Origin: a virus
Lineage: Duplodnaviria; Caudoviricetes
IMG/VR virus record: IMGVR_UViG_3300033565_000090
Coordinates: 1 to 62,347 of that record
DNA: 62,347 nucleotides
Reading direction: 5' to 3' (one strand)
This document shows, piece after piece, positions 1 to 62,347 of the stretch. The notes beneath the pieces were generated by a model. The model worked only from the letters and a program-made list of their open reading frames with translations, did no database searches and was not told where the DNA came from. Within the stretch, counting starts at the first letter, position 1. The number at the start of each line of letters is the position of its first letter. The position numbers and the translations under genes are program-made.

Positions 1-372
1 TCAGCGGTTTTCGATCAGTGACCACAGAGCGCGGTCATCGGCGTTGGCCATGTGTGGTAGGCGCTCTTTCTGGTGCGTGGCGATTCCCCGTTCCAACTTC
101 CAAATGCGGTCATCCTGTGCCCGAACATGAACTCCGCACTTCATCCAGTCCTCCGGGGAGATCCCGTAAAGTTCACTGGAATTATGGTTCATTGCATGAA
201 TGGTGACTGAGGGTGGAACGGTCACAGCCTTCTGTAGTTCTGTGGCACGAGCAAGGGCGGCCTTCACGATGCCGTAGGCTTCGGCGTAATCGGGTGCGCC
301 AAGCCCTCCGTCCGCCACCGTGTCGATAAATTCAAGTGCTTCTTCTGGGGTCATCGTCGGGCTCCTGGACAT
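1..372 (-). CDS. Hypothetical phage protein
   Basis: 123-aa ORF co-oriented with the leftward operon; no recognisable motif. Confidence 0.55.
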   Translation of the reverse strand: MSRSPTMTPEEALEFIDTVADGGLGAPDYAEAYGIVKAALARATELQKAVTVPPSVTIHAMNHNSSELYGISPEDWMKCGVHVRAQDDRIWKLERGIATHQKERLPHMANADDRALWSLIENR

Positions 373-378
373 GCTCGG

Positions 379-567
379 TTAGAAGGAAAAGACGATCTCG
401 CCGTTCACGGTTTCGCATGCGTCCATATAGAGCTTCTGAACTGAGATGAGGGCAAGTTGACCGTGCCAGGGCGAACCGTGCCCGATGGAAAGGACGTAGC
501 GAATCTGCTTTTTCGGGGAATACCAGGAGAGTTCAAACACGGTTAACCTCAGAAGGATCTTGGACAA
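379..567 (-). CDS. Small hypothetical protein (start uncertain)
   Basis: 62-aa ORF with a non-ATG start, stop 6 nt before the next gene. Confidence 0.3.
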   Translation of the reverse strand: MSKILLRLTVFELSWYSPKKQIRYVLSIGHGSPWHGQLALISVQKLYMDACETVNGEIVFSF

Positions 568-706
568 AACGTGCTGCTGGCCAAGCGAAAAAACTTGATT
601 TCTTGATTTTTATTCAGTGTTTACGGTAGTTTGCGGGCAACTCAAAAAACATACCTTTGGCCAGCTAGTGGTGGTGCGGGTTTGAGCGTCCCGAGGTTGG
701 ACAGGA

Positions 707-1024
707 TTAGGCCATCTCGCTCACCAGCACGGCGGCCTGTAAACCGCGCTGGGGCTTGGTTCTTTGTGTCCGATCCTCGGAAAGCGCAACCTCAAAGAAG
801 TCCGCCTGCGTGGTCGATGCAAAACTCGGGTGCTCGTCCACCCAGGCCTTCAGGTCTTCCGGCGTGTAGACCACCAGGCGCCCCAGCCGCTTGAACTTGG
901 GGCCTCCCCCTTTGATACGAAGATCGTTCAGGGTTTGCGGCTTCATGCCCAGCATCTCGGCGGCGACGGCCACCCGGACGCAGATCGGTTCCACCCTGGA
1001 GATTTCCACCACCGCATGAGTCAT
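707..1024 (-). CDS. AlpA/excisionase-like HTH protein
   Basis: AAEMLGMKPQTLNDLRIKGGGPKFKRLGRLVVYTPEDLKAWVDE is a typical winged-HTH excisionase/AlpA pattern; ATGA coupling to the upstream gene. Confidence 0.8.
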   Translation of the reverse strand: MTHAVVEISRVEPICVRVAVAAEMLGMKPQTLNDLRIKGGGPKFKRLGRLVVYTPEDLKAWVDEHPSFASTTQADFFEVALSEDRTQRTKPQRGLQAAVLVSEMA

Positions 1025-1377
1025 GGCAGGGCCTCCTCGTCCGCATCGAGCTGGTTATTCGCCTTCTCCCAGGCCTTCTTGGCGAGGGCCCGCAGGGATT
1101 CGAGCTTGGGCTTCACCACCTGGCGCCCGGCCTCCAGCCGTTTCACCTCGAGCTCCGTGTTCCACCAGAGCTCACACCCCCAGACCACCCGTCCGTCATC
1201 TAGGCGCAGCTTGGGGATGGGCAACTGGAGGAGGAAGGGCACGCCCACCTCCGGGCACAGAATCTCCTCGGGTGGGATCTCGTCCCCCTCGTATACCCCG
1301 TAGCCCAGCAGCAGCAAGGTCTCTTCGGTGCAGGAGTGGAAAGCACCGATGCGCATCCCCGGGGTCAGTTCAATCAT
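1021..1377 (-). CDS. Conserved phage hypothetical protein
   Basis: Start at MIELTPGMRIG overlaps the upstream stop; GYGVYEGD and PKLRLDDGRVVWGCELWW look like a conserved family. Confidence 0.7.
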   Translation of the reverse strand: MIELTPGMRIGAFHSCTEETLLLLGYGVYEGDEIPPEEILCPEVGVPFLLQLPIPKLRLDDGRVVWGCELWWNTELEVKRLEAGRQVVKPKLESLRALAKKAWEKANNQLDADEEALP

Positions 1378-1717
1378 GGTCGGCCCCAAGATCCTCGACT
1401 TCACAGGACTGCCCCTGCTCCTCGAGCACCCGCTTGGCCTCGAAGATCGGAATAAGGTAAGAGTCCCTGCCCAGCGTAGGGCGGAGGTAGGCCGCAATTT
1501 TGCCGGTTCGGATCCGGTGGTAGACCGCCTGATCCGAGATGCCGAGGGCCGTGGCGAGTTCCCGGGGGGTTATCGTCGTCCCGGACCAGGGCTTCCCCCC
1601 CTTCCAGGTAGCCCCACAACAGGGGCAACTATCGATCCCTTCCCCGGCACCGTTCGGGATGAGGTTGTTGACTTCCCCAACGCCTTTGAGTGTTGGAGCC
1701 TTTTCTAACTTTTTCAT
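1370..1717 (-). CDS. HTH DNA-binding protein with short CxxC motif
   Basis: TITPRELATALGISDQAVYHRIRTGKI (HTH_17-like) preceded by CPCCG. Confidence 0.75.
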   Translation of the reverse strand: MKKLEKAPTLKGVGEVNNLIPNGAGEGIDSCPCCGATWKGGKPWSGTTITPRELATALGISDQAVYHRIRTGKIAAYLRPTLGRDSYLIPIFEAKRVLEEQGQSCEVEDLGADHD

Positions 1718-1733
1718 GTATCAACTCCATTTA

Positions 1734-3140
1734 TTAGAGTTCGAGTCGTGGTTGCTCTCGGTGTGTTCGCTTACCAACGGTGGCCTGGGCCTCCGTGCTG
1801 CGCTCCACCTCGCGGATGCGGGCGATGTTCCCCAGCAGGTCGTAAGCCACCCGGAGGTAGCCCAAGCCGAAGCGGTTGAAGTCGATCTTGATGTGGTAGT
1901 CCCACTTCTCCCCGCGCTCCATCCGGAGCATGTCCTTGGTGGGCTCCCTCCAAAGGAAGATGCCCACGGCCATGTCCTGCTCGATCTGGCCGCTGTCCCG
2001 GATGTGCTGGGGGGCTGGCTCGCCCGAATCTCCGATCTCGCGGTTGATCTGGACCAGCACGACGAAGGTGGCGCCCGTGGTCTTGGGGAAGGCCTTCATG
2101 CGCCTGGAGAGCGCCGCGGACCTTGCCGCCTCATTGAAGAACTCCCCGCTGGGCTTCCCCACCAGCCCGAAGTAGTCCAGGTAGACCACCGTGCAGCCCG
2201 TGGTCGCGATCACCTGGCGGAGCTGGGTTTCGATGAGCGCCCAGGGCGTGTCCGGGTCGATGGCCAGAATGTGGATCCGGTCCAGGATGGGCTGAATCTC
2301 CACAAGGAGAGCCCATTCGTTCGAGGTGAGTTCCCCCCGGGCCACCCGGTCCTGTTCCGCCCGCAGGGCGTGGGCCGTCAGGACCACATGCAGCTCGTCC
2401 TCGGTCATTTCCAGGGTGGCGATGGCGACATCGTCCCCCTCCGAGGCCATGGCGAAGGCGGATTGCACCATGAGGGTTGTCTTCCCACACTTGGGCCTCG
2501 CCCCAAACACGACCATGTTGCCGGCCAACCGCTTCAGGTGCTGGGTCAGCGTCGGGACGCCGATGTTCAGCCGCCCAGAGCGGCCCGTGGCCTTCGGATC
2601 CTCCGTGAAGAATCCCTTGGTCTGCAGGGTCTCCATGATGGAATCCCCGGCCTTGCGCCACTTCAGATCCTTCCGCCCCGTGGAGATGATGCCCGTCAGA
2701 TCCTGCATGGCGTTCACCACCAGGGAATCGACCTGCTCATCCTCCTGGGAGGCCTGCCGAACCATGGCGGCGCCCAGGCGGATGAGGCGTCTGAACTTGT
2801 GCTTCCGGGTCAGGATGTCGGCGAGGGCCTTGGGGCGCGCCACCTCCTCACCACTCAGGAGCTCGACCAGGCCAGCGTACCCGCCCACCCGCCCCAGATC
2901 CCCGGACTGGTCCAGAGTGTCCTTCAGGCTCAGGGCGTTCACTTCCTCGCCCCGCTCGATCAACGCCTTCATGGCCGCGAAGACCCGGCGATGCACAGGG
3001 CTGACGAAATCCTCCGCGGTCATCGAGAAGGCAATGTCCGCGGCGGCGTGCTCGGCGCCCGGCGCGCAGCAGGTTGCCAGCAGGGCCCGCTCGGCGTCGA
3101 TGTCCTCCGGAAGCTGCTCGGGAATCCACTCGTTGCTCAT
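1734..3140 (-). CDS. dnaB: Replicative DNA helicase, DnaB family
   Basis: N-terminal PEDIDAERALL, Walker A GARPKCGKT, Walker B VVYLDY, QINR and IRDSGQIEQD motifs. Confidence 0.93.
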   Translation of the reverse strand: MSNEWIPEQLPEDIDAERALLATCCAPGAEHAAADIAFSMTAEDFVSPVHRRVFAAMKALIERGEEVNALSLKDTLDQSGDLGRVGGYAGLVELLSGEEVARPKALADILTRKHKFRRLIRLGAAMVRQASQEDEQVDSLVVNAMQDLTGIISTGRKDLKWRKAGDSIMETLQTKGFFTEDPKATGRSGRLNIGVPTLTQHLKRLAGNMVVFGARPKCGKTTLMVQSAFAMASEGDDVAIATLEMTEDELHVVLTAHALRAEQDRVARGELTSNEWALLVEIQPILDRIHILAIDPDTPWALIETQLRQVIATTGCTVVYLDYFGLVGKPSGEFFNEAARSAALSRRMKAFPKTTGATFVVLVQINREIGDSGEPAPQHIRDSGQIEQDMAVGIFLWREPTKDMLRMERGEKWDYHIKIDFNRFGLGYLRVAYDLLGNIARIREVERSTEAQATVGKRTHREQPRLEL

Positions 3141-4018
3141 TCCTGCACCTCGCGGGGTTTCTCGTCCTGGGCGATGAGCTGACGGAACGCCTCCTCACTC
3201 TCCGGGGGGGCCGTGAGCCCAGCCAGGGAGGGGTGGGCGTCCAGGTAGGGAAGAACGTCTTCCAGGTAGTCCTTGTAGGTCTGCTTCCCGGGGCCGAAGA
3301 AGGTGGCGACCTCTTGGACGTAGCCCCTCTCCGCCTTCATGCTGTTCTTCACGTAGGCCCGGGCCGCCAGGTAGAGCGCGACCGGCTTATTGAGTCGTGA
3401 GTGTTCCTTGAATCGATCTCGGGCGCTGGCCTTGGGGCCGCGGTCCACCCGGATCCACTTCTCCCCCTGAAGAACCTTGGATGGCCACACCTCAAACCAG
3501 ATCGCTTGAAACCAGCACTCCAGTTCGTCCGGGAGTAGCAGGGCGGCCAAGGGGTTCTGGGGGGTCTGGGCTGTCTTCTGCTTCTTGGGTTTGTCCCCTG
3601 GTTCCTGCTGCTGGCCTGCTTCTTCCGTGCTGCTGACCTGCTGCTGGGGTGCTTCTTCTCCGGGTTCAAACGGGGGAGGAGTTGGGCACCGGGGGGACTG
3701 AACGGCCTCGTAGCCTGAGATCCGCTGATGCCGCTTGAAGGTGGGGATCCACCCGTAGGCCTTCCCCTCGGCCTCGTATTTCCGGATGAACCCGTGCTTC
3801 TGGAGGAGCACCAGGGATTCCTCCATCCGGCAGGGCAGGAACGCGAGGATGTCCAGGTGGAGTTGACGCGGACGCCACTCGAAGCACCCTTCCCTGTCGG
3901 CCACCAGCCAGAGCCCCAGGTAGGTGAGCATGGGGCGCAGGGCTGGGTGCTTGTCTTCCAAGTCCTGAAGGAGTTCGTGCTTCAGGAATCCAGGCTTCAC
4001 CGACCTAATCCTCGCCAT
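3137..4018 (-). CDS. Phage replication initiator (lambda O-like position)
   Basis: MARIRSVKPGF...LWLVADREG N-terminus typical of phage initiators; directly upstream of DnaB; carries an internal iteron array. Confidence 0.8.
   Translation of the reverse strand: MARIRSVKPGFLKHELLQDLEDKHPALRPMLTYLGLWLVADREGCFEWRPRQLHLDILAFLPCRMEESLVLLQKHGFIRKYEAEGKAYGWIPTFKRHQRISGYEAVQSPRCPTPPPFEPGEEAPQQQVSSTEEAGQQQEPGDKPKKQKTAQTPQNPLAALLLPDELECWFQAIWFEVWPSKVLQGEKWIRVDRGPKASARDRFKEHSRLNKPVALYLAARAYVKNSMKAERGYVQEVATFFGPGKQTYKDYLEDVLPYLDAHPSLAGLTAPPESEEAFRQLIAQDEKPREVQE
3606..3656. repeat. Iteron array (5 x TGCT(G/T)CT, 11-bp period), probable replication origin
   Basis: Cores begin at 3606, 3617, 3628, 3639 and 3650, inside the initiator linker, as for lambdoid ori. 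Confidence 0.75.
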
Positions 4019-4424
4019 CGGCAAGCCTCCCGACGAAGATGTGAATCCCTGGCTGAGGTTGGGCTTCTGAGCAATACCGCTTCTTGGTGGACCCTTCCAC
4101 GATCACCGAGTCATCGCGCCAGAGGATCCCGTTCAGGGCGTCCCCTACGGTCTTTCCGAGGTTGTCCCAGTCCGGTTTCCCCGTCATGTGGCGGACCTTC
4201 TTGGGCTTGCTCTTGGGGCGCTCGAAGTAGCAGATGACATCCAGGGCCAGCGGTTCATCCAGCGGGGCCTGACGCCATTCCAGACCCACCTTCAACTGGA
4301 TAAGTTGTTCCGCCTTCACGGTCTCGGGGTCGGGGTAGCTGTGGCCGTTCCGCATGGTGCGGTGGCGCCCCTTCCCCTTCGGCCGCATGGGGACAAAAGT
4401 GGAAAACACAGGGATGCGAGTCAT
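4005..4424 (-). CDS. rusA: RusA-family Holliday junction resolvase
   Basis: KPDWDNLGKTVGDALNGILWRDDSVIV motif; start MTRIPVF coupled by ATGA. Confidence 0.9.
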   Translation of the reverse strand: MTRIPVFSTFVPMRPKGKGRHRTMRNGHSYPDPETVKAEQLIQLKVGLEWRQAPLDEPLALDVICYFERPKSKPKKVRHMTGKPDWDNLGKTVGDALNGILWRDDSVIVEGSTKKRYCSEAQPQPGIHIFVGRLADGED

Positions 4425-4627
4425 TCCGCCTCCCCGTGTTCCTTCAGGAAGGCCAAGACTTCGGACAGGAGGAAATGCTTGCGCTTCCCTCCTGGGTACT
4501 TGTGCGTCTTCAGTCCCTTCGCAATCCATCCGCGGACGGTGACTGGCGCGGGGGGTGCCACGAATGGGCACCCATGCCCGGCCAGTCGCAAGCGAAGCTC
4601 CCGAAGCGTCAGGAGTTTCTCGTCCAC
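4421..4627 (-). CDS. Small HTH (excisionase-like) protein
   Basis: 68 aa; TVRGWIAKGL...RKHFLLSEVLAFL winged-HTH pattern. Confidence 0.65.
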   Translation of the reverse strand: MDEKLLTLRELRLRLAGHGCPFVAPPAPVTVRGWIAKGLKTHKYPGGKRKHFLLSEVLAFLKEHGEAE

Positions 4628-4630
4628 GTT

Positions 4631-5707
4631 CTACCCCTCAAGCGGCAGGGTTGCGCTGGGGCCCATCTTGGCGCTGGCTTCCTGCGCCTTGTTCTTGGCC
4701 TTGTCCGCAGCGGTTTCCTTGGCGCCCGGGGTCGCCGGGGCGTCCTTGGTGGTGTCCCCCTCGCCCTTGGGTTCGGCAGGGGTCTTTCCTCCGCCGTCCT
4801 TCTTCTCCTTGCGGGCCTCCCGCTCCTCGAGGACGCTATCCATGACCGTCTTCCAGGTGGAGTCGCCGTCCTTCAGGGACTGGTAGATGCCGCGCAGTTC
4901 CCCGATCTCGACGGGCGTGATGGTGTCGAGGGAGTGGTCCAGGTACTTCTCCAGTTCCGAAGGGCCAACGCCCAGGCCCTGGAACGCATCCAGCACCCGC
5001 TTGAGGGCGGCCTTGGGGTCGGCCTGGTCCTTCTTGGACAGGGTCTCCTTGATGAGGTTGATGGCCTCCTCCAGGATGTCGCCCGGCACGATGCGCAGGG
5101 CCGCGGTGCGCAGCGCCTTGGAAACCATGGCCTGCTGCTTCACCGTCACCTCGTCCTCGGTGGCATCCACGATGAAGACATCCTTCCCGTAGGAGTTCTT
5201 CCGCTTCCCGTGGACCGTCTGCCCCTCCTTCACGAACCGGCGCTCCACCCGCTTGACGATGCTGATCTCCGTGGGCCATCCCACGTTGTTCTCTAGGTCC
5301 AGCACCGTCACGCACACCACGCGCTTCGCGTCATCCTCGAACACCACCTCCTGCCGGATGTCCACGTTGCCCAGGGACCGCAGGGCCTCCTCGGCGAAAC
5401 GGATGCTGGGGCCTTCCGCGTAGGTCTGCTGGCCGTCCACCTTGCCCACCGGCTTGCGGTAGATGGCGCTCTCCGCGAACCCAGGACGGCGGCAGGCGTC
5501 GAGGATCTTGGAGCGGGCCTGGAAGACATTGCGGGGCCGCATGAGGGCCATCTGGAACCGGGTCTGCACCATGGCCTGGGCCGCAGCCATCGCCGCAGCC
5601 TGCCCGTGGTTGATGGCCTGCACGCCCATGCCCTGCGGCTGGGTCTGGACACCCATCGGAGCGTCCAGGATCTCTCCGCCCGGGCCGATATTCGGATTCT
5701 CGTTCAT
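4631..5707 (-). CDS. Putative single-strand annealing/recombination protein
   Basis: PRN...ILDACRRPGFAESAIY...GPSIRFAE family found next to YqaJ exonucleases; acidic/disordered C-terminus. Function inferred from context. Confidence 0.6.
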   Translation of the reverse strand: MNENPNIGPGGEILDAPMGVQTQPQGMGVQAINHGQAAAMAAAQAMVQTRFQMALMRPRNVFQARSKILDACRRPGFAESAIYRKPVGKVDGQQTYAEGPSIRFAEEALRSLGNVDIRQEVVFEDDAKRVVCVTVLDLENNVGWPTEISIVKRVERRFVKEGQTVHGKRKNSYGKDVFIVDATEDEVTVKQQAMVSKALRTAALRIVPGDILEEAINLIKETLSKKDQADPKAALKRVLDAFQGLGVGPSELEKYLDHSLDTITPVEIGELRGIYQSLKDGDSTWKTVMDSVLEEREARKEKKDGGGKTPAEPKGEGDTTKDAPATPGAKETAADKAKNKAQEASAKMGPSATLPLEG

Positions 5708-5719
5708 GTGGTGGTTCTC

Positions 5720-6751
5720 CTATTTCGCCCAGTAAGGTCTGAGCGTGGGCCCCTTGGACTCGGGGACGATGGTTGAACTGCAGGACGTGTGGACCTCATC
5801 CACGAGGCGCATCAGGTCTTCCACTACTGGCATGGGGATGGACTGCATCATGGGGATGGCGACGACGAGTTGAGCCCAGGCCTTCTCTGCGTCGAACACC
5901 TTTTCGGGTGGCTTGGGGGCCGGGGCCTTGAAGGAGAAGGAGCCCAGGGAGTGTTTGACCTTGGTGCCGCCCTTCTCCGCGATCCACTGGGCGATGGTGG
6001 CCGCCGTATGCTTCTTCTTGCCGTCCAGGTTGTCGATCTGGTCGCTGAGGGATCGCAGTTCCTCCGCCCAGGTCTCCACCTGGGGTGTGGTTTCCAGCAG
6101 CACCTCCTTGGCCCGGGCCTTCAGCGCCACCGCCTTCATGGCGACCTCGGGGCTGAACATTTCCACGGGGGGCTGGGTCCGGGTGGCGACGTAGGTTTCC
6201 CAGAACCGCACACCGTTCTGGATCATCAGGTCGTAGAGGGCCCGGTCGGGCTCAATGGGGTAGTCCCGCTGGATCCGGCTCTTGCCCAGGAACATGCAGG
6301 ACAGATAGGCGTCCTCGAAGCCAGCCAGAAAGACGTAGGTGTTCGTCTGCCCGAAGTAGCCGATGGGGACCGCGTTGGGCTCCCCGTCCTCGCCCCACTT
6401 GGGATCATCCTTCTCGTAAAGCTGATCCTCCCCAGCGGTCTTGCACTCCAGAACGCGCTTTCGGTTCTTGTAGATGCGATCCAGGTTTGCCGCGATGAAC
6501 GGATGCTCTGGGTGATAGATGGGCTCCGGGGGAAGTTCCAGCAGTTCCACGCCGAACTTCCGCCCGTGCCGCATGGCCACGATGGGCTCCAAGTCCTGGC
6601 CCCACTCCGTGGCCGCGTTGCCCATGAAGGTCGAGAGGCCCATCTTTCCCAGCCACACGTCCCCGGGCTTGGTGTATTCCGAGAGCCCCGAGATCGCCAC
6701 CAGGTCCGTAGCCCCCAGGTAGGTCTTTCGCAATTCGAGATCGAGTGCCAT
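5720..6751 (-). CDS. YqaJ/lambda-type exonuclease
   Basis: RKTYLGATD, WGQDLEP, ANLDRI, LECKT and YFGQ motifs. Confidence 0.9.
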   Translation of the reverse strand: MALDLELRKTYLGATDLVAISGLSEYTKPGDVWLGKMGLSTFMGNAATEWGQDLEPIVAMRHGRKFGVELLELPPEPIYHPEHPFIAANLDRIYKNRKRVLECKTAGEDQLYEKDDPKWGEDGEPNAVPIGYFGQTNTYVFLAGFEDAYLSCMFLGKSRIQRDYPIEPDRALYDLMIQNGVRFWETYVATRTQPPVEMFSPEVAMKAVALKARAKEVLLETTPQVETWAEELRSLSDQIDNLDGKKKHTAATIAQWIAEKGGTKVKHSLGSFSFKAPAPKPPEKVFDAEKAWAQLVVAIPMMQSIPMPVVEDLMRLVDEVHTSCSSTIVPESKGPTLRPYWAK

Positions 6752-6798
6752 CCGGCCTCCTTAGACGTATGCTTGAGACTATGCAGATGCAGCGTCTT

Positions 6799-6814
6799 GT
6801 ATCCAAACGCATAC
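6799..6814. promoter_or_regulatory. Putative repressor operator GTATCCAAACGCATAC
   Basis: 16-bp near-palindrome in the divergent yqaJ/DUF927 gap; matching copies at 45353, 52042, 52425 and 62146. Confidence 0.7.
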
Positions 6815-6860
6815 CGCACTCCTGAACCTAAGCCTTCCCCTCTTGGCCGTCAAGGGGGCT

Positions 6861-6910
6861 TCTGTTTGTTTTCTTTTGCTTCCCTTTGTTTCTCTTTGTT
6901 TCTGTTTGGA
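6861..6910. repeat. Five phased 10-bp pyrimidine-rich repeats
   Basis: tctgtttgtt ttcttttgct tccctttgtt tctctttgtt tctgtttgga; TTTG every 10 bp. Confidence 0.7.
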
Positions 6911-6932
6911 ACCCGCCCCGGAGAGTAGCCAG

Positions 6933-9071
6933 ATGCCTATGAACCCCATCGCCCAAGCCGCCTTCGATCACATCATGAAGGTCCATGATTCCGAGGAGCG
7001 CGGCCTGGCCCTCTCCGACCTCGCCGCCAATCAGGACGCCATGCACAAGCTGGCCCTCTGGTTCAAAGAGGACGAGGTGGCCTACCAGGGCGCCATGGCC
7101 CGCCTGCAGCAGGGCAAGATGAACCGGATTGGCAACAAGCAGATGGAAGCCTTCCACCGGGCCGTAGATGAGATCGCCCAGGGCATCTCGCGCCGCTCCA
7201 TGGCCGCCCCCGCGATCCTCTCCTCCCTGATCCAGCACTCCCAGGGCGATCTCTTGATGGTTCCCCCGGGCTACACCCTGGACATGCACGGCACCTACAG
7301 CCTGCGGCAGGGCCGTGGAGGCGCCCCGATCAAGGAGCGGGTCTGCCACTACCCGATGATCCTTGAGGGCTACGTGAGGGACGTGGAGACGGGTTCCTCC
7401 ATGGTCGTCGTGGCATGGCTGGCCAACGGGGAATGGCGTCGGATGGTGGTCACCCGGGAGGCCATGGCCATCGGCTCCGACATCAGCCGCGCCGCGGCAC
7501 CTTTCGGGGCCCCGATCCACACCGCCAATTCCAACGCCGTCATCCTCTACCTCAGCGCCTTCGAGGCCCAGAACCTCGCCCACTTCGAGGAAGTCCGAGG
7601 GGTCAGCCGCATGGGCTGGCTACCTAAGCAGGAGGCTTTCCTGATCGGGCACCAGCTCGTCAACGAGACCGGCGCGCGCACGGTCCAGAGCCCCATCACC
7701 CTGAAGGATGGTTGGGCCGACACCGATTTCGTATTCGTCCCCTCAGGGCAGGAGGTCCACCGGATCCTCGCGGGCTACCGCCAGGAGGGAACGCTGGAAG
7801 CCTGGACCAAGGCCGCCACCATCGCCTCCGAGTATCCCCTGGCCCTGGCCGGGCTCTACGTCTCCCTGCTCCCCCCCCTGCTCCAGATCCTCGGCGCCGA
7901 TAACTTCGTCTGGGAATGGTCGGGCAAGTCCTCCGTGGGAAAGACCACGGCGCTCTCCCTGGCCGCCTCCGTCTGGGGCCAGCCGCGGCTCAACCTGGAG
8001 CCGTCCATCGTCTCGAGCTGGCGCGTCACCGATGTCTACGTGGAGCGGATGCTGGCGACCCTGGGCGATCTGCCGATGTACCTGGACGACACCCGCACCG
8101 CCTCCACCCGCATGAAGAACGGCATCGACCCCGTGCAGGTCGTCTATGACGTGGTGAGCGGCACCACCAAGGGCCGGGGCACAATCAACGGCACCGAGGC
8201 CAAGCGCGCCTGGCGCACCATCCTCATGTCCACCGGGGAGGAACCCATCACAGGTGACACCACCAAGCTCGGCGTCTTCGCCCGGACCTGGGCCATCTTC
8301 GGCCAGCCCTGGGGCCGCACCGACCCCGACACCGCCGCCATGGTGATGAACCTGGAGACGATCATCTCCGAGAACTACGGGCTGCTTGGGCCCCTCTGGG
8401 TCCAGAAGCTCATGGAGAAGCGGGCCGTGTGGCCGAAGTGGCGCGCCGCATACCGGGACATCCGGGACCAGTACGGCACCCGGGGCTGCGCCGGAGACAA
8501 TGCCGGCCTCGCCGGGCGCCTGGGTAAGAACATCGCCGCCATCGAGATCTGCGCCAACCTGGCGCTCACCCTGCTCCCTGAAATCTTCACCTGGAACTTC
8601 AAGGCCATGCTCGAAGACCTCTGGAAGTGGGCCCAGTCTGATGGCTCCGGCGCCGATCCCAACCTCGAGGCGATCCTGGCGGTGCGGTCCTGGATCTTCT
8701 CCAACGCCACCAAATTCTACCCACGCAGCAAAGAGGAACCCCTCGGCGGCTGGATGGGGATCTGGCCCTTGCCCTCCAAGGGAAGGCTGGTCCCAAGCAT
8801 GTACGTCCGACCAGACCTTTTGATGGGCCAACTCCGGGCCATGGGGCACGCCAATGTGCGAGTGGTGCTGGATGATTGGTACAAGAAGGGATGGCTGATC
8901 CCAGCAGAGCGGAGGACCAAGACCGGCAACCCCCTGATCTTTTGCCGCCGTTCCGTGATTTTCGACGGGGTGACCCTCTGGGCCATGGAGTTGCGGCCAC
9001 CCATTGAAGGCGACGAAACCCTCCAGGCCTACGACGATCTCAACGCGAGGCTGGGGGATAGCATCCAGTAA
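6933..9071 (+). CDS. DUF927-domain protein, Cch-like helicase/ATPase
   Basis: VPPGYTLDMHG, GVSRMGW, GTLEAW, Walker A GKSSVGKTT, MYLDD, WRTILMSTGE and ENYGLLG motifs; GGAGAG SD before ATG 6933. Confidence 0.85.
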   Translation: MPMNPIAQAAFDHIMKVHDSEERGLALSDLAANQDAMHKLALWFKEDEVAYQGAMARLQQGKMNRIGNKQMEAFHRAVDEIAQGISRRSMAAPAILSSLIQHSQGDLLMVPPGYTLDMHGTYSLRQGRGGAPIKERVCHYPMILEGYVRDVETGSSMVVVAWLANGEWRRMVVTREAMAIGSDISRAAAPFGAPIHTANSNAVILYLSAFEAQNLAHFEEVRGVSRMGWLPKQEAFLIGHQLVNETGARTVQSPITLKDGWADTDFVFVPSGQEVHRILAGYRQEGTLEAWTKAATIASEYPLALAGLYVSLLPPLLQILGADNFVWEWSGKSSVGKTTALSLAASVWGQPRLNLEPSIVSSWRVTDVYVERMLATLGDLPMYLDDTRTASTRMKNGIDPVQVVYDVVSGTTKGRGTINGTEAKRAWRTILMSTGEEPITGDTTKLGVFARTWAIFGQPWGRTDPDTAAMVMNLETIISENYGLLGPLWVQKLMEKRAVWPKWRAAYRDIRDQYGTRGCAGDNAGLAGRLGKNIAAIEICANLALTLLPEIFTWNFKAMLEDLWKWAQSDGSGADPNLEAILAVRSWIFSNATKFYPRSKEEPLGGWMGIWPLPSKGRLVPSMYVRPDLLMGQLRAMGHANVRVVLDDWYKKGWLIPAERRTKTGNPLIFCRRSVIFDGVTLWAMELRPPIEGDETLQAYDDLNARLGDSIQ

Positions 9072-9076
9072 GCAAA

Positions 9077-9125
9077 CCCCCTGAGCCTTTTCCTAGGTCC
9101 TGCAAGACCTAGAGGCATCAGGGGG
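9077..9125. terminator. Long hairpin between convergent genes
   Basis: CCCCCTGA-GCCT..CTAGGTC / GACCTAG-AGGC-A-TCAGGGGG. Confidence 0.6.
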
Positions 9126-9199
9126 AACACCTAGGCACAGCTATGCACACCAGGCTCCTCAATGATGGGCCATCAGAAAGCCTCGTGCAAGACCTCGAA

Positions 9200-9817
9200 T
9201 CAGAACCGAATGCCGAGCTTGGCGCGCCCTTCCCATCCCTGTCGGGCCTGGAGCGCGTAGGTGTTCTTGGTGAGTTCCAGGCCGGTGCGGATGAAGGCGA
9301 AGTCCCGATCCACGAACGCGCCCACCGCCTTGTCACCCCATGCCGTACCGCCGTAGACCACCCCAGCCGCCCACTTCAGCGTCTTCGGCTCGGGCAAGGT
9401 CTCCATGGGGATGTCCACCCCGCCCACCACCTCCCCGTCAGGGCTGGAGGCGATCAGGCGCCGGGACAAATCAGGCATCCTCACGAGGGTCAGGTCCAAC
9501 GTATATGGGGGGGGCACCGGTTGGAGGATTTCGGGGTTTGGTCCACTCGTTTGGACCGTGGCCGCGGCGGGTCGAAACTGCACCTGGGCGATGCGCTCCA
9601 CCTTGGCGCCCTTGGGGATCTCCTGGGCGGGCTTGGCGTCTGCCTGGGGCTTCTTCTCTAGAATCAGGCTTCCGTCCTGCTGCCGCTGGGCCCGGGCGTA
9701 GATCTCTGCCTTCGGTGCCTCCGGTTTTAATATCATCCACTCTATCGTCATCCCCAGAATGATCCCGACCGCGAGGATAGATCCCAGCAGCACGGCTCCC
9801 TTCGATGCCTCGGTCAC
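9200..9817 (-). CDS. Lysis-cassette membrane protein, candidate spanin
   Basis: Last gene of the lysis cassette; N-terminal TM helix; C-terminal amphipathic beta strands ending in F. Confidence 0.6.
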   Translation of the reverse strand: MTEASKGAVLLGSILAVGIILGMTIEWMILKPEAPKAEIYARAQRQQDGSLILEKKPQADAKPAQEIPKGAKVERIAQVQFRPAAATVQTSGPNPEILQPVPPPYTLDLTLVRMPDLSRRLIASSPDGEVVGGVDIPMETLPEPKTLKWAAGVVYGGTAWGDKAVGAFVDRDFAFIRTGLELTKNTYALQARQGWEGRAKLGIRF

Positions 9818-10101
9818 GATTTCCCCCCTTCATCGTTCTGGGTTCCCGGTTCCTTGGCCTGCGGTCCATTCGATCCCTTCTTCCAAAGTCCTGTGGTGAT
9901 GCCGGTCATAACGACGCCGAAGGCTGCGACCAGGGCGGCATCCCGCGGCCCCTTCAGGGTCCACACCACCAGGCAAGCGCAGAGGGTGAGCACCCCCAGT
10001 CCATAGGCGGCAAGGTTCACCTCGGAGGCGTGATCCCGGCTGTTGATCAAGCCAAACGCCACTTGCTTCAGACGCTCGGGAATTTTCGGGAGTCTAGCCA
10101 C
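9814..10101 (-). CDS. Putative holin
   Basis: 95 aa, two TM segments, charged C-terminus, adjacent to the endolysin. Confidence 0.65.
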   Translation of the reverse strand: MARLPKIPERLKQVAFGLINSRDHASEVNLAAYGLGVLTLCACLVVWTLKGPRDAALVAAFGVVMTGITTGLWKKGSNGPQAKEPGTQNDEGGKS

Positions 10102-10600
10102 GGGTCACCCCGGCCCTCAGCACATTGGCGTCCGTGGGGGCCATGTCCGCAGCCAGCCAGGCCGGAACGTCGAAGGCCGGGCAGAGTTTGAAATACTCGT
10201 GGGGCTCGATCTTCCCGTCTCCGTCCAGATCCGGCGAAAGATCCCGGTGCCCCACCACCCGGGCCTCCGGGAAGCGGTCCATCAAGTCCTGCACCGCAAT
10301 CTTCAGACTGTCCCATTGAGCCTGGGTGTAGAGCCCTGGGTTCTGTTTCGAGGGTCCACCCACGCCACCCACCAGGCACACGCCGATGCTGTGCGCGTTG
10401 AATCCCAGAGCGTGGGCGCCGGGTTCCAATTCACTGCGCCCCTCGGCCACGGCACCATCCACGTCGATAAGGTAGTGGTAGCCGATGGTCTTGAACCCCC
10501 TCAGCCTGTGCCACTCGGTGACGGTCTCGACCGACACCGGGCGACCGTTGGGGCTGGCCGTGCAGTGGATAACGATCATGTCGATATGCCGGAGTTCCAT
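10094..10600 (-). CDS. Endolysin, N-acetylmuramoyl-L-alanine amidase (T7 lysozyme-like)
   Basis: IVIHCTAS, IGYHYLI, SIGVCLVGG, VVGHRD and KLCPAF Zn-amidase motifs. Confidence 0.93.
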   Translation of the reverse strand: MELRHIDMIVIHCTASPNGRPVSVETVTEWHRLRGFKTIGYHYLIDVDGAVAEGRSELEPGAHALGFNAHSIGVCLVGGVGGPSKQNPGLYTQAQWDSLKIAVQDLMDRFPEARVVGHRDLSPDLDGDGKIEPHEYFKLCPAFDVPAWLAADMAPTDANVLRAGVTRG

Positions 10601-10601
10601 T

Positions 10602-10988
10602 TCAATCCTCTCCGCGCAGGGCCATGGACCGCGCCGGGCAGTCTGCCTTGTGCTCCTTGAGTTCCTTTTCCCACCGCTCCGAAAACTCGCCAATCCTCCG
10701 GTGCCCGTGGGCGATATCGTCCTTCAGCCCCTTGTGGACCATCTCCAGAAAAGGGTGGGTGACGAACTCCTTAGGGGCCTCGTCCTTGAACGCCTGGAAG
10801 CTCTCGACAAACTTCTCGAGGGTGGCCCTCATGTCCAGAACTGCCGCCCTGAAGCTGCCGATGGCGAACTTGATCAGGAATCCAATCGCGGCGAATAGAA
10901 TCAAATAAGTAGCACTAAATACACCGATTGCCCAAATTGGTATAATCATGCTATCCGTTGATTGAGCGCCCTGGAACATGGCAAGCAT
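10602..10988 (-). CDS. Single-TM lysis-region membrane protein
   Basis: One TM helix then a coiled coil; first gene of the lysis cassette. Confidence 0.6.
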   Translation of the reverse strand: MLAMFQGAQSTDSMIIPIWAIGVFSATYLILFAAIGFLIKFAIGSFRAAVLDMRATLEKFVESFQAFKDEAPKEFVTHPFLEMVHKGLKDDIAHGHRRIGEFSERWEKELKEHKADCPARSMALRGED

Positions 10989-11060
10989 CGGAAAATTCCC
11001 TCCAAAATTTCAACTCAGGAATTACCGGCTCCGCCTTACCTGATTTTACTTCTCGCTGGG

Positions 11061-14000
11061 CTATTCGCCAGTCTTTTCCTCTGCTCCATCAGTGGATGAT
11101 CCTTTGCTTTTAACTCCGCTATTTAGTCGCTTATACCAAGAAATAGCGTCCGAGATGATCTCCTTATCCTTGGCATTCAGCGAGGCCATGAATCGACCGC
11201 GCTTCGCGGGCGGGATCGAACCAAGGGGGTGTCCGCGTTCGATGGTGCCCTTGATGGCGCGGGCCTTCCCGCCGAGGCGCAGGTATTCCGCGAACCAGTA
11301 GGAGGCACGTTCCCGATCACCCCACTGAGAGGCGCGCTTGAAGTAGTAGAGCGCGTTCCCCTTCTCGCTGATGTTGCCCGCCCCGGAATACTCCTCTTTC
11401 CCAAGGTTCTTCTTGCCCCAGTCGTTGGCGATGTCCCTGGATAGGTAGTAGGAGGCCTCGCCGGGGTCCACCGAGTAGGTCAGAAGGGCATCTTCCAGGC
11501 CGCTTCGCAGGCTTCCTGGCCGCTCCGGCTTGTTGGTGATCTTGTTCCAGAGGCGGTCCAAGGGGGTCACGTTCTTGAGCACGTAGCCCACCTTGTCCCG
11601 GATCGCCATGCCGCCCGGCTTCAGCGATGCGCCCTCGCGCCAGACGGTCGGGAAGGAGATGGACCGCCCCAGCACCAGTTCGAAGGTGGTCTTGGAGAAG
11701 GGTTCCCACCCCTTGATGATCTTCTCCGCGGGGCCCTTGGCGGCGTCTGCAGCGATGTCGCCCCAGGTTTCCTCTCCCCGGGCCACGCCCTGCACCTTGC
11801 GCGGCAGGTCGGCGGCAGAGAACCACTCCAGGGCGTCCATGACGGCGAGATCGGTGCGGATGTAGCGGATCGATCCGTCATCCCGCTTCCCGAGGATGAT
11901 GCCGTGCTTGAACTGTTTCTGGCGGCGCAGCACCTCATAATCGTCGGCGAAGAAGAGTTTGTTCCAGAGGTAGATGAGCCCGAACATGAGCGCCATGCGC
12001 AGAGCCAGGGCCGGCCCCTTGAGGGCGATGGTGCGCCCCACGGCCCCAGCCGCAGACCGCTTCCCTCCAGTCGTTTCCCGCTCGGCAGGAAGGTTCTTCA
12101 GCAGCCGCACGTATCGGGGCGCATTGACCTCCATCCAGGAGTAGAAGGGGATCATGTGGGTTCGGACATACTGCCCGGCCACCGAGACGTTTCCATAGTC
12201 GCCGATCAATTCCCGGGCCAGCTTTGCGGCCTTGTCCTTCGAGTTTCCCAGCGCGTCGATCTGGCTTCGGTTCGAGGCTGCGTAAAGATCGCGCCCCTTC
12301 CCGATCTCCTCCAGGAAGAAGCGATAGGCCGCCAGGCGTAGGATGTTCTCGCGCCAGGTGCTGAAGGTCTTGAGCCCGCCCCATGTTTTCTGAACCAGGT
12401 TCCCATTGGGCCGGTCACTGGTCAGTAGGCGGAAGGCGCCCGTCTTGTCGATGTCGGGGATCTCCGCGATGGTGATGCCCGATTCCACCACGCCCGCGCG
12501 GATGGCGTTCTGGATCTCCCGGCGCAGTTCAGGCGAAGCGGTCTGATTCACCTGGTAGGACCACATATCCGCGGCGGCCCGGGCGAAGTGCCGGGTCACG
12601 ATCCGCGGATCGTAGGCCATGGCGATGTCCAGATCGCCCATCATGTTGTTCATGCTGTAGCGCAGGATCCTCATGGGGCTGATGAGCTGCCACTGCTTCC
12701 AGGAGCTCTGCAACCCCACCCAGGCGTTCCCGAAGGCGCTGCCGTCCCGGTCGGTGAAGTTGTCGAGCTGGGTGGCGAGATTCGTAGGGATGGCCCATTG
12801 CTTCTTCTTGGTGCCCAGCGCCAGCACCTGGTGGAAGTCCTCCTTCACCAGTCCACGCTCTCCCTCCAGGAACTGATCCAGCACCCGCTCGGAGAGGGTC
12901 AGGGCCGGGTAGAAATGGTTCCCCTTGGTGGGCTGCCAGATCGTGTAGCCCTCGGGCATGAGGTCTTTCCAGGCCACGGCCTGCTCACCGAGCGCCGTTT
13001 CGATCTCCTTGGCCGACATTTCATCGATCTCGTCGGCTCCAAGTTCCGGATGCTGCGACTCGAACATCTCCCGGTTCAGATCCTTGGCCTGGGCGCGAAG
13101 CTGGGGCGCCACATCGGCGATGCGCTCCAGCCGGTCCAGGGTCTCCTTCTTCACCACGAGGCTCATGGCATCAGCCACCCACTCCGCCTCTGCCTGCTCG
13201 TAAGCCGCGTTGAAGTCGTGTGCACCTCCATGGCGCCCAAGCTGGAACCCCTTCTTCCCCATCCGGAGATCGCCCCCGGTGCTCCCGACCTGGCGCTTGT
13301 TCAGGTAGGTCATCACCTGGCGGTGGTAGTAGGATTCCACATCGTCCAGGCGGTCCTCGGACAGGATGCCGTGCTGGACCAGCTTCTCCACGATGTCGGT
13401 TGCCATGTCGGTGCGCTTACCCAGGGCCTCCCTGATTGGGGCGTTTTCCGGGGCCTTCAGCACCCTCTCGTACCGCTCAAGATCGACGCGGGCCTCTTCG
13501 GCATTCCGATAGCCGAAGGGTAGTTCTTCCGTGCCGGAGTCCACGCCCTTGTCCACGTTGCGCAGGATGTCCCGCAGCACCAGAACCCGGGTAAAGAGGT
13601 CGATCCGCTTGGGCCCCAGATCCTTCGTGACCTCGTACACCATGTCGTGGGCGACCGCCTTGGCGAAGGCGGGCCCGGCCTCGTACTGGCGCAGGGTGTC
13701 ATTCACCTGGGCCATGAGAGGGCTTTCGTTGGGGTCGATATGGTCAAAGTGGCGCGTGAAGGCGGCCTTGGCCTTCCGCAGGTTGTCGATGGCCTTGGCG
13801 AACATGGGCGAGGCCGGGGCCCCCTTCTTGGCCTCCCGCCACCGCTGCTCCACTTCATCAAAGAGAGAGGGCACGGAAACAGAATCCGGGCGTTCCCGAG
13901 TCCCGAACAGCTTGGACAGGAAGGCGCCCACGGGATGCGTGAACCCGCCGAGTTCCTGGATCCCACGGCCCTCTTCCTCGTTCATCTTGTCGAGCCACTG

Positions 14001-17000
14001 TTCGTTGGCGATTTTTTGCACAGAATCGGCACGCTCGGCCTGGAGAACTTCCCCGTGCTTGGCATACCATTCGTCCGATAAGCCCTGGAAGAGCCAGTTC
14101 CGGAAATCGTCCGGATCGCCCCCCGCAAACTCCTTCTCCACGGGCAGGCCCAGCGCCTTGCGGGCCGAGCGGACGATGTTCTTGGCCCCGATGTAGAAGT
14201 CCTCGGGTGTGGCCTTACTCTTGTTGGCGCTATCCGGCGCATAGTCGGGTGCCTGCATCTGCTTGCGCAGTTCGTCCCCGGCCCGGATCGCTTCCTCGGC
14301 CTCATTCAGGGTGTCCCGCACGGCCTCCGTGATGGTCGCCCCGCCCTCCTGCTCCGTGGCCTCCAGGAGCCCCCGGGCATCAGAGCGCAACCCCTCGGTG
14401 TAGCCCTGGGCAATGGCCGCCTCCAGGTCCGCGACCTTCTTTCGGGCGCGGGCCAGGGCCTCGGCGTTCTTGTACTCGCCCTCCATGATGCGATCCGCAG
14501 CGGCTCTGTCCTTCGCTGCATTCTTGGCCTGGTCTCGGCGCCAGTGGATGATGTCGGGGAGGACAACCTCCATCCGCCTGATGGACTGAGCGAACACTCC
14601 CGGGAGCTGGCTCTTGACCTCGCCATCCCGAATGGAAACAGTCCTGTCTCCGTCCTTCCATTTCAGTTCCCACTTCCCCTCGTCCCTGGGCGTGTAGGAA
14701 AAATGGAGTCCGTTCGGGAGTTTCACGGCAAAGCCACTGACTAGCTTCACCTCTGTCGCCTTCTTGGATTCAGAATCGAAGGTCTTCCGGGTCTCAGTCG
14801 ATTTCTCGGCCAGTTCCAGAATGGCCTTGACGATAGCCTTGGGCGTTGTGGCCTCCACCGCCGCCACGGAGTCGAGCTCCCGATCCAAGTAGGCCTTCGA
14901 CCCATAGCCATCCGTATTGTCGTAGGTGTGGATCTGCTGCTGGGCCTGCTGCTGGCTCTGGATGAAGGCTTCCAGTTCGCCCTCAAGCTGGTTGAGCTCC
15001 GCTTGGACCTTCATCTTCTCCGCGATTCGGTTGTCCCCCGAGAAGGCCGCGGCCATCTCCTCGAAACTCATCCCGCCCCCGCCAAGATCCTCCACGTCGC
15101 CGTGGTCCAGAATGTCGGCGTCCATCACCTGGTCGATGAACTTCTGCTTGTTGGCAAGCACCTGGGCGAAGAAGGTGTCCGGGCCGCCCTCCACCGCGTA
15201 GGTGTAGACATGCACGGGGTCAAACATATTCCCGCTGCGCTCCATGCGCCCGATCTCCTGCTCCAATTCGGCAGGGGTCAGGGGAAGCTGGAGGATGTGC
15301 ATGGCGATCAGCCGGTCCTGGATGTTCACGCCCGTGCCGAGCGTCTTGACCATGCCCATCACGAAACGCACTTCACCTGTGCGCACCTTTTCAAAGACCG
15401 CCTCCCGGGCCTTGTCGCCACTGGGAAGCTGGTCCACGATCTCGCTTTCGGGAACCCCTGCGGCCACAAGCTGGCGCTTGATTTCGCGGAACATATTGAA
15501 GCGTTGGGATTCCGGAACCTTGTAGTCCCCGTAGTTGCTGGGGCTCTGGTAAAGCTGGCAGAAAATGGCCTGGGCGCCCCTCTGCTCCTGGGTTTCCTGG
15601 TAGTGGGTCAGGGCGTTCTTGACCATGGCCTCCACCTTGCCGCCTCCCGAGACCTTGGCTTCAGGGTCTACTAAGCGCAGGTCCAGGGCCGCCTGCGAGG
15701 CCCGGGTGTAGAGCGTGCCCGGCACGAATCGGGTCTCCACCTTGGTCTTGCCGGAGCTCATCCAGGCCCGGTACACGGAGCGGATGAAATTCATAAACTC
15801 GTCCGTTCGGGCATCAGCCTTGACGATGACGGTCTTGATGCCGCCTCCGGCCAGCTTGGGAACGCCCGACCGCTTGATCTCGCTGCGGCGAACCCGGTGC
15901 ATCGCCTGGAATAGGGCCGCCTGCAGTTCCGGCATGTTGGCGAACCGGCGCAGGCGGCTAACGCCCTTGACGGCCCCCGTGATGTCCGACTCGGGCTGAG
16001 AGTAGATGTCCCCGAAGGTCTTCACAAAGTCGTCGAACTGGTTGATGCCCATGCCCTCCAGCAGGTCCGGGCGCAGGTAGCGCAGGTTCGTCCAGATCTC
16101 GGCCATGGTGTTGGTGATGGGGGTTCCGGTCATCAGCACCACCCGCCCCCGCTTGTCGTGGATGGCCTTGGTCTTGAGGAACAGGGACAGGCCCCGCTTC
16201 GAGGAATCCCGGTCGATGCCCTTGGTATCCGTGAACTGCGTGAAGAAGTCCAGCCGCTTGAACTGGTGGCTCTCGTCCACGATCAGGGCGTCGATGCCCA
16301 GGCCGTCCCAGTCCATCACCTTGTCGGTCTTCCGCTGGAGGAGATCATCCATGCGCGCCGCGGCGCGGTTCTTTGCCTTCTCGGCCTTCTTACTTGTAGA
16401 TTTTCCGCCCACGTCTTCAGAGTCGGCCTCTTCCGAGGGCCCGTTCACCATTTCGCGGAGATTGTCCACGTATTGGAGACGGGCCCGAATGGCTTGCGCC
16501 AGGGGATCCCTGGAGTTGATATCGACCTTGAGGCCACGCATGGTCTCTTCCAGGGCGTCCATCTGCTCATTGATGTAGGCGTTCACCCGCTCCGGGCTAT
16601 CCGGAATGACACTCAGATCCTCATGGGAAAGGATCGCCATGTCGAAGTCCATGGTGGCGAGGCGCGTCAGGAAGATCTTACGGGTCCGAGCGTTGGGGTT
16701 GCTGGGGCGCACCAGGATCCGAGCGCCTGGATAGAGCTGGCGCATCTGGGCCGCAAACCCCGGGACCACAGAGCGCATCGTGGCGATCATCGGCTTGTTG
16801 GCGATGCCCAGGCGCTTCATTTCGTAGGCAGCGGTACCACCCGTGATTGTTTTCCCGGAACCGACCACATGCGCCAGGAGGGTGTTCTGCACCGTGGCAC
16901 GGAAGGCGCCCTCCTGCTGGAAGGGTTCCATCGCAAAGGGGCGACCGTTGAAGACCTTGGCCTGCCCGGGGAAGGTGCCATTGGGGAGCTTGGGCCACTT

Positions 17001-20000
17001 GGGCTTGACCACGCTGCGGAACAACTCGTTGAAGGTCGTCTGCACGCCCTGGGCATGGGGATTGCCCTCCACGCGCAGCCAATCCTGGAAGGCGGCCCGC
17101 ATCTCGCGGACCTTGCCCATGGCGACCTCCGTCACCACGGGATCCTTGTAGACCTTCCCATCGGTGCGCCAAGTGGCTTCATGGGATCCGTCCCAGAGCA
17201 GGCCCGATGCGAAGATCGCCTCGGGACTCACCGCGGCTTGGTGTCCCTTGAGGGTCGCCACCCACTTGAGATACTTTTCCTTCGCCTCCACCTTCATTCT
17301 GTTCTTGTCGAAGATCAGTTGCTTCAGGTTCTCGTCGAAGCCCACCTTCGCGTCGATGCCCACGACATCCCGGAGAAAGTCCTGATAGACCTCGGGCTTG
17401 ACCCAGGTGGCCCCCATCCTCACGGTCATCCCCTGGATGGGGACTTCCGGGGGCAGGGCCTTTTCCAAGTCCGCCACGTTTCGGTCGAAGCGCCCGGGGT
17501 TCTCCTTGGCCGCCTTCTTGGCCGCGTTGAACTTCTTGCGCACCTCCCCGGACAGGTAGATCCAGGAAGGCTCGAAGGAGCCGTCAGGGAGCTCGTAGGC
17601 CAGCCCCTCCGACTTCACTTGGAACTTCACATCCTCGGGTTCCTGTTTCAGCAGGCCCGCCATATAGTCGATGTCCACCCGCCCCTTGCCCATCATGGAC
17701 AGGAGCACGGCCTCCTCGTTGTTCGAGGCCGAGGATGCCAGTTCGGCCTTGGTGTTCTGACGATGGGATAGGATGTCGGCCTTGACGTAGGCCTTCTTCC
17801 ACTCCCCCGTCTTCGGATCCCGGGTTTTCTCCTCGGATTCCAGGGCCATGGCCTCGAAGTAGTTGGCATCGTCCGTGACGTGCTTATTGACCGCCGTGCG
17901 ATGGAAGAAACACTTGTCCTTCCCGCCGCGACGGTCCACGAAGGCGTCGTAGAGGCGATTCAGTTCCTTGCGCAGGGGCTTCAGTTCGGCGTCCGTGGCG
18001 TCGGTGCCTTCCTTGGTCCGCAGTTCATCCAGAGTCTTGATGAGATCCAGGTAGACCTGGGCGCTCTGGTTCATTTCCTTGATGATCTTCGCACTCTTGG
18101 CGCCGCCGTACTGCGCCGGGGTCAGCCAGGTGCCTTCCGAATGAACCATGGGGATCCCACCCCGGAGGGACACATCCCCATCTCCCACGGGGCCATGAGC
18201 CTCCTTGCTCTCTTGGAGTACCCGAGTGGGCACGCCGCTTTCCGCCCACCCCTCAGGAAGGCGGGCCATGGCCGTTTGGAGCGCCCGGGAAAACTCGTCC
18301 TGGGTGCCCTTCCATTCCACGGACATCTGGCCGCCGCCATCCCGGTACATGGTGTTGACCACCGGGACGCCCAGGATCTGCTCGGGGTTCCTCGACCAGT
18401 ACTCGTTCATGTGGACGACCACTTCCTGACCTTCTCGGTTGTCCCCGATACCCAGGTCCACCGTCCCCGCCCAGCCCTGGGCGCCATCGAACCTCTGAGC
18501 GCCCTTCCGCTTGCGGAACACCAGGATGTCGGTCGTGACCTGCGTCCCTGCGTTCTTGGAGAAGGCATTGTTTGGCAGGCGGATGGCCCCCACCAGGTCG
18601 GCGCTCTCGCCGATGATCTTCCGGTGGCTGTTGTTCATGGCGTCCATGGTGCCGGTGCTCGTGATGGCCGCCATGATGCCGCCCGGCTTCAGTTGGTCGA
18701 TGCCGCGCTTGAAGAAGAAATTGTGCAGGGCCATGCCCTCGATGCGGGTGCTCTCGTCGAAGGGCACGTTGCCCACGATTAGATCCACGCTGTTGCTGGG
18801 GATCTTGGCATCCTGATAGCCACCCTTGTGGATATCGGCCTCGGGATAGAGAGCCTTCAGCAGATCCGCCGTGAAGGGCTCCAGTTCCACGCCCGTCAAG
18901 CTGGACTGGCCGCGGAGACCTTCCGGCATGAGCCCGAAGAAGAGACCGCTGCCGGCGCTCTGCTCCAGAACGGCGCCGCCCTTGAAGCCGAACCGGCCCA
19001 CCATATCCCACATAGCCGAGACCACATCCGGCGCCGTGTAATGGGCGTTGATGGTGGAGGCCTTGGCCTTTCTTAGCCCATCCTCGCCGATCTCGTCGCG
19101 GATCTGCTTATGGATCTCCAGCCATTCCTCGCCCCACTTCCGGGCCTCTTCGCCCATGTAGCGCCCAGCGTCATCCCCATAGCGTTCCGTATAGGATTCA
19201 AAGGTGCGGGCCAAGGCATAGTCTACGGCCTTCCCCAGGGCGCCCCAGCCCACCCACTTGGAGAGGGTGTTCTGCTCGGCGGGAGTCGCCTGGTCCAATC
19301 GCCCTTCGGCCTGGAGCTTCTTCAGGGTGCGGATGGCCTCCAGGTTCCCCTTGGCGGCCCGCTTCTTCCCTGCTTCCGTGCTGAGATTCGTGGCCTTGAG
19401 CTCATCCCGGTCCACCCGGAAGGGCTTGGCTACTCCTGATCGGGTTCCAGGGTGTACCGGGTTGCCAGCAGCAGAGCCTCCTCCGGACTCAACCCCTGCA
19501 CGTTCACCATCACCGTGGCTCGGTTCAGGATTTCCGACGACTTCTTGTCGATCTGCTTCTGGAGTTGCACCTCGGCCACTCGGTTTTCCACCGCCGCCTG
19601 CTCCAGTTTCAGGATGCCCTCCGGATCCTGTTCCCTCAGATACTCCAGCACGGCCTGATCCAGACCGCTCGTTCGGAACGTCACGGGTCTGTTCGGATCC
19701 TTGGTCAGGCTTGGACTCTGGGCCATTGGTAGCTCCATCCTCTGTAATTGTGTCGTTTTTGACCTGTTTCGCAAGGGTTTCCCCCTTGGCCTTGGGCTCA
19801 TCCTCCGGCATCAGGGCCTCGGCAATGGTCCGCTTCTCTGCCGCGAAAGCCGCCCCGATCTCCTCGTGGCGACGGTTCCGAGCCGCGGAATCAGGGATGT
19901 TTGCTTCCGTGACCAGGGCCTGGCGCCTGTCATGGATGTCCTTCGCCTTGTCGAAGCGCGCAATGAGGTCCGAACGCTCCGGAGGGATGACATGCTTCTC

Positions 20001-23000
20001 CTTGCCCACGGCGAACTTCCGGCCCCCGTCTTCGGTGACATGCCAGTTCGCGGGCTTTTCCGCAACTTCTGCGGATTCCGGCGCGGGCTCGGCCTTGATC
20101 CCCATGAAGGCCTTGGCCTGGGCCTCACTCTTGAAGATGAATCCAGGGATGGCCCCATTCCCTCGGTAGCTGGAGTAGCGTCCCTCATGGTCCTTCGCTT
20201 TGGACCTCAGTGCAGAGAATGCTTCATCGGAAACCCGATCCGCCATCTTGACCGTCCAGATGGGCTCCTGGGTCTTGGTGTGCCGACCGGCTACCAAGGA
20301 CATGCCCATGGGTGCGATGATGGGATCTTTCCATCCCCAATCAGGGTGCATCGACCACCCAGCGCCACCGGATGGTTGCCCTGGACGGTGCTTGGCTGCG
20401 GCCTCGGGGGTAGGCTCCATCCATTGAATGTTGAGCGTGCGCGTTTGGCCATCCTGGATGGGAAGGTGCACAGTCCACCAGTCGGCCTCTCGGGTCGAGC
20501 GAGGCTCTGGCGTCCGCGTTTCGACGGTTCCACCGATGGATTCAAGAATCTCCCGGCCACCCTCCCGGGACAGATCGAGCCCTTGAGTGGCAACCAGCGA
20601 ATAGAGGGTCGCGGCCCTCCGCTGTCCATCCGGGTCATTATCCTTGTTGAACGTCAGCAATCTCTTGGTCTGGATCGAGGTTCCAAGCCCCCTCATCGCC
20701 TCCATCTGGCGGGCTTCGAGTTCCTTCTGCTCCTGGGCACTCATGTCGGCCCCACCCATACCGGACTTCGCCTCGGTCTCCTGCCCTCCCACCTTGATCC
20801 CAGTTTCCTTCTCGAACTCGGCGACGGTGCCCCAGCTGCGCACGATGGGCAGTCCGCCCTTCAGCGTGAGATCCCGGGTCTTCACCTGGCCGTCATCCGT
20901 GACGTGCATCCGGTATTCCCGGCCCTCGTGGGTGAAGGTGTCTCCTTCCTTCACTTCCTGGATGTTCCCGAACTTGGTTTCGGGGACATCCAGAGGGTTG
21001 CCCTTGCCCTCATACTTCTGCCGCAGTTCCGCCATCCTGCCCCGGATCTGGTCCTGCTTCTCGTTCCACTTGGCCCGGATCTTCGGGTTCATCTTGTTCA
21101 GGGGCTTGGCGACGATGGATGCCAGTTCTGCCCCGAGCGAATCCAGTTCCGCCCGATCCTTCGGCGTCATCCGTGCAAGGATCTCATCGGCCTGGGCGTT
21201 GGGGTCTTCCTTCGGCTGCGGAGTCTCTACTTGCTGGGCTTGTGGTTCGGGTTCGGGTGGAACTTGCCCCTGATCGTCACTCCCAGGCAGTTCTCCAACA
21301 CTCCCGGGTTCTCCTCCGAGAACCTCTGGAGCGCGTTCGGGCCGGGCGGGATGACTGTATTGGACGGACGGGGGCTGGTCGCCACGGGCGGCACGCTGGC
21401 CGGTGCGCTCTCGCTCGGATTTGTGGGCCTGGAGCTTTGATTCTGCGGCATTGAGTTCTGGTCCTGCGCCATAGCTGAAACCCCCGGTATAGCTAACGGT
21501 CGATCCATCCGGCAGGTTGAACACCACCGGGTTCGCCTTTAAGTATTCGTCGGCCTTGGCCATCGCGCCAGCCAAAGCCTCCTCGCTGTCACTGTGCGCC
21601 CAGAACTCGTCCCCGCTCACATGGAAGGCATCTTCGCCAAGGCCCGCGGCCCGCAGGGCATCGCCCATGTAGGCAAGGAGCTCATCACCCGCACCGTGCC
21701 CCAGGCTGTCATTCACCCACTTGAGGGAGTCAACATCCATCGAAGCCTTGACCGGCTTGGGGGCCAATTTCTGCGCCTCGTCCCAGGCGCGCCGGTTGGG
21801 GAGTCCCGTCTTCTCGCTGGTGAGGAGGACGCGCTGCGTCTCCTCCAGACTCATCTCGGCCACGTTCTTCCGGAAGGCCGGATCCTGCCTACGGTCGCCC
21901 TGCCGCTGATCGACTTCCACCGGAAGGCTCTCGTGACGAGGATCGCCGGGAACCGTCAAGGATTCCTTGACGGTTGGATCAGGTGTCAAGGAATCCTGTA
22001 CTACTGCCTCGGGTGCCTGCGGGGCCATATCGGGCGCAGGAGGTGCCTGAGGCTGCAGGGCGGCACTCCCGGCGCCGAGGTCGGCCTGGGCCTCGCTGAG
22101 GAGCGCCTGGGCCGCCTGGGCGTCCTGCTGGGCGCTCTCCACGAGGGGGTGCTGCTCCGCGACCCGGGCCGTCTGCTCGGCCACCTTGCGCAAATTCTCG
22201 ACGTGTTCAGATTCGACAGTAGCGCCTGGGCCCACCATGGCCCCCATGGGAGCTCCAAGAAGGAGCCCGCCAAGCGCATTGGTGATCCGCTCACCGTTCG
22301 CGTTCTTGTAGGCCTCGGGGTCGTAGGTCCGCCTGACGGCCATGCCAACCTCGCCCTGGCCCGTTTCCTCGATAGCCTCCGTGATGCCCCCGAGGGCCAG
22401 CCTCGCGGCGCGCCCAGACGCACCCCCCTTGGCTGCAGCCTTGGCCGCGCCCTTGAAGAAAACCCCCTCCGTGCCCTCGGCGGCAATCTCCGCCAGCTTC
22501 CGCTTTAGACCAGTCGTCCCCTTGGCCTCCAGCTTCGCCAGAAGGCCCTTGCCCCCGGGCAGGCCCTGGCTTATGAAGGTGGCTGGAATGGCCTCGGCCG
22601 ATGCGGCAAGGGCGGCCTCTGCTGGCCCGAGCCCCTTTTCCAATGCGGACCGATAGGCATCGGCACCAATCTGAGTGCCTTCCAGCTTGGCCGAAGTCGC
22701 CGCCGCAACCCGCGCAGCCACCTCGGGAGACTTGCCTGCCAGAATCGCGGAGTTGTAGGCCCTCCACCCCGTCGCCATCTGGACGGCCAACATCGGCGCG
22801 TTCTCGGCCACAATGTTCGTGTAAAGCCAAGGGTTCTCGACCGGATTCAGCGCAGCCCAATCGGTGCTACCGTCCGGTCGCGTGATGGCCTTCGGCTTCT
22901 TGATGCTCTCCGAAAAATACTCGTCCGTCTGGTGCTGGCGCTCCATGAAGTCGGCAGCAGCCGGAAGGGTCTCCTTCGAAACGGGCTTGGTCCAGCGTTT

Positions 23001-23381
23001 CCAGGCGCGCCTCCCGGCTTCATCCACCGTGGTCGTTCCAACCAGGGGCGAGACAAGATCGTTCAGAGTGAGGCCTGCCGCCTCCACGACACCAAGGCCA
23101 GCGCCCACGATCTCCTGGGCGGGTCGGATGATCCCCTTGTTGATGGACGCCAGAACGGATGTTCCGGCTGACTTCTGGGCCTCAGGATCCGGGTTGACTT
23201 GGACGTTCCTTCGGTAAGGGTTGACCGGGATGGGGTGGTCGATGTTGGCGCCGGCCGCAGCAGGCGCCACCGCATCCGGGTTGAAATCAGGGTTGAAATC
23301 CGCGTTGAAGGTAGGCTTCGCCTCAGGCGCGCGCGCGTCAGGATTGAAGTCCGGATTGAAATTCGGATCGAACCCAGGCAT
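11061..23381 (-). CDS. DarB-like giant polyvalent virion protein: GGDEF + N6-adenine methyltransferase + SNF2-type helicase + C-terminal helical domain
   Basis: 4106 aa. MTase: NAHYT, VLEQSAGSGLF, VGNVPF. Helicase: AHVVGSGKT, IVDESH, TGTPITN, GTGVNIQ, QEIGR. GGDEF: TGLPNRR, DVDSLKWVNDSLGHGAGDELL, SGDEF. Follows the ejection-protein genes. Confidence 0.9.
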   Translation of the reverse strand: MPGFDPNFNPDFNPDARAPEAKPTFNADFNPDFNPDAVAPAAAGANIDHPIPVNPYRRNVQVNPDPEAQKSAGTSVLASINKGIIRPAQEIVGAGLGVVEAAGLTLNDLVSPLVGTTTVDEAGRRAWKRWTKPVSKETLPAAADFMERQHQTDEYFSESIKKPKAITRPDGSTDWAALNPVENPWLYTNIVAENAPMLAVQMATGWRAYNSAILAGKSPEVAARVAAATSAKLEGTQIGADAYRSALEKGLGPAEAALAASAEAIPATFISQGLPGGKGLLAKLEAKGTTGLKRKLAEIAAEGTEGVFFKGAAKAAAKGGASGRAARLALGGITEAIEETGQGEVGMAVRRTYDPEAYKNANGERITNALGGLLLGAPMGAMVGPGATVESEHVENLRKVAEQTARVAEQHPLVESAQQDAQAAQALLSEAQADLGAGSAALQPQAPPAPDMAPQAPEAVVQDSLTPDPTVKESLTVPGDPRHESLPVEVDQRQGDRRQDPAFRKNVAEMSLEETQRVLLTSEKTGLPNRRAWDEAQKLAPKPVKASMDVDSLKWVNDSLGHGAGDELLAYMGDALRAAGLGEDAFHVSGDEFWAHSDSEEALAGAMAKADEYLKANPVVFNLPDGSTVSYTGGFSYGAGPELNAAESKLQAHKSERERTGQRAARGDQPPSVQYSHPARPERAPEVLGGEPGSVGELPGSDDQGQVPPEPEPQAQQVETPQPKEDPNAQADEILARMTPKDRAELDSLGAELASIVAKPLNKMNPKIRAKWNEKQDQIRGRMAELRQKYEGKGNPLDVPETKFGNIQEVKEGDTFTHEGREYRMHVTDDGQVKTRDLTLKGGLPIVRSWGTVAEFEKETGIKVGGQETEAKSGMGGADMSAQEQKELEARQMEAMRGLGTSIQTKRLLTFNKDNDPDGQRRAATLYSLVATQGLDLSREGGREILESIGGTVETRTPEPRSTREADWWTVHLPIQDGQTRTLNIQWMEPTPEAAAKHRPGQPSGGAGWSMHPDWGWKDPIIAPMGMSLVAGRHTKTQEPIWTVKMADRVSDEAFSALRSKAKDHEGRYSSYRGNGAIPGFIFKSEAQAKAFMGIKAEPAPESAEVAEKPANWHVTEDGGRKFAVGKEKHVIPPERSDLIARFDKAKDIHDRRQALVTEANIPDSAARNRRHEEIGAAFAAEKRTIAEALMPEDEPKAKGETLAKQVKNDTITEDGATNGPESKPDQGSEQTRDVPNERSGSGRAGVSEGTGSGGHPETGAGGGGKPSGRGATPEADRQEVVGNPEPSHGDGERAGVESGGGSAAGNPVHPGTRSGVAKPFRVDRDELKATNLSTEAGKKRAAKGNLEAIRTLKKLQAEGRLDQATPAEQNTLSKWVGWGALGKAVDYALARTFESYTERYGDDAGRYMGEEARKWGEEWLEIHKQIRDEIGEDGLRKAKASTINAHYTAPDVVSAMWDMVGRFGFKGGAVLEQSAGSGLFFGLMPEGLRGQSSLTGVELEPFTADLLKALYPEADIHKGGYQDAKIPSNSVDLIVGNVPFDESTRIEGMALHNFFFKRGIDQLKPGGIMAAITSTGTMDAMNNSHRKIIGESADLVGAIRLPNNAFSKNAGTQVTTDILVFRKRKGAQRFDGAQGWAGTVDLGIGDNREGQEVVVHMNEYWSRNPEQILGVPVVNTMYRDGGGQMSVEWKGTQDEFSRALQTAMARLPEGWAESGVPTRVLQESKEAHGPVGDGDVSLRGGIPMVHSEGTWLTPAQYGGAKSAKIIKEMNQSAQVYLDLIKTLDELRTKEGTDATDAELKPLRKELNRLYDAFVDRRGGKDKCFFHRTAVNKHVTDDANYFEAMALESEEKTRDPKTGEWKKAYVKADILSHRQNTKAELASSASNNEEAVLLSMMGKGRVDIDYMAGLLKQEPEDVKFQVKSEGLAYELPDGSFEPSWIYLSGEVRKKFNAAKKAAKENPGRFDRNVADLEKALPPEVPIQGMTVRMGATWVKPEVYQDFLRDVVGIDAKVGFDENLKQLIFDKNRMKVEAKEKYLKWVATLKGHQAAVSPEAIFASGLLWDGSHEATWRTDGKVYKDPVVTEVAMGKVREMRAAFQDWLRVEGNPHAQGVQTTFNELFRSVVKPKWPKLPNGTFPGQAKVFNGRPFAMEPFQQEGAFRATVQNTLLAHVVGSGKTITGGTAAYEMKRLGIANKPMIATMRSVVPGFAAQMRQLYPGARILVRPSNPNARTRKIFLTRLATMDFDMAILSHEDLSVIPDSPERVNAYINEQMDALEETMRGLKVDINSRDPLAQAIRARLQYVDNLREMVNGPSEEADSEDVGGKSTSKKAEKAKNRAAARMDDLLQRKTDKVMDWDGLGIDALIVDESHQFKRLDFFTQFTDTKGIDRDSSKRGLSLFLKTKAIHDKRGRVVLMTGTPITNTMAEIWTNLRYLRPDLLEGMGINQFDDFVKTFGDIYSQPESDITGAVKGVSRLRRFANMPELQAALFQAMHRVRRSEIKRSGVPKLAGGGIKTVIVKADARTDEFMNFIRSVYRAWMSSGKTKVETRFVPGTLYTRASQAALDLRLVDPEAKVSGGGKVEAMVKNALTHYQETQEQRGAQAIFCQLYQSPSNYGDYKVPESQRFNMFREIKRQLVAAGVPESEIVDQLPSGDKAREAVFEKVRTGEVRFVMGMVKTLGTGVNIQDRLIAMHILQLPLTPAELEQEIGRMERSGNMFDPVHVYTYAVEGGPDTFFAQVLANKQKFIDQVMDADILDHGDVEDLGGGGMSFEEMAAAFSGDNRIAEKMKVQAELNQLEGELEAFIQSQQQAQQQIHTYDNTDGYGSKAYLDRELDSVAAVEATTPKAIVKAILELAEKSTETRKTFDSESKKATEVKLVSGFAVKLPNGLHFSYTPRDEGKWELKWKDGDRTVSIRDGEVKSQLPGVFAQSIRRMEVVLPDIIHWRRDQAKNAAKDRAAADRIMEGEYKNAEALARARKKVADLEAAIAQGYTEGLRSDARGLLEATEQEGGATITEAVRDTLNEAEEAIRAGDELRKQMQAPDYAPDSANKSKATPEDFYIGAKNIVRSARKALGLPVEKEFAGGDPDDFRNWLFQGLSDEWYAKHGEVLQAERADSVQKIANEQWLDKMNEEEGRGIQELGGFTHPVGAFLSKLFGTRERPDSVSVPSLFDEVEQRWREAKKGAPASPMFAKAIDNLRKAKAAFTRHFDHIDPNESPLMAQVNDTLRQYEAGPAFAKAVAHDMVYEVTKDLGPKRIDLFTRVLVLRDILRNVDKGVDSGTEELPFGYRNAEEARVDLERYERVLKAPENAPIREALGKRTDMATDIVEKLVQHGILSEDRLDDVESYYHRQVMTYLNKRQVGSTGGDLRMGKKGFQLGRHGGAHDFNAAYEQAEAEWVADAMSLVVKKETLDRLERIADVAPQLRAQAKDLNREMFESQHPELGADEIDEMSAKEIETALGEQAVAWKDLMPEGYTIWQPTKGNHFYPALTLSERVLDQFLEGERGLVKEDFHQVLALGTKKKQWAIPTNLATQLDNFTDRDGSAFGNAWVGLQSSWKQWQLISPMRILRYSMNNMMGDLDIAMAYDPRIVTRHFARAAADMWSYQVNQTASPELRREIQNAIRAGVVESGITIAEIPDIDKTGAFRLLTSDRPNGNLVQKTWGGLKTFSTWRENILRLAAYRFFLEEIGKGRDLYAASNRSQIDALGNSKDKAAKLARELIGDYGNVSVAGQYVRTHMIPFYSWMEVNAPRYVRLLKNLPAERETTGGKRSAAGAVGRTIALKGPALALRMALMFGLIYLWNKLFFADDYEVLRRQKQFKHGIILGKRDDGSIRYIRTDLAVMDALEWFSAADLPRKVQGVARGEETWGDIAADAAKGPAEKIIKGWEPFSKTTFELVLGRSISFPTVWREGASLKPGGMAIRDKVGYVLKNVTPLDRLWNKITNKPERPGSLRSGLEDALLTYSVDPGEASYYLSRDIANDWGKKNLGKEEYSGAGNISEKGNALYYFKRASQWGDRERASYWFAEYLRLGGKARAIKGTIERGHPLGSIPPAKRGRFMASLNAKDKEIISDAISWYKRLNSGVKSKGSSTDGAEEKTGE

Positions 23382-23393
23382 CTCGATTCCTTT

Positions 23394-24602
23394 CTACTGA
23401 ACGGGCACCCAAGCGCTCTTGGTCTTGGACCAGGCCAGCGGTTTCCCGTCCGGGCCCGTCTTGAACCACACTCCCGTCTTCGGGTTCTGCCATGACCCGT
23501 TGCCGTGGGCCTTGAAGCCCAAGGCCTTGAAGTCAGGGCCAGCCTGAGGGGCGGGCCTGGGCGATGCGGGGGGAGCAGGGGCAGGAGCCCCGATGGGAGA
23601 CTGCCGGAACTCTGCAGCCACGTCCTTGATGCCCCCCACCACTTCCTTCTGGTTGCTTCCGGTCTTCGGATCGTTGTAGATATCACCCCGGACTTGGGCC
23701 GCCAGCTTGAGGGCTATCCAGTTCTCCTTGGTGCCGCGGTTGGGATCCTGGGCCCACTCCGCCGCCGCCCGCTCGTCCGCGAAGCCCCCGGGTTGCCCGA
23801 TGGTCTTCTTTGCCATCCCGAACCGGATCTGGAAATCGGAGGGGCGACCACCGCCACGACCACCGCCAGAACTATTGATGCGTCGAATCGATAGTTCGTA
23901 GTCGCGGAGCCATTTCTCATTCTTGAGTCTGAGTTCCTCGTCCTTCCGGTCCAAGTTGCGGTCGGTCGCGTCTCGCTTCCCTTGCTGGGCCTGGGCGTAG
24001 GCCATCCAGTGCAGGGCATCCCCGGGCTTGGCCTGGAGCGCGTAGAGCATCTTCTGGGTCACATGCACGGGGTTCCCGCGCGTCGGCTTGCCATCCGGGC
24101 CCACACCCCCCGCGGCGTACACCGAATAGGTCGGGTCCGAGGGGTCTTGTTCCACATCATCCGCCAGGGCGATGCCGTGGATGTTCCCAAAGAGCCCGGT
24201 CTGGTTGAGCATCTTGGTCGCAGGCTCGAACTGGCCCAGGGTGATGGCGCGGGAGGCGCTGGCGATGTTCTTGAGCTGGGTGTCTTCTCTTGCCTTGAGG
24301 GCCGCGGCCCGGTACTTCCGCTCCAGGTCTCCCCGGTTCCCCTGCTGGGCGATATCCGCCAACTTGTTCAGGCGGTCCTCGTCCGTTTCACCCTCGGGGC
24401 TCTGGTCCTCGATCTGGTGCTGCTGGCGGATCCGGTCCATTTCGGTGTTCCGGTGATCCCACTCTTTCTGGGTCTGCCCCGCCTGCGCGATGCTCTGGTC
24501 GAGCCGCTGGCGGTCCATGGCACCCTGGGTCTGGCTCCGAACAAAGTTGTTCGCACCCTGGCCGATGGCGCTCCCCGCGAGAATCATCCCAAGCGAAGCC
24601 AT
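23394..24602 (-). CDS. Putative internal virion/DNA ejection protein
   Basis: Start MASLGMIL, 2 nt after the upstream stop; Gly/Gln-rich helical protein in the ejection-protein position. Confidence 0.65.
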   Translation of the reverse strand: MASLGMILAGSAIGQGANNFVRSQTQGAMDRQRLDQSIAQAGQTQKEWDHRNTEMDRIRQQHQIEDQSPEGETDEDRLNKLADIAQQGNRGDLERKYRAAALKAREDTQLKNIASASRAITLGQFEPATKMLNQTGLFGNIHGIALADDVEQDPSDPTYSVYAAGGVGPDGKPTRGNPVHVTQKMLYALQAKPGDALHWMAYAQAQQGKRDATDRNLDRKDEELRLKNEKWLRDYELSIRRINSSGGGRGGGRPSDFQIRFGMAKKTIGQPGGFADERAAAEWAQDPNRGTKENWIALKLAAQVRGDIYNDPKTGSNQKEVVGGIKDVAAEFRQSPIGAPAPAPPASPRPAPQAGPDFKALGFKAHGNGSWQNPKTGVWFKTGPDGKPLAWSKTKSAWVPVQ

Positions 24603-24604
24603 GG

Positions 24605-25342
24605 TTAGTACCCCCCCAGCGACAGCGGCAAGCTCGAACCGTCGAAGCTCGGCGTCATGTTTCCCAAGGTGATCGGGCTTCCACCCAGAGATTGCTTCAC
24701 CATCTGGGAGTCCACCATCGTAGAAAGATCCGGCATCTGGGCGGCCTGCTGGCCTGTCGGCTGGCGCTGCCCGAAGGCGTATCCCAGAGCGCCCAAACTC
24801 GACGCGAGACCCTGGGCGCCCTGCCCTGCGGCGTTCCCCCACATCCCAGCCTGTTGACCGTAGAAATCCGTCACGTTCTGGTTGCCCTGGGCCACCAGAC
24901 CAACCTGCCCAGGCATCTGCTTACCGGCGGCAAGCAGGCGCTCCCGCAGGGAATCCCTGGCCTGGAGGCCCTGGCCAAAGGCGTTGGAGAGCGCGTAGGC
25001 ACGTCCGGTCTCCAGGGTGTTCTTCTGGTCCAGGCCCGAGCCCAACATGCCCTTGCGGGCCATGGACATCTCGTTGTTGCGCCCGGCCTGGTCGAAATTG
25101 GCCTGGATCTTGGACCAGGTGGGCCCCAGATTCAGCGGGCTTTCCGAACTCGCCTGCTTGGTGAGTTCGTCCCGAATGGGGCCGTAGTTGCGCTCGTATT
25201 CGTCAAGCTGCTGCTGACGAAAAGCCTGATCCGCCTGAAGGGCGGACTGCTGGAGCGCCATGGCGCGCTTGTGCTGTTGGCCTGCCTGAACGGTGGAGTA
25301 GGCGCTGACTAAGACGCCTGCGACTCCGACTGCGACTGGCAT
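24605..25342 (-). CDS. Putative DNA ejection (pilot) protein
   Basis: Hydrophobic N-terminus, Gln/Ala/Gly-rich, ARKGMLGSG motif typical of P22 gp7-like proteins. Confidence 0.7.
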   Translation of the reverse strand: MPVAVGVAGVLVSAYSTVQAGQQHKRAMALQQSALQADQAFRQQQLDEYERNYGPIRDELTKQASSESPLNLGPTWSKIQANFDQAGRNNEMSMARKGMLGSGLDQKNTLETGRAYALSNAFGQGLQARDSLRERLLAAGKQMPGQVGLVAQGNQNVTDFYGQQAGMWGNAAGQGAQGLASSLGALGYAFGQRQPTGQQAAQMPDLSTMVDSQMVKQSLGGSPITLGNMTPSFDGSSLPLSLGGY

Positions 25343-26025
25343 AACTCCCCCACTTGGTAGGCATCGTTGCCCAAAAAGTGGATAGTCAGGCCTCCGACCG
25401 TGAGGCTATCCAAGCCGCAAACCTCGACCGGGAGATACCCCTGGAGGCGTGCGTGTTTGTTGTACACCGCGACGGCTTTCCCCATGAATCCCCGCCGCGA
25501 GGTGAGCATGAGCGCCCCGAACAGGCGGCGATGGTGGGCGTCCAGCGCAATGGATCCCAGTTCCGCAGGGCAGAAGGTCTCCAAGCCAGCGTCGAGGTAG
25601 GGCCAGCGTTCGATGCGAAGCTGGTACGAGCGAAGATCGGGCGCGTCAGCGATCCGGATGAACCCGCTGCACTGCCGGGCGAACAGGTCCGCGGCCTTGT
25701 TCTCCGTCTGGATGTTCGTCAGGATCTCCATGCCGCCCGTCTCCGCGAACACGAAACGAACGGTGTCCCGGGCGATCTCCTCCGCGATCTTCCCGTGGAA
25801 TCCGTCCAGAAGGCAGGTGTGAACCTCGAAGGTGTCTTCGCTGTAGGGATCGAGGACGATGCAGCCTCCCCCCGAATCCTCCAGCAGCACATGGACCTGA
25901 TCGAAGGCAGGGGTGATGTCCATGGGCCCCATGTCTTTGCCCATGGTGGCCCAGCGGTACACGTCCGGGTGGTTCAAGATCCGGTTGATTTCTGGAATGT
26001 CCGTGGAGGTTGCGAGGCGCAGCAT
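25309..26025 (-). CDS. GNAT-fold virion-associated protein (P22 gp14/DUF2824-like)
   Basis: INRILNHPDV, FEVHTCLL, NKAADLFARQCSGF; usual position before ejection proteins. Confidence 0.7.
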   Translation of the reverse strand: MLRLATSTDIPEINRILNHPDVYRWATMGKDMGPMDITPAFDQVHVLLEDSGGGCIVLDPYSEDTFEVHTCLLDGFHGKIAEEIARDTVRFVFAETGGMEILTNIQTENKAADLFARQCSGFIRIADAPDLRSYQLRIERWPYLDAGLETFCPAELGSIALDAHHRRLFGALMLTSRRGFMGKAVAVYNKHARLQGYLPVEVCGLDSLTVGGLTIHFLGNDAYQVGELCQSQSESQAS

Positions 26026-26056
26026 CTCATTTCACCGGATCGTGTAGGGTTGGCGC

Positions 26057-26095
26057 ATAGCCATTTGGCTATTTTCAATATAGGCATCCGGCTAT
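26057..26095. promoter_or_regulatory. Two 16-bp near-palindromes, putative regulator sites
   Basis: ATAGCCATTTGGCTAT (26057-26072) and ATAGGCATCCGGCTAT (26080-26095) in an AT-rich gap. Confidence 0.5.
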
Positions 26096-26122
26096 TTAAT
26101 AACAAGGGCAATCGCTTCGCAC

Positions 26123-26269
26123 CTACTTCACGGGCAGAGGCCACTGCTGCCCGGTGGTGGGGAGAGTCACAGGGCCACCGCCCGAGGTCACAATGCCAAC
26201 GCTCACCCTGGGGGCGTTGGCGAGTCGTGTGACAGCATTTGGGGTAGGGGCGGGGCATAGATAGGCCAT
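26123..26269 (-). CDS. Small tail-associated protein (48 aa, not in the ORF track)
   Basis: MAYLCPAPTPNAVTRLANAPRVSVGIVTSGGGPVTLPTTGQQWPLPVK; TGATG coupling to the upstream gene. Confidence 0.55.
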   Translation of the reverse strand: MAYLCPAPTPNAVTRLANAPRVSVGIVTSGGGPVTLPTTGQQWPLPVK

Positions 26270-27111
26270 CAGTCGTACCTCATGGCGATACAGTTGGACG
26301 TGCCACCGTAACCGACTACCGTTAGTCTATTTCCGAGCGCAATGTATGTCCTATTCCCGCCGTCAAACCCCTGTACCAGGTACGTCCCGTCATTGGCAAA
26401 GTCGCCGGCCACATAGGCGATGGCGCCGAGAATGGGAAATGTCTCTCCTGGGGACCAGCACCGGATCGGGAAAAAATAGACGTTGGGACTCAGCGCACCA
26501 TTCCCGGATGGAGGGGTTATCACGTTCCAGTTGGCATAGGCCGTGGGGATGGTGCCCGAGGAGGGTAGGTATTGAGATGTCTTCGTGCTCCCGAACAACA
26601 GGTTCACAGTCAGGCCGTCACCTGTATCTGCTCCAGCCACATCGTGAGTGCGTTCGACGATGATCGCCATTGAAGTGTTTACGACCACCCACAGGGCTAT
26701 AGCCAACCGACCCGAGGCACCAGACATATAACACGCGTACGAAATGGTTGACGCGGTAGATGTCAGTTGTGACCGCGCCATTCGGATTCCAGTGAGGTTC
26801 CCGGCCCCATCGGACCCTGTGCCTATCGTGATCCACAGGGAAGGATTGTTGACGGCTGCTCCGGACCCAAATTCTACCTTCATAAATACCGGAGCCGTGG
26901 CCTGGAGCGCATCCGCCATGCGGAATATCTGGTAGCCCACTGAGGTTTGGATCGCTCCGGGGGTCGAAAGCGTGGCCGTGTTGCACTGCCCAGTGTCGGA
27001 GGTTTGGACCCACCCGACCTCCACGATGCCGGATGCTATCCAGGTGGTCCAGGCCTGGATGGCGGCTGCGGTCGAATTTGTAGGCGCAAGACTGCCCGTT
27101 TTGGTCGCCAC
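26269..27111 (-). CDS. Putative tail/receptor-binding protein
   Basis: Thr/Gly/Ser-rich beta protein in the tail cluster; AGGAGG SD and GTG start. Confidence 0.6.
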   Translation of the reverse strand: MATKTGSLAPTNSTAAAIQAWTTWIASGIVEVGWVQTSDTGQCNTATLSTPGAIQTSVGYQIFRMADALQATAPVFMKVEFGSGAAVNNPSLWITIGTGSDGAGNLTGIRMARSQLTSTASTISYACYMSGASGRLAIALWVVVNTSMAIIVERTHDVAGADTGDGLTVNLLFGSTKTSQYLPSSGTIPTAYANWNVITPPSGNGALSPNVYFFPIRCWSPGETFPILGAIAYVAGDFANDGTYLVQGFDGGNRTYIALGNRLTVVGYGGTSNCIAMRYD

Positions 27112-27783
27112 CTATGCCTCCTGATCCTGAAAAACAACTGTCACGCCGACCTCTCCTACTCCGCCGAGATTGGTCACGGAGAGGTAGGCCGCATTGGTCA
27201 CGGGGCTGTCCTGGTTGGCAAAGCTGGCCTCCTTCAGCAGCACCGTGAGCGCCCCGGTCTCGGTGGTCACTTGAAGCTCACAGTCCGATGGCTGGCTTGG
27301 GGGCGTAGTGGGAGGGCGTGAGGCATCCGCCGTTCGCGCCGCAGCCGTCGAATAGAGCCGGACCCGAGCAGGGCGAGTGGTCGTTATCCTGTAGAGCCGT
27401 GCGGTTTTCGCAAGCGTCACGTCCTGAGTCTCCGTGCTCCCAGTCGCCAGTGCTCCCGTGGTCCAGGTTGCCGAAGCCCGAGCGGGGCCAAGTCCATGGG
27501 CACCAGCAGGCCCAACGGGTCCAACTGGCCCTACTGGGCCTTGTTCACCGGGAGCTCCAGGTGATCCTGGAGGCCCTGTTGGGCCAGTGGGTCCAGCAGG
27601 GCCTGGATCCCCCAGCACGGGGCTATTGGATGCTCTATCAGGTTTCACCACACCCGGTTGAGGCTTGGTTTGCGAACGGGCTTGAAGCGCCCCCTCCAGA
27701 GAGCGGAATCGGGCAGCAACCTCGCCAAAGAGCCGAGTCAGTTCAGCCTGGGTAACACCGTTCGGGATGAGCCCACTGCTCAC
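27112..27783 (-). CDS. Collagen-like tail fibre protein
   Basis: About 12 Gly-X-Y triplets ([37 protein letters not shown]). Confidence 0.75.
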
Positions 27784-28196
27784 GATTCCCCCCCGCCGAG
27801 GACTTCAAATAAAATCTCCAACCCGGTCAGGCGCCCCTGCATCGCAATGTAAACGTCAATTCCATAGCCGTTCCCCAATCCCCTCGGAATATTTAGGCGG
27901 CGTGGCAGTTTGGGGCCCTCTTGAGCAAACAGGGTTCCCCAGGCCACGAGCCGCTCCTGGATCCAAACCATCACAAAAGCCACACCAGCCCCGTTGATCT
28001 CCACGGCCTCATATCGCTTCATCACCCCTGGGTCTGGCTTGCTCATTGGCCCGGTTCGTATCACAAACGGTATTTTTTCGCCTTCATCGAATGATAGTTC
28101 GCTCAGGAATTGGGAATTATTCACATCATCAATGATCCCAGCCAAAGAGTTATCCCTGGATAGCTGGCACTTCTGTAATTTTAGAGTACTAAACAT
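27780..28196 (-). CDS. Tail protein; resembles a detached C-terminal domain of the upstream nozzle/stabilisation protein
   Basis: FDEGEKIPFVIRTG...RRLNIPRG...IDVYI pattern; AT-rich 5' end. Confidence 0.5.
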   Translation of the reverse strand: MFSTLKLQKCQLSRDNSLAGIIDDVNNSQFLSELSFDEGEKIPFVIRTGPMSKPDPGVMKRYEAVEINGAGVAFVMVWIQERLVAWGTLFAQEGPKLPRRLNIPRGLGNGYGIDVYIAMQGRLTGLEILFEVLGGGES

Positions 28197-28212
28197 GAAA
28201 TACTCCGATCAC

Positions 28213-31200
28213 CTATTGAATCGATTCAGACTCTCCGTATGTCTTAATTTTAACATCGTCTATCCAAAGCTCTGGAGCGGAAGTATTCAGTTTTTCAAAG
28301 TGTTTAATTTTGCCGTCATCCTGGATATATGACCATATACTGTAAGGCGTTTCTGCCATTACGTCAGACGGCTTTATGCAGAAAAAGTCGGAACACATAT
28401 CAAAGCTCGATTGGTCTGCCCGCTTATAGACGCCAAGCTCGCCACCTCTGCCCCACACCCCGACTAACGCAGCATTTTTCAGTGGGTTATTGATATTGAT
28501 GGCAGATAGCGTGTCCGGGCTCTTTGCAGCCTGGACGGAACCGCCAGAGACAAATCTTGTTGTCGTGGCCTCCCGATAATCCTCAATGTTGGATGGATTG
28601 AACAATAGGCCTCGCACCTTCATTGTAAAATTGTTGGTGGCAAAACTAGGAAGGCCAAAAGACACCGTAGTATTTAGGTCTGGTACAAAACCTGAATATT
28701 GCGATAACCCAGCACTATACCAATCATTATTTGAATTCGCTTGAATAGATATTGGTGCGTTTACTCCAGTGAGAACAGACCCGATACTTGTTTGGATCTC
28801 ATGATGAAAAGATTGCACCTTGGTTAAATTTATATATGAAGGGTCTGAAGTGATATAAAGCGTCCCAATCCTTGGCCTCACTACCTCCGTCACGGTCACC
28901 CCTGACCACCCGCTTCGGTAGGGCATCATCAGGAGGTTTGACTTAACTGTTGAAGACTCGACCATGAAGGCCGTGCCCATCGGTGGAATATGCGACCAGG
29001 TGACTAGCCCTGAATAAGTTGCGCCCACTGAGGTAGAGTCCGTGGCGAACATCTGATTGCTATAGAAAACGTAGTTGCTTGCCAGGGTAATGAAACCCAG
29101 GTCAGGCCACGGGTTTGAGCCTACGGGCGCAAGCGTTTCCTCAAGAGAAAACGAATCTTCGCGCATAACAGAGAATACGCCCTGCTTGTCTTCTCCGGGA
29201 CCGATGGACTCAAGCACCCACTCCTTGATATGGAGAGCATTGCCAGCTCTCCCGGTGGGGCCAACCACCGCGCTAATGTAGAATTTCCCGTCATCGACGA
29301 ATAGCTGGCAATTCAAGTCCGAAAGTTCACTGGCGATGCTGTCCACCTTGCAGTATCGATAGAAAGTTCCATCCTTCGGGTCATTAAGGTTGCGCCGCTG
29401 GATTTCAAGCACTTGATCAGGAGTGGACCCAATAGGCTGGTCTGCTTTCTTAAGTTTGAGAGTATATAGCCAGCCGTCATCAATGTTTGGAATAGGATTA
29501 TCTGGATCATCCATATCGTTATTAAGCCCACCATCCACGTTCAAAAGGATGAAGGCCTTGTCAGTGGATGAGACGTGAGCATGGCTGGGACGAAGCCCAA
29601 GATGAAAAACCGGGTACCCCGCTTCGCTCCTACGGGTCGTATCAACCATGATGGTTCCGTGCCTTCCGAACCTCGAGCCCGTGAAATAGATGTAGTAGCG
29701 ACCCCGCCAGTAGAAGCTCCTGATGTCCTCGAGAACTCCGTTGATGGGAAGTGTTTCGTCGATCATGCGTTCCCGCTGCTGACCATCTGCAGACGGAAGC
29801 TCTCGCGTGCATTTCGCCCAGGCAGCAGCAGATCGGGTGGGGATCCACCACCCGGGCCATCCATCCTCACTTGTGGATGAGGCGGATGAGAACAGAGACG
29901 GGTCTATGCGGTGGGCGGTAATGGGTACGGAGGTATTGATATCAGCCTGGAAGGCCATGAGCCCCCGAGAGGACGAATACATCAACCCAGCCGCCGTGTG
30001 CTGCACGCTGTTCGGCGCGTTGCAGCCGTCCCTCGCGGCGGTCATCGAGAAGGACATATTGGCAGGGTCGGTTCCATCGAATCGCCCGATGCCATTGGGG
30101 AGAAGAACCACCAGCGCGCCGGCATAGGAGGCCAGCGCCACGGGCGGGAAAGGGAAGTCCCGCCTAAAGGCCTTGGGAAAGGCGTCTGGGCGGTTTACTG
30201 GGCCCCAGACCACGGCATTGTCCACGATGCCCCACAGGCAACTATTGTGCAGGGTCGGGTGACGGAATCCGCGGGGCGGCGGCTCGAACTCCACGGCCAC
30301 CGGGCCCTCGGGTGTTTGGGCATAGTAGGCCGATGGGCAAGTCACCGATAGGGCCCATACAGGTTTCCCATCGATCACCTCTGTCTGCTCGATGGGGTAT
30401 ACCCCCTGCTGAAGAGGAACCCCACCCGTGGTTCCACTCTGGACGTAGAGCGCCCATTGCTTCACGAACCGGAAGGCCTCGCCCGTGGCGGAATACCTGC
30501 GCGTGCTCGAGGTTGCATCATCAACCTCTGTCAAGACCTCGATATAGAACTCGTCGGCATTCGCCACCCGCGAGACCACATGAGGCCCGTCGATTTCCTC
30601 ATATCCTGAAAAGGAAAGCAGATCTCCCTTGGCGTGGCCATGCGCGGTCTGGACGATGCGTGTCTCTACGGGCTTTGCGATACCCCCAAACCCCATGGGT
30701 GCCTGGGCCGCGAGCTCCGGGTACCACACCATGGAGGGGTCGTCTGCGATGTGGAATACACGATTGCGCGATCCATTAGAGACCGGGGTCGGGCGCGCGG
30801 CATCACCCACGGAAGGTCGGAAATCCAGGAACTGCACCGTAGCCGGAAGCGTAGCGATCCACTTGTCATCCAGGTAGACGTGGAATCCATCGGCGTCACC
30901 AGATGAAGGGCTCCAGCGGAGGGATGCCAGTCCATGGGTTGTGGTGATGGTCGAAGACGAGGAAGGCAGGGACTCAGCCGGCGCACCTCCAAAGCACGCC
31001 CCCCATCCAGAGCCACGGAACGCTGTGACCTTGGCGACAACCTGAGTGCCTACAGGGATCAATCCAGGATCCCCCACGCTCACAATCGTCGGCGAGTTCC
31101 CTTCTACGATCGTTGGAATGGGGGTGGAACCGGATGCGGGTCCAATCTGGGCACTGAGCTTGTCCGCGCTCACCTGGCAATTCAGAACGCCGTTAACGTA

Positions 31201-32535
31201 GATATTGAACCCTTGGGTGCGCTCATTCTCCCCAGCCGTCCACCGAACAAGGGCCTGCATTGATGCGTTCGTCGTGAAGGAAACGATGCTCGATGGGGCC
31301 GTTTCGTGAGGAATATCCACGTAGGTCGGATTCCCATATTCATCCAGCGGGCCCTCCCCCGTTTCAATCCAGGTCGCAGAAACTCGCACGTTCAGCGTCG
31401 TGCCAGAGGCCCAAAGCGGGACGGTCTCTGCAGAAAACCCCGTGATCGTGGGTGCGGCAAGCTCCGAGTCGAACAGAGTGGCCGTGAAAACCTGCTTGGC
31501 CGTGTGTTCACTCGGCGCCGCCTTCTTCTGGACGATCCCGACCTCATCCCCTTGGGCGAGGGCGTGAACCGTTTTTGTGGTGATGATGCGGCGCCGGAAA
31601 ACGGGAGAGAGCATGGACCCACACATTTCCAGGGGTGTTGCGGTCTTGTAGGCCGCTGCACCCAAGACCGATGTGCCGCTTTCCATCCCCTCGAACTGAG
31701 GGTTGCGAGTTATCCTCCGCACGCCACTGGTGTTGATTTGCCCGGTCAACGGGCTCGGGCCGCTCTCATCGATATGCCCGTTCACGTCACGAATGAACGT
31801 GTGGAAGTAGTAATAAACATCCTGGGCATCCAGGTTTGACGCGTACTCACCGTGTGGTGAAAGGCTTCCGTCATCGATGAACTGGGACATCTCAGGTGCC
31901 AGTTCTTCCAGGATCTGCTCCTTCCCGGATGTGCGGCCGTAAATCACCACCTTGACCACGGCCTCCAACTTGGGCGCGCTCCACTGAAGAATGGCGGTCC
32001 TGTTTTTCGGGATGGCGATGGTGATGGCGGGTCCAGGAGGGAGGAGCCCTTCTGCTGTCCGATAGCCGATACGGTAGGTGGCTGAAGTGCTGTCCTCCTG
32101 GAAAGCACTGCCTACGGGCCCCAGCGCAAGGGTCAAGCCGGGGGGCTCGGTCGATACCCCTTTGTCCACGGTCACAGGAGCCAAGGGGCGTGGAAGGCCG
32201 AGGGGTGCCGCCACGCCATCAATGATCTTCATCGGGATCTTGCCTTCGCCCGGCGCATAGCCCGACTCGGTGTAGTAGAGGCGTTCCTGACGGCCTACAA
32301 ATTCAGCCGCCCACACGCGATGTTCCGACGAGAACCACCATTTCCCACGGTACTCAAAGACATGCTTTGTTCCAGGTGGGACTTCCCGGCGAAAGACGGG
32401 AGCTCGATAAGAGGAGGCCGCGAACGCGGAAACGTCCGCATTATCCACCATCACGGCGAATCCATCCCCAAGCAGACTCGGGTCCACGATGGCACTGATT
32501 CCCTTGGTGAAGTCCACTCGGAAGGATCGAGACAT
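28213..32535 (-). CDS. Tail nozzle/head-stabilisation-like protein with low-GC C-terminal extension
   Basis: 1440 aa; FTKGISAIVDPSLL N-terminus, Fn3-like repeats, beta-propeller-like NRPDAFP...GCNAPNSV...YSSSRGL region. Confidence 0.7.
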   Translation of the reverse strand: MSRSFRVDFTKGISAIVDPSLLGDGFAVMVDNADVSAFAASSYRAPVFRREVPPGTKHVFEYRGKWWFSSEHRVWAAEFVGRQERLYYTESGYAPGEGKIPMKIIDGVAAPLGLPRPLAPVTVDKGVSTEPPGLTLALGPVGSAFQEDSTSATYRIGYRTAEGLLPPGPAITIAIPKNRTAILQWSAPKLEAVVKVVIYGRTSGKEQILEELAPEMSQFIDDGSLSPHGEYASNLDAQDVYYYFHTFIRDVNGHIDESGPSPLTGQINTSGVRRITRNPQFEGMESGTSVLGAAAYKTATPLEMCGSMLSPVFRRRIITTKTVHALAQGDEVGIVQKKAAPSEHTAKQVFTATLFDSELAAPTITGFSAETVPLWASGTTLNVRVSATWIETGEGPLDEYGNPTYVDIPHETAPSSIVSFTTNASMQALVRWTAGENERTQGFNIYVNGVLNCQVSADKLSAQIGPASGSTPIPTIVEGNSPTIVSVGDPGLIPVGTQVVAKVTAFRGSGWGACFGGAPAESLPSSSSTITTTHGLASLRWSPSSGDADGFHVYLDDKWIATLPATVQFLDFRPSVGDAARPTPVSNGSRNRVFHIADDPSMVWYPELAAQAPMGFGGIAKPVETRIVQTAHGHAKGDLLSFSGYEEIDGPHVVSRVANADEFYIEVLTEVDDATSSTRRYSATGEAFRFVKQWALYVQSGTTGGVPLQQGVYPIEQTEVIDGKPVWALSVTCPSAYYAQTPEGPVAVEFEPPPRGFRHPTLHNSCLWGIVDNAVVWGPVNRPDAFPKAFRRDFPFPPVALASYAGALVVLLPNGIGRFDGTDPANMSFSMTAARDGCNAPNSVQHTAAGLMYSSSRGLMAFQADINTSVPITAHRIDPSLFSSASSTSEDGWPGWWIPTRSAAAWAKCTRELPSADGQQRERMIDETLPINGVLEDIRSFYWRGRYYIYFTGSRFGRHGTIMVDTTRRSEAGYPVFHLGLRPSHAHVSSTDKAFILLNVDGGLNNDMDDPDNPIPNIDDGWLYTLKLKKADQPIGSTPDQVLEIQRRNLNDPKDGTFYRYCKVDSIASELSDLNCQLFVDDGKFYISAVVGPTGRAGNALHIKEWVLESIGPGEDKQGVFSVMREDSFSLEETLAPVGSNPWPDLGFITLASNYVFYSNQMFATDSTSVGATYSGLVTWSHIPPMGTAFMVESSTVKSNLLMMPYRSGWSGVTVTEVVRPRIGTLYITSDPSYINLTKVQSFHHEIQTSIGSVLTGVNAPISIQANSNNDWYSAGLSQYSGFVPDLNTTVSFGLPSFATNNFTMKVRGLLFNPSNIEDYREATTTRFVSGGSVQAAKSPDTLSAININNPLKNAALVGVWGRGGELGVYKRADQSSFDMCSDFFCIKPSDVMAETPYSIWSYIQDDGKIKHFEKLNTSAPELWIDDVKIKTYGESESIQ

Positions 32536-32538
32536 GGC

Positions 32539-33186
32539 CTATCTCTTACAGATGATGATGTAGTTGATTTGGCTTTGGCCGGCCTCGTGAACGTACCCAC
32601 CGCCGCTCCATTTCGAGGATGCGACGAGGTTCGCGTCTACGCTGCACGTCATGTTGTATTGGAACGCGACATAGGGGTGATTGGAGCCAACCATGGATTT
32701 AATGGAGGGCAACACCCCCCACACCTCCGATTTGCTGGCTCGCGTGTTGTCCGCGTAGGTTGGGAGCGGTATGGTGGCCCCGTCCTGGACGGTGCCAAAG
32801 CCGATGGCCATGTTGTTTCCGACCGTCACATTTCCAGACGTGCCCCCCATCTTCCCGGAGATGTAGTTCTCGAGGACGGACCTAAGATCCTCTAGCTGGG
32901 TCGAAATCCATTGCTTGTCCGCGAGATCCACATCATTGAGCGTGGCCGTGCCCGTGAATGCAGGGTTGTGGGAATGGCACAACCCATGAGCACCGCCAAT
33001 GGGCCCGAGCATCGACCCGCCTTCTAAGTGAAGGTGGTGGAAATTGGGCAGCTCCCACTCCCCAACGTAGTTCCATGTGAGGTCCAATTTTCGGATGTAG
33101 GCCTTCCCGTTGTCGTGAAGCCAAGTCGTCCCCGGCGTCAGATCCGAAGGCTCACTTGCTTGCTGATACGTCTTTGCTTCGGACAT
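32539..33186 (-). CDS. Minor tail/fibre-like structural protein
   Basis: PGTTWL N-terminal motif, PAFTGT, and C-terminal GTVQDGATIPLP...NYIIICK. Confidence 0.6.
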   Translation of the reverse strand: MSEAKTYQQASEPSDLTPGTTWLHDNGKAYIRKLDLTWNYVGEWELPNFHHLHLEGGSMLGPIGGAHGLCHSHNPAFTGTATLNDVDLADKQWISTQLEDLRSVLENYISGKMGGTSGNVTVGNNMAIGFGTVQDGATIPLPTYADNTRASKSEVWGVLPSIKSMVGSNHPYVAFQYNMTCSVDANLVASSKWSGGGYVHEAGQSQINYIIICKR

Positions 33187-33532
33187 CGGGGGCTCCGATC
33201 AGTTGCATGAAGTCCTGGAGGTATTTGTTGGCCTTGGCGACATCCTTCTTGGGGCCGTCCTTGGTCAGCAGCAGATAGAGCGCGGCGAGGGGTAGGTGCG
33301 CGTGGTGCGCCTCCGGGATCCGCACGTCCGGGGTGCCCGTAGGGCTGGCCAACAGAAGCGGGTCGGGAGCGGACAGGAACCCCACTATTGGCGTCAGGCC
33401 AGCCATGGGGGGGCAGAACTGCATCCGGTTCCCATCCAGCCCCATGACCTTGGTGGGGTAGCCTGTCTCTGACCTCCAGGAGGGATTCCGGAAGTCCTCG
33501 GCGGCCTTGGTTGTCATGTCCAGAACAGGCAT
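33152..33532 (-). CDS. Head-tail adaptor, C-terminal half
   Basis: NPSWRSETGYP, QFCPP, IPEAHHAHLPLAALYLLLTKD and ANKYLQDF match the C-half of podovirus adaptor proteins. Confidence 0.6.
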   Translation of the reverse strand: MPVLDMTTKAAEDFRNPSWRSETGYPTKVMGLDGNRMQFCPPMAGLTPIVGFLSAPDPLLLASPTGTPDVRIPEAHHAHLPLAALYLLLTKDGPKKDVAKANKYLQDFMQLIGAPDVRSKDVSASK

Positions 33533-33541
33533 CAGATCCCC

Positions 33542-34045
33542 CTAAGTCAGAACTACATCGCTCTGCGCCGTCGCCACTTGACCGGACAGAGAGACGATGC
33601 AGCACACCGTCGCCACACTCCCTGGGACGGCCATGCTGGTGAAGGTGATCGCATTCGTGCCCTGCCCCGTCTTGATGGTTCCACCGGCCACGTTCCAGAA
33701 GTAGGAGGCTCCAGGCTGAAGGGGGACACTGGCCACAACGTCCGAGTTGTTCGGCGCCGAGACAACAACCGCCAGGGTCGCCACCGGGGCGCTCCGGGCC
33801 ATCTCGGGGATGTTGACGCGCTCGACCCGGATGAACCCCGCAGGCACCGTGAAGATGCCTGCGGCATCGCTGGGGGCGGCGGAAGCGGCATCCTCATAGG
33901 TGCAGTGGGTGACCTCCGCGTAGCGATTCTGGGCCCAGTTGAGGGCCAGCACGATCTCGTCATCCTCCCAGGCCGTGGAGTTCCCCTCGAACTTAGGGTC
34001 TCCCGCAAGGCTCCGGGTTAGGTCGATGAGGGCCTGAAGATCCAC
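33542..34045 (-). CDS. Head-tail adaptor N-terminal half fused to an Ig/PKD-like domain
   Basis: WEDDEIVLALNWAQ...FTVPAGFIRVERV followed by GASYFWNVAGGTIKTGQGTNAITFT. Confidence 0.6.
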   Translation of the reverse strand: MDLQALIDLTRSLAGDPKFEGNSTAWEDDEIVLALNWAQNRYAEVTHCTYEDAASAAPSDAAGIFTVPAGFIRVERVNIPEMARSAPVATLAVVVSAPNNSDVVASVPLQPGASYFWNVAGGTIKTGQGTNAITFTSMAVPGSVATVCCIVSLSGQVATAQSDVVLT

Positions 34046-34048
34046 GGT

Positions 34049-34687
34049 TCACCCCTCGAAAGGAAGAAAGTCGAAGATGGAGCGGTTCCCGCTGTCCCCG
34101 TTCTCGCTCGAGGCGCGCAGCCCTGTGAGCTCGTCGATGTAGACCCCATTGGCGACCAGGGAGGCACGCGGGTCACGATCCTGAAGCAGGATGTAGCGGG
34201 CGTAGGCGATAATCGCGTTCTCGGCACCGGTGGAGATATCGAAGGTCTCGGGCTGGGAAGACCTCAAGGGCGCCCACGAATACTGAATCCGGATCGGGTA
34301 GACCTGATCCGCGGGATCCTGGAAGTTGAGAAGATCCCCCCGAAGGCCCCACGCAAGCGGAGCCTGAGGTACACGGCTCTCCGGGTGGATGCCCTGCTCT
34401 TCCAAGTAGACCGGCGCAATTTCGCCCAGTTTCACCCAGTCCGAACTGTTCAGCGGGTCTCGCCGGTAGACCTGGTTCACCCGGGTCAACTCCCGGCCCG
34501 TCGGGGTCGGAACCTTCAATGTGCTCTGCCCAGCCGCGAGGGTTGCGAACACGGTCTCCCGTAGGAGGTTGGCGTCTCGGCATACCTGGATGGCGGCGTC
34601 GATGAGGGCCGCCCGGATGGCGCCGGGAAGAATGTCGGAGCGGGACGTGACCCGTGGGTACAACTCTCGAAGGATGATCCCGGCCAT
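34049..34687 (-). CDS. Head-tail adaptor/connector-like protein
   Basis: LYPRV...IRAALIDAAIQVCRD N-terminus; position after the capsid genes. Confidence 0.65.
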   Translation of the reverse strand: MAGIILRELYPRVTSRSDILPGAIRAALIDAAIQVCRDANLLRETVFATLAAGQSTLKVPTPTGRELTRVNQVYRRDPLNSSDWVKLGEIAPVYLEEQGIHPESRVPQAPLAWGLRGDLLNFQDPADQVYPIRIQYSWAPLRSSQPETFDISTGAENAIIAYARYILLQDRDPRASLVANGVYIDELTGLRASSENGDSGNRSIFDFLPFEG

Positions 34688-34714
34688 GTCCCGCTCCTGG
34701 TTGTGGTGCTTCGC

Positions 34715-35188
34715 CTACTCGCCGCTACCGGCGCCAGCCTCACCGCCCTTGTCCAGGGCCGGTGCGTTGGTTCCGGTGACCTTGGGTTCAGGCAGGGGTT
34801 TGACGGGGGGGTGGGGCGGGAAGGCGACTCGCTTCATCACCTCGGCCTCCTTCTCCTTCTCGCCCGCGATCTGGTCGATGAGCGTGGCGCGGCCCTGCCC
34901 CTCGTCCTTGATCCCGTAGAAGGTGGCGATATCAGCCACGCGCTCCCGGCTCATCACCACCATGTCCTTGAGCTCGATCTGGGACAGGTCGGCCTGCTGT
35001 TCCTCTTCGGTGTAGATCGTCTCGCGCCGGATCTCGTAGCTGGCGGCATCGGTAAGGGCGGCCTCCACGATGCGCTCCCACTGGGTGCCATCTTCGAAGT
35101 CACTGGGCTTGAGCACCCTGGGCTTCCCGGTGCTGAGTTCGATGCTCTTGAGGCAAACGATTTCCTTGATGACCTTGCTTTCGTTCAT
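34715..35188 (-). CDS. Hypothetical head-region protein
   Basis: 157-aa ORF with GGAGGG SD within the late operon. Confidence 0.65.
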   Translation of the reverse strand: MNESKVIKEIVCLKSIELSTGKPRVLKPSDFEDGTQWERIVEAALTDAASYEIRRETIYTEEEQQADLSQIELKDMVVMSRERVADIATFYGIKDEGQGRATLIDQIAGEKEKEAEVMKRVAFPPHPPVKPLPEPKVTGTNAPALDKGGEAGAGSGE

Positions 35189-35206
35189 GGCTTACCCCTC
35201 CGGGGG

Positions 35207-35237
35207 AAAAGTGGGGGGGGGGTGGTGTCACCCCCCC
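35207..35237 (-). terminator. Rho-independent terminator after the capsid/decoration genes
   Basis: Minus strand GGGGGGGTG-ACAC-CACCCCCCC followed shortly by TTTT. Confidence 0.55.
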
Positions 35238-35252
35238 GGGGTTGGGCGAGTA

Positions 35253-35708
35253 CTAGTAGTTGGCGAGCTGGTCCACCGGGAAGGCCACGCGGAGCTTGCC
35301 CTTAGTGGGGAGGGTGGCGCCGATGAGGACGTTCACCTTCACATCCGCGGTGAGCAGCTTGGGAACGCTGGTGGTCTGCCCGAAGAACGCCGCAGCGGCC
35401 ACAGAGGGAATGCTGATCTCGCCCTGGGTGTCGATGCCATGCCCGGACGTGATGACCACGGCGCCATCGGTCTGGATGGTGAGGTCGCTGGCACCGACCT
35501 GGGAAGCCTCCAAGGTCTCGACGAGGCAGGGGCTGACCAACATCCCCTTCTTGAGGGTGCCGAGGGTCAGGATGTCCGCCGCGGCCAGCGCGGGGAAAGC
35601 CTTCTTCGCGTCGGCGAAGTCCAGCTCGAAGCTGTTGACGCCAGTGTGGGCGCCGCCCTGCATCTGGACGCCAGGCGCAGAACCGAAAGAGTAATCGAAA
35701 GTCGCCAT
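35253..35708 (-). CDS. Putative capsid decoration protein
   Basis: 151-aa beta-rich protein directly after the major capsid gene. Confidence 0.6.
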   Translation of the reverse strand: MATFDYSFGSAPGVQMQGGAHTGVNSFELDFADAKKAFPALAAADILTLGTLKKGMLVSPCLVETLEASQVGASDLTIQTDGAVVITSGHGIDTQGEISIPSVAAAAFFGQTTSVPKLLTADVKVNVLIGATLPTKGKLRVAFPVDQLANY

Positions 35709-35791
35709 TTGAAACTCCTGATTTCAGTTGGTGGAGGTGGGGAGAGGACCGGATGCAGGGGGCGGAGCGAATCCACCCCCTGCGGGTTCCG

Positions 35792-36694
35792 CTAGATCGT
35801 GGGCCAGGTCACGTTGATGCAGACCAGGGCCTCGGGCTTGACGACCTCGAAGGCGTAGAGGCACATGCCGCGCACGATGTCGCCGGGGGCGTCGGGGTTG
35901 CGCAGGGTCTCCATCTTTCGGTCCATCTGCATGGCCCAGGTGATGGCCATCTTGTGGCCGATGAGCACCTGGAGGTTGCCGCCCACGTTGGGCATCTGGT
36001 TGCTGAAGTGGGTGCGAACGCCCGCAAAGGCATCGCTGGGCTTGCCACTGAGCACCGTGGACTTGGGCACACCCATTTCCTGGGCCTTGGTCTGCTGGCC
36101 GGTGCCCATCAGGTAGAACGCCTGGAAGGGGGCCACGGACCAGAGCTGGGAAGGATCCTCGATGTTGACCTTGTTCTGGCCCAGAAGCATCAGGGCCTTC
36201 ATGTAGGCCTGGAAGAACTGGTCAGCGGTGGGGTTGGCGAGGTTGAAGGTGATCCCGGCCTTGGAGTAGACCGTCTGGAGCAGGTCGGCGCACATGAACT
36301 CGTCCATGTTCTTGGTCGCGCCGTTGGTGAAGTCCGCCTGCACCTTGAGGTCGCTCTGGAGCTTCTCCACGTCCTCAAATTCCAGGGCGAAAGCCGCGGT
36401 CTTGTTGATGACGAGGGGGATGCTCTTGTACTTCGCCCGGTCCCGCTTCATGGGCTGGCCGGGGACGTAGCGCCGGATGGGGATGTCGGGGACTTCCCGG
36501 ATGTAGATGGTATCGCCGGGGCCCTTGGCTTCGTTTTCCCAATCGTTGTTGGTGATGTCCTTGAGGTAGGTCCGCTCGTAGAGCTTCACATTGAGCTTCG
36601 TGGACCAGATATCGGGGGTGGTGACGCCGGCATTGGTCTGGGCACCGCTAACGCGGGCCAATGCGGGAGTCTTCGCAAGGCTTTCCAGAGACAT
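35792..36694 (-). CDS. Major capsid protein (HK97 fold, P22-coat-like)
   Basis: PDIWSTKL, ITNNDWENE..GPGDTIYI and DIVRGMCLYAFEVVKPEAL motifs. Confidence 0.88.
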   Translation of the reverse strand: MSLESLAKTPALARVSGAQTNAGVTTPDIWSTKLNVKLYERTYLKDITNNDWENEAKGPGDTIYIREVPDIPIRRYVPGQPMKRDRAKYKSIPLVINKTAAFALEFEDVEKLQSDLKVQADFTNGATKNMDEFMCADLLQTVYSKAGITFNLANPTADQFFQAYMKALMLLGQNKVNIEDPSQLWSVAPFQAFYLMGTGQQTKAQEMGVPKSTVLSGKPSDAFAGVRTHFSNQMPNVGGNLQVLIGHKMAITWAMQMDRKMETLRNPDAPGDIVRGMCLYAFEVVKPEALVCINVTWPTI

Positions 36695-36715
36695 GATTGC
36701 TTCCTGTTTTTTGGA

Positions 36716-37798
36716 CTACCGGGAGAGGGTGTCCAAGCGAGGAGACAGGCCATACCCCGCAGAGTTCGCGGCACGCTCACCTTGTTCCATCTCCTGTTTC
36801 AGAGATGCGATCTCGGCCTCCGTGTGGAGGCTCCGGTTAACCGTGAGTTCACGGTTGATGTAGGCAAGGCGTTCTCGTGTGAGGGGCTGGGGTTCCGGCT
36901 TCCCGCCTGGCGTTGAGCTGGTCGGGATCCTCCGGGTATCGATGGCCATTTCGCCGGGGCTCGGAGCCACCTGGCGAGACGTGGGGGGCGGGGCCTGCTG
37001 GCCGGTCCGCGAGAAATCGTCGAAGATTTCAACCACTTCGAGGATGGGGTAGTTCTCGGGATTCTTGATCCGGTCCACGATGGAGTCACGAAGGTAGGAG
37101 GACTGCTTCTCCACCCAGTCGATGAACTGCGGCGATGCGACAGTAGCCCCGGCCTGGGGATACTTGGCGTAGAGCGGCGCGAGATGTTCCTTGAGGACGC
37201 TTGCGCGTTCCTCCTGGAGGCGCTGCTGCTCCGCAAACTTGATGGCGGCCTGGGACTGCTCGAGGTGGGGTTGCACCGCAACGCCAACCCTTTGCTGAAT
37301 CAGGGCCTCAAGCCCGGGGATCATGTCGGCATAGATCGACATGAACTCCTGGAGCTTCGGATCGTCTGCACTCAGGGAAGTGGGAGGGGGTTGAACCTGC
37401 GCGGCTGCGGGTGGCGCGGCACTGCCCGACGCCTGGAGATCTTCGATCTGGCGCTTCAGGTCAGCGATGGTGCGCTCTTGCTCGGCGGTCTTGCGCTGAA
37501 GGGGAGCGACCATGCCGTGCTGGCGCTGGTACAAGGATTCGTACTCCTTGACCTTGCCTTCCAGGACGGTGATCTGCTGCTTCAGGGCCTCGTCTGAGCC
37601 AGCCTGCGGTTCAGGGGTGGGGGGTCGCAGGTCGGGTGCAGCGGGCGGAACTGCTACCTGACCATCCGCGTCGGGGGGTTCCTGGCCGGGAACGCCCGCG
37701 GGAAGGTCCGAGGTAGGAGCACCTGCGGTTCCACTCTCATCTCCATTATCAAGAGATTCGAGGTAGATACGCTGTCTCTCGATTACCGCGTTTGACAC
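36716..37798 (-). CDS. Scaffolding protein
   Basis: Acidic/Pro-rich N-terminus, coiled coil, SPQFIDWV motif; between portal and capsid. Confidence 0.75.
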   Translation of the reverse strand: MSNAVIERQRIYLESLDNGDESGTAGAPTSDLPAGVPGQEPPDADGQVAVPPAAPDLRPPTPEPQAGSDEALKQQITVLEGKVKEYESLYQRQHGMVAPLQRKTAEQERTIADLKRQIEDLQASGSAAPPAAAQVQPPPTSLSADDPKLQEFMSIYADMIPGLEALIQQRVGVAVQPHLEQSQAAIKFAEQQRLQEERASVLKEHLAPLYAKYPQAGATVASPQFIDWVEKQSSYLRDSIVDRIKNPENYPILEVVEIFDDFSRTGQQAPPPTSRQVAPSPGEMAIDTRRIPTSSTPGGKPEPQPLTRERLAYINRELTVNRSLHTEAEIASLKQEMEQGERAANSAGYGLSPRLDTLSR

Positions 37799-37867
37799 AA
37801 TGCCTCCGGCATTTTTGGTTTTCTATTGACTTGATAACAAAAGCCATTTTTGGCTTTCGTTATTGAT

Positions 37868-38152
37868 TTACGCCCATACTTCGCCCTGGTCAAGGGGCTC
37901 ACTTTTGGCATCTTCTCGGTCTGCTAACTCAAGAAAGAATCGTGTTCCACGGATAATCCCCTGACTTTCGAGAACAGAATTTCCTGTTGCTGTCTCTAAT
38001 TTGCAATGTTCCTTCTCTACTTGTCGAAACGACAATTCTTCAAGGAGCATCCTTAGGAAGGGATCAGACCGGAGTTTGCGCCCCAGCATTGTTTCCAGAT
38101 CCTCCTGCGGCAGATGGCTGACTTCCGTTTGGACCCTTGGACTGAATGGCAT
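37868..38152 (-). CDS. Small protein after portal (start uncertain)
   Basis: SQGIIRGTRFFLEL motif typical of small post-portal podovirus proteins. Confidence 0.5.
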   Translation of the reverse strand: MPFSPRVQTEVSHLPQEDLETMLGRKLRSDPFLRMLLEELSFRQVEKEHCKLETATGNSVLESQGIIRGTRFFLELADREDAKSEPLDQGEVWA

Positions 38153-40469
38153 TGGCGAGCTCCAGATTTGCCTTGTCGGTTTCGGTCAACTTTCCTGCGT
38201 TAAGTTCAGCATTTGCTCTCATCTCGGCATTGATGGCCGTCTCGATTTCGGGCGTCATCTCGCCAGCCTCATTCAGGACGGCCCGAAGGAGCGGGGGGGC
38301 AATCTGGGAGTTCTCCGGCAGGCTGTCCAAGCACTTCAGGAGGAAGTCCTTTTTCGCCATCTGGGGTTGCAGCGCGGGATTGCTGTTCGCCTGGGCCTGC
38401 ATCTGCATGGCCGCCTCGGCATCCGCCTTGTCGTTCTCGCGGACCTGGGCCTCGGTGTAGGTGAGGCCTTCGTCCTTGATGCCCATGGTCCGCAGGGACA
38501 CATCACCGACGCGGCTCCAGTTGATGCGCTTCGCGGAGGCAGGGTTCTGCTGCATCGCCTGGATCCACTGCATCACCCGCTGGGTCAGCACCTCGTCGGC
38601 CATGACCGAATCGACGCCCAGGGCCTCCACGTCGAAGTCGCCCTTGATCCGGTCGTCGTTGGAGAACTGCATCTCCCAGAAGTAAATGGCGCGCACCAGG
38701 GGCCGCGTGGCCTCCTGGTCGATGTTCTTCTGCACGCTGCGGGTCGAGACATCGGCCCACCCGCCCAGCATGGACATGCCCGCCGCAGTGCGGTTGTGGG
38801 TGGCGCCGGTCTGCAGGCCCTGAACGAGATCCGGCAGGGAGGTGCTTTCCTGGATGTTGGCCCGGGCGATCTCCGCGATCATCCGCATGTGCGCCACGTT
38901 GTTCGGCGGGAAATGGAACTGGACGGGCGGGATGGCGGAGCGCTCGGTGTCCTTGACCTCGAACATTTTCCCGGGGAACAAATCACCCTTCTCAGTCGAG
39001 TTCGTCATTCGGCTCTTGTCGTACCAACCGATGGGCAAGGCGCTGATCGCCATGTTGTCGATCATGGCCCGGTAGACCGTGTTCATCACGGCCACCCAGT
39101 CCTCCATCATCCAGGCCACGCCCTGGCCCCAGAGGCTCTTGGGGATGCGCTCGTAGGGCACGACGAAGAACGGAAGGCGCCGGGGCTTCAGGGATGCGCT
39201 CCAGGCCCGGAGCACATGGTTCCCGCACACCCAGATATTGGCGATCACCACCTCGTTTTCGTCGGGCTCCTTCTCTTCCCACTTCAGCGTCAGGTTGCTC
39301 CAGACCTTCACCTTGGCGATGTTCCCGCCCGCCCTGCGAAGGTCCGAGACCTTGATGTAGCCCCACCAGTCCAGCACCACGAACTTGTCGGGCATCCCCA
39401 TCCCCAGGGCCGTGCTCTCGCCGTTGGAGGCGAACATCCGGGATTCCCACGGCTCCGCGGTCCAGGCGCCCGTGCGGTCCGCGAGAACGGCCCAGATCTC
39501 ATCGGCGTTGAACCCGGGGTTGTCCACCAGGTCCGCCACCTCTCGATGCCCCATGACGTTGCGGACGATGGCCCACTCCAGCTTTTCCACCATCCAGGCG
39601 CCGGGGCTCGGGTAGAAGTCCCACGGGCTCACGTTCTCCACCTCGGGCCGGTAGAGCTTCACGTCCGGATCCACGTCCAGGAATCCCCAGGCCCCGCCCT
39701 TCCGGATCCACCGGCCGGGCCTCTTCTCCTTGGTGAGGGGGCCCTTGAAGATCATCGTGCCGTAGAGGCCCATGTCGAGGAGCCCCTGGTCGTACATCGC
39801 ATCGAATCGCATCTCCACGAAGTCGTCTGCGATCCTGGTCTTCATGGCCTCGGACCTGGACCGCGCCAGGTCTTTGACCTGCTGCATCATTTCGTCCACG
39901 TTCATTTCGGCCTGGATCTCCGCCGCCAGGCTCTTGTCCTGCATGGAGGCCAGGATGTCGGTGAGCGCCGTTCGCAGTTGGACCGGCGTGAAGTCGATGA
40001 CGTTGGGCTCCGGGGTGGGCTTGATGCCCCACTTGAACCCGATCTCCTTCAGGCGTGCGACCGCAGAAGCCACCTTGGTACGGGTGATCTTCATCGTCAC
40101 CTTGGAGCGCAGCTTCATCGCCATTTCGTTCACGGGGCGCGGCGCCGTTCCCCGGTAATTGTCGTGGCACTTCTCCCAGACCCGTTCCTGTTCCTGCTTC
40201 GCCATTCGCGCCGTGGCGAAGTGGCCGTTGACCATCGACACCAGGAAATTGGGCGCGGCCTCCTGATGCGTGCCGACGATGGCGCCATCCGGCGTGCCCA
40301 TCGCGTCCTCGGCGCCGCCCGGGGGTGTGCCTGAGAGACCTATCGGCTGGGTCGAAACGGGGCCCTGGGGCTGCACCGGGCCCGGGGGGATACCGGAAGC
40401 CATCCCGGGGGCCATGCCGCCACCGAGGGACTGAATTGGGCTTTGGGAGAGTGCAATCGGAGTTTCCAT
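38064..40469 (-). CDS. Portal protein
   Basis: 801 aa after TerL; WEKCHDNYRG, VSPWDFYPSP, RAMIDNMAIS, RTAAGMSML and IKGDFDVEALG motifs. Confidence 0.88.
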   Translation of the reverse strand: METPIALSQSPIQSLGGGMAPGMASGIPPGPVQPQGPVSTQPIGLSGTPPGGAEDAMGTPDGAIVGTHQEAAPNFLVSMVNGHFATARMAKQEQERVWEKCHDNYRGTAPRPVNEMAMKLRSKVTMKITRTKVASAVARLKEIGFKWGIKPTPEPNVIDFTPVQLRTALTDILASMQDKSLAAEIQAEMNVDEMMQQVKDLARSRSEAMKTRIADDFVEMRFDAMYDQGLLDMGLYGTMIFKGPLTKEKRPGRWIRKGGAWGFLDVDPDVKLYRPEVENVSPWDFYPSPGAWMVEKLEWAIVRNVMGHREVADLVDNPGFNADEIWAVLADRTGAWTAEPWESRMFASNGESTALGMGMPDKFVVLDWWGYIKVSDLRRAGGNIAKVKVWSNLTLKWEEKEPDENEVVIANIWVCGNHVLRAWSASLKPRRLPFFVVPYERIPKSLWGQGVAWMMEDWVAVMNTVYRAMIDNMAISALPIGWYDKSRMTNSTEKGDLFPGKMFEVKDTERSAIPPVQFHFPPNNVAHMRMIAEIARANIQESTSLPDLVQGLQTGATHNRTAAGMSMLGGWADVSTRSVQKNIDQEATRPLVRAIYFWEMQFSNDDRIKGDFDVEALGVDSVMADEVLTQRVMQWIQAMQQNPASAKRINWSRVGDVSLRTMGIKDEGLTYTEAQVRENDKADAEAAMQMQAQANSNPALQPQMAKKDFLLKCLDSLPENSQIAPPLLRAVLNEAGEMTPEIETAINAEMRANAELNAGKLTETDKANLELANAIQSKGPNGSQPSAAGGSGNNAGAQTPV

Positions 40470-40487
40470 GGTTGCTCCAGGGCCACG

Positions 40488-41939
40488 TCAGTAGCCGGTC
40501 TCGGGGTCCAATGGGGTCCAGGTCTGGGGCGATCCCCGGAAGTACTGGCTCCCCTTCACGATCTGGGCATCTCCGATGTCCATGTAGCCGTAGCGGGTGG
40601 CGTCCTGCATGTGGTCGTCCTTCTTGCGAGGGACCGGCTGACCATCCGAATTGACCTTCTTCGGATCCCAGACGTAGTTCGACCACTCTTCAATCCAGTG
40701 GGTGCAGTTCGAGAAGACCTTGAACCGGCCCTCGGACATGGCGTTGTAGAGCTTGTTGATCCCGGCGTAGACCGCATTGTTCGCGTTCTTCACTTCCCAG
40801 CCGTCGCCAAACTCGTCGCGGTATTCCTTGATGATGGTTTCGCCATCCCGCTCGGCGCGGTTCGCGCTGGGGTCGATGCGCACGGGGTAGCATCCGAACT
40901 TCCGGCGCATCGCGCCCACATGGACCGCCGTGGGCTGTCGCTCCAGGTAGTGCTCGTCCACCAGGTAGGTCGTGCGTGAGGCCTTGTCGTAGCGCAGCAG
41001 GGCGCCCGCCGTGGGCGCCTGATAGGCCACGTCCAGGCCGATGATTCCGGGGTAGTGGTACTCCAGGTCGAAGGGCTTCACGATGATGTCCTTGGCCAGG
41101 AAGGGGTAGATCAACCCCGTCGCCATGGTCGGCAGGCCCGTGCGGCGCGCCTCGATCTCGTGCGGCAGGAGGCCCACGGACATCTGCCGCTTGTCCTCTT
41201 CGGACAAGTGGGGTACATCGTCCCAGCCGATGATGATCCGGCGCACCACCGAGGCATCCGGTTCATGCAGCAGGAACTTCGCCAGAGAGGTGAGGCCCTT
41301 CAACGGCGTGAAGGTCACGATCATGATCCCCTGCACCGTCATCGTGCGCAGCCGGCACTCGGTGAAAACGTCGTGATCGCACTCCTCGTCGATCCAGATC
41401 ACATGCTTGGCCGTGCCCTGCATCTTTTCCCGGCCCTGCTCGTTGGACTTCAGGGCCAGAATCGAAATCCCACCGGTGGGGACGTGGCGCACCCAGATCG
41501 TATCCACGGTGTCGGCTACACCTTGGCGCATGGAGTAGTCCACGATCAGATCCCGCGGGATCATCCCGGAGCCAAAGGCCGTCTTGATGTCGCCCAGCAG
41601 TTCCTTCTGGATGATTTCCCGGGAGCTCTCCGCCGTGACGGCCACACTCCATGCCTCGATGGGGGTGAAGAACCGCTTGCCAGTCCACCAGGCCGGATAC
41701 TGCCCCGTGAGGTGGCACACCATCTCGTAGGCCGCCGTGTAGGTCTTCCCGATGCGGTTCCCCCCGAAGATAGTCTTGATGGGAACCTTCCAGTTCAGCC
41801 ATTCGGCCTGCTTCGGGTAGGGCTGGTAGAGCTCGAACTTCCGCAGCTTGGACCGGCGCTCCTTCTCCGCTACCAGGGCCAGATACTCGTCCCTCGGGTC
41901 CAATGTGGACTGGTCCTGGAACTTCGCAGGCGCGGTCAA
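40488..41939 (-). CDS. terL: Terminase large subunit
   Basis: Walker A GGNRIGKT, Walker B IWIDEE, TFTP coupling motif, nuclease GLD and DDHMQDATRY. Confidence 0.93.
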   Translation of the reverse strand: MTAPAKFQDQSTLDPRDEYLALVAEKERRSKLRKFELYQPYPKQAEWLNWKVPIKTIFGGNRIGKTYTAAYEMVCHLTGQYPAWWTGKRFFTPIEAWSVAVTAESSREIIQKELLGDIKTAFGSGMIPRDLIVDYSMRQGVADTVDTIWVRHVPTGGISILALKSNEQGREKMQGTAKHVIWIDEECDHDVFTECRLRTMTVQGIMIVTFTPLKGLTSLAKFLLHEPDASVVRRIIIGWDDVPHLSEEDKRQMSVGLLPHEIEARRTGLPTMATGLIYPFLAKDIIVKPFDLEYHYPGIIGLDVAYQAPTAGALLRYDKASRTTYLVDEHYLERQPTAVHVGAMRRKFGCYPVRIDPSANRAERDGETIIKEYRDEFGDGWEVKNANNAVYAGINKLYNAMSEGRFKVFSNCTHWIEEWSNYVWDPKKVNSDGQPVPRKKDDHMQDATRYGYMDIGDAQIVKGSQYFRGSPQTWTPLDPETGY

Positions 41940-42769
41940 GACTCACCGTCCACAAGCGAAGCCCCCAGCGTTGATGGGTCTTGGAACTCAATCGGCGCAG
42001 GCGCCGGCCGAGCCCCCGGGGGCAGGATCTCCGCCTCCATCACCTGGCCCGTGGCCGGGTCCGTCCCGCTGAGGGTCAGCAACGCCCGTACCTGCGGGTT
42101 CCTCCGAAGCTGGTTCAGCTTCTCCTCAAGAGCCTCTTCCGAGAGATTGGCGTGGAGGTGGAGGTGGTTAGTGTTCGTCTCCACGTCCACCTTCTCGCGC
42201 ATCCCACGGTTCACAATCCGCGACAGCGTGGAGGATGCGAACTTCACCCGCTCTTTGAGCAGCGCCATCTCAGACTTGGTCAGGGGCGCCGGATTGCCGT
42301 TCAGATCCCAGATGACACGCTCCAGGATTCGCTCCTGCCGGGCGTGCTTCCACTGGTCGATGGCCTTGGCGAAGAAGGGGTCTTCATCCAGCCACGCCTG
42401 AATCACCCGCAGGCTGGGCCACCACCGGGGATCATCCGGGCGCTCCGCGGCCTTCAGGTCCACCAGGGCCACCAGGGAGTCCACCTGGTCCAGCAGGTCC
42501 ACGATGTCCCGCTTGATCTCGGGGGTGGTCTTCTCGCCACCCTCCCAGAGCACCACCCCGGCGTCCTCCACCACGGACCGGGCCTTCAGGGCATCCCCGA
42601 AGGTCATCCAGGGACGTTGTAATCCGCCTACAACCGGCCCGATTGGCAAAATAGGCATCTGGCTATCTGGCACAGACGGGGGACTAGACCCATTAAGTGC
42701 TGGATCTTCGCCTTTTCCTCCACGTTTAGGGCGTGGATGCTGTCCCGTCTTCTGTTCCAGCATGGTCAA
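41936..42769 (-). CDS. terS: Terminase small subunit
   Basis: Overlaps the TerL start; PSLRVIQAWLDEDPFF..AR pattern of Sf6-like TerS. Confidence 0.7.
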   Translation of the reverse strand: MTMLEQKTGQHPRPKRGGKGEDPALNGSSPPSVPDSQMPILPIGPVVGGLQRPWMTFGDALKARSVVEDAGVVLWEGGEKTTPEIKRDIVDLLDQVDSLVALVDLKAAERPDDPRWWPSLRVIQAWLDEDPFFAKAIDQWKHARQERILERVIWDLNGNPAPLTKSEMALLKERVKFASSTLSRIVNRGMREKVDVETNTNHLHLHANLSEEALEEKLNQLRRNPQVRALLTLSGTDPATGQVMEAEILPPGARPAPAPIEFQDPSTLGASLVDGES

Positions 42770-42878
42770 AGGTTAAGTCAAAAACGCCCCGCGTGGATAC
42801 TTGCAGGGCGTCTCCAATGGCTATTTTTTACGCTGCATTTTTGGGATTCTATTTACTCGAATCCATTAAGTCGTCTTT

Positions 42879-43373
42879 CTACTCGACAACAACCCAATCA
42901 TCCGCGAAGAGATCGGACTGCGAGGCAAGCCAGGGAACACGCGATCCCTGCGGGTAAGCGGGGTGCCCTTCCGGGTATTCGATGTAGAAGTAGGGCAGGC
43001 TCATCTTGGAGTGAGCGTCGGGGCGCTGGGCCTGCACCCACATCCCCTTCCCATTCCAACCCTTCCGCGCCACCCGGGCGCCGTGCTTCAGGCGATGCAA
43101 CGCAACCGAGAAGTCCATGGTCTCGATCTCTGGCGCCTGCCGCTTCCTTTCGGCCCGGATCTTTTCGCGGAAATCATTGAGGGCGGTAAGAATCTCGTGC
43201 TCGTAGTAGAACTCGTTCAGGCGGGAAACCACCGTCTGCGTAAGATTCGTATCACCGACTTGAGCCGACAGTTTGAGATTCGAATCGCCAAATGGGTTGC
43301 GGAATACCTCTAGTTCAATACCTTCGTTCTCCCGCAACATCTGAATGAATGGTTCTGGGATTGGGATGCCCAT
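42879..43373 (-). CDS. DUF2829/Tad2-family protein with N-terminal extension
   Basis: MDFSVALHRLKHGARVARKGWNGKGMW...PWLASQSDLFADDW signature; TGATG coupling to the HU gene. Confidence 0.85.
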   Translation of the reverse strand: MGIPIPEPFIQMLRENEGIELEVFRNPFGDSNLKLSAQVGDTNLTQTVVSRLNEFYYEHEILTALNDFREKIRAERKRQAPEIETMDFSVALHRLKHGARVARKGWNGKGMWVQAQRPDAHSKMSLPYFYIEYPEGHPAYPQGSRVPWLASQSDLFADDWVVVE

Positions 43374-43711
43374 CACTCCTCCAGGTGTTCCATCAGCGCC
43401 CGCTTCATCGTCTTGCCCGCCTGGAAGCGCACGACCCAACGCGCATCCAGCTTGTGGACCTTCCGCGAGATCGGCGAGAACGCCCGCCGCGAACTGCGCC
43501 GCACCGGCCACATCGTGCAGAACCCGCGCAGCTCCACCCGCTTCCCGGACAGAAGGGCCTCCGTCATCGTGTCCAGCAAGCTATCCAGGAGCTCCCGCAG
43601 TTCCACCTTTGTCCGGTTCGGGAACTTCGCCGCAAGCTCCTTCACCAGGCCATCCCGCCCGATCCGCTCCGCGGGGTTACGTTCCTTGAAACTTCTCAAG
43701 TCCTGAGGCAT
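43373..43711 (-). CDS. HU/IHF-family DNA-binding protein
   Basis: EALLSGKRVELRGFC...RRAFSPISRKV...VRFQAGKTMK. Confidence 0.85.
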   Translation of the reverse strand: MPQDLRSFKERNPAERIGRDGLVKELAAKFPNRTKVELRELLDSLLDTMTEALLSGKRVELRGFCTMWPVRRSSRRAFSPISRKVHKLDARWVVRFQAGKTMKRALMEHLEE

Positions 43712-43845
43712 TTTCGCTCCTTTTGAAGTTATCCCCCGTCCACCCAGGGAACATATCAAAATTCTCGGCCTCAAAGCCTTGTTTTTCAATCCTGCTTATC
43801 GGATTTATCTTGTTTTAAAAGCCGTTGTTCATTTCGCCTGTCACC

Positions 43846-43907
43846 TGCTTCTGACCTGCTTCTGAATTGCTGCTGACCTGCTTCCTTCATGTTGCTGGGT
43901 TGCTTCT
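43846..43907. repeat. Second iteron array (6 copies, 11-bp period, TGCT(G/T)CT core)
   Basis: Cores at 43846, 43857, 43868, 43879, 43890 and 43901 (two are one-mismatch variants). Confidence 0.8.
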
Positions 43908-43988
43908 CCACCGCATACCTGAAAAATTTCCGGAATGGCGAAAACTACCAATCCTCTACCAGAATCCGAATCCGGACAGGTGATCATT

Positions 43989-44068
43989 TTTTAAATCTCC
44001 TTTGATTGGGCCACGTTATCTTTTAAATCTCCTTTGGCATTTCTCACTTGCCGTTTTAAAAGTCCTTG
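43989..44068. repeat. AT-rich direct repeats TTTTAAATCTCCTTTG
   Basis: Exact copies at 43989 and 44021, degenerate copy at 44054; 32-33 bp spacing. Confidence 0.7.
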
Positions 44069-45323
44069 CGTTTTACCCTGTTCAAATCGCTCTCCGCTGT
44101 CCTTCCATCATCAATAAGCCTCTGAAAAACAAGGTCACTATCCAATGTAGGCGGTCCAGAAGCACTAAAGAAGCACGTACGCTCCCTGGGAATGGAGTAC
44201 TTGGAATGGGAAAGGGAAAGGACTAAAAGAACTCCCGAAATGGCCCCCTGAATCCTCCATTCTCTCCCCACATGGCCCAGGCCATCACCCCCCCCTGAAT
44301 TTTTTGAAAGCCCGAATATAGGAGCAGGCATCAATAAATCTCAACAGGCACCCCCCCGTGGTCCCATGTAGGGGGGCATGTCCACGGGCCGGCTGACCTC
44401 TCGCGTGCGGTTCTGAGCCTGGCTGGTGCGCCTCGGGTGAGCTCGATGAGGTGAGCTGGCCAGGTCGAGCTCGACTCGGCTGCTGTCCATGCCCACCACC
44501 CAGCCTTGCCCGGGGTCCATCCAGGTGTAGGCAGATCCCCCCCCTGCATGGCATACCGTCAAGGATTGGGGGTTTTGGGGCTCCAATAATTCTGAGGCAA
44601 TCCAGAAAATCAGCTCCAAATACATCAAAACAAACAGGTTAAACGCAATTTCTCGAAGGTGACAAAATGGACGTTATCGAAAGCTGGGATTGAAATTTGA
44701 GTCTCGGGGACTCACCAAGGACTCGCGCGCGCGAGGCATCCCTGGAGCGGATGACCTCCCCCAGCCAGGTCACCCAAGGGCCAACCAGAGGACCAGGGAC
44801 GGGAGGCCGAGGGCTGGGTCAGGGGTTTTAGAGGGGGGTTTCAGGGTGTCAGTGTGGCCTGGACACCCTTCAACGCCTCCTAGGGCCCTTTCTGCGCAAT
44901 TACGGGGCATGACGTGTTGCGTCACTTTCTGGTCAGAACGTCACGGAGTTGTGACGGAATGCGTGCTCCTGCCTACTTTCTATCCACAATCCAGGATTTC
45001 CCGACTCAATGAGGAATGGCCTAAACGCCTGGTCTTTGAGGATTGAAACGGCTTTAAAGAGGGGATTGAAGGAAAGAGGAAGGGCAAACTGCCGAGGGAT
45101 TGGAAGTGGCCCAGGATGATCGACCTGGTTTTTATTTTTGGAAAAGGCTTGGCTGGCTGGAATTCCTTCACTTAGTATTATATTAAATATTTTCTTTAAT
45201 ATAGAATATCTTTATCTTACTTACACAGTGACCTTCTACTTTCGGCCTTTTTGGACCAATGAAGTCCAATAAAGGATCTGGAGCCGTCCACCTGGATATT
45301 TTAGAAAGTGTTGGATTGGATAC

Positions 45324-45368
45324 TTGACACTGGGATACCAGCGACTCAACCTGTATGCAAATGGATAC
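45324..45368 (+). promoter_or_regulatory. Putative early promoter with operator
   Basis: TTGACA at 45324 (weak -10), GGATAC half-sites, and operator GTATGCAAATGGATAC at 45353-45368, upstream of an AGGAGG-led operon. Confidence 0.65.
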
Positions 45369-45406
45369 CTGCCGAGCCAGGATCCGAATTTCCAGGAGGC
45401 ACTGAG

Positions 45407-45775
45407 ATGCTGCATACACCATACGTTCCAAGGCTTACCACCCGATTCACGGCATTCCACGACTGGCGGGAGATCGAGACGGGGCTGACCTTCCAGATTG
45501 GGAACCAGACCTTTCGGGTCGAGGCTTACCGTCCCAAGATCGAGAAGCAGCACATCTACCAGGCTTGGGTGTTCATCCGGAACCTGCGGACGGGCCGGAT
45601 CTTCCACGAGACCCTCGCATCGTTCTGGGCAGGCTTGGACCGCTCCGAGCTTGATGGCTATGGCGTCCACTACATCGACCACACCAAGAAGGCAGTGGCG
45701 CGGCATCACCGGAAAGAGGCCCGTCGCAGGATGAAGCTGCGGGCCATGTTGGTGCGGGAAGGGCTGGTGCGCTGA
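45407..45775 (+). CDS. Hypothetical early protein
   Basis: AGGAGG SD; first gene of a translationally coupled string. Confidence 0.7.
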   Translation: MLHTPYVPRLTTRFTAFHDWREIETGLTFQIGNQTFRVEAYRPKIEKQHIYQAWVFIRNLRTGRIFHETLASFWAGLDRSELDGYGVHYIDHTKKAVARHHRKEARRRMKLRAMLVREGLVR

Positions 45776-45987
45776 TGGCTACCACCAGGAAGGTCACAGT
45801 CTACGAGGTTGTCTACATCTGCCAGAAGGACGGGCCTGGGCCTGCTGGTGACGGTTCTCATGTGTTCAGGTCTCGTTCCCAGAAGGATGCCGAGGACTTC
45901 GCGCGGTGCCGGTTCAATCACGCCGAGCCTGCCGAAGCTGTCCGAGTTGAAGTTCCTGCGCATATCGCTGCGCGTTGGGGGATGTGA
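45775..45987 (+). CDS. Hypothetical protein
   Basis: TGATG coupling at both ends. Confidence 0.65.
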   Translation: MATTRKVTVYEVVYICQKDGPGPAGDGSHVFRSRSQKDAEDFARCRFNHAEPAEAVRVEVPAHIAARWGM

Positions 45988-46253
45988 TGGCCAAAGAACT
46001 GTTCCCCGGATGCGTGATGATGGACATGGACGAGCTGCTGGACATCGTTGAGGGCAAGGAAGAGGTAAAGCCCACCCCTGAGGATGAGCTGCGCGAGGCC
46101 CTGCGATGGGCTCGCCAGGAGATCTTGAAGACGGGCAAGTGCTTCAAGGACATAGCTGAAGCGAAGGATTACTTCGACCACATGAACAAGATTCACGAGC
46201 TCATCACCGTGGCGCCCGAGCCCACGGATGAGCTGGGCGAGGTGAGCCGATGA
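45987..46253 (+). CDS. Hypothetical acidic protein
   Basis: Start MAKELF, coupled to the upstream stop. Confidence 0.65.
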   Translation: MAKELFPGCVMMDMDELLDIVEGKEEVKPTPEDELREALRWARQEILKTGKCFKDIAEAKDYFDHMNKIHELITVAPEPTDELGEVSR

Positions 46254-46537
46254 CCGCATGGGAAACACTTGTCCACTGGGGCGAAACGCTGCCCATGCCA
46301 CTGCCTTTTGATGAGGCCAAGCCATGGATCGGCTCGGATGCCGAGGACCGCGAGAGCATCATCCGGTTAGCCATTCACCAGGCGATCCGTTTCCGTGGTG
46401 GGGTTCTGCCCGGCGAAGGGCCCCTGACGGGCTGGGTCGTCTCAATCAACGCGAAGGACGGGCTTTGGCCGAACGGCAATCCCAGGAATGTGATTGCCTC
46501 CAAATTCAAGATCACGCCGAATGAGGTGAGCCGATGA
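46250..46537 (+). CDS. Hypothetical protein
   Basis: GAGGTGAG SD plus ATGA overlap. Confidence 0.65.
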   Translation: MTAWETLVHWGETLPMPLPFDEAKPWIGSDAEDRESIIRLAIHQAIRFRGGVLPGEGPLTGWVVSINAKDGLWPNGNPRNVIASKFKITPNEVSR

Positions 46538-46788
46538 GCCTTGACAGTGAACGCACAATCCTTGGGATCCGTTTCGTGCTTGAGCGCCGGAATGCGCCGA
46601 TCCCCTGCTACAGCATTAACCCAGTCCCGCACTGGGTCGTAAAGCCTCACGGGCTGGAACCGGACCCCAAGCGATACATGCACAAGGCCACCCGCCCCGA
46701 GGCCTGGGACGAGCTGGAGCGATACGCCCGTGGGAATCCAGAGTCATTCAAGGCCTGCTTCCAGGCACCGAATGAGGTGAGGCCATGA
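46534..46788 (+). CDS. Hypothetical protein
   Basis: GAGGTGAG SD plus ATGA overlap. Confidence 0.65.
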   Translation: MSLDSERTILGIRFVLERRNAPIPCYSINPVPHWVVKPHGLEPDPKRYMHKATRPEAWDELERYARGNPESFKACFQAPNEVRP

Positions 46789-46868
46789 CAAGCACCCACG
46801 TCCTGCTCTGCCTCGTCGCACTCCTGATTGGTGTTTCGCTCCGCCTTCGTCGCAGGAGTCGGCCGTGA
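46785..46868 (+). CDS. 27-aa membrane peptide (not in the ORF track)
   Basis: MTSTHVLLCLVALLIGVSLRLRRRSRP; overlaps both neighbours by 4 nt. Confidence 0.5.
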   Translation: MTSTHVLLCLVALLIGVSLRLRRRSRP

Positions 46869-47119
46869 CCGCCCGCACCCGAATCCTGTTGGCCCTGGGC
46901 GCTGCTGCGTTGATGTTCTTGGGCGCCCTGCCCCCGTCTCCTGAAGCCCAAGAGGCTGCGATCCATGCGCGCATTGAAGAACTTGCACCCCTGGCCGTGG
47001 GCGAAGAGGCGGAGTCCGCCCTGCTTGCGGCCCGGGACTACATCGACCGAGGGCTGATCCCTGAGGCCATTGAAGCAACCGTCGAACTGGAGGAGGCCTG
47101 CCATGTCAGGAATCGATAA
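46865..47119 (+). CDS. Small signal-peptide/membrane protein
   Basis: Hydrophobic N-terminus; GTGA coupling. Confidence 0.55.
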   Translation: MTARTRILLALGAAALMFLGALPPSPEAQEAAIHARIEELAPLAVGEEAESALLAARDYIDRGLIPEAIEATVELEEACHVRNR

Positions 47120-47735
47120 GGAAGCTGCCAAGCCCGTGCGCTCTCTGGAGTGCTGCTGCTGCGGGGCTGGAACCCGTGGCCGTCAGTGGTGGAACCGAGA
47201 CACCGGCTATGGACTGTGCGAGGGCTGCGCGGAGCGCCTGCCCTCGCGTGGCGTCCCTGCCGAGGAGATGCGCGACCTCTACGGGATTCGGGGCGTGCAT
47301 TACGACCTGGAGCACCAGGCGCCCAAGCCTGAAAATGCGATGCGGGAAGTCCTGTCCCGGGTTCTCGCGGCTGAATGCCAGAGTTGTGGATCGGTAGGGG
47401 CGTTCCAGGTTGAGGACAAGATAACGGATCGCCGCACCTGGGATATCAGCGAGACCGGCGTGAGCAAGGTGCCAACGATCACCCAGGTGGACGCCGAGCC
47501 CTACAGAATTTCCTGTCAGTGCTGCGGCGAATCCCTGGAGGTGGCTGACGATGATCTTCAGGCCCTCGTGGATGGTGTGGAAGAAACCGATGTAAGTGCC
47601 CCCGCGCCGGATTCACTAGAGGCCCTGAAGGCTTTCGCGGGAACGGATAACTTCCGCGGCTGGCACGCGAAGTATCACACGGCGATCGAACTCGCCCGCG
47701 CCGCTATCGCCCGGGCAGAAGGGAGGCAGTCATGA
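47103..47735 (+). CDS. Cys-rich protein with two Zn-ribbon-like modules
   Basis: CCCCG..WWNRDTGYGLCEGC and CQSC..CQCC; GGAGG SD. Confidence 0.65.
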   Translation: MSGIDKEAAKPVRSLECCCCGAGTRGRQWWNRDTGYGLCEGCAERLPSRGVPAEEMRDLYGIRGVHYDLEHQAPKPENAMREVLSRVLAAECQSCGSVGAFQVEDKITDRRTWDISETGVSKVPTITQVDAEPYRISCQCCGESLEVADDDLQALVDGVEETDVSAPAPDSLEALKAFAGTDNFRGWHAKYHTAIELARAAIARAEGRQS

Positions 47736-47878
47736 ACCGCAGACGCACCATTCACCTGAGCCGAGTGGGCCTGCATGATCGCCGGGTGCGCTGGGCAGAT
47801 CGGCGCCAGCACACTGGAATGTTCCGCTGGCTCTGGATCCCAGTGCCTGATCTGTGGTTCCGGTTCTGGGCCAGGTGA
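47732..47878 (+). CDS. 48-aa Arg/Trp-rich peptide (not in the ORF track)
   Basis: MNRRRTIHLSRVGLHDRRVRWADRRQHTGMFRWLWIPVPDLWFRFWAR; GGGAGG SD and ATGA overlap. Confidence 0.5.
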   Translation: MNRRRTIHLSRVGLHDRRVRWADRRQHTGMFRWLWIPVPDLWFRFWAR

Positions 47879-48240
47879 CGCCAATGAACCGCCTGACCTA
47901 CATCCTCCTGGCGCTTCTCTTCGCGGCCATCTACGGGAAGCACCCCCATGCTTAGCTGCCAGTGTCTGGACTGCCTGTATGCCCGAGCCCGCGCCGAGAA
48001 GGTGTGGGCCTGGGCGGCAGTGTGGGAGTTATCGCTGGGCTGAAGATCGAACTCATCCCCATGCCGCCCCGGAAGGGGCTTTTGGGGTGTAAGCGACAAA
48101 CCTATTCCAGGAGGTGCCTCATGCGCTTCAGTGCCTAAACAGCGTGCCCAGTTATCCCGATTGTGAGGGCGGCCACGAGACGCGAATGGGCCGCCCTCAC
48201 GCTTTGAAACCGGCTTCACATCCCAGAGGGAATTTCAGCG

Positions 48241-48564
48241 ATGCCTCACAAGCACAGAAAACCACCCATCACACTGCCACCCTATGACCAGGATTTAGCG
48301 GACCAGGTTTACAAATCCCGAACCGTCATCATCAACGGCGAATCGATCCCCACACACTACCTGGTTGCCGCGAGGCTTGAGGAGCTGGAGCGAACCATCG
48401 AGGCCTCGCCCTATCTGGATGCCGTGATTCTGGCGCGCCAAGTCCACCGCTACCGAGCTGTCCTGGTACGGCAGATTGGTGACCACCGGAAGTGCCCAGA
48501 GTGCGGACACACCTTTGTCCCGATGGACTCAACCTCTCAGGAGGCCATCGACGCCATCAAGTAG
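48241..48564 (+). CDS. Hypothetical protein with C-terminal CPECGH Zn ribbon
   Basis: 107-aa ORF followed by a terminator. Confidence 0.6.
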   Translation: MPHKHRKPPITLPPYDQDLADQVYKSRTVIINGESIPTHYLVAARLEELERTIEASPYLDAVILARQVHRYRAVLVRQIGDHRKCPECGHTFVPMDSTSQEAIDAIK

Positions 48565-48586
48565 AGCCAGAGGCACCACACCGCCC

Positions 48587-48613
48587 AGCCCCGGCCCTCC
48601 GGGGCTTTTCTTT
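48587..48613 (+). terminator. Rho-independent terminator
   Basis: AGCCCCGG-CCCT-CCGGGGCT then TTTCTTT; separates convergent operons. Confidence 0.8.
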
Positions 48614-48815
48614 ACCCGCGCACCCGCCGCGCCTGGCTACTCAGCCAGTAGACCAGGTAGCCACCCCCACCTAGCGCCAGGGCCCAGAGTGGCAGGGCCA
48701 GCAGCATCCGGTCGCCGACGACTGCCGGCACACCCAGCACCACCAGGGCCAGGATGCCAACCATCACGGGCAGGATGAGGAGATCGAGCATCCATCCGAG
48801 CAGCTTTTTACCCAT
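48612..48815 (-). CDS. Small two-TM membrane protein
   Basis: MGKKLLGWML start with GGAGGG SD; two hydrophobic helices. Confidence 0.6.
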   Translation of the reverse strand: MGKKLLGWMLDLLILPVMVGILALVVLGVPAVVGDRMLLALPLWALALGGGGYLVYWLSSQARRVRG

Positions 48816-48884
48816 GGCGCCCTCCACTCCGCCAAAGATACACCCCTCTGCGATTGGATGCACATCAATCGGCATGGTTGCGCC

Positions 48885-49604
48885 CTACGCATAAACCTCG
48901 CGCCGCTGGGACTGCCTCATGGGCCGCGTCTGCGCGGCAACCGCTGGGAGCGTCACACGCCATCCGCCACGGGTAGCAACCACGGCATCCCCCAACCGTG
49001 TCAGGGCGGTCAGGGTCCGCAGATCTGGCGCCAGCTCCGCTAGGTCCGGCGCCAGCAGGTCCAGGATGATCGTGCGGCCGTCCGAGAAATCGAAGCTCAC
49101 TCCCACCCGGTCGTGGTCCGTGGTCCGGGCCCGCAGGTCTGCCAGCAGCGCCGAGAGTGACCCGACCAGGTGCGGGGCTGATGGCCCCAGAACCATGACG
49201 TTCGGCGCCCGATCCAGGAGCGTCACGTCGCCGCCGTCCTCCTCCACCTGGGCAATGGCGTCCGCCAGGTGAATGGGATGCTGGCTCATGGTGCAGGCCT
49301 CCATGCTCTCCACCAGCGCCGCCGCCCTGCCCTGGCTGTCCAGCAGCTCTAGCAGCGCCGCCTCGGTCGCCTGCAGGTCGTTGATCTGTTTCAGAGCATG
49401 GCGGATGATCCGGCCATTGACCGTTGAGGTGTCGCGCAGCGCAGCCCTCACACTTTGCCCCCGGGATTCCTCGGCCTCCCGGAGGCGCCGTTCTGCGTCC
49501 AGGCGCATGGTGTATTCCAGGCGCACCCGCCGCGCCCCCATGGCTGCACCCGCGACGAGGGCGATGGCAATTCCGATCAATTCGAGCGTGGCGCGGAGAT
49601 GCAC
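48885..49604 (-). CDS. Membrane-anchored degenerate histidine-kinase-like protein
   Basis: N-terminal TM, coiled coil, H-box-like IIRHALKQ (His69), HATPase-like LADAIAQV...LSALLADL...GGWRVTLP without N-box Asn or G-boxes. Confidence 0.55.
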   Translation of the reverse strand: MHLRATLELIGIAIALVAGAAMGARRVRLEYTMRLDAERRLREAEESRGQSVRAALRDTSTVNGRIIRHALKQINDLQATEAALLELLDSQGRAAALVESMEACTMSQHPIHLADAIAQVEEDGGDVTLLDRAPNVMVLGPSAPHLVGSLSALLADLRARTTDHDRVGVSFDFSDGRTIILDLLAPDLAELAPDLRTLTALTRLGDAVVATRGGWRVTLPAVAAQTRPMRQSQRREVYA

Positions 49605-50173
49605 GATGAAACTCCGATTCCAAGAATGACTACAGCGGAAGCATAGTTAAAAACATCCCATAAAACAATCAACGAATTGGCATTATTCCTAAGCATGGTT
49701 GAGAAGTAGAACATCGCAACAGCGCCAGCAGCAGCCTTGATAAAAATGCCAGCAGGCAACACAAACTCAATATCCATCAATCCCCTACCAGCATGAACGG
49801 CACGGGATAGATAGAACAGACTCCAGGCCGCCAGCCACGCCACCTCAAAGGTCGAGAACCAGCGATCCGGAGCAGAGATACCACCGTTGAGATACATAAC
49901 AATGGGCCAAATCAGGATCGGGATTAAGGCCATGAGCCTCTTGCCGAATCCGGCACATTGAATAAAGGCAAGAGGAAGCGCAATCGACTCAAAAAGACAA
50001 GCGATGTTGATCACGTAGAGGTTGTGGTGCCCCATTTCGGCGATGATATTCGCGGAAACATCCAGAAACAGCCCCCCACCCAGCGCCGCAAGCAGCGCCC
50101 TGGGAGCTCTCCGCGCTAGAACGACGGCTGCCCCCTGGGCTGCAAGACTGACGGCGACGCTGGCGGGAAGCAT
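49577..50173 (-). CDS. Multipass (about 6-7 TM) membrane protein, putative receptor
   Basis: Hydrophobic throughout; HNLYVINIACLFE and EFVLPAGIFI motifs; lower GC than flanks. Confidence 0.7.
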   Translation of the reverse strand: MLPASVAVSLAAQGAAVVLARRAPRALLAALGGGLFLDVSANIIAEMGHHNLYVINIACLFESIALPLAFIQCAGFGKRLMALIPILIWPIVMYLNGGISAPDRWFSTFEVAWLAAWSLFYLSRAVHAGRGLMDIEFVLPAGIFIKAAAGAVAMFYFSTMLRNNANSLIVLWDVFNYASAVVILGIGVSSCISAPRSN

Positions 50174-50185
50174 GTATCACCTCAA

Positions 50186-50608
50186 TCAAGGGAGAGTGGG
50201 GACATCAACGCAGTAGGGCGGGCAGGGCCTGGAGCGATCAAGGAACATCAAGGGCTCGCCACCCTCCGTTTCGCCTGCGATTACGAGCGCCGGGGATCCG
50301 TCCTCAGCCAGCGCGTAGTAGACCCGCACGGTCTTGACGGCGCGATTGGCGACCAGGGCCCGCAGCGCCGCCGCGTTAAATGCGTGGGACGTGGGAGAGG
50401 GGTTCACCGTGGCCTCAGCCTGGAACCGCTGGCCCGCCTGGTTGGTGACGGCCATCTGAGCCGTCTGGAACCGGGCGATCATGGCCTTGGCCTGACCAGG
50501 TTCAATCAGGTGGACCGCCGCTGCCTCATCGGCGGCAAAGGCGGGCGGCATGGGAGCCGCATAGGCGGCGAAGCCCACCACCAGGGAGAGAAGAAGGGCC
50601 TTGATCAT
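50186..50608 (-). CDS. Secreted protein with C-terminal PCPPYC motif
   Basis: Signal peptide MIKALLLSLVVGFAAYA; VRVYYA..DG..ALVIAG; DRSRPCPPYC; GGAGG SD. Confidence 0.8.
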   Translation of the reverse strand: MIKALLLSLVVGFAAYAAPMPPAFAADEAAAVHLIEPGQAKAMIARFQTAQMAVTNQAGQRFQAEATVNPSPTSHAFNAAALRALVANRAVKTVRVYYALAEDGSPALVIAGETEGGEPLMFLDRSRPCPPYCVDVPTLP

Positions 50609-50668
50609 ATGGTACCTCCATAGAGAAGCCGGTCATCCGGCCCTCCCAGGGTTAGGCAAAACTTGGAA

Positions 50669-51409
50669 CTAGGCCAGCAAAATCGAAAGGACTACCTGGA
50701 ACTTGGAACGACTCGCAGGGTCCATCTCATCCAGCAGGCCCGACACCCGCAACAGCACCTGGGTTTTCTCCACCGCGTTCCACGGGTTCTTACGCAGGGC
50801 TCCGGCTGCATCCACCAGGGCCAGGGCCAGGGCTAGCGTCTCTGGGTTGGTGTGGTTTGCCCCATTCGCCGCAGGCTTCACCGACGATGACGATGACTGC
50901 ACGAGCAGTCTGGGGCTCAGGTTCAAAACCATCGCCAGCGAGTCGAGATCGTCATCCGTAGGCTCGACCAGGCCCGCGAGGATCCGCAAGCAGTAAGCCA
51001 TATCCCAGTGACTCAGGCGCTTGGCCATGGCATGGACAAGATCTCTGGGAGCCCAATTGAACCGCCCCAGCGTGACGCGAACACGGCCGGCAGGCCCGGG
51101 CGGGATGGGCCCATCAGCGGGCCCAATGCCATACACCAGGTAGTCCTCAGTGGTCTGCAGCACCGCGACCAGGTTCTCGAGGTTCGAGGCCCTGGGAATG
51201 GTCCCAGCTTCCCATTCGCAAATAGAATTCTTGGATCGACCAACCGCTAAACCAAGCTCCTCTTGCCGGGATATTCCAAGCTCAAGTCGCCTAGTGCGGA
51301 GCCTTTCCCCGAATTGGATGGACTTTTCAGCCGCCAAAAATTCCCTCTTGAAAGTTGGAATTTGGGGATGTAAGTTTGATTCACGTTCATGCGGGTGCTG
51401 GGCGTTCAT
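50669..51409 (-). CDS. XRE-family regulator (second repressor-like, possible second HTH)
   Basis: FGERLRTRRLELGISRQEELGLAVGRSKNSICEWEAG..P. Confidence 0.8.
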   Translation of the reverse strand: MNAQHPHERESNLHPQIPTFKREFLAAEKSIQFGERLRTRRLELGISRQEELGLAVGRSKNSICEWEAGTIPRASNLENLVAVLQTTEDYLVYGIGPADGPIPPGPAGRVRVTLGRFNWAPRDLVHAMAKRLSHWDMAYCLRILAGLVEPTDDDLDSLAMVLNLSPRLLVQSSSSSVKPAANGANHTNPETLALALALVDAAGALRKNPWNAVEKTQVLLRVSGLLDEMDPASRSKFQVVLSILLA

Positions 51410-51551
51410 AGCTCCAACCTGCTGACGTTTGCCCTGCTACTGCTGGGCGAATTTCTCATACCCCAAAAAGCAACATTCATTCTATCGCACCAAGTCAACT
51501 CGTCCCAAAAATCCAAGCTACCCACCTGAAAGTTGGAAATGGTCAGCATGT

Positions 51552-52022
51552 TCATCCCCGCACAGCGGCCCGAATCTCTTTCACGAGCCGATCATCCAGC
51601 ACCTCACGCCCCCGGGAAACCAGGGAGTAGGCCAACCCAAGGGCCCGGCCCAGCGCATCGGGCGACAGTCGGGGCTCGCCTTCCAGCGCCCTCACGATGC
51701 TGGCCACCAGCACCCAGTCGGTCTCTGGGGCTCCGCCTTCCTCTTGCCGAGGAGGCAGGCGCCTGGCGATGTCGGCCCGGCGTTGCCGGTCGCCCAGGGG
51801 AGCGACGTAGGGCCCCTCTTCCCCCTGCCCATCCCGCAGCCACTCCACCCGCTTGTTCAGAAGATAGGCCATGTCGTCAAAATCCGTGGGCTTCTGCGGC
51901 ATGGTCAAACCCTGCTCCCACTTGGAGATGGTGAACCGATGAACCCGCATCTTTTCGGACAACTCCACCTGTGTCCATCCCTTCTCGGTGCGTGCCTTGG
52001 CGAGTCGATCCCCGAATTTCAT
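51552..52022 (-). CDS. CI-like XRE repressor without a peptidase domain
   Basis: FGDRLAKARTEKGWTQVELSEKMRVHRFTISKWEQG; divergent from the Cro-like gene. Confidence 0.8.
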   Translation of the reverse strand: MKFGDRLAKARTEKGWTQVELSEKMRVHRFTISKWEQGLTMPQKPTDFDDMAYLLNKRVEWLRDGQGEEGPYVAPLGDRQRRADIARRLPPRQEEGGAPETDWVLVASIVRALEGEPRLSPDALGRALGLAYSLVSRGREVLDDRLVKEIRAAVRG

Positions 52023-52041
52023 ATGATTCCCCTTGCGTGAA

Positions 52042-52057
52042 GTATCCAAATGGATAT
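52042..52057. promoter_or_regulatory. Operator GTATCCAAATGGATAT in the cI/cro gap
   Basis: Matches the 16-bp consensus; partial site at 52108-52123. Confidence 0.7.
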
Positions 52058-52161
52058 GCTCTCTTGTATGTGTTGGTGTCTGGTTTGGATCATCTGACTA
52101 CCAAACTTTAACCATTCGCATACCAAAGTCAACCCTGAACCATGAAATAAGTTGGAGAAAC

Positions 52162-52392
52162 ATGAACCTCCCCGAGCCCAACTCCTTCGCAAACCGTGTG
52201 AAACGGGCGCGCCTCCTGAAGGGGCTCACCCAGAACGAGGTAGCCAAGAAGCTCAAGCTGCGCGTGTCAACGGTGGCTAACTGGGAAACCCAGATCGCCG
52301 AGCCCTTCCCCCGCAACCTCGCCGCCCTGGCGAAGCTGCTGGATGTATCCATCGAGTGGTTGGCCAGCGGGGACACCCCCGCCAATCCCTAG
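52162..52392 (+). CDS. Cro-like XRE regulator
   Basis: 76 aa; FANRVKRARLLKGLTQNEVAKKLKLRVSTVANWET; GGAG SD. Confidence 0.85.
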   Translation: MNLPEPNSFANRVKRARLLKGLTQNEVAKKLKLRVSTVANWETQIAEPFPRNLAALAKLLDVSIEWLASGDTPANP

Positions 52393-52469
52393 TTCAAGGC
52401 CGATACTCGGCGCGGCCCACCCGAGTATCCATTCGCCTATCTCTCCCTTTGGGCACCAGGAGCACCGAG

Positions 52470-52616
52470 ATGCCAAACCTTCCCCACCAGTTCCAACCCT
52501 GCGGGACCATCCGCTTCCGGGCAGAGGGCCCGGAGTTCAAGGCCTTCACCGCCGAGGGTCGCACCTACTACTGGTCCCCCATCGCCTACCGCCTCATCCC
52601 CGTGGTGGCCCGATGA
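52470..52616 (+). CDS. Small hypothetical protein
   Basis: AGGAG SD; ATGA coupling to the next gene. Confidence 0.5.
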   Translation: MPNLPHQFQPCGTIRFRAEGPEFKAFTAEGRTYYWSPIAYRLIPVVAR

Positions 52617-52861
52617 AGCCCGCCGTGATCCCCTTCGTCAGCGTCCGCTGCGCACCCTCTAAGGTTGCCAAGGTGACCGCCACATGGCAGAGGTTCGGCC
52701 CCTTCCCGGAGGTCGTGTTCGAGGTTCAGGCCTACCAGGGCGCCAACGCGCACCTGGTCCCCCCCAACATCCGCCACAACGTCTCCTCCCTGCCCAGCAG
52801 CACCCAGGAAAGCCTGGATGCCGCCTTCAACGAAATCCTCCTCGCGGGGCAAGTCGGATGA
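52613..52861 (+). CDS. Hypothetical protein
   Basis: Start MKPAVI; ATGA overlaps. Confidence 0.55.
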   Translation: MKPAVIPFVSVRCAPSKVAKVTATWQRFGPFPEVVFEVQAYQGANAHLVPPNIRHNVSSLPSSTQESLDAAFNEILLAGQVG

Positions 52862-53139
52862 GCGATACCCCTACCGCCGCCGCCCGGGCCGCCCGGATTG
52901 AGGGCGCCCTTCAGGCCTACCAAACCGCCCTTGGAGAAACCTTCGACACCCCCACCGAGTCTGTGGTGAACCTGCTCACGGATCTCCACCACTTCTGCCA
53001 CGTCAACAATGTGGACCTGGACGACTGCATCTATGTTGCCCAGGAGTGCGCCGCCCAGGAGAGCGAAGGCCCCTCGCCTCTGCCCATCAACGTCCAGGGG
53101 AAGCTGAACCTGCTTCTCCAACCGGGCCAGCAGGCATGA
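52858..53139 (+). CDS. Hypothetical helical protein
   Basis: VVNLLTDLHHFC motif; ATGA overlaps. Confidence 0.6.
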   Translation: MSDTPTAAARAARIEGALQAYQTALGETFDTPTESVVNLLTDLHHFCHVNNVDLDDCIYVAQECAAQESEGPSPLPINVQGKLNLLLQPGQQA

Positions 53140-53420
53140 CCTCCTACTATCTCGTCTCCTTCAAAGGCCTCGGCGTCACCACGACCACCGAGCGCTGCGG
53201 GAGCCTGATTTCTGCCGTGTTCTTCGCCGCCCGCAAGGCTGGGCGCCTGCGCCTTGCCTACCACCGCATCACCGTAGAGTTCCTTGAAGACGGCCAGCCC
53301 CCCGAACTGGTCGAAGCCTGGGAGCGTCCCAGGGGCACCATCACCTGGCGCCCCGTCAGCATCGACCGTCCCATCGGCTACGCCCGCTACAACCTGCCCC
53401 TGATTCCCGCCAACACCTAG
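53136..53420 (+). CDS. Hypothetical protein
   Basis: Start MTSYYL; ATGA overlap. Confidence 0.55.
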   Translation: MTSYYLVSFKGLGVTTTTERCGSLISAVFFAARKAGRLRLAYHRITVEFLEDGQPPELVEAWERPRGTITWRPVSIDRPIGYARYNLPLIPANT

Positions 53421-53466
53421 CCCCAGGGGCCGCCCTTCCCCACCTCTTCCTCTCTTTGGAGCTGGA

Positions 53467-53805
53467 ATGCCATCGGCCTATACCAAGATTGCCCCCAAGT
53501 CCATCCAGGCCGGGCTCATCGCGCGCGGAGATCGACTCTACGCGCGCGGGATCCTCCTGCGAGTGCTGGCCCGCGACATGAAACTCGACGGGCGCATCCG
53601 CCTGGTATTGGAGCACCCGGACGGCGACCGCATCTATCGCACCTTCCCGGCCCACAAGTATCTGGAGATCGTCCCCGGAGACACCACCCTCGCCAAGGCT
53701 CGGCACCTCCTGGAAATGGCGGTCCAGTTCCTGGGGTTCTCCAATCCCCTGCGCAAGGCCATCGATCGGTATCTCGAGGATACCGATGCGGAGCCCGCGC
53801 CATGA
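53467..53805 (+). CDS. Hypothetical protein
   Basis: GGAG SD; co-oriented. Confidence 0.6.
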   Translation: MPSAYTKIAPKSIQAGLIARGDRLYARGILLRVLARDMKLDGRIRLVLEHPDGDRIYRTFPAHKYLEIVPGDTTLAKARHLLEMAVQFLGFSNPLRKAIDRYLEDTDAEPAP

Positions 53806-53886
53806 AGCACGTCCTCACCGTGCTCTACGCCCTGGCCTGCCTCCTCGTCCTCCTAATCTGCCTGCCCATGCCCCACGGAGGCTCCC

Positions 53887-54147
53887 GTGACTGACCTTCG
53901 TATCGAACGCTGTCCCTACTGCAAGTCCTTCCATGTGGTGCTGGAACTGCGCCCCTGCAATTCCTACGTGAAGGATGGCGCCACCACCTACTTCATCAAC
54001 GTGACCCAAATGCGCTGCGAGTCCTGCCTTCGGGTCTGGGACCGGAAGGCCATGCGCGGCGTGGGGATGACCTTTCCGCCCCCGGAGCCCCGGGGGTTCT
54101 GGGATCGCCTCTACAACCTGATCCACCCAGCAAAGGACGGAGAATGA
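53887..54147 (+). CDS. Zn-ribbon protein
   Basis: CPYC...CESC; GGAGG SD. Confidence 0.6.
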   Translation: MTDLRIERCPYCKSFHVVLELRPCNSYVKDGATTYFINVTQMRCESCLRVWDRKAMRGVGMTFPPPEPRGFWDRLYNLIHPAKDGE

Positions 54148-54647
54148 CCGCCTTCACCCCCCTTACCCCCATTTCCCTGGCCGTGGCCATGGAGTTGCAG
54201 CGCCGCGCCCAGGCCGATCCGGAGATCACCATCCTGGATGCCCTCCAAGGGATGTTGAATGACCGACCCAACCTGGACCTTCAGGGCGCCAAGCCCGTCG
54301 CAGCCCAGATCAACGACCTCATGGACGTGACGGCGCCGCCCCCCGACCGGGCCCGCATGGTGCTCATGGTGGCCCTTCCCGGGAATACCGGCGTCCTCTT
54401 CACCGCCAGCGAGATCCTGCTGTCGGACGTGAAGCTCCTGCCCCGCTCCCCGGTGCTCCACATGGCCGCCAAGCTGGCCGCCTCCATGGACCAGTCCTGG
54501 GAGGAGTTCCGCCACGCCGTATGCTCTATCCCCGTGCCCGAGCCCAACCGCATCGTGGGCGCCAACGGCATCCCCTTCGACTCCCGCCCCGCTGCCGGCC
54601 CGACCCCCGCCCAACTCAAGGACTTCCTGCCCGGGGGCCACCCGTGA
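54144..54647 (+). CDS. Hypothetical protein
   Basis: ATGA-coupled 167-aa ORF. Confidence 0.6.
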   Translation: MTAFTPLTPISLAVAMELQRRAQADPEITILDALQGMLNDRPNLDLQGAKPVAAQINDLMDVTAPPPDRARMVLMVALPGNTGVLFTASEILLSDVKLLPRSPVLHMAAKLAASMDQSWEEFRHAVCSIPVPEPNRIVGANGIPFDSRPAAGPTPAQLKDFLPGGHP

Positions 54648-54922
54648 CCTGGCGGCGATGGTGGAGACTCCACTTCAATTTCAACCGCGAGTCATGGGAC
54701 GAAATCTCGACGCTCCTGGGCCTCATCCTCATGCTCCTCATCAGTCTGGTGCTGAATTGGTTGTTGCCCTGACCCCGGAGGGCTGGGCCAAGGTGTCCGC
54801 CCTCACCTTTCACCTGAAATGCCCCGAGACGCGGGCCCACCAGTTGCTGGTGCTCGAATCCGCGCTCATCCCCCTTTTCACCAAGGCCATGGAACAGGCC
54901 CGAACCACCCAAGGAGAACCGC

Positions 54923-56221
54923 ATGAGAATCCTGCGTCTGGAAGCTGAGAACTTCAAGCGCCTGCAGGCCGTGGACATCACCCCCACCGGCAACCTGGTG
55001 CCCATCACCGGCAAGAACGCCAACGGCAAGAGCTCCGTGCTGGATGCGATCTGGGCCGCCCTGGGTGGGGCCACGCACCTCCAGGCCGAGCCCATCCGCA
55101 AGGGCGCCACCAAGGCCCGGATCAAGCTGGACCTGGGAGAGCTCGTCGTCACCCGCAACATCACCGAGAAGGGCTCCACCCTCACGGTCGAGAACGCCGA
55201 AGGCCTATCCTACAAGGCGCCCCAGCGGATGCTGGACGACCTGGTGGGGGCCCTGGCCTTCGACCCCCTGGCCTTCACCCGCATGAAGCCCCGTGAGCAG
55301 TTCGACCAACTCCGCGCCGTCGCCAAGGTGGACCTGGACCTCGACAAGCTGGACGCCCAGAACAAGACCGACTTCGAGCGGCGCACCGAGATCAACCGCG
55401 AGGCGAAGCAGCTTCGCGCTCAGATCGAAGGCATCACCGTATCCGAAGTCGTGGCCCCAGAGGTGGACGTGGACGCCCTGCTGGCGGAACAGCAGCGCAT
55501 CAGCGAGGCCAACACCCAGGCCCGCCTCGCCCACCAGGAGCGCCTGCGCAAGGAAGGGGAATTGTCCCGGCTCCAGGCTCTTATCGAAGACATCCGGGCC
55601 CGCTTCAACGACACCAAGCAGAAGATCGATGCCCTCACCCAGGAACTGGCGGATGAACCCGTGGTGGACCAATCCGCCTTCGAGGCCCAGATGCTCGAGA
55701 TCACCGACAAGATCCGGGATGCCCAGGCCCAGGCCGAGGCCGCCGCGCTGGCCCGCCAGCAGGCCTCCCGGGTGTCTGACCTCGAGGCCCGCGCCGAGAG
55801 CACCGAGGCCAAGGCCCAGGCACTCACCGAGGCCATGGAAGCCCGCACCAAGGTCAAGATGGACGCCATCGCCGCCGCCAAGATCCCCGTTCCTGGGCTT
55901 TCTTTCGGCGAGGGGGTGGTCCTCTTCAACGGCGTGCCCTTCGACCAGGCCTCCAGCGCGGAGCAGCTCCGGGTGAGCGTGAGCATCGCCATGGCCGCCA
56001 ACCCCAAGCTGCGCGTCATCCGGATCACGGACGGTTCCCTCCTGGACGAGGACAGCATGGCGATGCTCGGCGACATGGCCCGGGAAGGCGACTACCAGGT
56101 GTGGGTGGAGGTGGTGGATTCCACCGGCAAGGTCGGCGTCGTCATCCATGACGGCATGGTGGTGGCCGACAATCAGGCCCAGCCCAGCCCCTCCCAGAGC
56201 ACCGTCGCCGGGCTGGAGTAG
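54923..56221 (+). CDS. SMC/SbcC-like ATPase
   Basis: LEAENFKRL, Walker A GKNANGKSS, long coiled coil, QASSAEQ signature, ITDGSLLD. Confidence 0.88.
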   Translation: MRILRLEAENFKRLQAVDITPTGNLVPITGKNANGKSSVLDAIWAALGGATHLQAEPIRKGATKARIKLDLGELVVTRNITEKGSTLTVENAEGLSYKAPQRMLDDLVGALAFDPLAFTRMKPREQFDQLRAVAKVDLDLDKLDAQNKTDFERRTEINREAKQLRAQIEGITVSEVVAPEVDVDALLAEQQRISEANTQARLAHQERLRKEGELSRLQALIEDIRARFNDTKQKIDALTQELADEPVVDQSAFEAQMLEITDKIRDAQAQAEAAALARQQASRVSDLEARAESTEAKAQALTEAMEARTKVKMDAIAAAKIPVPGLSFGEGVVLFNGVPFDQASSAEQLRVSVSIAMAANPKLRVIRITDGSLLDEDSMAMLGDMAREGDYQVWVEVVDSTGKVGVVIHDGMVVADNQAQPSPSQSTVAGLE

Positions 56222-56224
56222 GCC

Positions 56225-56470
56225 GTGACCACACACCACTTCCTCAAACTCCACCCCAGTTTCTTCGTGCCCAAGCTCAACGGGCTGAAGCCCTGGGAGA
56301 TCCGATCCACCAGGGACCGGACCTTCGAGGTGGGCGACAAGGTGGACTTCATCGAGTTCATCGATGACAAACCCACCGGGCGGACCATCACCCAGAGAAC
56401 CATCACCTACGTTCTGGACGGCTGGCACGAACTCATGCTGCCCACGACCTGCATTTTCACTCACGACTGA
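56225..56470 (+). CDS. DUF3850/ASCH-like protein
   Basis: HFLKLHPSFF..KLNGLKPWEIR..DRTFEVGD..FIEF..TGR. Confidence 0.8.
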   Translation: MTTHHFLKLHPSFFVPKLNGLKPWEIRSTRDRTFEVGDKVDFIEFIDDKPTGRTITQRTITYVLDGWHELMLPTTCIFTHD

Positions 56471-56504
56471 ACCGCCGCCCGTGCGCGGCCCTAAGGAGGC
56501 CTCA

Positions 56505-56870
56505 ATGGCACAAACCCCAACCGAAATCACCCTGGCGAACCTCGCCGGGGGCGCCCTCATGGAGTGCGCGACCGCGGAACTCCGCCGCATCTGCGAGAAC
56601 ATCCAGGATCCCAACGTCAAGGCCGATGCCAAGCGGAAGCTCAAGATCGAGATCCTGCTGGAGCCGGATGAGACCCGCCAGATGGTGAAGGTCACCTACC
56701 AGGTGCAGGCCGCGATCCCCGGCCCTGACGCTGGCAAGACCGTGGCGATTGTCGCCATGGACCCCACCAACAACACCTTGACCCTGTTCGAGGCCTACAC
56801 CCAGCAGTCCCTGTTCCCCCAGGAGGAGCAGCCAGGCGTGATGCCCCTCGCCGCTGCAGCCCGCGCCTGA
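56505..56870 (+). CDS. Conserved phage protein (often labelled replication terminator protein)
   Basis: LAGGALME...ENIQDPN..ADAKRKLKI; AAGGAGG SD. Confidence 0.65.
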   Translation: MAQTPTEITLANLAGGALMECATAELRRICENIQDPNVKADAKRKLKIEILLEPDETRQMVKVTYQVQAAIPGPDAGKTVAIVAMDPTNNTLTLFEAYTQQSLFPQEEQPGVMPLAAAARA

Positions 56871-56913
56871 ACCCTCCCACCTAACCGCTTCACCCCATAA
56901 AGGAACCACCACC

Positions 56914-57666
56914 ATGAACGACATCACCGCCGAGACCATGCAGAAGGTGCTGGACATCTCTCGGCCCGAGATCAAGACCATCACGGACGCCAGGGGTAGA
57001 ACCGGTATCTTCTCGATCACCCACCGGGGCGTCACAGAGGTGCAGGCCGCCCCGCCCTCCACCGCCCCCATGGTCGAGGTCACCACCCTCGCCGGGCTGG
57101 CTGATCTGGTCCGGGCCAACCTGGACGACATGGATTTCCATGCCCGCTACCTGCTGCACATCGAGGACGAGAACACCGTGTCCCTGATTCAGCGCGAAGC
57201 TGACGAATACGGCCGCCGCGTCACCCTGGTAAAGGCTACCCCGGTGCCCTTCGATCAGTTCCGGTTTGGACAGTGGCACGACCAGGAGGCCTTCGCCATT
57301 GGCTTGGCCTCCCGCTTCGCCGAGAGCGAGGACAAGGCCTACGTGCTCAACCTCGCCTCCAGCCTCACCAACGAGGCCACCAGCAACGTGGAGGACAACG
57401 GGTTCACCCAGAAGGCCACCGTCAAGGCTGGCCTCGCACACAAGCAGGTCACCGTCATCAAGCCGGTGGTCGCCCTGGCCCCCTTCCGCACCTTCCCCGA
57501 GGTGGCGCAGCCGGTGAGCCAGTTCGTGTTCCGCGCCCGCACCGAGGGCAACACCCCCGCGCTCATGTTGGTGGAAGCCGATGGTGGCCGCTGGAAGGTG
57601 GATGCCATCGCCACCATCAAGGCCGCCTTGGAAGCCTTCGCCCTCGACATCCCGATCATCGCCTGA
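56914..57666 (+). CDS. Conserved phage protein, usual partner of the upstream gene
   Basis: DNGFTQKATVKAG, LAPFRTFPEVAQPVSQFVFR and EADGGRWK motifs. Confidence 0.7.
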   Translation: MNDITAETMQKVLDISRPEIKTITDARGRTGIFSITHRGVTEVQAAPPSTAPMVEVTTLAGLADLVRANLDDMDFHARYLLHIEDENTVSLIQREADEYGRRVTLVKATPVPFDQFRFGQWHDQEAFAIGLASRFAESEDKAYVLNLASSLTNEATSNVEDNGFTQKATVKAGLAHKQVTVIKPVVALAPFRTFPEVAQPVSQFVFRARTEGNTPALMLVEADGGRWKVDAIATIKAALEAFALDIPIIA

Positions 57667-57678
57667 GGCCCCATCCCC

Positions 57679-58332
57679 ATGAAACAGACCGTTCTCTATC
57701 TCTACGCCTTGCTCGATAAGGCTGGAAAGTCGAGAGGAACCTGCACCGCTACCAGCGTTACCCAGGCGCGCCAGGTTCTTCTTCGGGCCCGGCGCGGGGC
57801 CAAGTTTCCGCCCGGGTATTACATCGTGCGGCGTGGGCCCGCACCCGTACCCGAGGTTTGCGCCCCCCCCAGGGACAAGGTGAAGGATCTGCTGACGGAG
57901 GCCCACGCCTCCCTGAAGGCCGCCAACACCGAGAACCAGGAACTGCGGCGCAAGCTGGACGTGACCGACGAAATCCTGGTGAAGACCCTGGATGGCCGGG
58001 ACTACCTCCGCGCCCGGGTGGATGAACTCCGCAAGGAGCGCCACTACCTGAAGGAATTCAAGGAGGCCCAGAACCGCACCATCGCCCGCATGACCGAGGC
58101 CAACAGGGATCGGATCAAGCGAGAGGCCGAGGAGATCGTGGCCACCTTACTTTCCTCCCAGGCCGCCCACATCGAGCGCCAGCTTGAGGGCCTTTTGGAC
58201 GACCGGCGCGCTGCAGGTATCCCCCAGCTTCCCATCGACCACGCCCCCATGAGCGTAGCCGTGGACATCCTGCGTCTCCTGGCGCAGGAGTATTGCCCCA
58301 CCAACCCCAAGCCGAAGGGGGAGAAGGCATGA
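57679..58332 (+). CDS. Coiled-coil hypothetical protein
   Basis: 217-aa ORF, co-oriented. Confidence 0.55.
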   Translation: MKQTVLYLYALLDKAGKSRGTCTATSVTQARQVLLRARRGAKFPPGYYIVRRGPAPVPEVCAPPRDKVKDLLTEAHASLKAANTENQELRRKLDVTDEILVKTLDGRDYLRARVDELRKERHYLKEFKEAQNRTIARMTEANRDRIKREAEEIVATLLSSQAAHIERQLEGLLDDRRAAGIPQLPIDHAPMSVAVDILRLLAQEYCPTNPKPKGEKA

Positions 58333-58595
58333 ACCCCACACCCAAGACCATGCCCGAGCGCGTTCTGTTCACGCGCAAGCGGTGGGGGTGGTCGCAGTAC
58401 AAGCTGGCCGCCGTCCTCCACTGCAACCAGGGGAGTGTGTCTTTCTGGGAATCCGGGAAGGTGTGCCCCAATGGCGCCGCCCTCGTGGCCCTGGCCGCCC
58501 TGATGGGCTGCACCGTGGAGGCCCTGGAGACCGGCAAGGGCTTCGAGATACCCGGCGCCCCGGCCCTGCTCCCCTGCTTCACCCAGAAGGATTGA
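58329..58595 (+). CDS. XRE-family HTH protein
   Basis: RKRWGWSQYKLAAVLHCNQGSVSFWESG..P. Confidence 0.8.
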   Translation: MNPTPKTMPERVLFTRKRWGWSQYKLAAVLHCNQGSVSFWESGKVCPNGAALVALAALMGCTVEALETGKGFEIPGAPALLPCFTQKD

Positions 58596-58601
58596 ACCGC
58601 C

Positions 58602-58850
58602 ATGACGAAACGCGCACCCGTCCGTGAAGGCCACGCCTACCGCAATGGCGCCGGTCAGATCCGGCAGGTGCTCAAGGTGAACCCCGACTTCGGGAAGCTC
58701 ACCTTCGAAGTGCTCGACCCGGGGCCCGATGGTCCCATGAAGTCGTCCCTGCACGTCCGAGGCTACGTGGGGACATTGCTCATCCGGAGCTTCCAGGCCT
58801 GGGCGGTCTGCGAGGTTCCGCTTTCCAAAGGAAGGAAAGCGAAGAAATGA
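58602..58850 (+). CDS. Hypothetical protein
   Basis: 82-aa ORF; ATGA coupling downstream. Confidence 0.6.
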   Translation: MTKRAPVREGHAYRNGAGQIRQVLKVNPDFGKLTFEVLDPGPDGPMKSSLHVRGYVGTLLIRSFQAWAVCEVPLSKGRKAKK

Positions 58851-59359
58851 CGCCCGAACGGTTTGCGGCTCTCTTTGAAGAGTCCATCGAGAAGTGCCGC
58901 CGCATGGCGGTGGTGAAGGGAGGCGAGTACGCCCCGGGCGGCGACCGTCTTGCCAATTTCAAAACCAACGGAGAGATGCTGGGCCTTCCTCCGCTGGCAA
59001 TCTGGGCCGTCTACACCGGCAAGCACTGGGATTCCATCCGGACCTTCGTAAAGGATCTCTGCGAGAAGAAGGACCGTGAGAGGTCCGAACCCATCGAAGG
59101 CCGCCTTGTTGACCTGATCGTGTATGGATTCCTGGGGCTGGGCCTGCTGGAAGATCTTGAGGCAAGGCCCGAGCCTGCCCGCCCGACCATCGCCGAGATC
59201 GAGAACGACGCCATCATGCGCGTGATCCACGCCCTGTCCTCCGACGATCCCGAGGCGGTGGTCATCACCGAAGATCCCGACGCGGATATCCCCAGGCTGA
59301 AGTGGTACCCCAAGGCCATGATGGCGCTCTGGGAGAGGATCAAGGTCAAAGAGCCATGA
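58847..59359 (+). CDS. All-alpha NTP pyrophosphatase-like (DUF1599/MazG-related) protein
   Basis: KGGEYA..DRLANFK, KHWDSI and EPIEGRLVDLIVY motifs. Confidence 0.65.
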   Translation: MTPERFAALFEESIEKCRRMAVVKGGEYAPGGDRLANFKTNGEMLGLPPLAIWAVYTGKHWDSIRTFVKDLCEKKDRERSEPIEGRLVDLIVYGFLGLGLLEDLEARPEPARPTIAEIENDAIMRVIHALSSDDPEAVVITEDPDADIPRLKWYPKAMMALWERIKVKEP

Positions 59360-59631
59360 TCGACATCAGCCCCGCAGCCCTGAGCGCAGTAGCCGCCTAT
59401 GCTGCTGGGCTCCAGCAGAGACGGGCCATGGAAGCCGAGATGACCATTTCCGTCGCCACTCTCTATGGGTTCGGCGTGGTTGGCCCGACCTTGTACCCCG
59501 GAAGGCTCACGACCATCATGGGCCTCCGGGTGGTTGACCCCTGTTCCTACTGCGGTCGAACCCACCAATCCGCACATCACCGAACCTGCGACGGCTGCGG
59601 CGCGCCAATAAAATCCCGGAGCAAGCCATGA
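59356..59631 (+). CDS. Zn-finger protein
   Basis: CSYCG...CDGCGAP. Confidence 0.6.
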   Translation: MIDISPAALSAVAAYAAGLQQRRAMEAEMTISVATLYGFGVVGPTLYPGRLTTIMGLRVVDPCSYCGRTHQSAHHRTCDGCGAPIKSRSKP

Positions 59632-59951
59632 CGACCCTAACCATCAACCACGACACCAGGCGCCTCAGGACCGTCTCAGACGCAGAACTGTGCGCCTACA
59701 TCGACGGGTGCATGACCAAGGCTTATGCCATGGCTCGGGCCAACTACCGCGAGGAGATGCAGGAGATGTTAGAAGCCCAGGTCAGGAACATGCCCAATGG
59801 CCTGACGCTCCGCCTCCCGTTGCCGGTAAAGGATGTGGCCTACATCGGCAATACGAGGCGGGGAGAGACCACCGAGCGCATGTCCTGCGTGGAGTTCACC
59901 GCAGATCACGTCCGCGCCTTCAGCCACTTCATGACCGGCACGAGGGCGTAG
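59628..59951 (+). CDS. Hypothetical protein
   Basis: ATGA-coupled ORF. Confidence 0.55.
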   Translation: MTTLTINHDTRRLRTVSDAELCAYIDGCMTKAYAMARANYREEMQEMLEAQVRNMPNGLTLRLPLPVKDVAYIGNTRRGETTERMSCVEFTADHVRAFSHFMTGTRA

Positions 59952-59999
59952 CTGCACACCCCCAACCTGTAAGCCCCACTTACAACTTCGAGGATTCCC

Positions 60000-60413
60000 A
60001 TGAACGCGAAAGAACTGGCCGCCTGCCTGAACGGCAGGGAATACGGCAACGAGATATTGAAGGAAGAGGAGGCCATGGCGAAGGCGAATGGCCTCGTGGT
60101 TGCCTTCGGCTACTCCGACGACAACCTGGAGCTGCGCGGCGCTGTGAATGAGGAGATCGGCGCATGGAATGGCCAGACAGTCCATTTCACCAAGGGGGGC
60201 CTTCTCGAAAACGACTGCGACAACAACCATTGCCCTCACTTCCAGAAGCTGAAGGAGGCGGCCACGCCCCTTGAGATCGAATGGCACGATGGCGGTTCAG
60301 GCCCCTCCTGGACCTTCGAGACCACCATCCCTCACGAGGTGTTCGAGGTCATGGAGGACGGAGAAGTCTACTGCCGGGGCATCGTGTTCGCCCTGGCGGA
60401 TGTTCCGGCGTAG
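60000..60413 (+). CDS. Conserved phage hypothetical protein
   Basis: LNGREY, GLVVAFGYSDD..ELRGA and YCRGIVF motifs. Confidence 0.75.
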   Translation: MNAKELAACLNGREYGNEILKEEEAMAKANGLVVAFGYSDDNLELRGAVNEEIGAWNGQTVHFTKGGLLENDCDNNHCPHFQKLKEAATPLEIEWHDGGSGPSWTFETTIPHEVFEVMEDGEVYCRGIVFALADVPA

Positions 60414-60418
60414 CTGCT

Positions 60419-60679
60419 ATGCGCCTGATCCGAGTACCCCGATGGAAGTGTGATTGGTGCGGGAAGACCGCCAGCAGGAAGAAGTCCACCGAGAACCACG
60501 AAGCCACATGCTTCTCGAATCCGGCACGGCGAGCCTGCAAAACATGCAAGCATGACCACAAGAAGCCGGATCCAGAGGATTGCTACTGTGACCACCCTGA
60601 CGGCGATGACCTCAGGCCGTGGGGAAACGGCGGCCTGACCTGCCGGGCGAACTGTCCGAGCTGGGAACCGAAGGGCTGA
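60419..60679 (+). CDS. Cys-rich Zn-binding protein
   Basis: CDWCGK..HEATCFSNP..ACKTCKH. Confidence 0.65.
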   Translation: MRLIRVPRWKCDWCGKTASRKKSTENHEATCFSNPARRACKTCKHDHKKPDPEDCYCDHPDGDDLRPWGNGGLTCRANCPSWEPKG

Positions 60680-60697
60680 ACCGCCCCAACACGAAGG

Positions 60698-60720
60698 AAG
60701 GCCCCCAACTCGGGGGCCTT
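60698..60720. terminator. Hairpin between convergent early genes and integrase
   Basis: AAGGCCCCC-AACTC-GGGGGCCTT. Confidence 0.65.
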
Positions 60721-60722
60721 AT

Positions 60723-62030
60723 TCATCCCAGCCACTCCGCGATCTGGGTGCCAATGGCCTCGGCGGTGTCCTTCAATGGGTTGGTGCCTACCCGCGTGTA
60801 GATCTGGGTCACCGATCCCGCGGCGTGCCCCAGCAGGGCCGACATGAAGAGCTCCGGGAAACCCATGTCGGCGCCCACGCTCGAGAAGGTGCGCCGGAGA
60901 TCGTGGAGGGTGACATCGCTGATGCTGACGGGAGATTCCTTGCCCCGGGCCTTCTTCCGCTCCCGGCGCGCCAGTTCCGTCACCGTGGCCCGGATCCGCT
61001 CCCAGGCATCGATGTCCACCAGGTGCTCCCCATGCACCGCCCCCTGGAGCACGTAGGGATTCGGGTGCTTCGCCTTCGCCTTGTCGTTCCGTGGCAGGGC
61101 CTTGAGTACCGCCAAGGCCGCTTGGCCGAGGTAGACTACCCGGGCCTTGCCACTCTTCTTCCCGGTCTTGTGGGCCTCCGGGGGGATGGTCACGATCCCG
61201 GCCTTCAGATCCACCCAGGCCCACTCCAGCCCCATGACCTCCCCGGGCCGGAAGCCCGCCAGCAGCAGCAGGCGAATCCCGGCCAGCGCGAAGGGGGATT
61301 CGGACACGATGTCCCCGGGCTCCCACCCCACCTGGAGCGTTCCCTTGGCGGCCTCCACCAGGCGCAGCACCTTCCCCAGGGCCCGGATCTCCCGCTCCAC
61401 CAAGCGCCGGTCGCGCTTCTTCTCCGGCGCCCGGTCCTGCCCCTTGCACGGGTTGGTCCCAGGATCCCGCATCTGCCAAAGCTCCGCCTTGGCGAACATC
61501 TTGGAGAGCACGGCGCGGGTGCGGTTCGCCTGCACCGGGGTAGCCTTCCGGACCTCCCCCAGGAGGGAGGCCACCTCGGACGTGCCCACCTCCCGCACCT
61601 GGCGCTTGCCCAGCGCCGGGAGAATGATCGCGTTCAGGATCCTCGTCGCGTCCCGCAGCTGGTAGGCCCCGTTGTTCACCTTGACGTGCTCCTCGAGGTA
61701 GCGGGTCGCCAGATCCGAGATGGTCTTGTCGGCCTCCTTCGCCTCGCGCAATTGCTGGGCCGGGTCCACCCCATGGGCCAGGTCGCCCTTGTGCTTCCGG
61801 GCGATGTTCCGGGCCTGTTCCAGGGTGATGTCCCCAAAGCGACCGATCTTGATCCATCCCTTCTTCCCCAAGCGCGTCCGGTACTGGAGGGCGAAGGTCT
61901 TCACCCCCGCGGGTGTCACCCTCACGCAGAGCCCAACGACCCCTACCCCCTTCACCACCTCATCGGATACCTTGTAAGGTGCCTCCGCGGGGGCCATCTC
62001 CATCAGGAGTTTCTTTGTCAGGTGCGGCAT
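60723..62030 (-). CDS. int: Tyrosine integrase with N-terminal arm-binding domain
   Basis: GLCVRV..AGVKTF arm domain, AGFRPGE, HDLRRT, LLGH and TQIY catalytic residues; GGAGG SD before MPHLTKK. Confidence 0.95.
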   Translation of the reverse strand: MPHLTKKLLMEMAPAEAPYKVSDEVVKGVGVVGLCVRVTPAGVKTFALQYRTRLGKKGWIKIGRFGDITLEQARNIARKHKGDLAHGVDPAQQLREAKEADKTISDLATRYLEEHVKVNNGAYQLRDATRILNAIILPALGKRQVREVGTSEVASLLGEVRKATPVQANRTRAVLSKMFAKAELWQMRDPGTNPCKGQDRAPEKKRDRRLVEREIRALGKVLRLVEAAKGTLQVGWEPGDIVSESPFALAGIRLLLLAGFRPGEVMGLEWAWVDLKAGIVTIPPEAHKTGKKSGKARVVYLGQAALAVLKALPRNDKAKAKHPNPYVLQGAVHGEHLVDIDAWERIRATVTELARRERKKARGKESPVSISDVTLHDLRRTFSSVGADMGFPELFMSALLGHAAGSVTQIYTRVGTNPLKDTAEAIGTQIAEWLG

Positions 62031-62034
62031 CCCA

Positions 62035-62064
62035 GTGCCTCCGTCGTGCCTCCACAGTGCCTCC
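62035..62064. repeat. Three GTGCCTCC direct repeats, probable integrase arm sites
   Basis: Copies at 62035, 62046 and 62057 (11-bp period) between the int start and the att core. Confidence 0.7.
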
Positions 62065-62182
62065 ACTGTGCGAATGATGTAGCCATACACCACAATACTA
62101 GACAGCACGAAAAGCCGCGCCACTCAATCAATCGAATTTGCAAGTATAGCCAGATGGATACTTACGCAACCAAGGAAAAGGT

Positions 62183-62227
62183 CTCATAATCCTTAGGTCG
62201 GCGGTTCGAATCCGCCTCCAGCCACCA
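62183..62227 (+). other. att core: 3' half of a tRNA with CAT anticodon (Met-like)
   Basis: CTCATAATCCTTAGGTCGGCGGTTCGAATCCGCCTCCAGCCACCA has anticodon loop, T arm and CCA, with no 5' half upstream. Confidence 0.88.
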
Positions 62228-62242
62228 GTGAATGCAACATTT

Positions 62243-62270
62243 AGCGTCACTCTCGCGAGTGGCGTTTTTT
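62243..62270 (+). terminator. Terminator after the tRNA fragment
   Basis: GCGTCACTC-TCGC-GAGTGGCGT followed by a T run. Confidence 0.75.
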
Positions 62271-62347
62271 GTTTTTGTACAAATTAGCGACAACGCCTCC
62301 GATTCCGGCGGGAAATTGGGGACCCAGCGGAAGCGGCCGGAGCCCAT

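Follow-up and report, generated by a model that had tools for sequence, protein, structure and literature searches.

A phage-type GGDEF domain in a giant DarB-like late protein of a provirus: a candidate virion-delivered diguanylate cyclase

We analyzed a window of 62,347 nucleotides, positions 1 to 62,347 of IMG/VR record IMGVR_UViG_3300033565_000090, in which an integrated phage (provirus) carries the giant gene P0001. The genes follow the order terminase, portal, head, internal virion protein, fibre, giant gene and endolysin (Table 1), and the giant gene closes this podovirus-like late structural operon. The ORF just upstream of it holds the position taken in phage JC1 by gp68, a 510-aa virion protein (PMC9144972). 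In 10 other viral loci, the ORF that immediately precedes the giant gene was compared with PHROGs, and no common neighbour emerged: five had no match, two fell into families of unknown function, two were endolysin-like and one was metallopeptidase-like. Pfam analysis of the ten ORFs flanking P0001 returned a GNAT match only, neither a PilZ domain nor tRNA genes were found in the provirus, and, going by match names, DarA, Hdf, DdrA, DdrB and Ulx did not occur among the PHROG matches of 30 neighbouring ORFs. Beyond L084, the nearest relative, only a few others share the structural proteins of the window.

Table 1. Features of the provirus and of the giant ORF P0001 (window positions; aa, residues of P0001)
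Feature	Position	Strand	Remarks
Terminase large subunit	40488..41939	minus	PHROG
Portal / head-tail adaptor	38064..40469	minus	PHROG
Major head protein	35792..36694	minus	PHROG
Internal virion protein homologue, 1440 aa	28213..32535	minus	phrog_511, E 1e-24
Tail fibre-like protein	27112..27783	minus	PHROG
ORF with weak match to 'DNA ejection' PHROG	24605..25342	minus	E 4.5e-5
482-aa ORF just upstream of giant gene	23394..24842	minus	no family match; position as JC1 gp68
Giant ORF P0001, 4106 aa	11061..23381	minus	polyvalent DarB-like late/virion-type protein; PHROG DarB-like, Pfam GGDEF, Helicase_C, SNF2
Linker before GGDEF module	21897..22094	minus	aa 430-495; Pro/Ala/Gln-rich, unconserved
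DQRQGDRRQ	21885-21911	minus	aa 491-499
GGDEF module	21366..21896	minus	aa 496-672; bounds set by conservation among relatives
Clade-specific N-terminal extension, [ED]RRxD...RKRVxEM[ST]PEEMR..LLT	21819..21896	minus	aa 496-521; holds RxxD (R497..D500)
LLTSEKTGLPNRRAW	21783-21827	minus	aa 519-533
TGLPNRR motif	21789..21809	minus	aa 525-531; canonical GGDEF domain begins here
SMDVDSLKWVNDSLGHGAGDELL	21675-21743	minus	aa 547-569
DVDSLKWVNDSLGHGAGD	21684..21737	minus	aa 549-566; metal Asp D549, guanine-specifying N557 and D566
FHVSGDEFW	21600-21626	minus	aa 586-594
Signature hairpin HVSGDEF	21603..21623	minus	aa 587-593; H replaces Arg and S the first Gly of RxGGDEF
Phosphate-binding pair K654..R657	21411..21422	minus	aligned with K, R of WspR AK..GRN, one-residue shift
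Clade-specific C-terminal tail, G.RA.RG..PP.V	21366..21410	minus	stand-alone Churro_042 ends just after same motif
Linker after GGDEF module	21177..21365	minus	aa 673-735; Pro/Glu/Gln-rich
DarB-like adenine methylase + SNF2 helicase dyad	14913..20120	minus	aa 1088-2823; PHROG 'DarB-like antirestriction' (phrog_10089), E 0
Amidase endolysin just downstream of giant gene	10094..10693	minus	phrog_822, E 1.5e-50

P0001 joins multiple unrelated enzymatic domains, with one copy of a GGDEF domain, an adenine methylase and an SNF2 helicase, and the PHROG assignment of the latter two bears out the original prediction that the GGDEF domain lies within a DarB-like protein. Translation of the plus strand over 21410-21910 gives stops throughout; the GGDEF reading frame is that of P0001 on the minus strand, where all the strings quoted in that prediction were located between aa 491 and 594. 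The GC content along the giant gene is even (0.60-0.68), and a megablast search of the whole gene against 50,697 phage records gave no match. Profiles built from relatives and run with filters off at E up to 100 detected no pyrophosphatase, 2H, RelA/SpoT, ART, RadC or LPD38 domain in P0001. No dimerising domain is evident in the protein either, the conserved N-terminal extension of the module being short.

Pfam PF00990 passed its gathering threshold on P0001 (30.8 bits, E 3.1e-7; cut-off 23.8), with a match covering only profile positions 6-87 of 161, and reached 36.3 bits (E 1.8e-10) on the six-frame DNA. NCBIfam TIGR00254 (GGDEF) requires 37.4 bits and gave only 25, a shortfall that fits a divergent, shortened lineage. 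A single-sequence search against the PDB returned 42 matches (E up to 1), all named GGDEF-domain proteins, and a profile built from the clade matched GGDEF diguanylate cyclases in 49 of 49 cases over profile positions 16-158, the best being 7e6g (E 3.5e-17), with WspR at 1e-14 and PleD at 1e-11. No mCpol or Cas10 chain was among these profile matches, and a domain of the mCpol/Cas10 type is ruled out because the PDB relatives are all GGDEF cyclases. At E <= 1e-10, 1073 cluster representatives were matched. Comparison with the closest relative over 191 codons revealed 16 synonymous and 3 non-synonymous codon differences, indicating purifying selection. The profile and motif evidence thus identifies aa 496-672 as a real GGDEF domain, self-contained between two low-complexity linkers. 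The original prediction had set the domain at 21410-21910 (aa 491-657), which overlaps the module and stops short of its last ~15 residues (to 21366); the metal-binding Asp, the N-D-x-x-G-H-x-x-G-D motif and the SGDEF signature that it described are confirmed by Pfam, by the clade profile and by residue conservation.

D549, N557, G590 and D591 were invariant in an alignment of 31 sequences that included cellular cyclases. Among the best 80 viral loci, which were collected with patterns demanding GDEF or D.D.LK..N, so that the constancy of those columns partly reflects how the loci were chosen, D549, N557 and the G-D-E of the signature were each found in 80/80; K654 (80/80), R657 (74/80) and D566 (69/80, with N in 10/80) lay, like G565, outside the patterns. 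We take D549, N557, D566 and R657 to be the counterparts of D327, N335, D344 and R446 of PleD. Asn and Asp at the N557 and D566 positions specify guanine (PMC7186502; PMC12657218), and a Hypr-type (cGAMP) specificity is ruled out by the retention of D566. In PleD, K442 is the phosphate-binding Lys, and R366 and F330/F331 contact the substrate (PMC7186502). The module has H587 in place of R366, S552/L553 in place of F330/F331 and S589 in place of the first Gly; in the best 80 viral loci the first of these positions is H in 73 and R in 7, and the signature position is S in 54, K in 13 and G in 8. That SGDEF variants can be active, as had been argued, agrees with the reported activity of ECA3270 from Pectobacterium atrosepticum, a cellular signalling protein with a natural SGDEF signature that resembles the module at the family level; in VCA0965, Ser put at the first signature position led to loss of activity (PMC3974145).

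The module shares with PleD and WspR the fold family, TGLPNRR, D.D..K..ND..GH..GD, GDEF and K...R, and differs from them by a deletion of ~11 residues in the first helix, by His and Ser at RxGGDEF, by extra conserved N- and C-terminal segments and by the absence of any sensor or receiver domain. It also differs at the inhibitory site (I-site), an RxxD that many but not all diguanylate cyclases have five residues ahead of the signature; here the clade profile alignment has a 4-residue deletion at the location of RxxD in WspR. RxxD occurs within 12 residues upstream of the signature in only 2/80 viral relatives, and the earlier observation that none directly precedes the signature therefore holds. 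DQRQGDRRQ does lie upstream, as had been pointed out, and its DRRQD is the conserved [ED]RRxD start of the module rather than an incidental string. Across 174 sequences this extension retains R497 in 160, R498 in 165, D500 in 118, R504 in 157 and M510 in 161, and the R497..D/E500 pair in 113. A long coiled-coil stalk is ruled out by inference from the extension's length (~25 residues) and from the helix that most relatives begin with Ser-Pro-Glu-Glu at aa 511-514, and a role of the C-terminal tail as a proteolytic linker is ruled out by the stand-alone Churro protein, which stops right after the tail.

Judged by its sequence relatives, the module is part of a phage-type GGDEF lineage whose members move as a shuffled cassette from one giant polyvalent protein to another. 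At 50% identity and E <= 1e-30 the lineage falls into at least 155 clusters, and it sits mostly in very large proteins: the host protein has at least 2000 aa in 55 of the best 80 viral loci and in 83 of the best 150 cluster representatives. The 50,697 phage records contain 63 matches to the module; among copies borne on genomes, those closest to it come from Acidobacteriota MAGs (39-45% identity), and relatives bear the source-database name 'N12 class adenine-specific DNA methylase/GGDEF domain-containing protein'. An inorganic pyrophosphatase domain is present in 48/193 clade proteins and directly adjoins the GGDEF domain, on either side (gap <=60 aa), in 21 of those 48. Tandem GGDEF copies occur in 9 of the best 150 representatives, 8/9 with GDEF in both copies, the signature of the first copy being degenerate in the remaining protein (P0082). 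Pyrophosphatase adjacency and tandem copies are consistent with an enzyme that would release PPi and need two copies. A 2H phosphoesterase was found in 9 clade proteins, directly upstream of GGDEF in 7/9, and RelA/SpoT in 5/193.

The same lineage includes stand-alone genes annotated 'diguanylate-cyclase GGDEF' in Yuavirus (YuA, Churro, PaSz-4, MP1412) and Vojvodinavirus (LK3, CN1, CN2, FP1, MW2). Their products are 34-43% identical to the module, with SGDEF, a deleted I-site and the RA.RG..PP tail, and in a tree a branch whose SH-aLRT support is 100% sets them with the phage sequences. They differ in being free-standing proteins of 156 aa, the Yuavirus copy lying in a non-structural gene block, and in lacking the [ED]RRxD start and the 17-residue hairpin, with the Arg before the signature kept. 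The Yuavirus homologue adjoins a gene annotated as antirestriction, which suggests that the enzyme may be needed at the start of infection. The hyper-biofilm phenotype of LK3 lysogens has not been tied to the GGDEF gene.

The link to virions comes from the rest of the giant protein. A 1736-aa query spanning its methylase-helicase part matched 127 phage records, 68 of them over at least 80% of its length, and was 27-31% identical over ~85% to the 'DarB-like' giants of BcepMigl, CSP3, Ralstonia phages and PEp14; P1 darB matched only aa 356-537 of the query, in the methylase part (28%, E 1e-15). The methylase + SNF2 helicase dyad is common to P0001, P1 DarB and the giants of JC1 (gp69), BcepMigl, CSP3, PEp14 and PBC5, and in Bcep22-like podoviruses, as in our provirus, the giant gene is the last of the morphogenesis module, with lysis next. 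The 4515-aa JC1 gp69, also encoded just before lysis, yielded 51 unique peptides in mass spectrometry of CsCl-purified virions (PMC9144972, Table 6), in keeping with the earlier statement that DarB-type methylase-helicase proteins are packaged. P1, JC1, BcepMigl, CSP3, PEp14 and PBC5 had no record among the 60 listed of the 63 GGDEF-module matches in the 50,697 phage records, and those 60 included no cultured phage with a giant GGDEF protein.

The concept of a GGDEF domain in a polyvalent protein is not new. Iyer et al. (2017; PMC5512222) described a prophage polyvalent protein with GGDEF, SWI2/SNF2 and adenine methylase domains, exemplified by WP_004096050.1 of Acetonema longum, and conjectured the same role, a delivered cyclic-nucleotide generator that disturbs host responses, delivery being their rationale for polyvalent proteins as a class. 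P0001 resembles that example as a giant prophage protein with a GGDEF domain, a SWI2/SNF2 ATPase and a DNA adenine methylase, and it resembles their polyvalent proteins in being encoded alongside portal-terminase packaging and late genes; it differs in having, by Pfam, no zincin peptidase or ART domain. The portions of that paper available to us call GGDEF 'not very widespread' and contain no lineage description, residue analysis or pyrophosphatase adjacency. The mCpol/OptS proteins of Panoptes defence also place a minimal palm-domain cyclase in the phage-host conflict; they differ in belonging to another palm branch without a GGDEF motif, in being host-encoded and in making 2',3'-c-di-AMP, and in mCpol the base is chosen by Asn (guanine) or Ser (adenine) (PMC12657218).

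What we observed of the domain's identity, its conserved residues, its lineage, the protein architecture and the gene context leads us to infer, with a rough probability of 0.55, that the module is a diguanylate cyclase that is catalytically competent, escapes feedback control, is carried in the virion and is delivered with the DNA. Two modules loaded with GTP and Mg would pair and produce c-di-GMP and two pyrophosphates, and deletion of the I-site loop would leave them free of product inhibition. The enzyme would probably be packaged and enter the next host with the DNA, since its carrier is of the late-operon DarB-like type found in Bcep22-like virions. c-di-GMP would then rise in the new host before phage gene expression, with superinfection exclusion through changes to the surface, pili or motility as one candidate pay-off and disturbed cyclic-nucleotide immune signalling as another. 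We put forward much more tentatively the wider proposal that a deep phage-specific lineage of minimal, I-site-less GGDEF enzymes, often with a neighbouring pyrophosphatase, might act as a virion-delivered second-messenger generator, whose constitutive flood of c-di-GMP, before any phage gene is read, might shut off pili, flagella or receptors to keep out superinfecting phages, or might jam or decoy cyclic-nucleotide immune pathways.

An active palm-type nucleotide cyclase might instead make a product other than c-di-GMP, such as linear pppGpG, an adenine dinucleotide or a mixed one, or some other signal by which a cyclic-nucleotide defence of the host is mimicked, jammed or fed. The lineage-specific changes at substrate contacts described above point this way, as do the Asn at the D566 position in some loci and the dinucleotides made by related minimal palm cyclases (PMC12657218); the 2H and RelA/SpoT domains of clade proteins suggest a wider nucleotide-signal toolkit. 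We nevertheless consider this unlikely, because the guanine-specifying pair is kept, with N557 invariant and D566 present in the window and in most loci, and because all the PDB relatives are GGDEF domains of the diguanylate cyclase type.

To a similarly low degree we credit the possibility that the enzyme is active late in infection in the cell that produces it, changing the matrix or surface before lysis or being mere co-translated baggage, and is not functionally delivered. As the product of a late-operon gene, the putative enzyme would accumulate in the producing cell in any case; injection and refolding of a ~450 kDa protein are putative steps, and the Yuavirus stand-alones are expressed from the genome and not via a structural gene. 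Against this reading, homologous giants are found in virions (JC1; PMC9144972), the lineage lies overwhelmingly within polyvalent proteins, for which delivery is the proposed rationale (PMC5512222), and the antirestriction-annotated neighbour of the Yuavirus copies suggests an early need.

We think it slightly less credible still that the module has little or no catalytic activity and serves the giant protein as a sensor that binds GTP or c-di-GMP, or in its structure or packaging. Some degenerate GGDEF domains are known to bind ligands or to do other work (PMC3974145), the signature is non-canonical with His for the preceding Arg, TIGR00254 stays below its cut-off, the single copy has no evident dimeriser, and the conserved RRxD at the module start could bind c-di-GMP. 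Binding alone would not, however, require the near constancy of the metal Asp, the GDEF acidic pair and the Lys/Arg phosphate pair across a deep lineage, GDEF in both copies of nearly all tandem pairs (8/9), the recurrent pyrophosphatase neighbour or the purifying selection, and these together count against a dead module. A chance resemblance of the motifs in a long GC-rich ORF, as the lone and partial Pfam match might suggest, is refuted by the relatives' profile, which spans the whole domain of solved GGDEF structures, and by the number of cluster representatives matched.

The reading of the module as a delivered diguanylate cyclase leaves the 2017 concept unchanged and makes it easier to test, with a compact module at aa 496-672 and mutable residues named. 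Our literature searches on phage-lineage GGDEF domains returned predictions and annotation only, with no biochemistry or proteomics for P0001 or any other member of the phage lineage, and in the literature searched we found no bench proof of a phage that delivers a second-messenger synthase with its DNA. For enzyme assays, the natural forms that join GGDEF to a pyrophosphatase or to a second GGDEF should pose the least difficulty, and knock-outs are feasible in cultured Pseudomonas and Bordetella phages, where the same lineage is found as a 156-aa free-standing gene. If demonstrated, delivery of such an enzyme would add to the known modes of host takeover and would connect c-di-GMP signalling with phage infection in a new way.

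In the window, a 62,347-bp provirus record from IMG/VR (62% GC) in which no tRNA genes were found, translation of the plus strand across the region assigned by the original prediction to a GGDEF domain gave nonsense, and the minus strand lay inside the single ORF of the giant gene encoding P0001 (4106 aa). All peptide strings quoted in that prediction were present on this strand, at aa 491–594 of P0001. The Pfam GGDEF model matched aa 524–596 with 30.8 bits (cut-off, 23.8) and scored 36.3 bits on the window DNA; the NCBIfam GGDEF model reached 25 bits on P0001, under its cut-off of 37.4. In the PDB, a single-sequence search returned 42 chains at E≤1, every one of them named as a GGDEF-domain protein, and with a lineage profile built from an alignment of 20 relatives, 49 of 49 PDB matches were GGDEF proteins (best E 3.5e-17; profile positions 16–158 covered). 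The predicted domain is thus borne out by the Pfam score and the PDB profile matches and is real and complete.

The boundaries of the GGDEF module were set with 174 relatives that had sufficient upstream sequence, out of 214 collected profile-matching proteins; this alignment omits P0002 (a relative giant protein), and rows whose start is truncated or that have less than 70 residues upstream. At aa 496 conservation sets in sharply, with [ED]RRxD...RKRVxEM[ST]PEEMR..LLT, in which 160 of the 174 relatives have R497 and 165 have R498, and it stops near aa 672 with the tail motif G.RA.RG..PP.V; unconserved linkers rich in Pro, Ala, Glu and Gln flank the module on both sides. An RxxD occurs inside the opening segment in 113 of the 174. 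The [ED]RRxD start may serve as an inhibitory site for c-di-GMP that has been displaced, as a dimer contact or in some other way. When compared to WspR and other solved cyclases, the phage-type lineage, comprising the phage relatives of the module, is about 11 residues shorter in the first helix and lacks 4 residues at the RxxD inhibitory site (I-site). Consistent with the predicted absence of this site before the signature, only 2 of the best 80 among 151 confirmed viral loci had any RxxD within 12 residues upstream.

An alignment of 31 sequences, 8 of them cellular cyclases, shows no variation at D549, N557, G561, G590 and D591.

Residues of the P0001 module, the PleD positions that we take to be their counterparts (in agreement with PDB alignment ranges) and their occurrence in the best 80 of 151 confirmed viral loci; the locus scan demanded a GDEF or a D.D.LK..N stretch and left the remaining columns free, so that conservation of those columns is partly built in
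P0001	PleD	Viral loci
D549	D327	80/80
S552/L553	F330/F331	
N557	N335	80/80
D566	D344	69/80; Asn in 10
H587	R366	73/80; Arg in 7
S589-G-D-E-F593	G368-G-E-E-F372	G590-D-E, 80/80; position 589, Ser 54, Lys 13, Gly 8
K654	K442	80/80
R657	R446	74/80

Of the codon differences between the module and its nearest relative (L084, 98% identical) over 191 codons, 16 are synonymous and 3 non-synonymous. According to a review, PleD contacts its substrate through F330, F331, D344, R366 and K442 and selects GTP through N335 and D344 (PMC7186502), and the Panoptes paper bears out that in palm cyclases Asn selects guanine and Ser adenine (PMC12657218). Given these published roles and the assumed mapping, the module keeps its residues for metal binding, base selection, catalysis and phosphate contact; replacements affect the first Gly, the two Phe and the Arg that precedes the signature. 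In line with the statement that SGDEF variants can be active, ECA3270 is an active SGDEF cyclase, but VCA0965 lost activity once Ser was introduced at the first signature position, as reported in PMC3974145.

Profiles of partner domains, each started from one seed and iterated within the collected protein set, showed that 48 of 193 phage-type proteins carry an inorganic pyrophosphatase (Pfam InPase), which in 21 cases adjoined the GGDEF module (gap of at most 60 aa), 12 times upstream and 9 times downstream. Such direct neighbours occur in P0006, P0015, P0016, P0024, P0030, P0153 and others. A 2H phosphoesterase was found in 9 of the 193 (directly upstream of GGDEF in 7) and RelA/SpoT in 5, upstream of the module; the 4 proteins with both have the order RelA/SpoT–2H–GGDEF. 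Two tandem GGDEF copies were present in 9 of the best 150 representatives, six of them giant and three free-standing with 478–544 aa (P0078, P0079, P0081); both copies carry the GDEF signature in 8 of the 9, the first copy of P0082 being degenerate. These tandem proteins may be self-sufficient intramolecular dimers, and the pattern of InPase neighbours and tandem copies, taken as raw counts, would fit a pyrophosphate-releasing cyclase with two half-sites. With these relative-derived profiles, P0001 itself showed a single GGDEF copy and no InPase, 2H or RelA/SpoT.

Among 1.84 billion cluster representatives searched exhaustively with phmmer, 11,936 matched at E≤1e-3, 1073 at 1e-10 and 155 at 1e-30. 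The best 150 representatives, many probably shortened by contig ends, comprised 83 proteins of at least 2000 aa, 33 of 1000–1999 aa, 27 of 400–999 aa and 7 below 400 aa. In 55 of the best 80 viral loci, the open frame around the module reached 2000 aa or more; 10 shorter frames were cut at the locus end and 15 were closed, only one of these below 600 aa. A length-restricted search yielded 50 proteins of 2258–7186 aa bearing the phage-type module, whose precomputed Pfam families (ART-PolyVal, LPD38, InPase, RadC, 2H and others; names checked on three) are of the polyvalent-protein type. About 200 of the 213 other collected proteins share aa ~450–720 of P0001, about 10 its methylase-helicase part and 2 its C-terminal part; because the module region is widely shared and the rest hardly, the module is a shuffled cassette. 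P0001 matches P0002 at 91% identity over aa 1–906 and at 95% over aa 3140–4106, and the central ~2230 aa of P0001 (aa ~907–3139, DarB-like methylase and SNF2) correspond in P0002 to ~1555 aa with PF13871/PF13872 helicase families, by alignment a cassette swap between near-identical giant proteins.

The tree comprised 107 rows: 66 phage-type (every third of 193, plus the window module and Churro_042, a homologue from Yuavirus Churro), 20 of 21 cellular proteins and 21 of 80 genome loci, rows matching fewer than 120 profile positions or containing stops having been dropped. In this unrooted tree, whose cellular sample was small and biased to the most similar sequences, 38 cellular GGDEFs were set apart from every phage-type row by a branch 1.5 long (SH-aLRT 100%), and three Acidobacteriota MAG loci grouped with phage rows. 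With one genome per species for 185,579 species, close genome-borne copies came to about five loci, all in Acidobacteriota MAGs. These loci (L004–L007, L010; Sulfotelmatobacter, Edaphobacter, Acidobacteriaceae) are presumably prophages.

Among 50,697 phage records, 63 matched the module, and the strong matches among the 60 listed all belonged to Yuavirus (Pseudomonas) and Vojvodinavirus (Bordetella), with 34–43% identity; several are annotated 'diguanylate-cyclase GGDEF'. The Churro homologue is a free-standing 156-aa ORF outside the structural genes, flanked by genes annotated 'DNA binding domain protein' and 'antirestriction protein'. Like the P0001 module it has SGDEF and no I-site, but it lacks a 17-residue hairpin and the [ED]RRxD...RKRV segment that opens the modules of giant proteins. 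Since it terminates directly after the RA.RG..PP tail, this tail is part of the GGDEF domain. LK3 lysogens are reported to be hyper-biofilm formers, a phenotype that the LK3 paper does not link to the GGDEF gene.

Features of the window
Feature	Position	Strand	Remark
phrog_3657 protein	4631-5707	-	
RecE-like exonuclease	5720-6751	-	
Amidase endolysin	10094-10693	-	
Giant gene (P0001)	11061-23381	-	
Hydrophobic stretch, P0001 aa 3785-3803	11970-12026	-	
[ED]RRxD...RKRV segment, P0001 aa 496-521	21819-21896	-	
FNPD-type repeats, P0001 aa 1-37	23271-23381	-	
482-aa ORF	23394-24842	-	no family match
'DNA ejection' match	24605-25342	-	weak
GNAT acetyltransferase	25309-26025	-	inside late structural operon; Pfam Acetyltransf_3, 25.7 bits (cut-off 25.4)
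Tail fibre	27112-27783	-	
1440-aa internal virion protein	28213-32535	-	
Major head protein	35792-36694	-	
Portal	38064-40469	-	
Terminase	40488-41939	-	
Repressor-like regulator	50669-51409	-	
phrog_1499 protein	54923-56221	+	SbcC-like N-terminus

The label 'DarB-like' was upheld by a match of aa 1088–2823 to the PHROG 'DarB-like antirestriction' (E 0). This region shares 27–31% identity over ~85% with giant proteins of BcepMigl, CSP3, Ralstonia phages, PEp14, PBC5, SopranoGao and Itty13, whereas the match to P1 darB is confined to the methylase core. In the Bcep22-like podovirus JC1, as described in PMC9144972, an acetyltransferase and a 510-aa virion protein precede the 4515-aa DarB-like gp69, the last morphogenesis gene before lysis, and gp69 was detected in CsCl-purified virions by 51 unique peptides (Table 6 therein). 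The layout around the giant gene of the window is the same, including the acetyltransferase position. Homology and synteny therefore give indirect support to P0001 being a virion protein. P0001 begins with short FNPD-type repeats (DPNFNPDFNPD ... FNADFNPDFNPD), common to P0002 and L084, and aa 3785–3803, the sole 19-residue stretch with a Kyte-Doolittle mean of at least 1.5 (1.63), are a weak candidate membrane segment in its C-terminal ~1280 aa, a part to which nothing else is assigned.

Most likely, the module functions as a diguanylate cyclase that lacks feedback control and is carried by a virion-type polyvalent protein. We put the probability of enzymatic activity at roughly 0.75; an active enzyme would probably make c-di-GMP. 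By analogy with JC1, P0001 is probably packaged and, if so, fairly likely to be delivered in active form, very large injected proteins having a precedent in the N4 virion RNA polymerase (PMC5512222). We consider the full scenario, in which the phage injects a cyclase at entry, less likely than not. Iyer et al. (2017; PMC5512222) described an Acetonema longum prophage protein with GGDEF, SWI2/SNF2, adenine methylase, peptidase and ART domains, noted that GGDEF, 'while not very widespread', occurs in such elements and proposed that invasive elements may use cyclic nucleotide signals against host responses or rival elements. In the accessible literature on polyvalent, DarB, Yuavirus and phage-encoded diguanylate cyclases, we found no bench evidence for phage or virion GGDEF cyclases. 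P0001 is another case of the kind predicted in 2017. What is added here is a distinct phage GGDEF lineage, delimited by the signature H.SGDEF, no I-site, the [ED]RRxD start and the RA.RG..PP tail and strongly biased towards giant proteins, together with its pyrophosphatase, 2H and tandem partners and its presence in cultured phages, where testing is feasible.

Follow-up and report, generated by a model that had tools for sequence, protein, structure and literature searches.

Prophage genes behind two XRE regulators include a putative diverged version of the front half of a bacterial signalling cassette

Directly behind two XRE repressor-type genes, an integrated phage carries four further genes on the same, minus strand, which we call P4, P3, P2 and P1. 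Judged by sequence homology and gene order, the P4-P3 pair is a diverged version of the front half of a widespread four-gene bacterial cassette, whose genes encode, in this order, a PCPPxC-domain protein, a seven-transmembrane (7TM) protein, a histidine kinase of the single-TM (intramembrane) type and usually also a LuxR-type response regulator. Since the bacterial homologues of the pair stand directly upstream of a kinase and usually a regulator, its ancestry lies in signal transduction. We read the four genes as prophage accessory cargo (a "moron"), that is, as a captured and remodelled sensor input module that is probably expressed in the lysogen and acts on host signalling or envelope state, and we give this reading about an even chance. 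An earlier note on this DNA had proposed a set of ligand, receptor and transducer; the signalling ancestry of P4 and P3 agrees with that proposal, and its ligand and transducer parts are not supported.

Table 1. Features of the window and what each assignment is based on
Feature	Coordinates	Strand	Basis or remark
GC-rich hairpin	48587..48606	.	between P1 and a convergent plus-strand gene (48241-48564); scored as plus-strand terminator
P1, small 2-TM protein, 87 aa	48612..48875	-	last gene of the set
P2, single TM and long helix, 239 aa	48885..49604	-	GTG start; sits where bacterial loci have the kinase
P3, 7TM membrane protein, 198 aa	49577..50173	-	hhalign, hmmsearch, signature residues
P4, PCPPxC-domain protein with predicted leader, 140 aa	50186..50608	-	phmmer, conserved motifs
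XRE regulator 2, 246 aa	50669..51409	-	HTH_31 E 3.7e-10 (N-terminal HTH)
XRE regulator 1, 165 aa, CI-like candidate	51552..52049	-	HTH_31 E 6.6e-10; phrog_2328 transcriptional repressor E 1.2e-13
Cro-like XRE regulator	52033..52392	+	HTH_3 E 6.9e-14; Phage_CI_repr E 1.9e-4; phrog_4 E 1.9e-17; divergent from the repressor genes
Integrase, terminase, SU10-type portal, amidase, DnaB, RusA, YqaJ	in window		integrated-phage gene content

Four genes on the repressor strand of a prophage

The window, meaning the whole stretch of 62,347 nucleotides that was analysed, is a provirus record and represents an integrated phage (Table 1). The same phage also encodes a Tad2-like anti-defence domain. The true start of its Cro-like gene is probably internal, near Met44. 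On the opposite strand, XRE regulator 1 is the first gene in the direction of the lysogeny transcript, and promoter-like sites are listed for it (52132-52105) and for XRE regulator 2 (51508-51479), whose C-terminal part of about 150 aa, behind the HTH, has no assignment. Both regulators had been placed ahead of the set from the sequence alone, and their HTH domains bear this out.

The four reading frames behind the regulators are all intact, with RBS-like sequences and coupled junctions, and a GC3 of 0.77-0.82 in P4, P2 and P1 supports the frames of these three. P1, which has the two TM segments ascribed to it earlier, probably starts at Met21 (48815), where the RBS is better placed, and it has no family match in Pfam, PHROGs, NCBIfam or PADLOC. 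The hairpin beyond it may also end the minus-strand transcript. Position and strand make expression of P1-P4 in the lysogen probable. As had been remarked, no response regulator accompanies the set: custom HMMs for REC/LuxR or kinases gave no match at E <= 1e-3 among window ORFs of at least 40 aa, Response_reg was absent from a Pfam scan of 41 window ORFs, and the window thus does not encode a complete two-component system with the response regulator inside the element.

Two close relatives were found for each of P4, P3 and P2 (69-92% identity), and one record of 60,954 nt holds P1, P2, P3, P4 and the XRE genes in the same order. The relatives differ by about 11% in DNA (223 of 1963 letters) and their proteins are 84-92% identical. 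No relatives came out of viral-contig scans with P3, P4, alignment A6 of P2 and alignment A3 of the family, nor out of metagenome-contig scans with alignments A6 and A11. Wastewater runs labelled RNA-Seq cover small patches of the stretch; two of the three runs examined were flagged as probably DNA.

The place behind the repressor is where prophages classically carry genes for exclusion or defence, such as lambda rexAB and P22 sieA/sieB, and it argues against a captured signalling module. The main rival reading is superinfection exclusion, or another envelope-level defence: one periplasmic and three membrane proteins would block DNA entry of other phages or abort their infection, with the signalling ancestry of P4 and P3 repurposed. 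It would fit the place of the genes on the repressor strand directly behind two XRE genes, the predicted membrane or periplasmic location of all four products, and the orphan status of P2 and P1, which is frequent among exclusion proteins; the Tad2-like domain implies that the phage takes part in phage-host conflict. Against it, models of the 2023 PADLOC library matched none of P1-P4 at E <= 0.1, the P4-P3 pair had no relatives in the viral-contig scans, and in bacteria, as set out below, the pair is tied to kinases and regulators and not to mobile or defence contexts. We regard this rival as unlikely, though it deserves serious consideration.

P4, P3 and their bacterial counterparts

P4 starts with a hydrophobic leader (about residues 1-25) that ends in an A-x-A site and leaves a mature part of 114 aa. 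It had been described as a signal-peptide protein ending in DRSRPCPPYC; the leader stands, and the PCPPYC motif proved to lie 7 residues short of the C-terminus. A phmmer search with P4 against 1.84 billion representatives yielded 41 matches at E <= 1e-3, the best beyond the phage clade at E 3.4e-10; one match, P0027, is a repeat protein of 1258 aa and seems to be a false positive. Members of the family share a His at the start of the domain, an R-x-Y-Y strand, a D-G turn and a P-C-P-P-x-C motif near the C-terminus with a short tail, and P4 conforms to this pattern. In an alignment of 19 sequences (A1), C129, P130 and P131 are invariant and H33, Y97, G104, P128 and C133 are conserved to at least 90%; in one of 28 sequences (A8), A40, R95, Y97, G104, V109, P128, P131 and C133 reach at least 90% and H33 stays below.

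An AF2 model from 28 sequences (pLDDT 73.8) predicts P4 to be a folded domain of about 100 aa rather than a peptide precursor. Fold searches with this model returned no clear relative (Foldseek PDB best E 0.16; VIA-align wide best Z 3.1; BFVD best E 0.041), a PDB profile search with the family gave one thioredoxin at E 0.49 and no solved sequence relative, and neither Pfam nor NCBIfam has a model for PCPPxC-domain proteins.

The signal peptide of P4 and the location of the module beside the genetic switch are what one would expect if P4 were released, sensed by P3 and P2 elsewhere, and used by phages or lysogens to set the lysis-lysogeny decision. The partial quorum-sensing cassette of phage phiCDHM1, which comes without a regulator, offers a precedent (PMC3901668). 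However, 21 of 22 PCPPxC proteins in the Gemmatimonadota set and at least 7 in the first 17 loci are leaderless, and most family members are presumably cytoplasmic, which makes a diffusible protein signal unlikely; some members are lipoproteins, again not what a generally released domain would look like. Moreover, a folded P4 would have to cross the outer membrane twice in a diderm host, and there is no evident link from P2 to the XRE proteins. We therefore consider such communication very improbable, and the notion of P4 as an extracellular ligand is weakened. The leaderless state of most of the family also bears on the captured-module reading, since P4 does have a leader and the behaviour of the bacterial proteins may accordingly not transfer to the phage module.

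P3, which begins 12 nt after the P4 stop, has about seven hydrophobic segments, as had been noted, and its positive-inside pattern suggests an N-out/C-in topology. An hhalign comparison of P3 with the 7TM family encoded downstream of PCPPxC genes gave a probability of 71% (E 3.6e-5) over 150 collinear columns; its score of 37.4 was reached by none of 33 reversed or rotated controls, the highest of which scored 14.5. A search with the 7TM family by hmmsearch also picked P3 as the best window ORF, at an E of 0.059 that is weak taken alone. Residues N51, E62, F137 and W172 and the C-terminal Cys191 with basic residues align with the signature positions of the family, and P3 falls in the same length class (198 aa against 209-222 aa). 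By these sequence comparisons P3 is a diverged member of the 7TM family. In the Pfam scan P3 matched only UPF0182 (E 0.013, below its cut-off) and no AgrB-family model; the 7TM family itself has no Pfam or NCBIfam match, and a PDB profile search with it gave 0 matches. Complex prediction for P3 with mature P4 scored 0.01, a value obtained without controls that counts neither for nor against a contact.

For the bacterial neighbourhood, 37 loci were examined, which come from Bacteroidota, Ignavibacteriota, Calditrichota, Zixibacteria and Gemmatimonadota. All 36 loci with room for it have a 7TM gene of about 210 codons behind the PCPPxC gene; in 29 of 34 with room the gene after that encodes a single-TM histidine kinase, usually with a LuxR-type regulator behind it. 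The earlier note had described such a neighbourhood for Bacteroidota; it exists there and in other phyla as well. Seventeen of these loci were found with a narrow family alignment (A3): in all 16 with room, the next gene downstream on that strand is the 7TM gene; the kinase follows, again on this strand, in 12 of 15 with room, and a strong LuxR-type regulator is present in 7. The other twenty are the best 20 of 43 matches from 35 of 301 Gemmatimonadota genomes; here the pair is adjacent in every locus, with an adjacent kinase in 17 of 19 with room and then a regulator in 16. Among 301 sampled Bacteroidota genomes, 40 contain a family member, so that about one in eight sampled genomes of the two phyla carries a PCPPxC gene. 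The cassette kinase is of the HisKA_3/HATPase_c type, with one N-terminal TM segment and no periplasmic domain, and the regulator is of the LuxR/GerE type.

Gene spacing also supports a captured module: the 12-nt P4-P3 gap and the 28-nt overlap of P3 and P2 resemble the bacterial loci, two of which (L002 and L004) show a 19-nt overlap of 7TM and kinase genes. At a locus where the bacterial pair lacks a kinase (L006), the neighbouring XRE protein has no similarity to XRE regulator 2, nor has the small TM protein there any to P1. PHROGs searches on the flanks of L006, L014 and L007 revealed no clear prophage context; a Sak4-like gene and a transposase lie in the flank of L007.

One observation on composition argues against a module captured as a whole. 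In the 3' half of P3, GC3 is only 0.40-0.50, compared with 0.77-0.90 for the neighbouring genes, which suggests separate acquisition of P3 and P4 or a replacement of P3. This odd composition, the missing kinase and regulator, and the frameshifts in some bacterial copies (L015-L017) would also suit a decaying, functionless cargo from a host chromosome. The four intact frames with their RBS-like sequences and coupled junctions speak against decay, as does the retention of the genes in relatives whose DNA has diverged while their proteins stayed similar, and we find such decay improbable.

The gene in the kinase position

The GTG start of P2 lies within the end of P3, and P2 has one N-terminal TM segment, a long helix predicted for residues 2-105 and a C-terminal part of about 130 aa without assignment. 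In single-sequence AF2, block means of pLDDT are 86-97 for residues 1-80 and have dropped to 52 by residue 100; pLDDT is below 50 for residues 96-239, so that the C-terminal half of the model is unusable. The overlap and the TM segment are as the earlier note described them. The kinase likeness of P2 is not: it matched nothing in Pfam, NCBIfam, PHROGs or PADLOC, with no Pfam or NCBIfam kinase domain even at E <= 0.1; hhalign against the kinases that follow the bacterial gene pair gave probabilities of 0.2-1.2%; 52 of 100 shuffled P2 profiles in one series and 38 of 60 in another scored at least as high as the real one; and bit scores from hmmsearch --max were negative. The P2 alignment holds three sequences only, P2 itself and its two known close relatives.

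Profile and neighbourhood comparison, which had been proposed for all three genes, thus placed P4-P3 homologues in pairs next to kinases in bacteria; it did not place P2 there. Of 301 Gemmatimonadota genomes, 3 matched a P2 profile, at E 0.003-0.008, which is as many as chance would give; the profile matched none of 301 Bacteroidota genomes and none of 5 genomes with cassette loci, and it found no ORF at E <= 1 in 20 Gemmatimonadota cassette loci. On sequence grounds, P2 is not detectably a kinase, and its role as a transducer is a positional analogy only.

Could P2 nevertheless be a real, extremely diverged histidine kinase that passes the input of P4 and P3 on to a host response regulator by phosphorylation? 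It is encoded where bacterial loci have the kinase, starts inside the preceding gene and combines one N-terminal TM segment with a long helix, its 239 aa come near the minimal cassette kinases (271 aa in L018), and a forced end-to-end hhalign with the bacterial kinases is collinear. An Atlas feature search ranked a 253-aa HATPase_c cluster tenth (score 0.88, 185 shared features) and a HisKin-conflict cluster twenty-eighth, below 0.9; both are leads only. Against this stand the failed domain, profile and shuffling comparisons, a PDB profile search that returned only neuroglobin (E 0.17), and would-be ATP-binding boxes that, read by eye, lack their Asn and Gly residues. A functional kinase thus seems hardly probable to us.

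How, then, might the captured input module work? In the lysogen, P4 would be exported to the periplasm and would act with the inner-membrane P3 as the input half of a sensor. The single TM segment of P2 may touch P3 within the membrane, as the kinase presumably does in bacteria. If P2 cannot phosphorylate, the output would be either interference with, or connection to, any host kinase-regulator pair of like kind, or a non-phosphoryl signal from the cytoplasmic part of P2 itself. Relatives of P2 and P1 are confined to the phage clade, which counts against this reading, and the two proteins may be unrelated cargo rather than parts of one machine.

One may speculate further that the phage pairs the captured input half with a kinase-shaped, kinase-dead P2 that docks on a host 7TM-kinase complex, and either silences the pathway or times its own induction by a redox, metal or envelope cue sensed at the Cys pair of P4. 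In this model the bacterial cassette is a four-component sensory system, hitherto undescribed, that belongs to the FCB group and Gemmatimonadota. We think this extended model rather doubtful.

Relation to known systems

Our literature search found no description of the PCPPxC-7TM-kinase-regulator cassette. Its gene order is tightly conserved, its first two proteins are without Pfam or NCBIfam models, and it looks like a new way to feed signals into kinases that have no sensing domain of their own. It is comparable to the three-component systems LiaFSR and VraTSR, which are reported to combine an intramembrane-sensing HisKA_3 kinase with an accessory membrane protein; in the cassette, too, a dedicated membrane protein is encoded upstream of such a kinase and its LuxR/GerE regulator. 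However, their accessory proteins are unrelated to the 7TM and PCPPxC proteins (no Pfam or NCBIfam match), they have one accessory gene where the cassette has two, and the phage copy, unlike them, lacks the kinase and the regulator.

Among phage systems, lambda rexA and rexB are prophage genes that are co-transcribed with the repressor and include a multipass membrane protein. Like the window genes, they follow the repressor immediately and are read from its strand; they have no sequence relation to the window set, which has sensory-cassette ancestry and no PADLOC match. Arbitrium (AimP-AimR-AimX) relies on a short processed peptide and a cytoplasmic TPR receptor. It shares with the window a phage-encoded exported product near the lysis-lysogeny switch, and differs in that the window encodes a folded domain and membrane proteins.

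A parallel in design is phiCDHM1, a temperate phage of Clostridioides difficile. Its agr cassette comprises a pre-peptide, a multipass protein and a kinase but no response regulator, and the authors who described it propose output via a host regulator (PMC3901668). In both phages, therefore, a host-derived signalling cassette is carried without its regulator. The two sets are not homologous, and P3 has no AgrB match in Pfam. The agr pre-peptide is about 45 aa, against the folded 114-aa mature domain of P4, the third gene is a kinase, where P2 is not recognisable as one, and the whole agr cassette is of lower GC, whereas in the window only P3 deviates (PMC3901668). The host lineage of the window phage is probably the FCB group or Gemmatimonadota, unlike the Firmicutes host of phiCDHM1. 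After phiCDHM1, this is a second, independent temperate phage that carries the front part of a host pathway minus the regulator, which suggests that tapping or jamming of host sensing may be a recurrent prophage strategy outside Firmicutes.

A four-gene set behind the repressors

The window, 62,347 bases long, is listed in IMG/VR as a complete provirus; it carries integrase, terminase, portal and amidase genes and a replication block that encodes DnaB, RusA, YqaJ and DUF927 proteins. In the protein database, its proteins are placed on a contig of 594,219 nt. The genetic switch lies at ~52.0-52.2 kb, and four genes, which we call P4 to P1, are found on the strand of the second repressor gene (XRE2), 60 nt downstream of it. 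No terminator-like hairpin was found in the 60-nt gap between XRE2 and P4, and a GC-rich hairpin follows P1, the last gene of the set. These four open reading frames are real, as the earlier note had described them; what did not stand was the histidine-kinase-like character that it ascribed to P2. The third-position GC content (GC3) of P4, P2 and P1 (0.77-0.82) marks them as coding, and none of the four proteins has a match in Pfam, PHROGs, NCBIfam or PADLOC. The composition of P3 is odd, with a GC of 0.53 and a GC3 of 0.58 overall that falls to 0.40-0.50 in the 3' half, against 0.77-0.90 in the flanking genes, suggesting that P3 came separately or more recently than P4 and P2, from a donor of lower GC.

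Features of the provirus and the positions they occupy
Feature	Position	Strand	Description
Amidase	10094-10693		
4106-aa ORF	11061-23381	-	single ORF among virion genes
Collagen-repeat protein	27112-27783		adjoins 1440-aa ORF of the island
Low-GC island	27780-32535	-	contains 1440-aa ORF
Portal	38064-40469		SU10-type
Large terminase	40488-41939		T4-type
210-aa protein	42879-43511	-	C-terminal Tad2-like domain
P1	48612-48875	-	two TM segments
P2	48885-49604	-	start within P3 end, 28-nt overlap; one TM segment, long helix
P3	49577-50173	-	start 12 nt past P4; about seven hydrophobic segments, basic residues on alternate loops
P4	50186-50608	-	typical leader; P-C-P-P-Y-C seven residues from C-terminus
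XRE gene 2 (XRE2)	50669-51409	-	
XRE gene 1	51552-52049	-	
Cro-like XRE gene	52033-52392	+	
Integrase	60723-62123		

Elsewhere in the phage, the 4106-aa reading frame has as its sole Pfam match a partial GGDEF-like one at residues 524-596 (above the cut-off at E 3.1e-7); its product may be a giant virion protein of an ejected or polymerase-like kind. A 210-aa protein encoded just upstream of the terminase genes ends in a domain resembling Tad2 (Thoeris anti-defence 2; E 3e-21). The low-GC island, where GC is 0.50 at 28-30 kb compared with ~0.62 elsewhere, includes a 1440-aa reading frame with no Pfam family and a GC3 of 0.63, and is probably an exchanged host-recognition module.

P4, P3 and their bacterial cassette

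A word-based search yielded only two close relatives of P4. When 1.84 billion representatives were searched exhaustively with phmmer, 41 proteins came back at E <= 1e-3, comprising 17 single-domain proteins (102-156 aa), 23 tandem two-domain proteins (~184-267 aa) and one 1258-aa repeat protein, which we read as a false positive. The shared pattern runs from a conserved His through an R-x-Y-Y strand, a D-G turn and a hydrophobic strand to P-C-P-P-x-C and a short tail; the earlier note had described exactly this for a family in Bacteroidota, and its description holds. The P4 domain was modelled by AlphaFold2 from 28 sequences as a helix-helix-three-strand unit (mean pLDDT 73.8, core 78-92), for which neither the PDB (best Foldseek E 0.16, best VIA-align Z 3.1) nor viral models (best E 0.041) gave a convincing match. 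In their source records the PCPPxC proteins are hypothetical or nameless, and the literature gave only unrelated animal peptides for the motif. One may speculate that the invariant Cys pair forms a redox or metal site.

Most members of this family have no hydrophobic leader: 21 of the 22 PCPPxC reading frames in the Gemmatimonadota set are leaderless when ATG starts alone are counted, and among 17 loci in metagenome-assembled genomes (MAGs; set A) seven or more lack a leader and three or more carry a leader or lipobox. The family therefore appears to be mostly intracellular, with P4 in an exported minority, which counts against a general role as a diffusible protein signal. Cell-to-cell communication, the reading in which the exported P4 would act as such a signal, is accordingly highly improbable, and an accessory sensing subunit fits the family better.

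With the multipass family represented by an HMM of seven sequences, P3 scored best among the reading frames of the window, though only at E 0.059. Profile-profile comparison gave E 3.6e-5 over 150 collinear columns, with a score of 37.4 against a maximum of 14.5 in 33 controls in which the alignment was reversed and rotated, preserving composition and hydrophobic segments. Forward rotations retained partial alignments (scores 19-38), as expected for true lengthwise similarity, and P3 has the family's near-invariant Asn, third-helix acidic residue, Phe, Trp and C-terminal Cys. On these sequence grounds we accept P3 as a diverged member of the bacterial seven-helix (7TM) family.

In bacteria the two families occur side by side. 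Set A, obtained by scanning species genomes, has records labelled Ignavibacteriales, Calditrichota, Cytophagia, Bacteroidetes, Chitinophagaceae, Zixibacteria and Gemmatimonadales; in a six-frame HMM search, 16 of its loci had a multipass gene (~210-220 aa) directly 3' of the PCPPxC gene, and the remaining locus ended at the match. Of the 15 loci with room, 12 have a histidine kinase next on the same strand, whereas L006, L010 and L014 do not. Seven loci have a LuxR-type regulator, and three further kinases are hybrids with a receiver domain. The cassette kinases span the membrane once, at the N-terminus, and lack a periplasmic domain. The family profile found matches in 35 of 301 genomes sampled from Gemmatimonadota and in 40 of 301 from Bacteroidota. 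In set B, the best 20 of 43 Gemmatimonadota matches, the PCPPxC-7TM pair is adjacent in every locus, with a kinase next in 17 of the 19 that have room and a regulator after it in 16; the kinase and regulator HMMs, being built from set A, favour its type. The neighbours named in the earlier note, a multipass protein, a single-TM histidine kinase and a regulator, were found in both sets.

Several loci depart from this order. The first two genes occur in additional tandem copies ahead of one kinase-regulator pair in L037 and L053 (two PCPPxC genes each) and in L042 (two PCPPxC and three 7TM matches). In the related Bacteroidetes MAG loci L006 (5554-7282) and L014 (2664-4416) the pair has no adjacent kinase and is flanked by a divergent XRE/HTH_3 gene upstream and a small TM protein downstream, a loosely phage-like layout; these neighbour proteins showed no similarity to XRE2 and P1. 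The cassettes of L015, L016 and L017 (Gemmatimonadales MAGs) look frameshifted, with the PCPPxC motif lost and the 7TM frame fused to the kinase, and may be pseudogenes or assembly errors. In the Gemmatimonadota loci L039 (1255-5654) and L043 the pair is present with no kinase or regulator within ~5 kb; L039 has a short 7TM gene (150 aa) and a 730-aa ATPase-like reading frame downstream.

P2 in the place of the kinase

P2 occupies the position of the cassette kinase, with a similar overlapping junction, a kinase-like N-terminal architecture and a similar length. A single-sequence AlphaFold2 model makes residues 2-105 helical with confidence (block-mean pLDDT 86-97 over residues 1-80, 52 by residue 100). 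That P2 is a cryptic kinase is nonetheless improbable: every homology test of its proposed histidine-kinase-like nature failed. A domain search gave no match; hhalign against kinase profiles built from 4 and 20 sequences gave probabilities of 1.2%, 0.5% and 0.2%; of 100 and 60 shuffled profiles, 52 and 38 scored at least as high as the real one; HMM bit scores were negative; and a PDB profile search returned nothing relevant. Only the Atlas feature search brought up kinase-type clusters, ranked 10th and 28th and short of the score that it treats as reliable. The kinase-like impression is a pattern of hydrophobic and Gly residues, visible by eye too, and is not evidence. P2 has two known relatives, and nothing beyond chance level was found for it in 602 sampled genomes.

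Retention in phages and possible roles

Each of P4, P3 and P2 has relatives at two levels of identity, 84-92% and 69-90%; the contigs that hold them measure 60,954 nt, 18,121 nt and 4,331 nt. A 60,954-nt record from a DNA sequencing run covers 48574-54000 of the window in unchanged order; over the P2-P4 stretch 223 letters differ and there are 22 gaps. Between P2 and P1 (48884-48886) it has 222 letters inserted, and two stretches left of the module, within 47311-48574, have other sequence in their place, which is mosaic exchange at the module edges. The P4-P3-P2-P1 set is therefore kept together in a small phage clade; such shared retention is weaker support than independent co-occurrence. Decay of the module, the reading in which the set is a remnant, seems quite unlikely.

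The most economical account is capture of the input half of the bacterial cassette by a temperate phage. According to this account, the phage would have acquired the PCPPxC-7TM pair and kept it behind its repressors, and the place of the kinase would have been taken by a non-kinase membrane protein, P2. That the module serves in sensing, or modulates the signalling of its host, has about an even chance of being correct, and superinfection exclusion or defence is a possible, rather unlikely, function of the same genes. The closest published analogue is phage phiCDHM1, whose signalling cassette consists of agrD, agrB and agrC without a regulator, these genes being lower in GC than the rest of that phage (PMC3901668).
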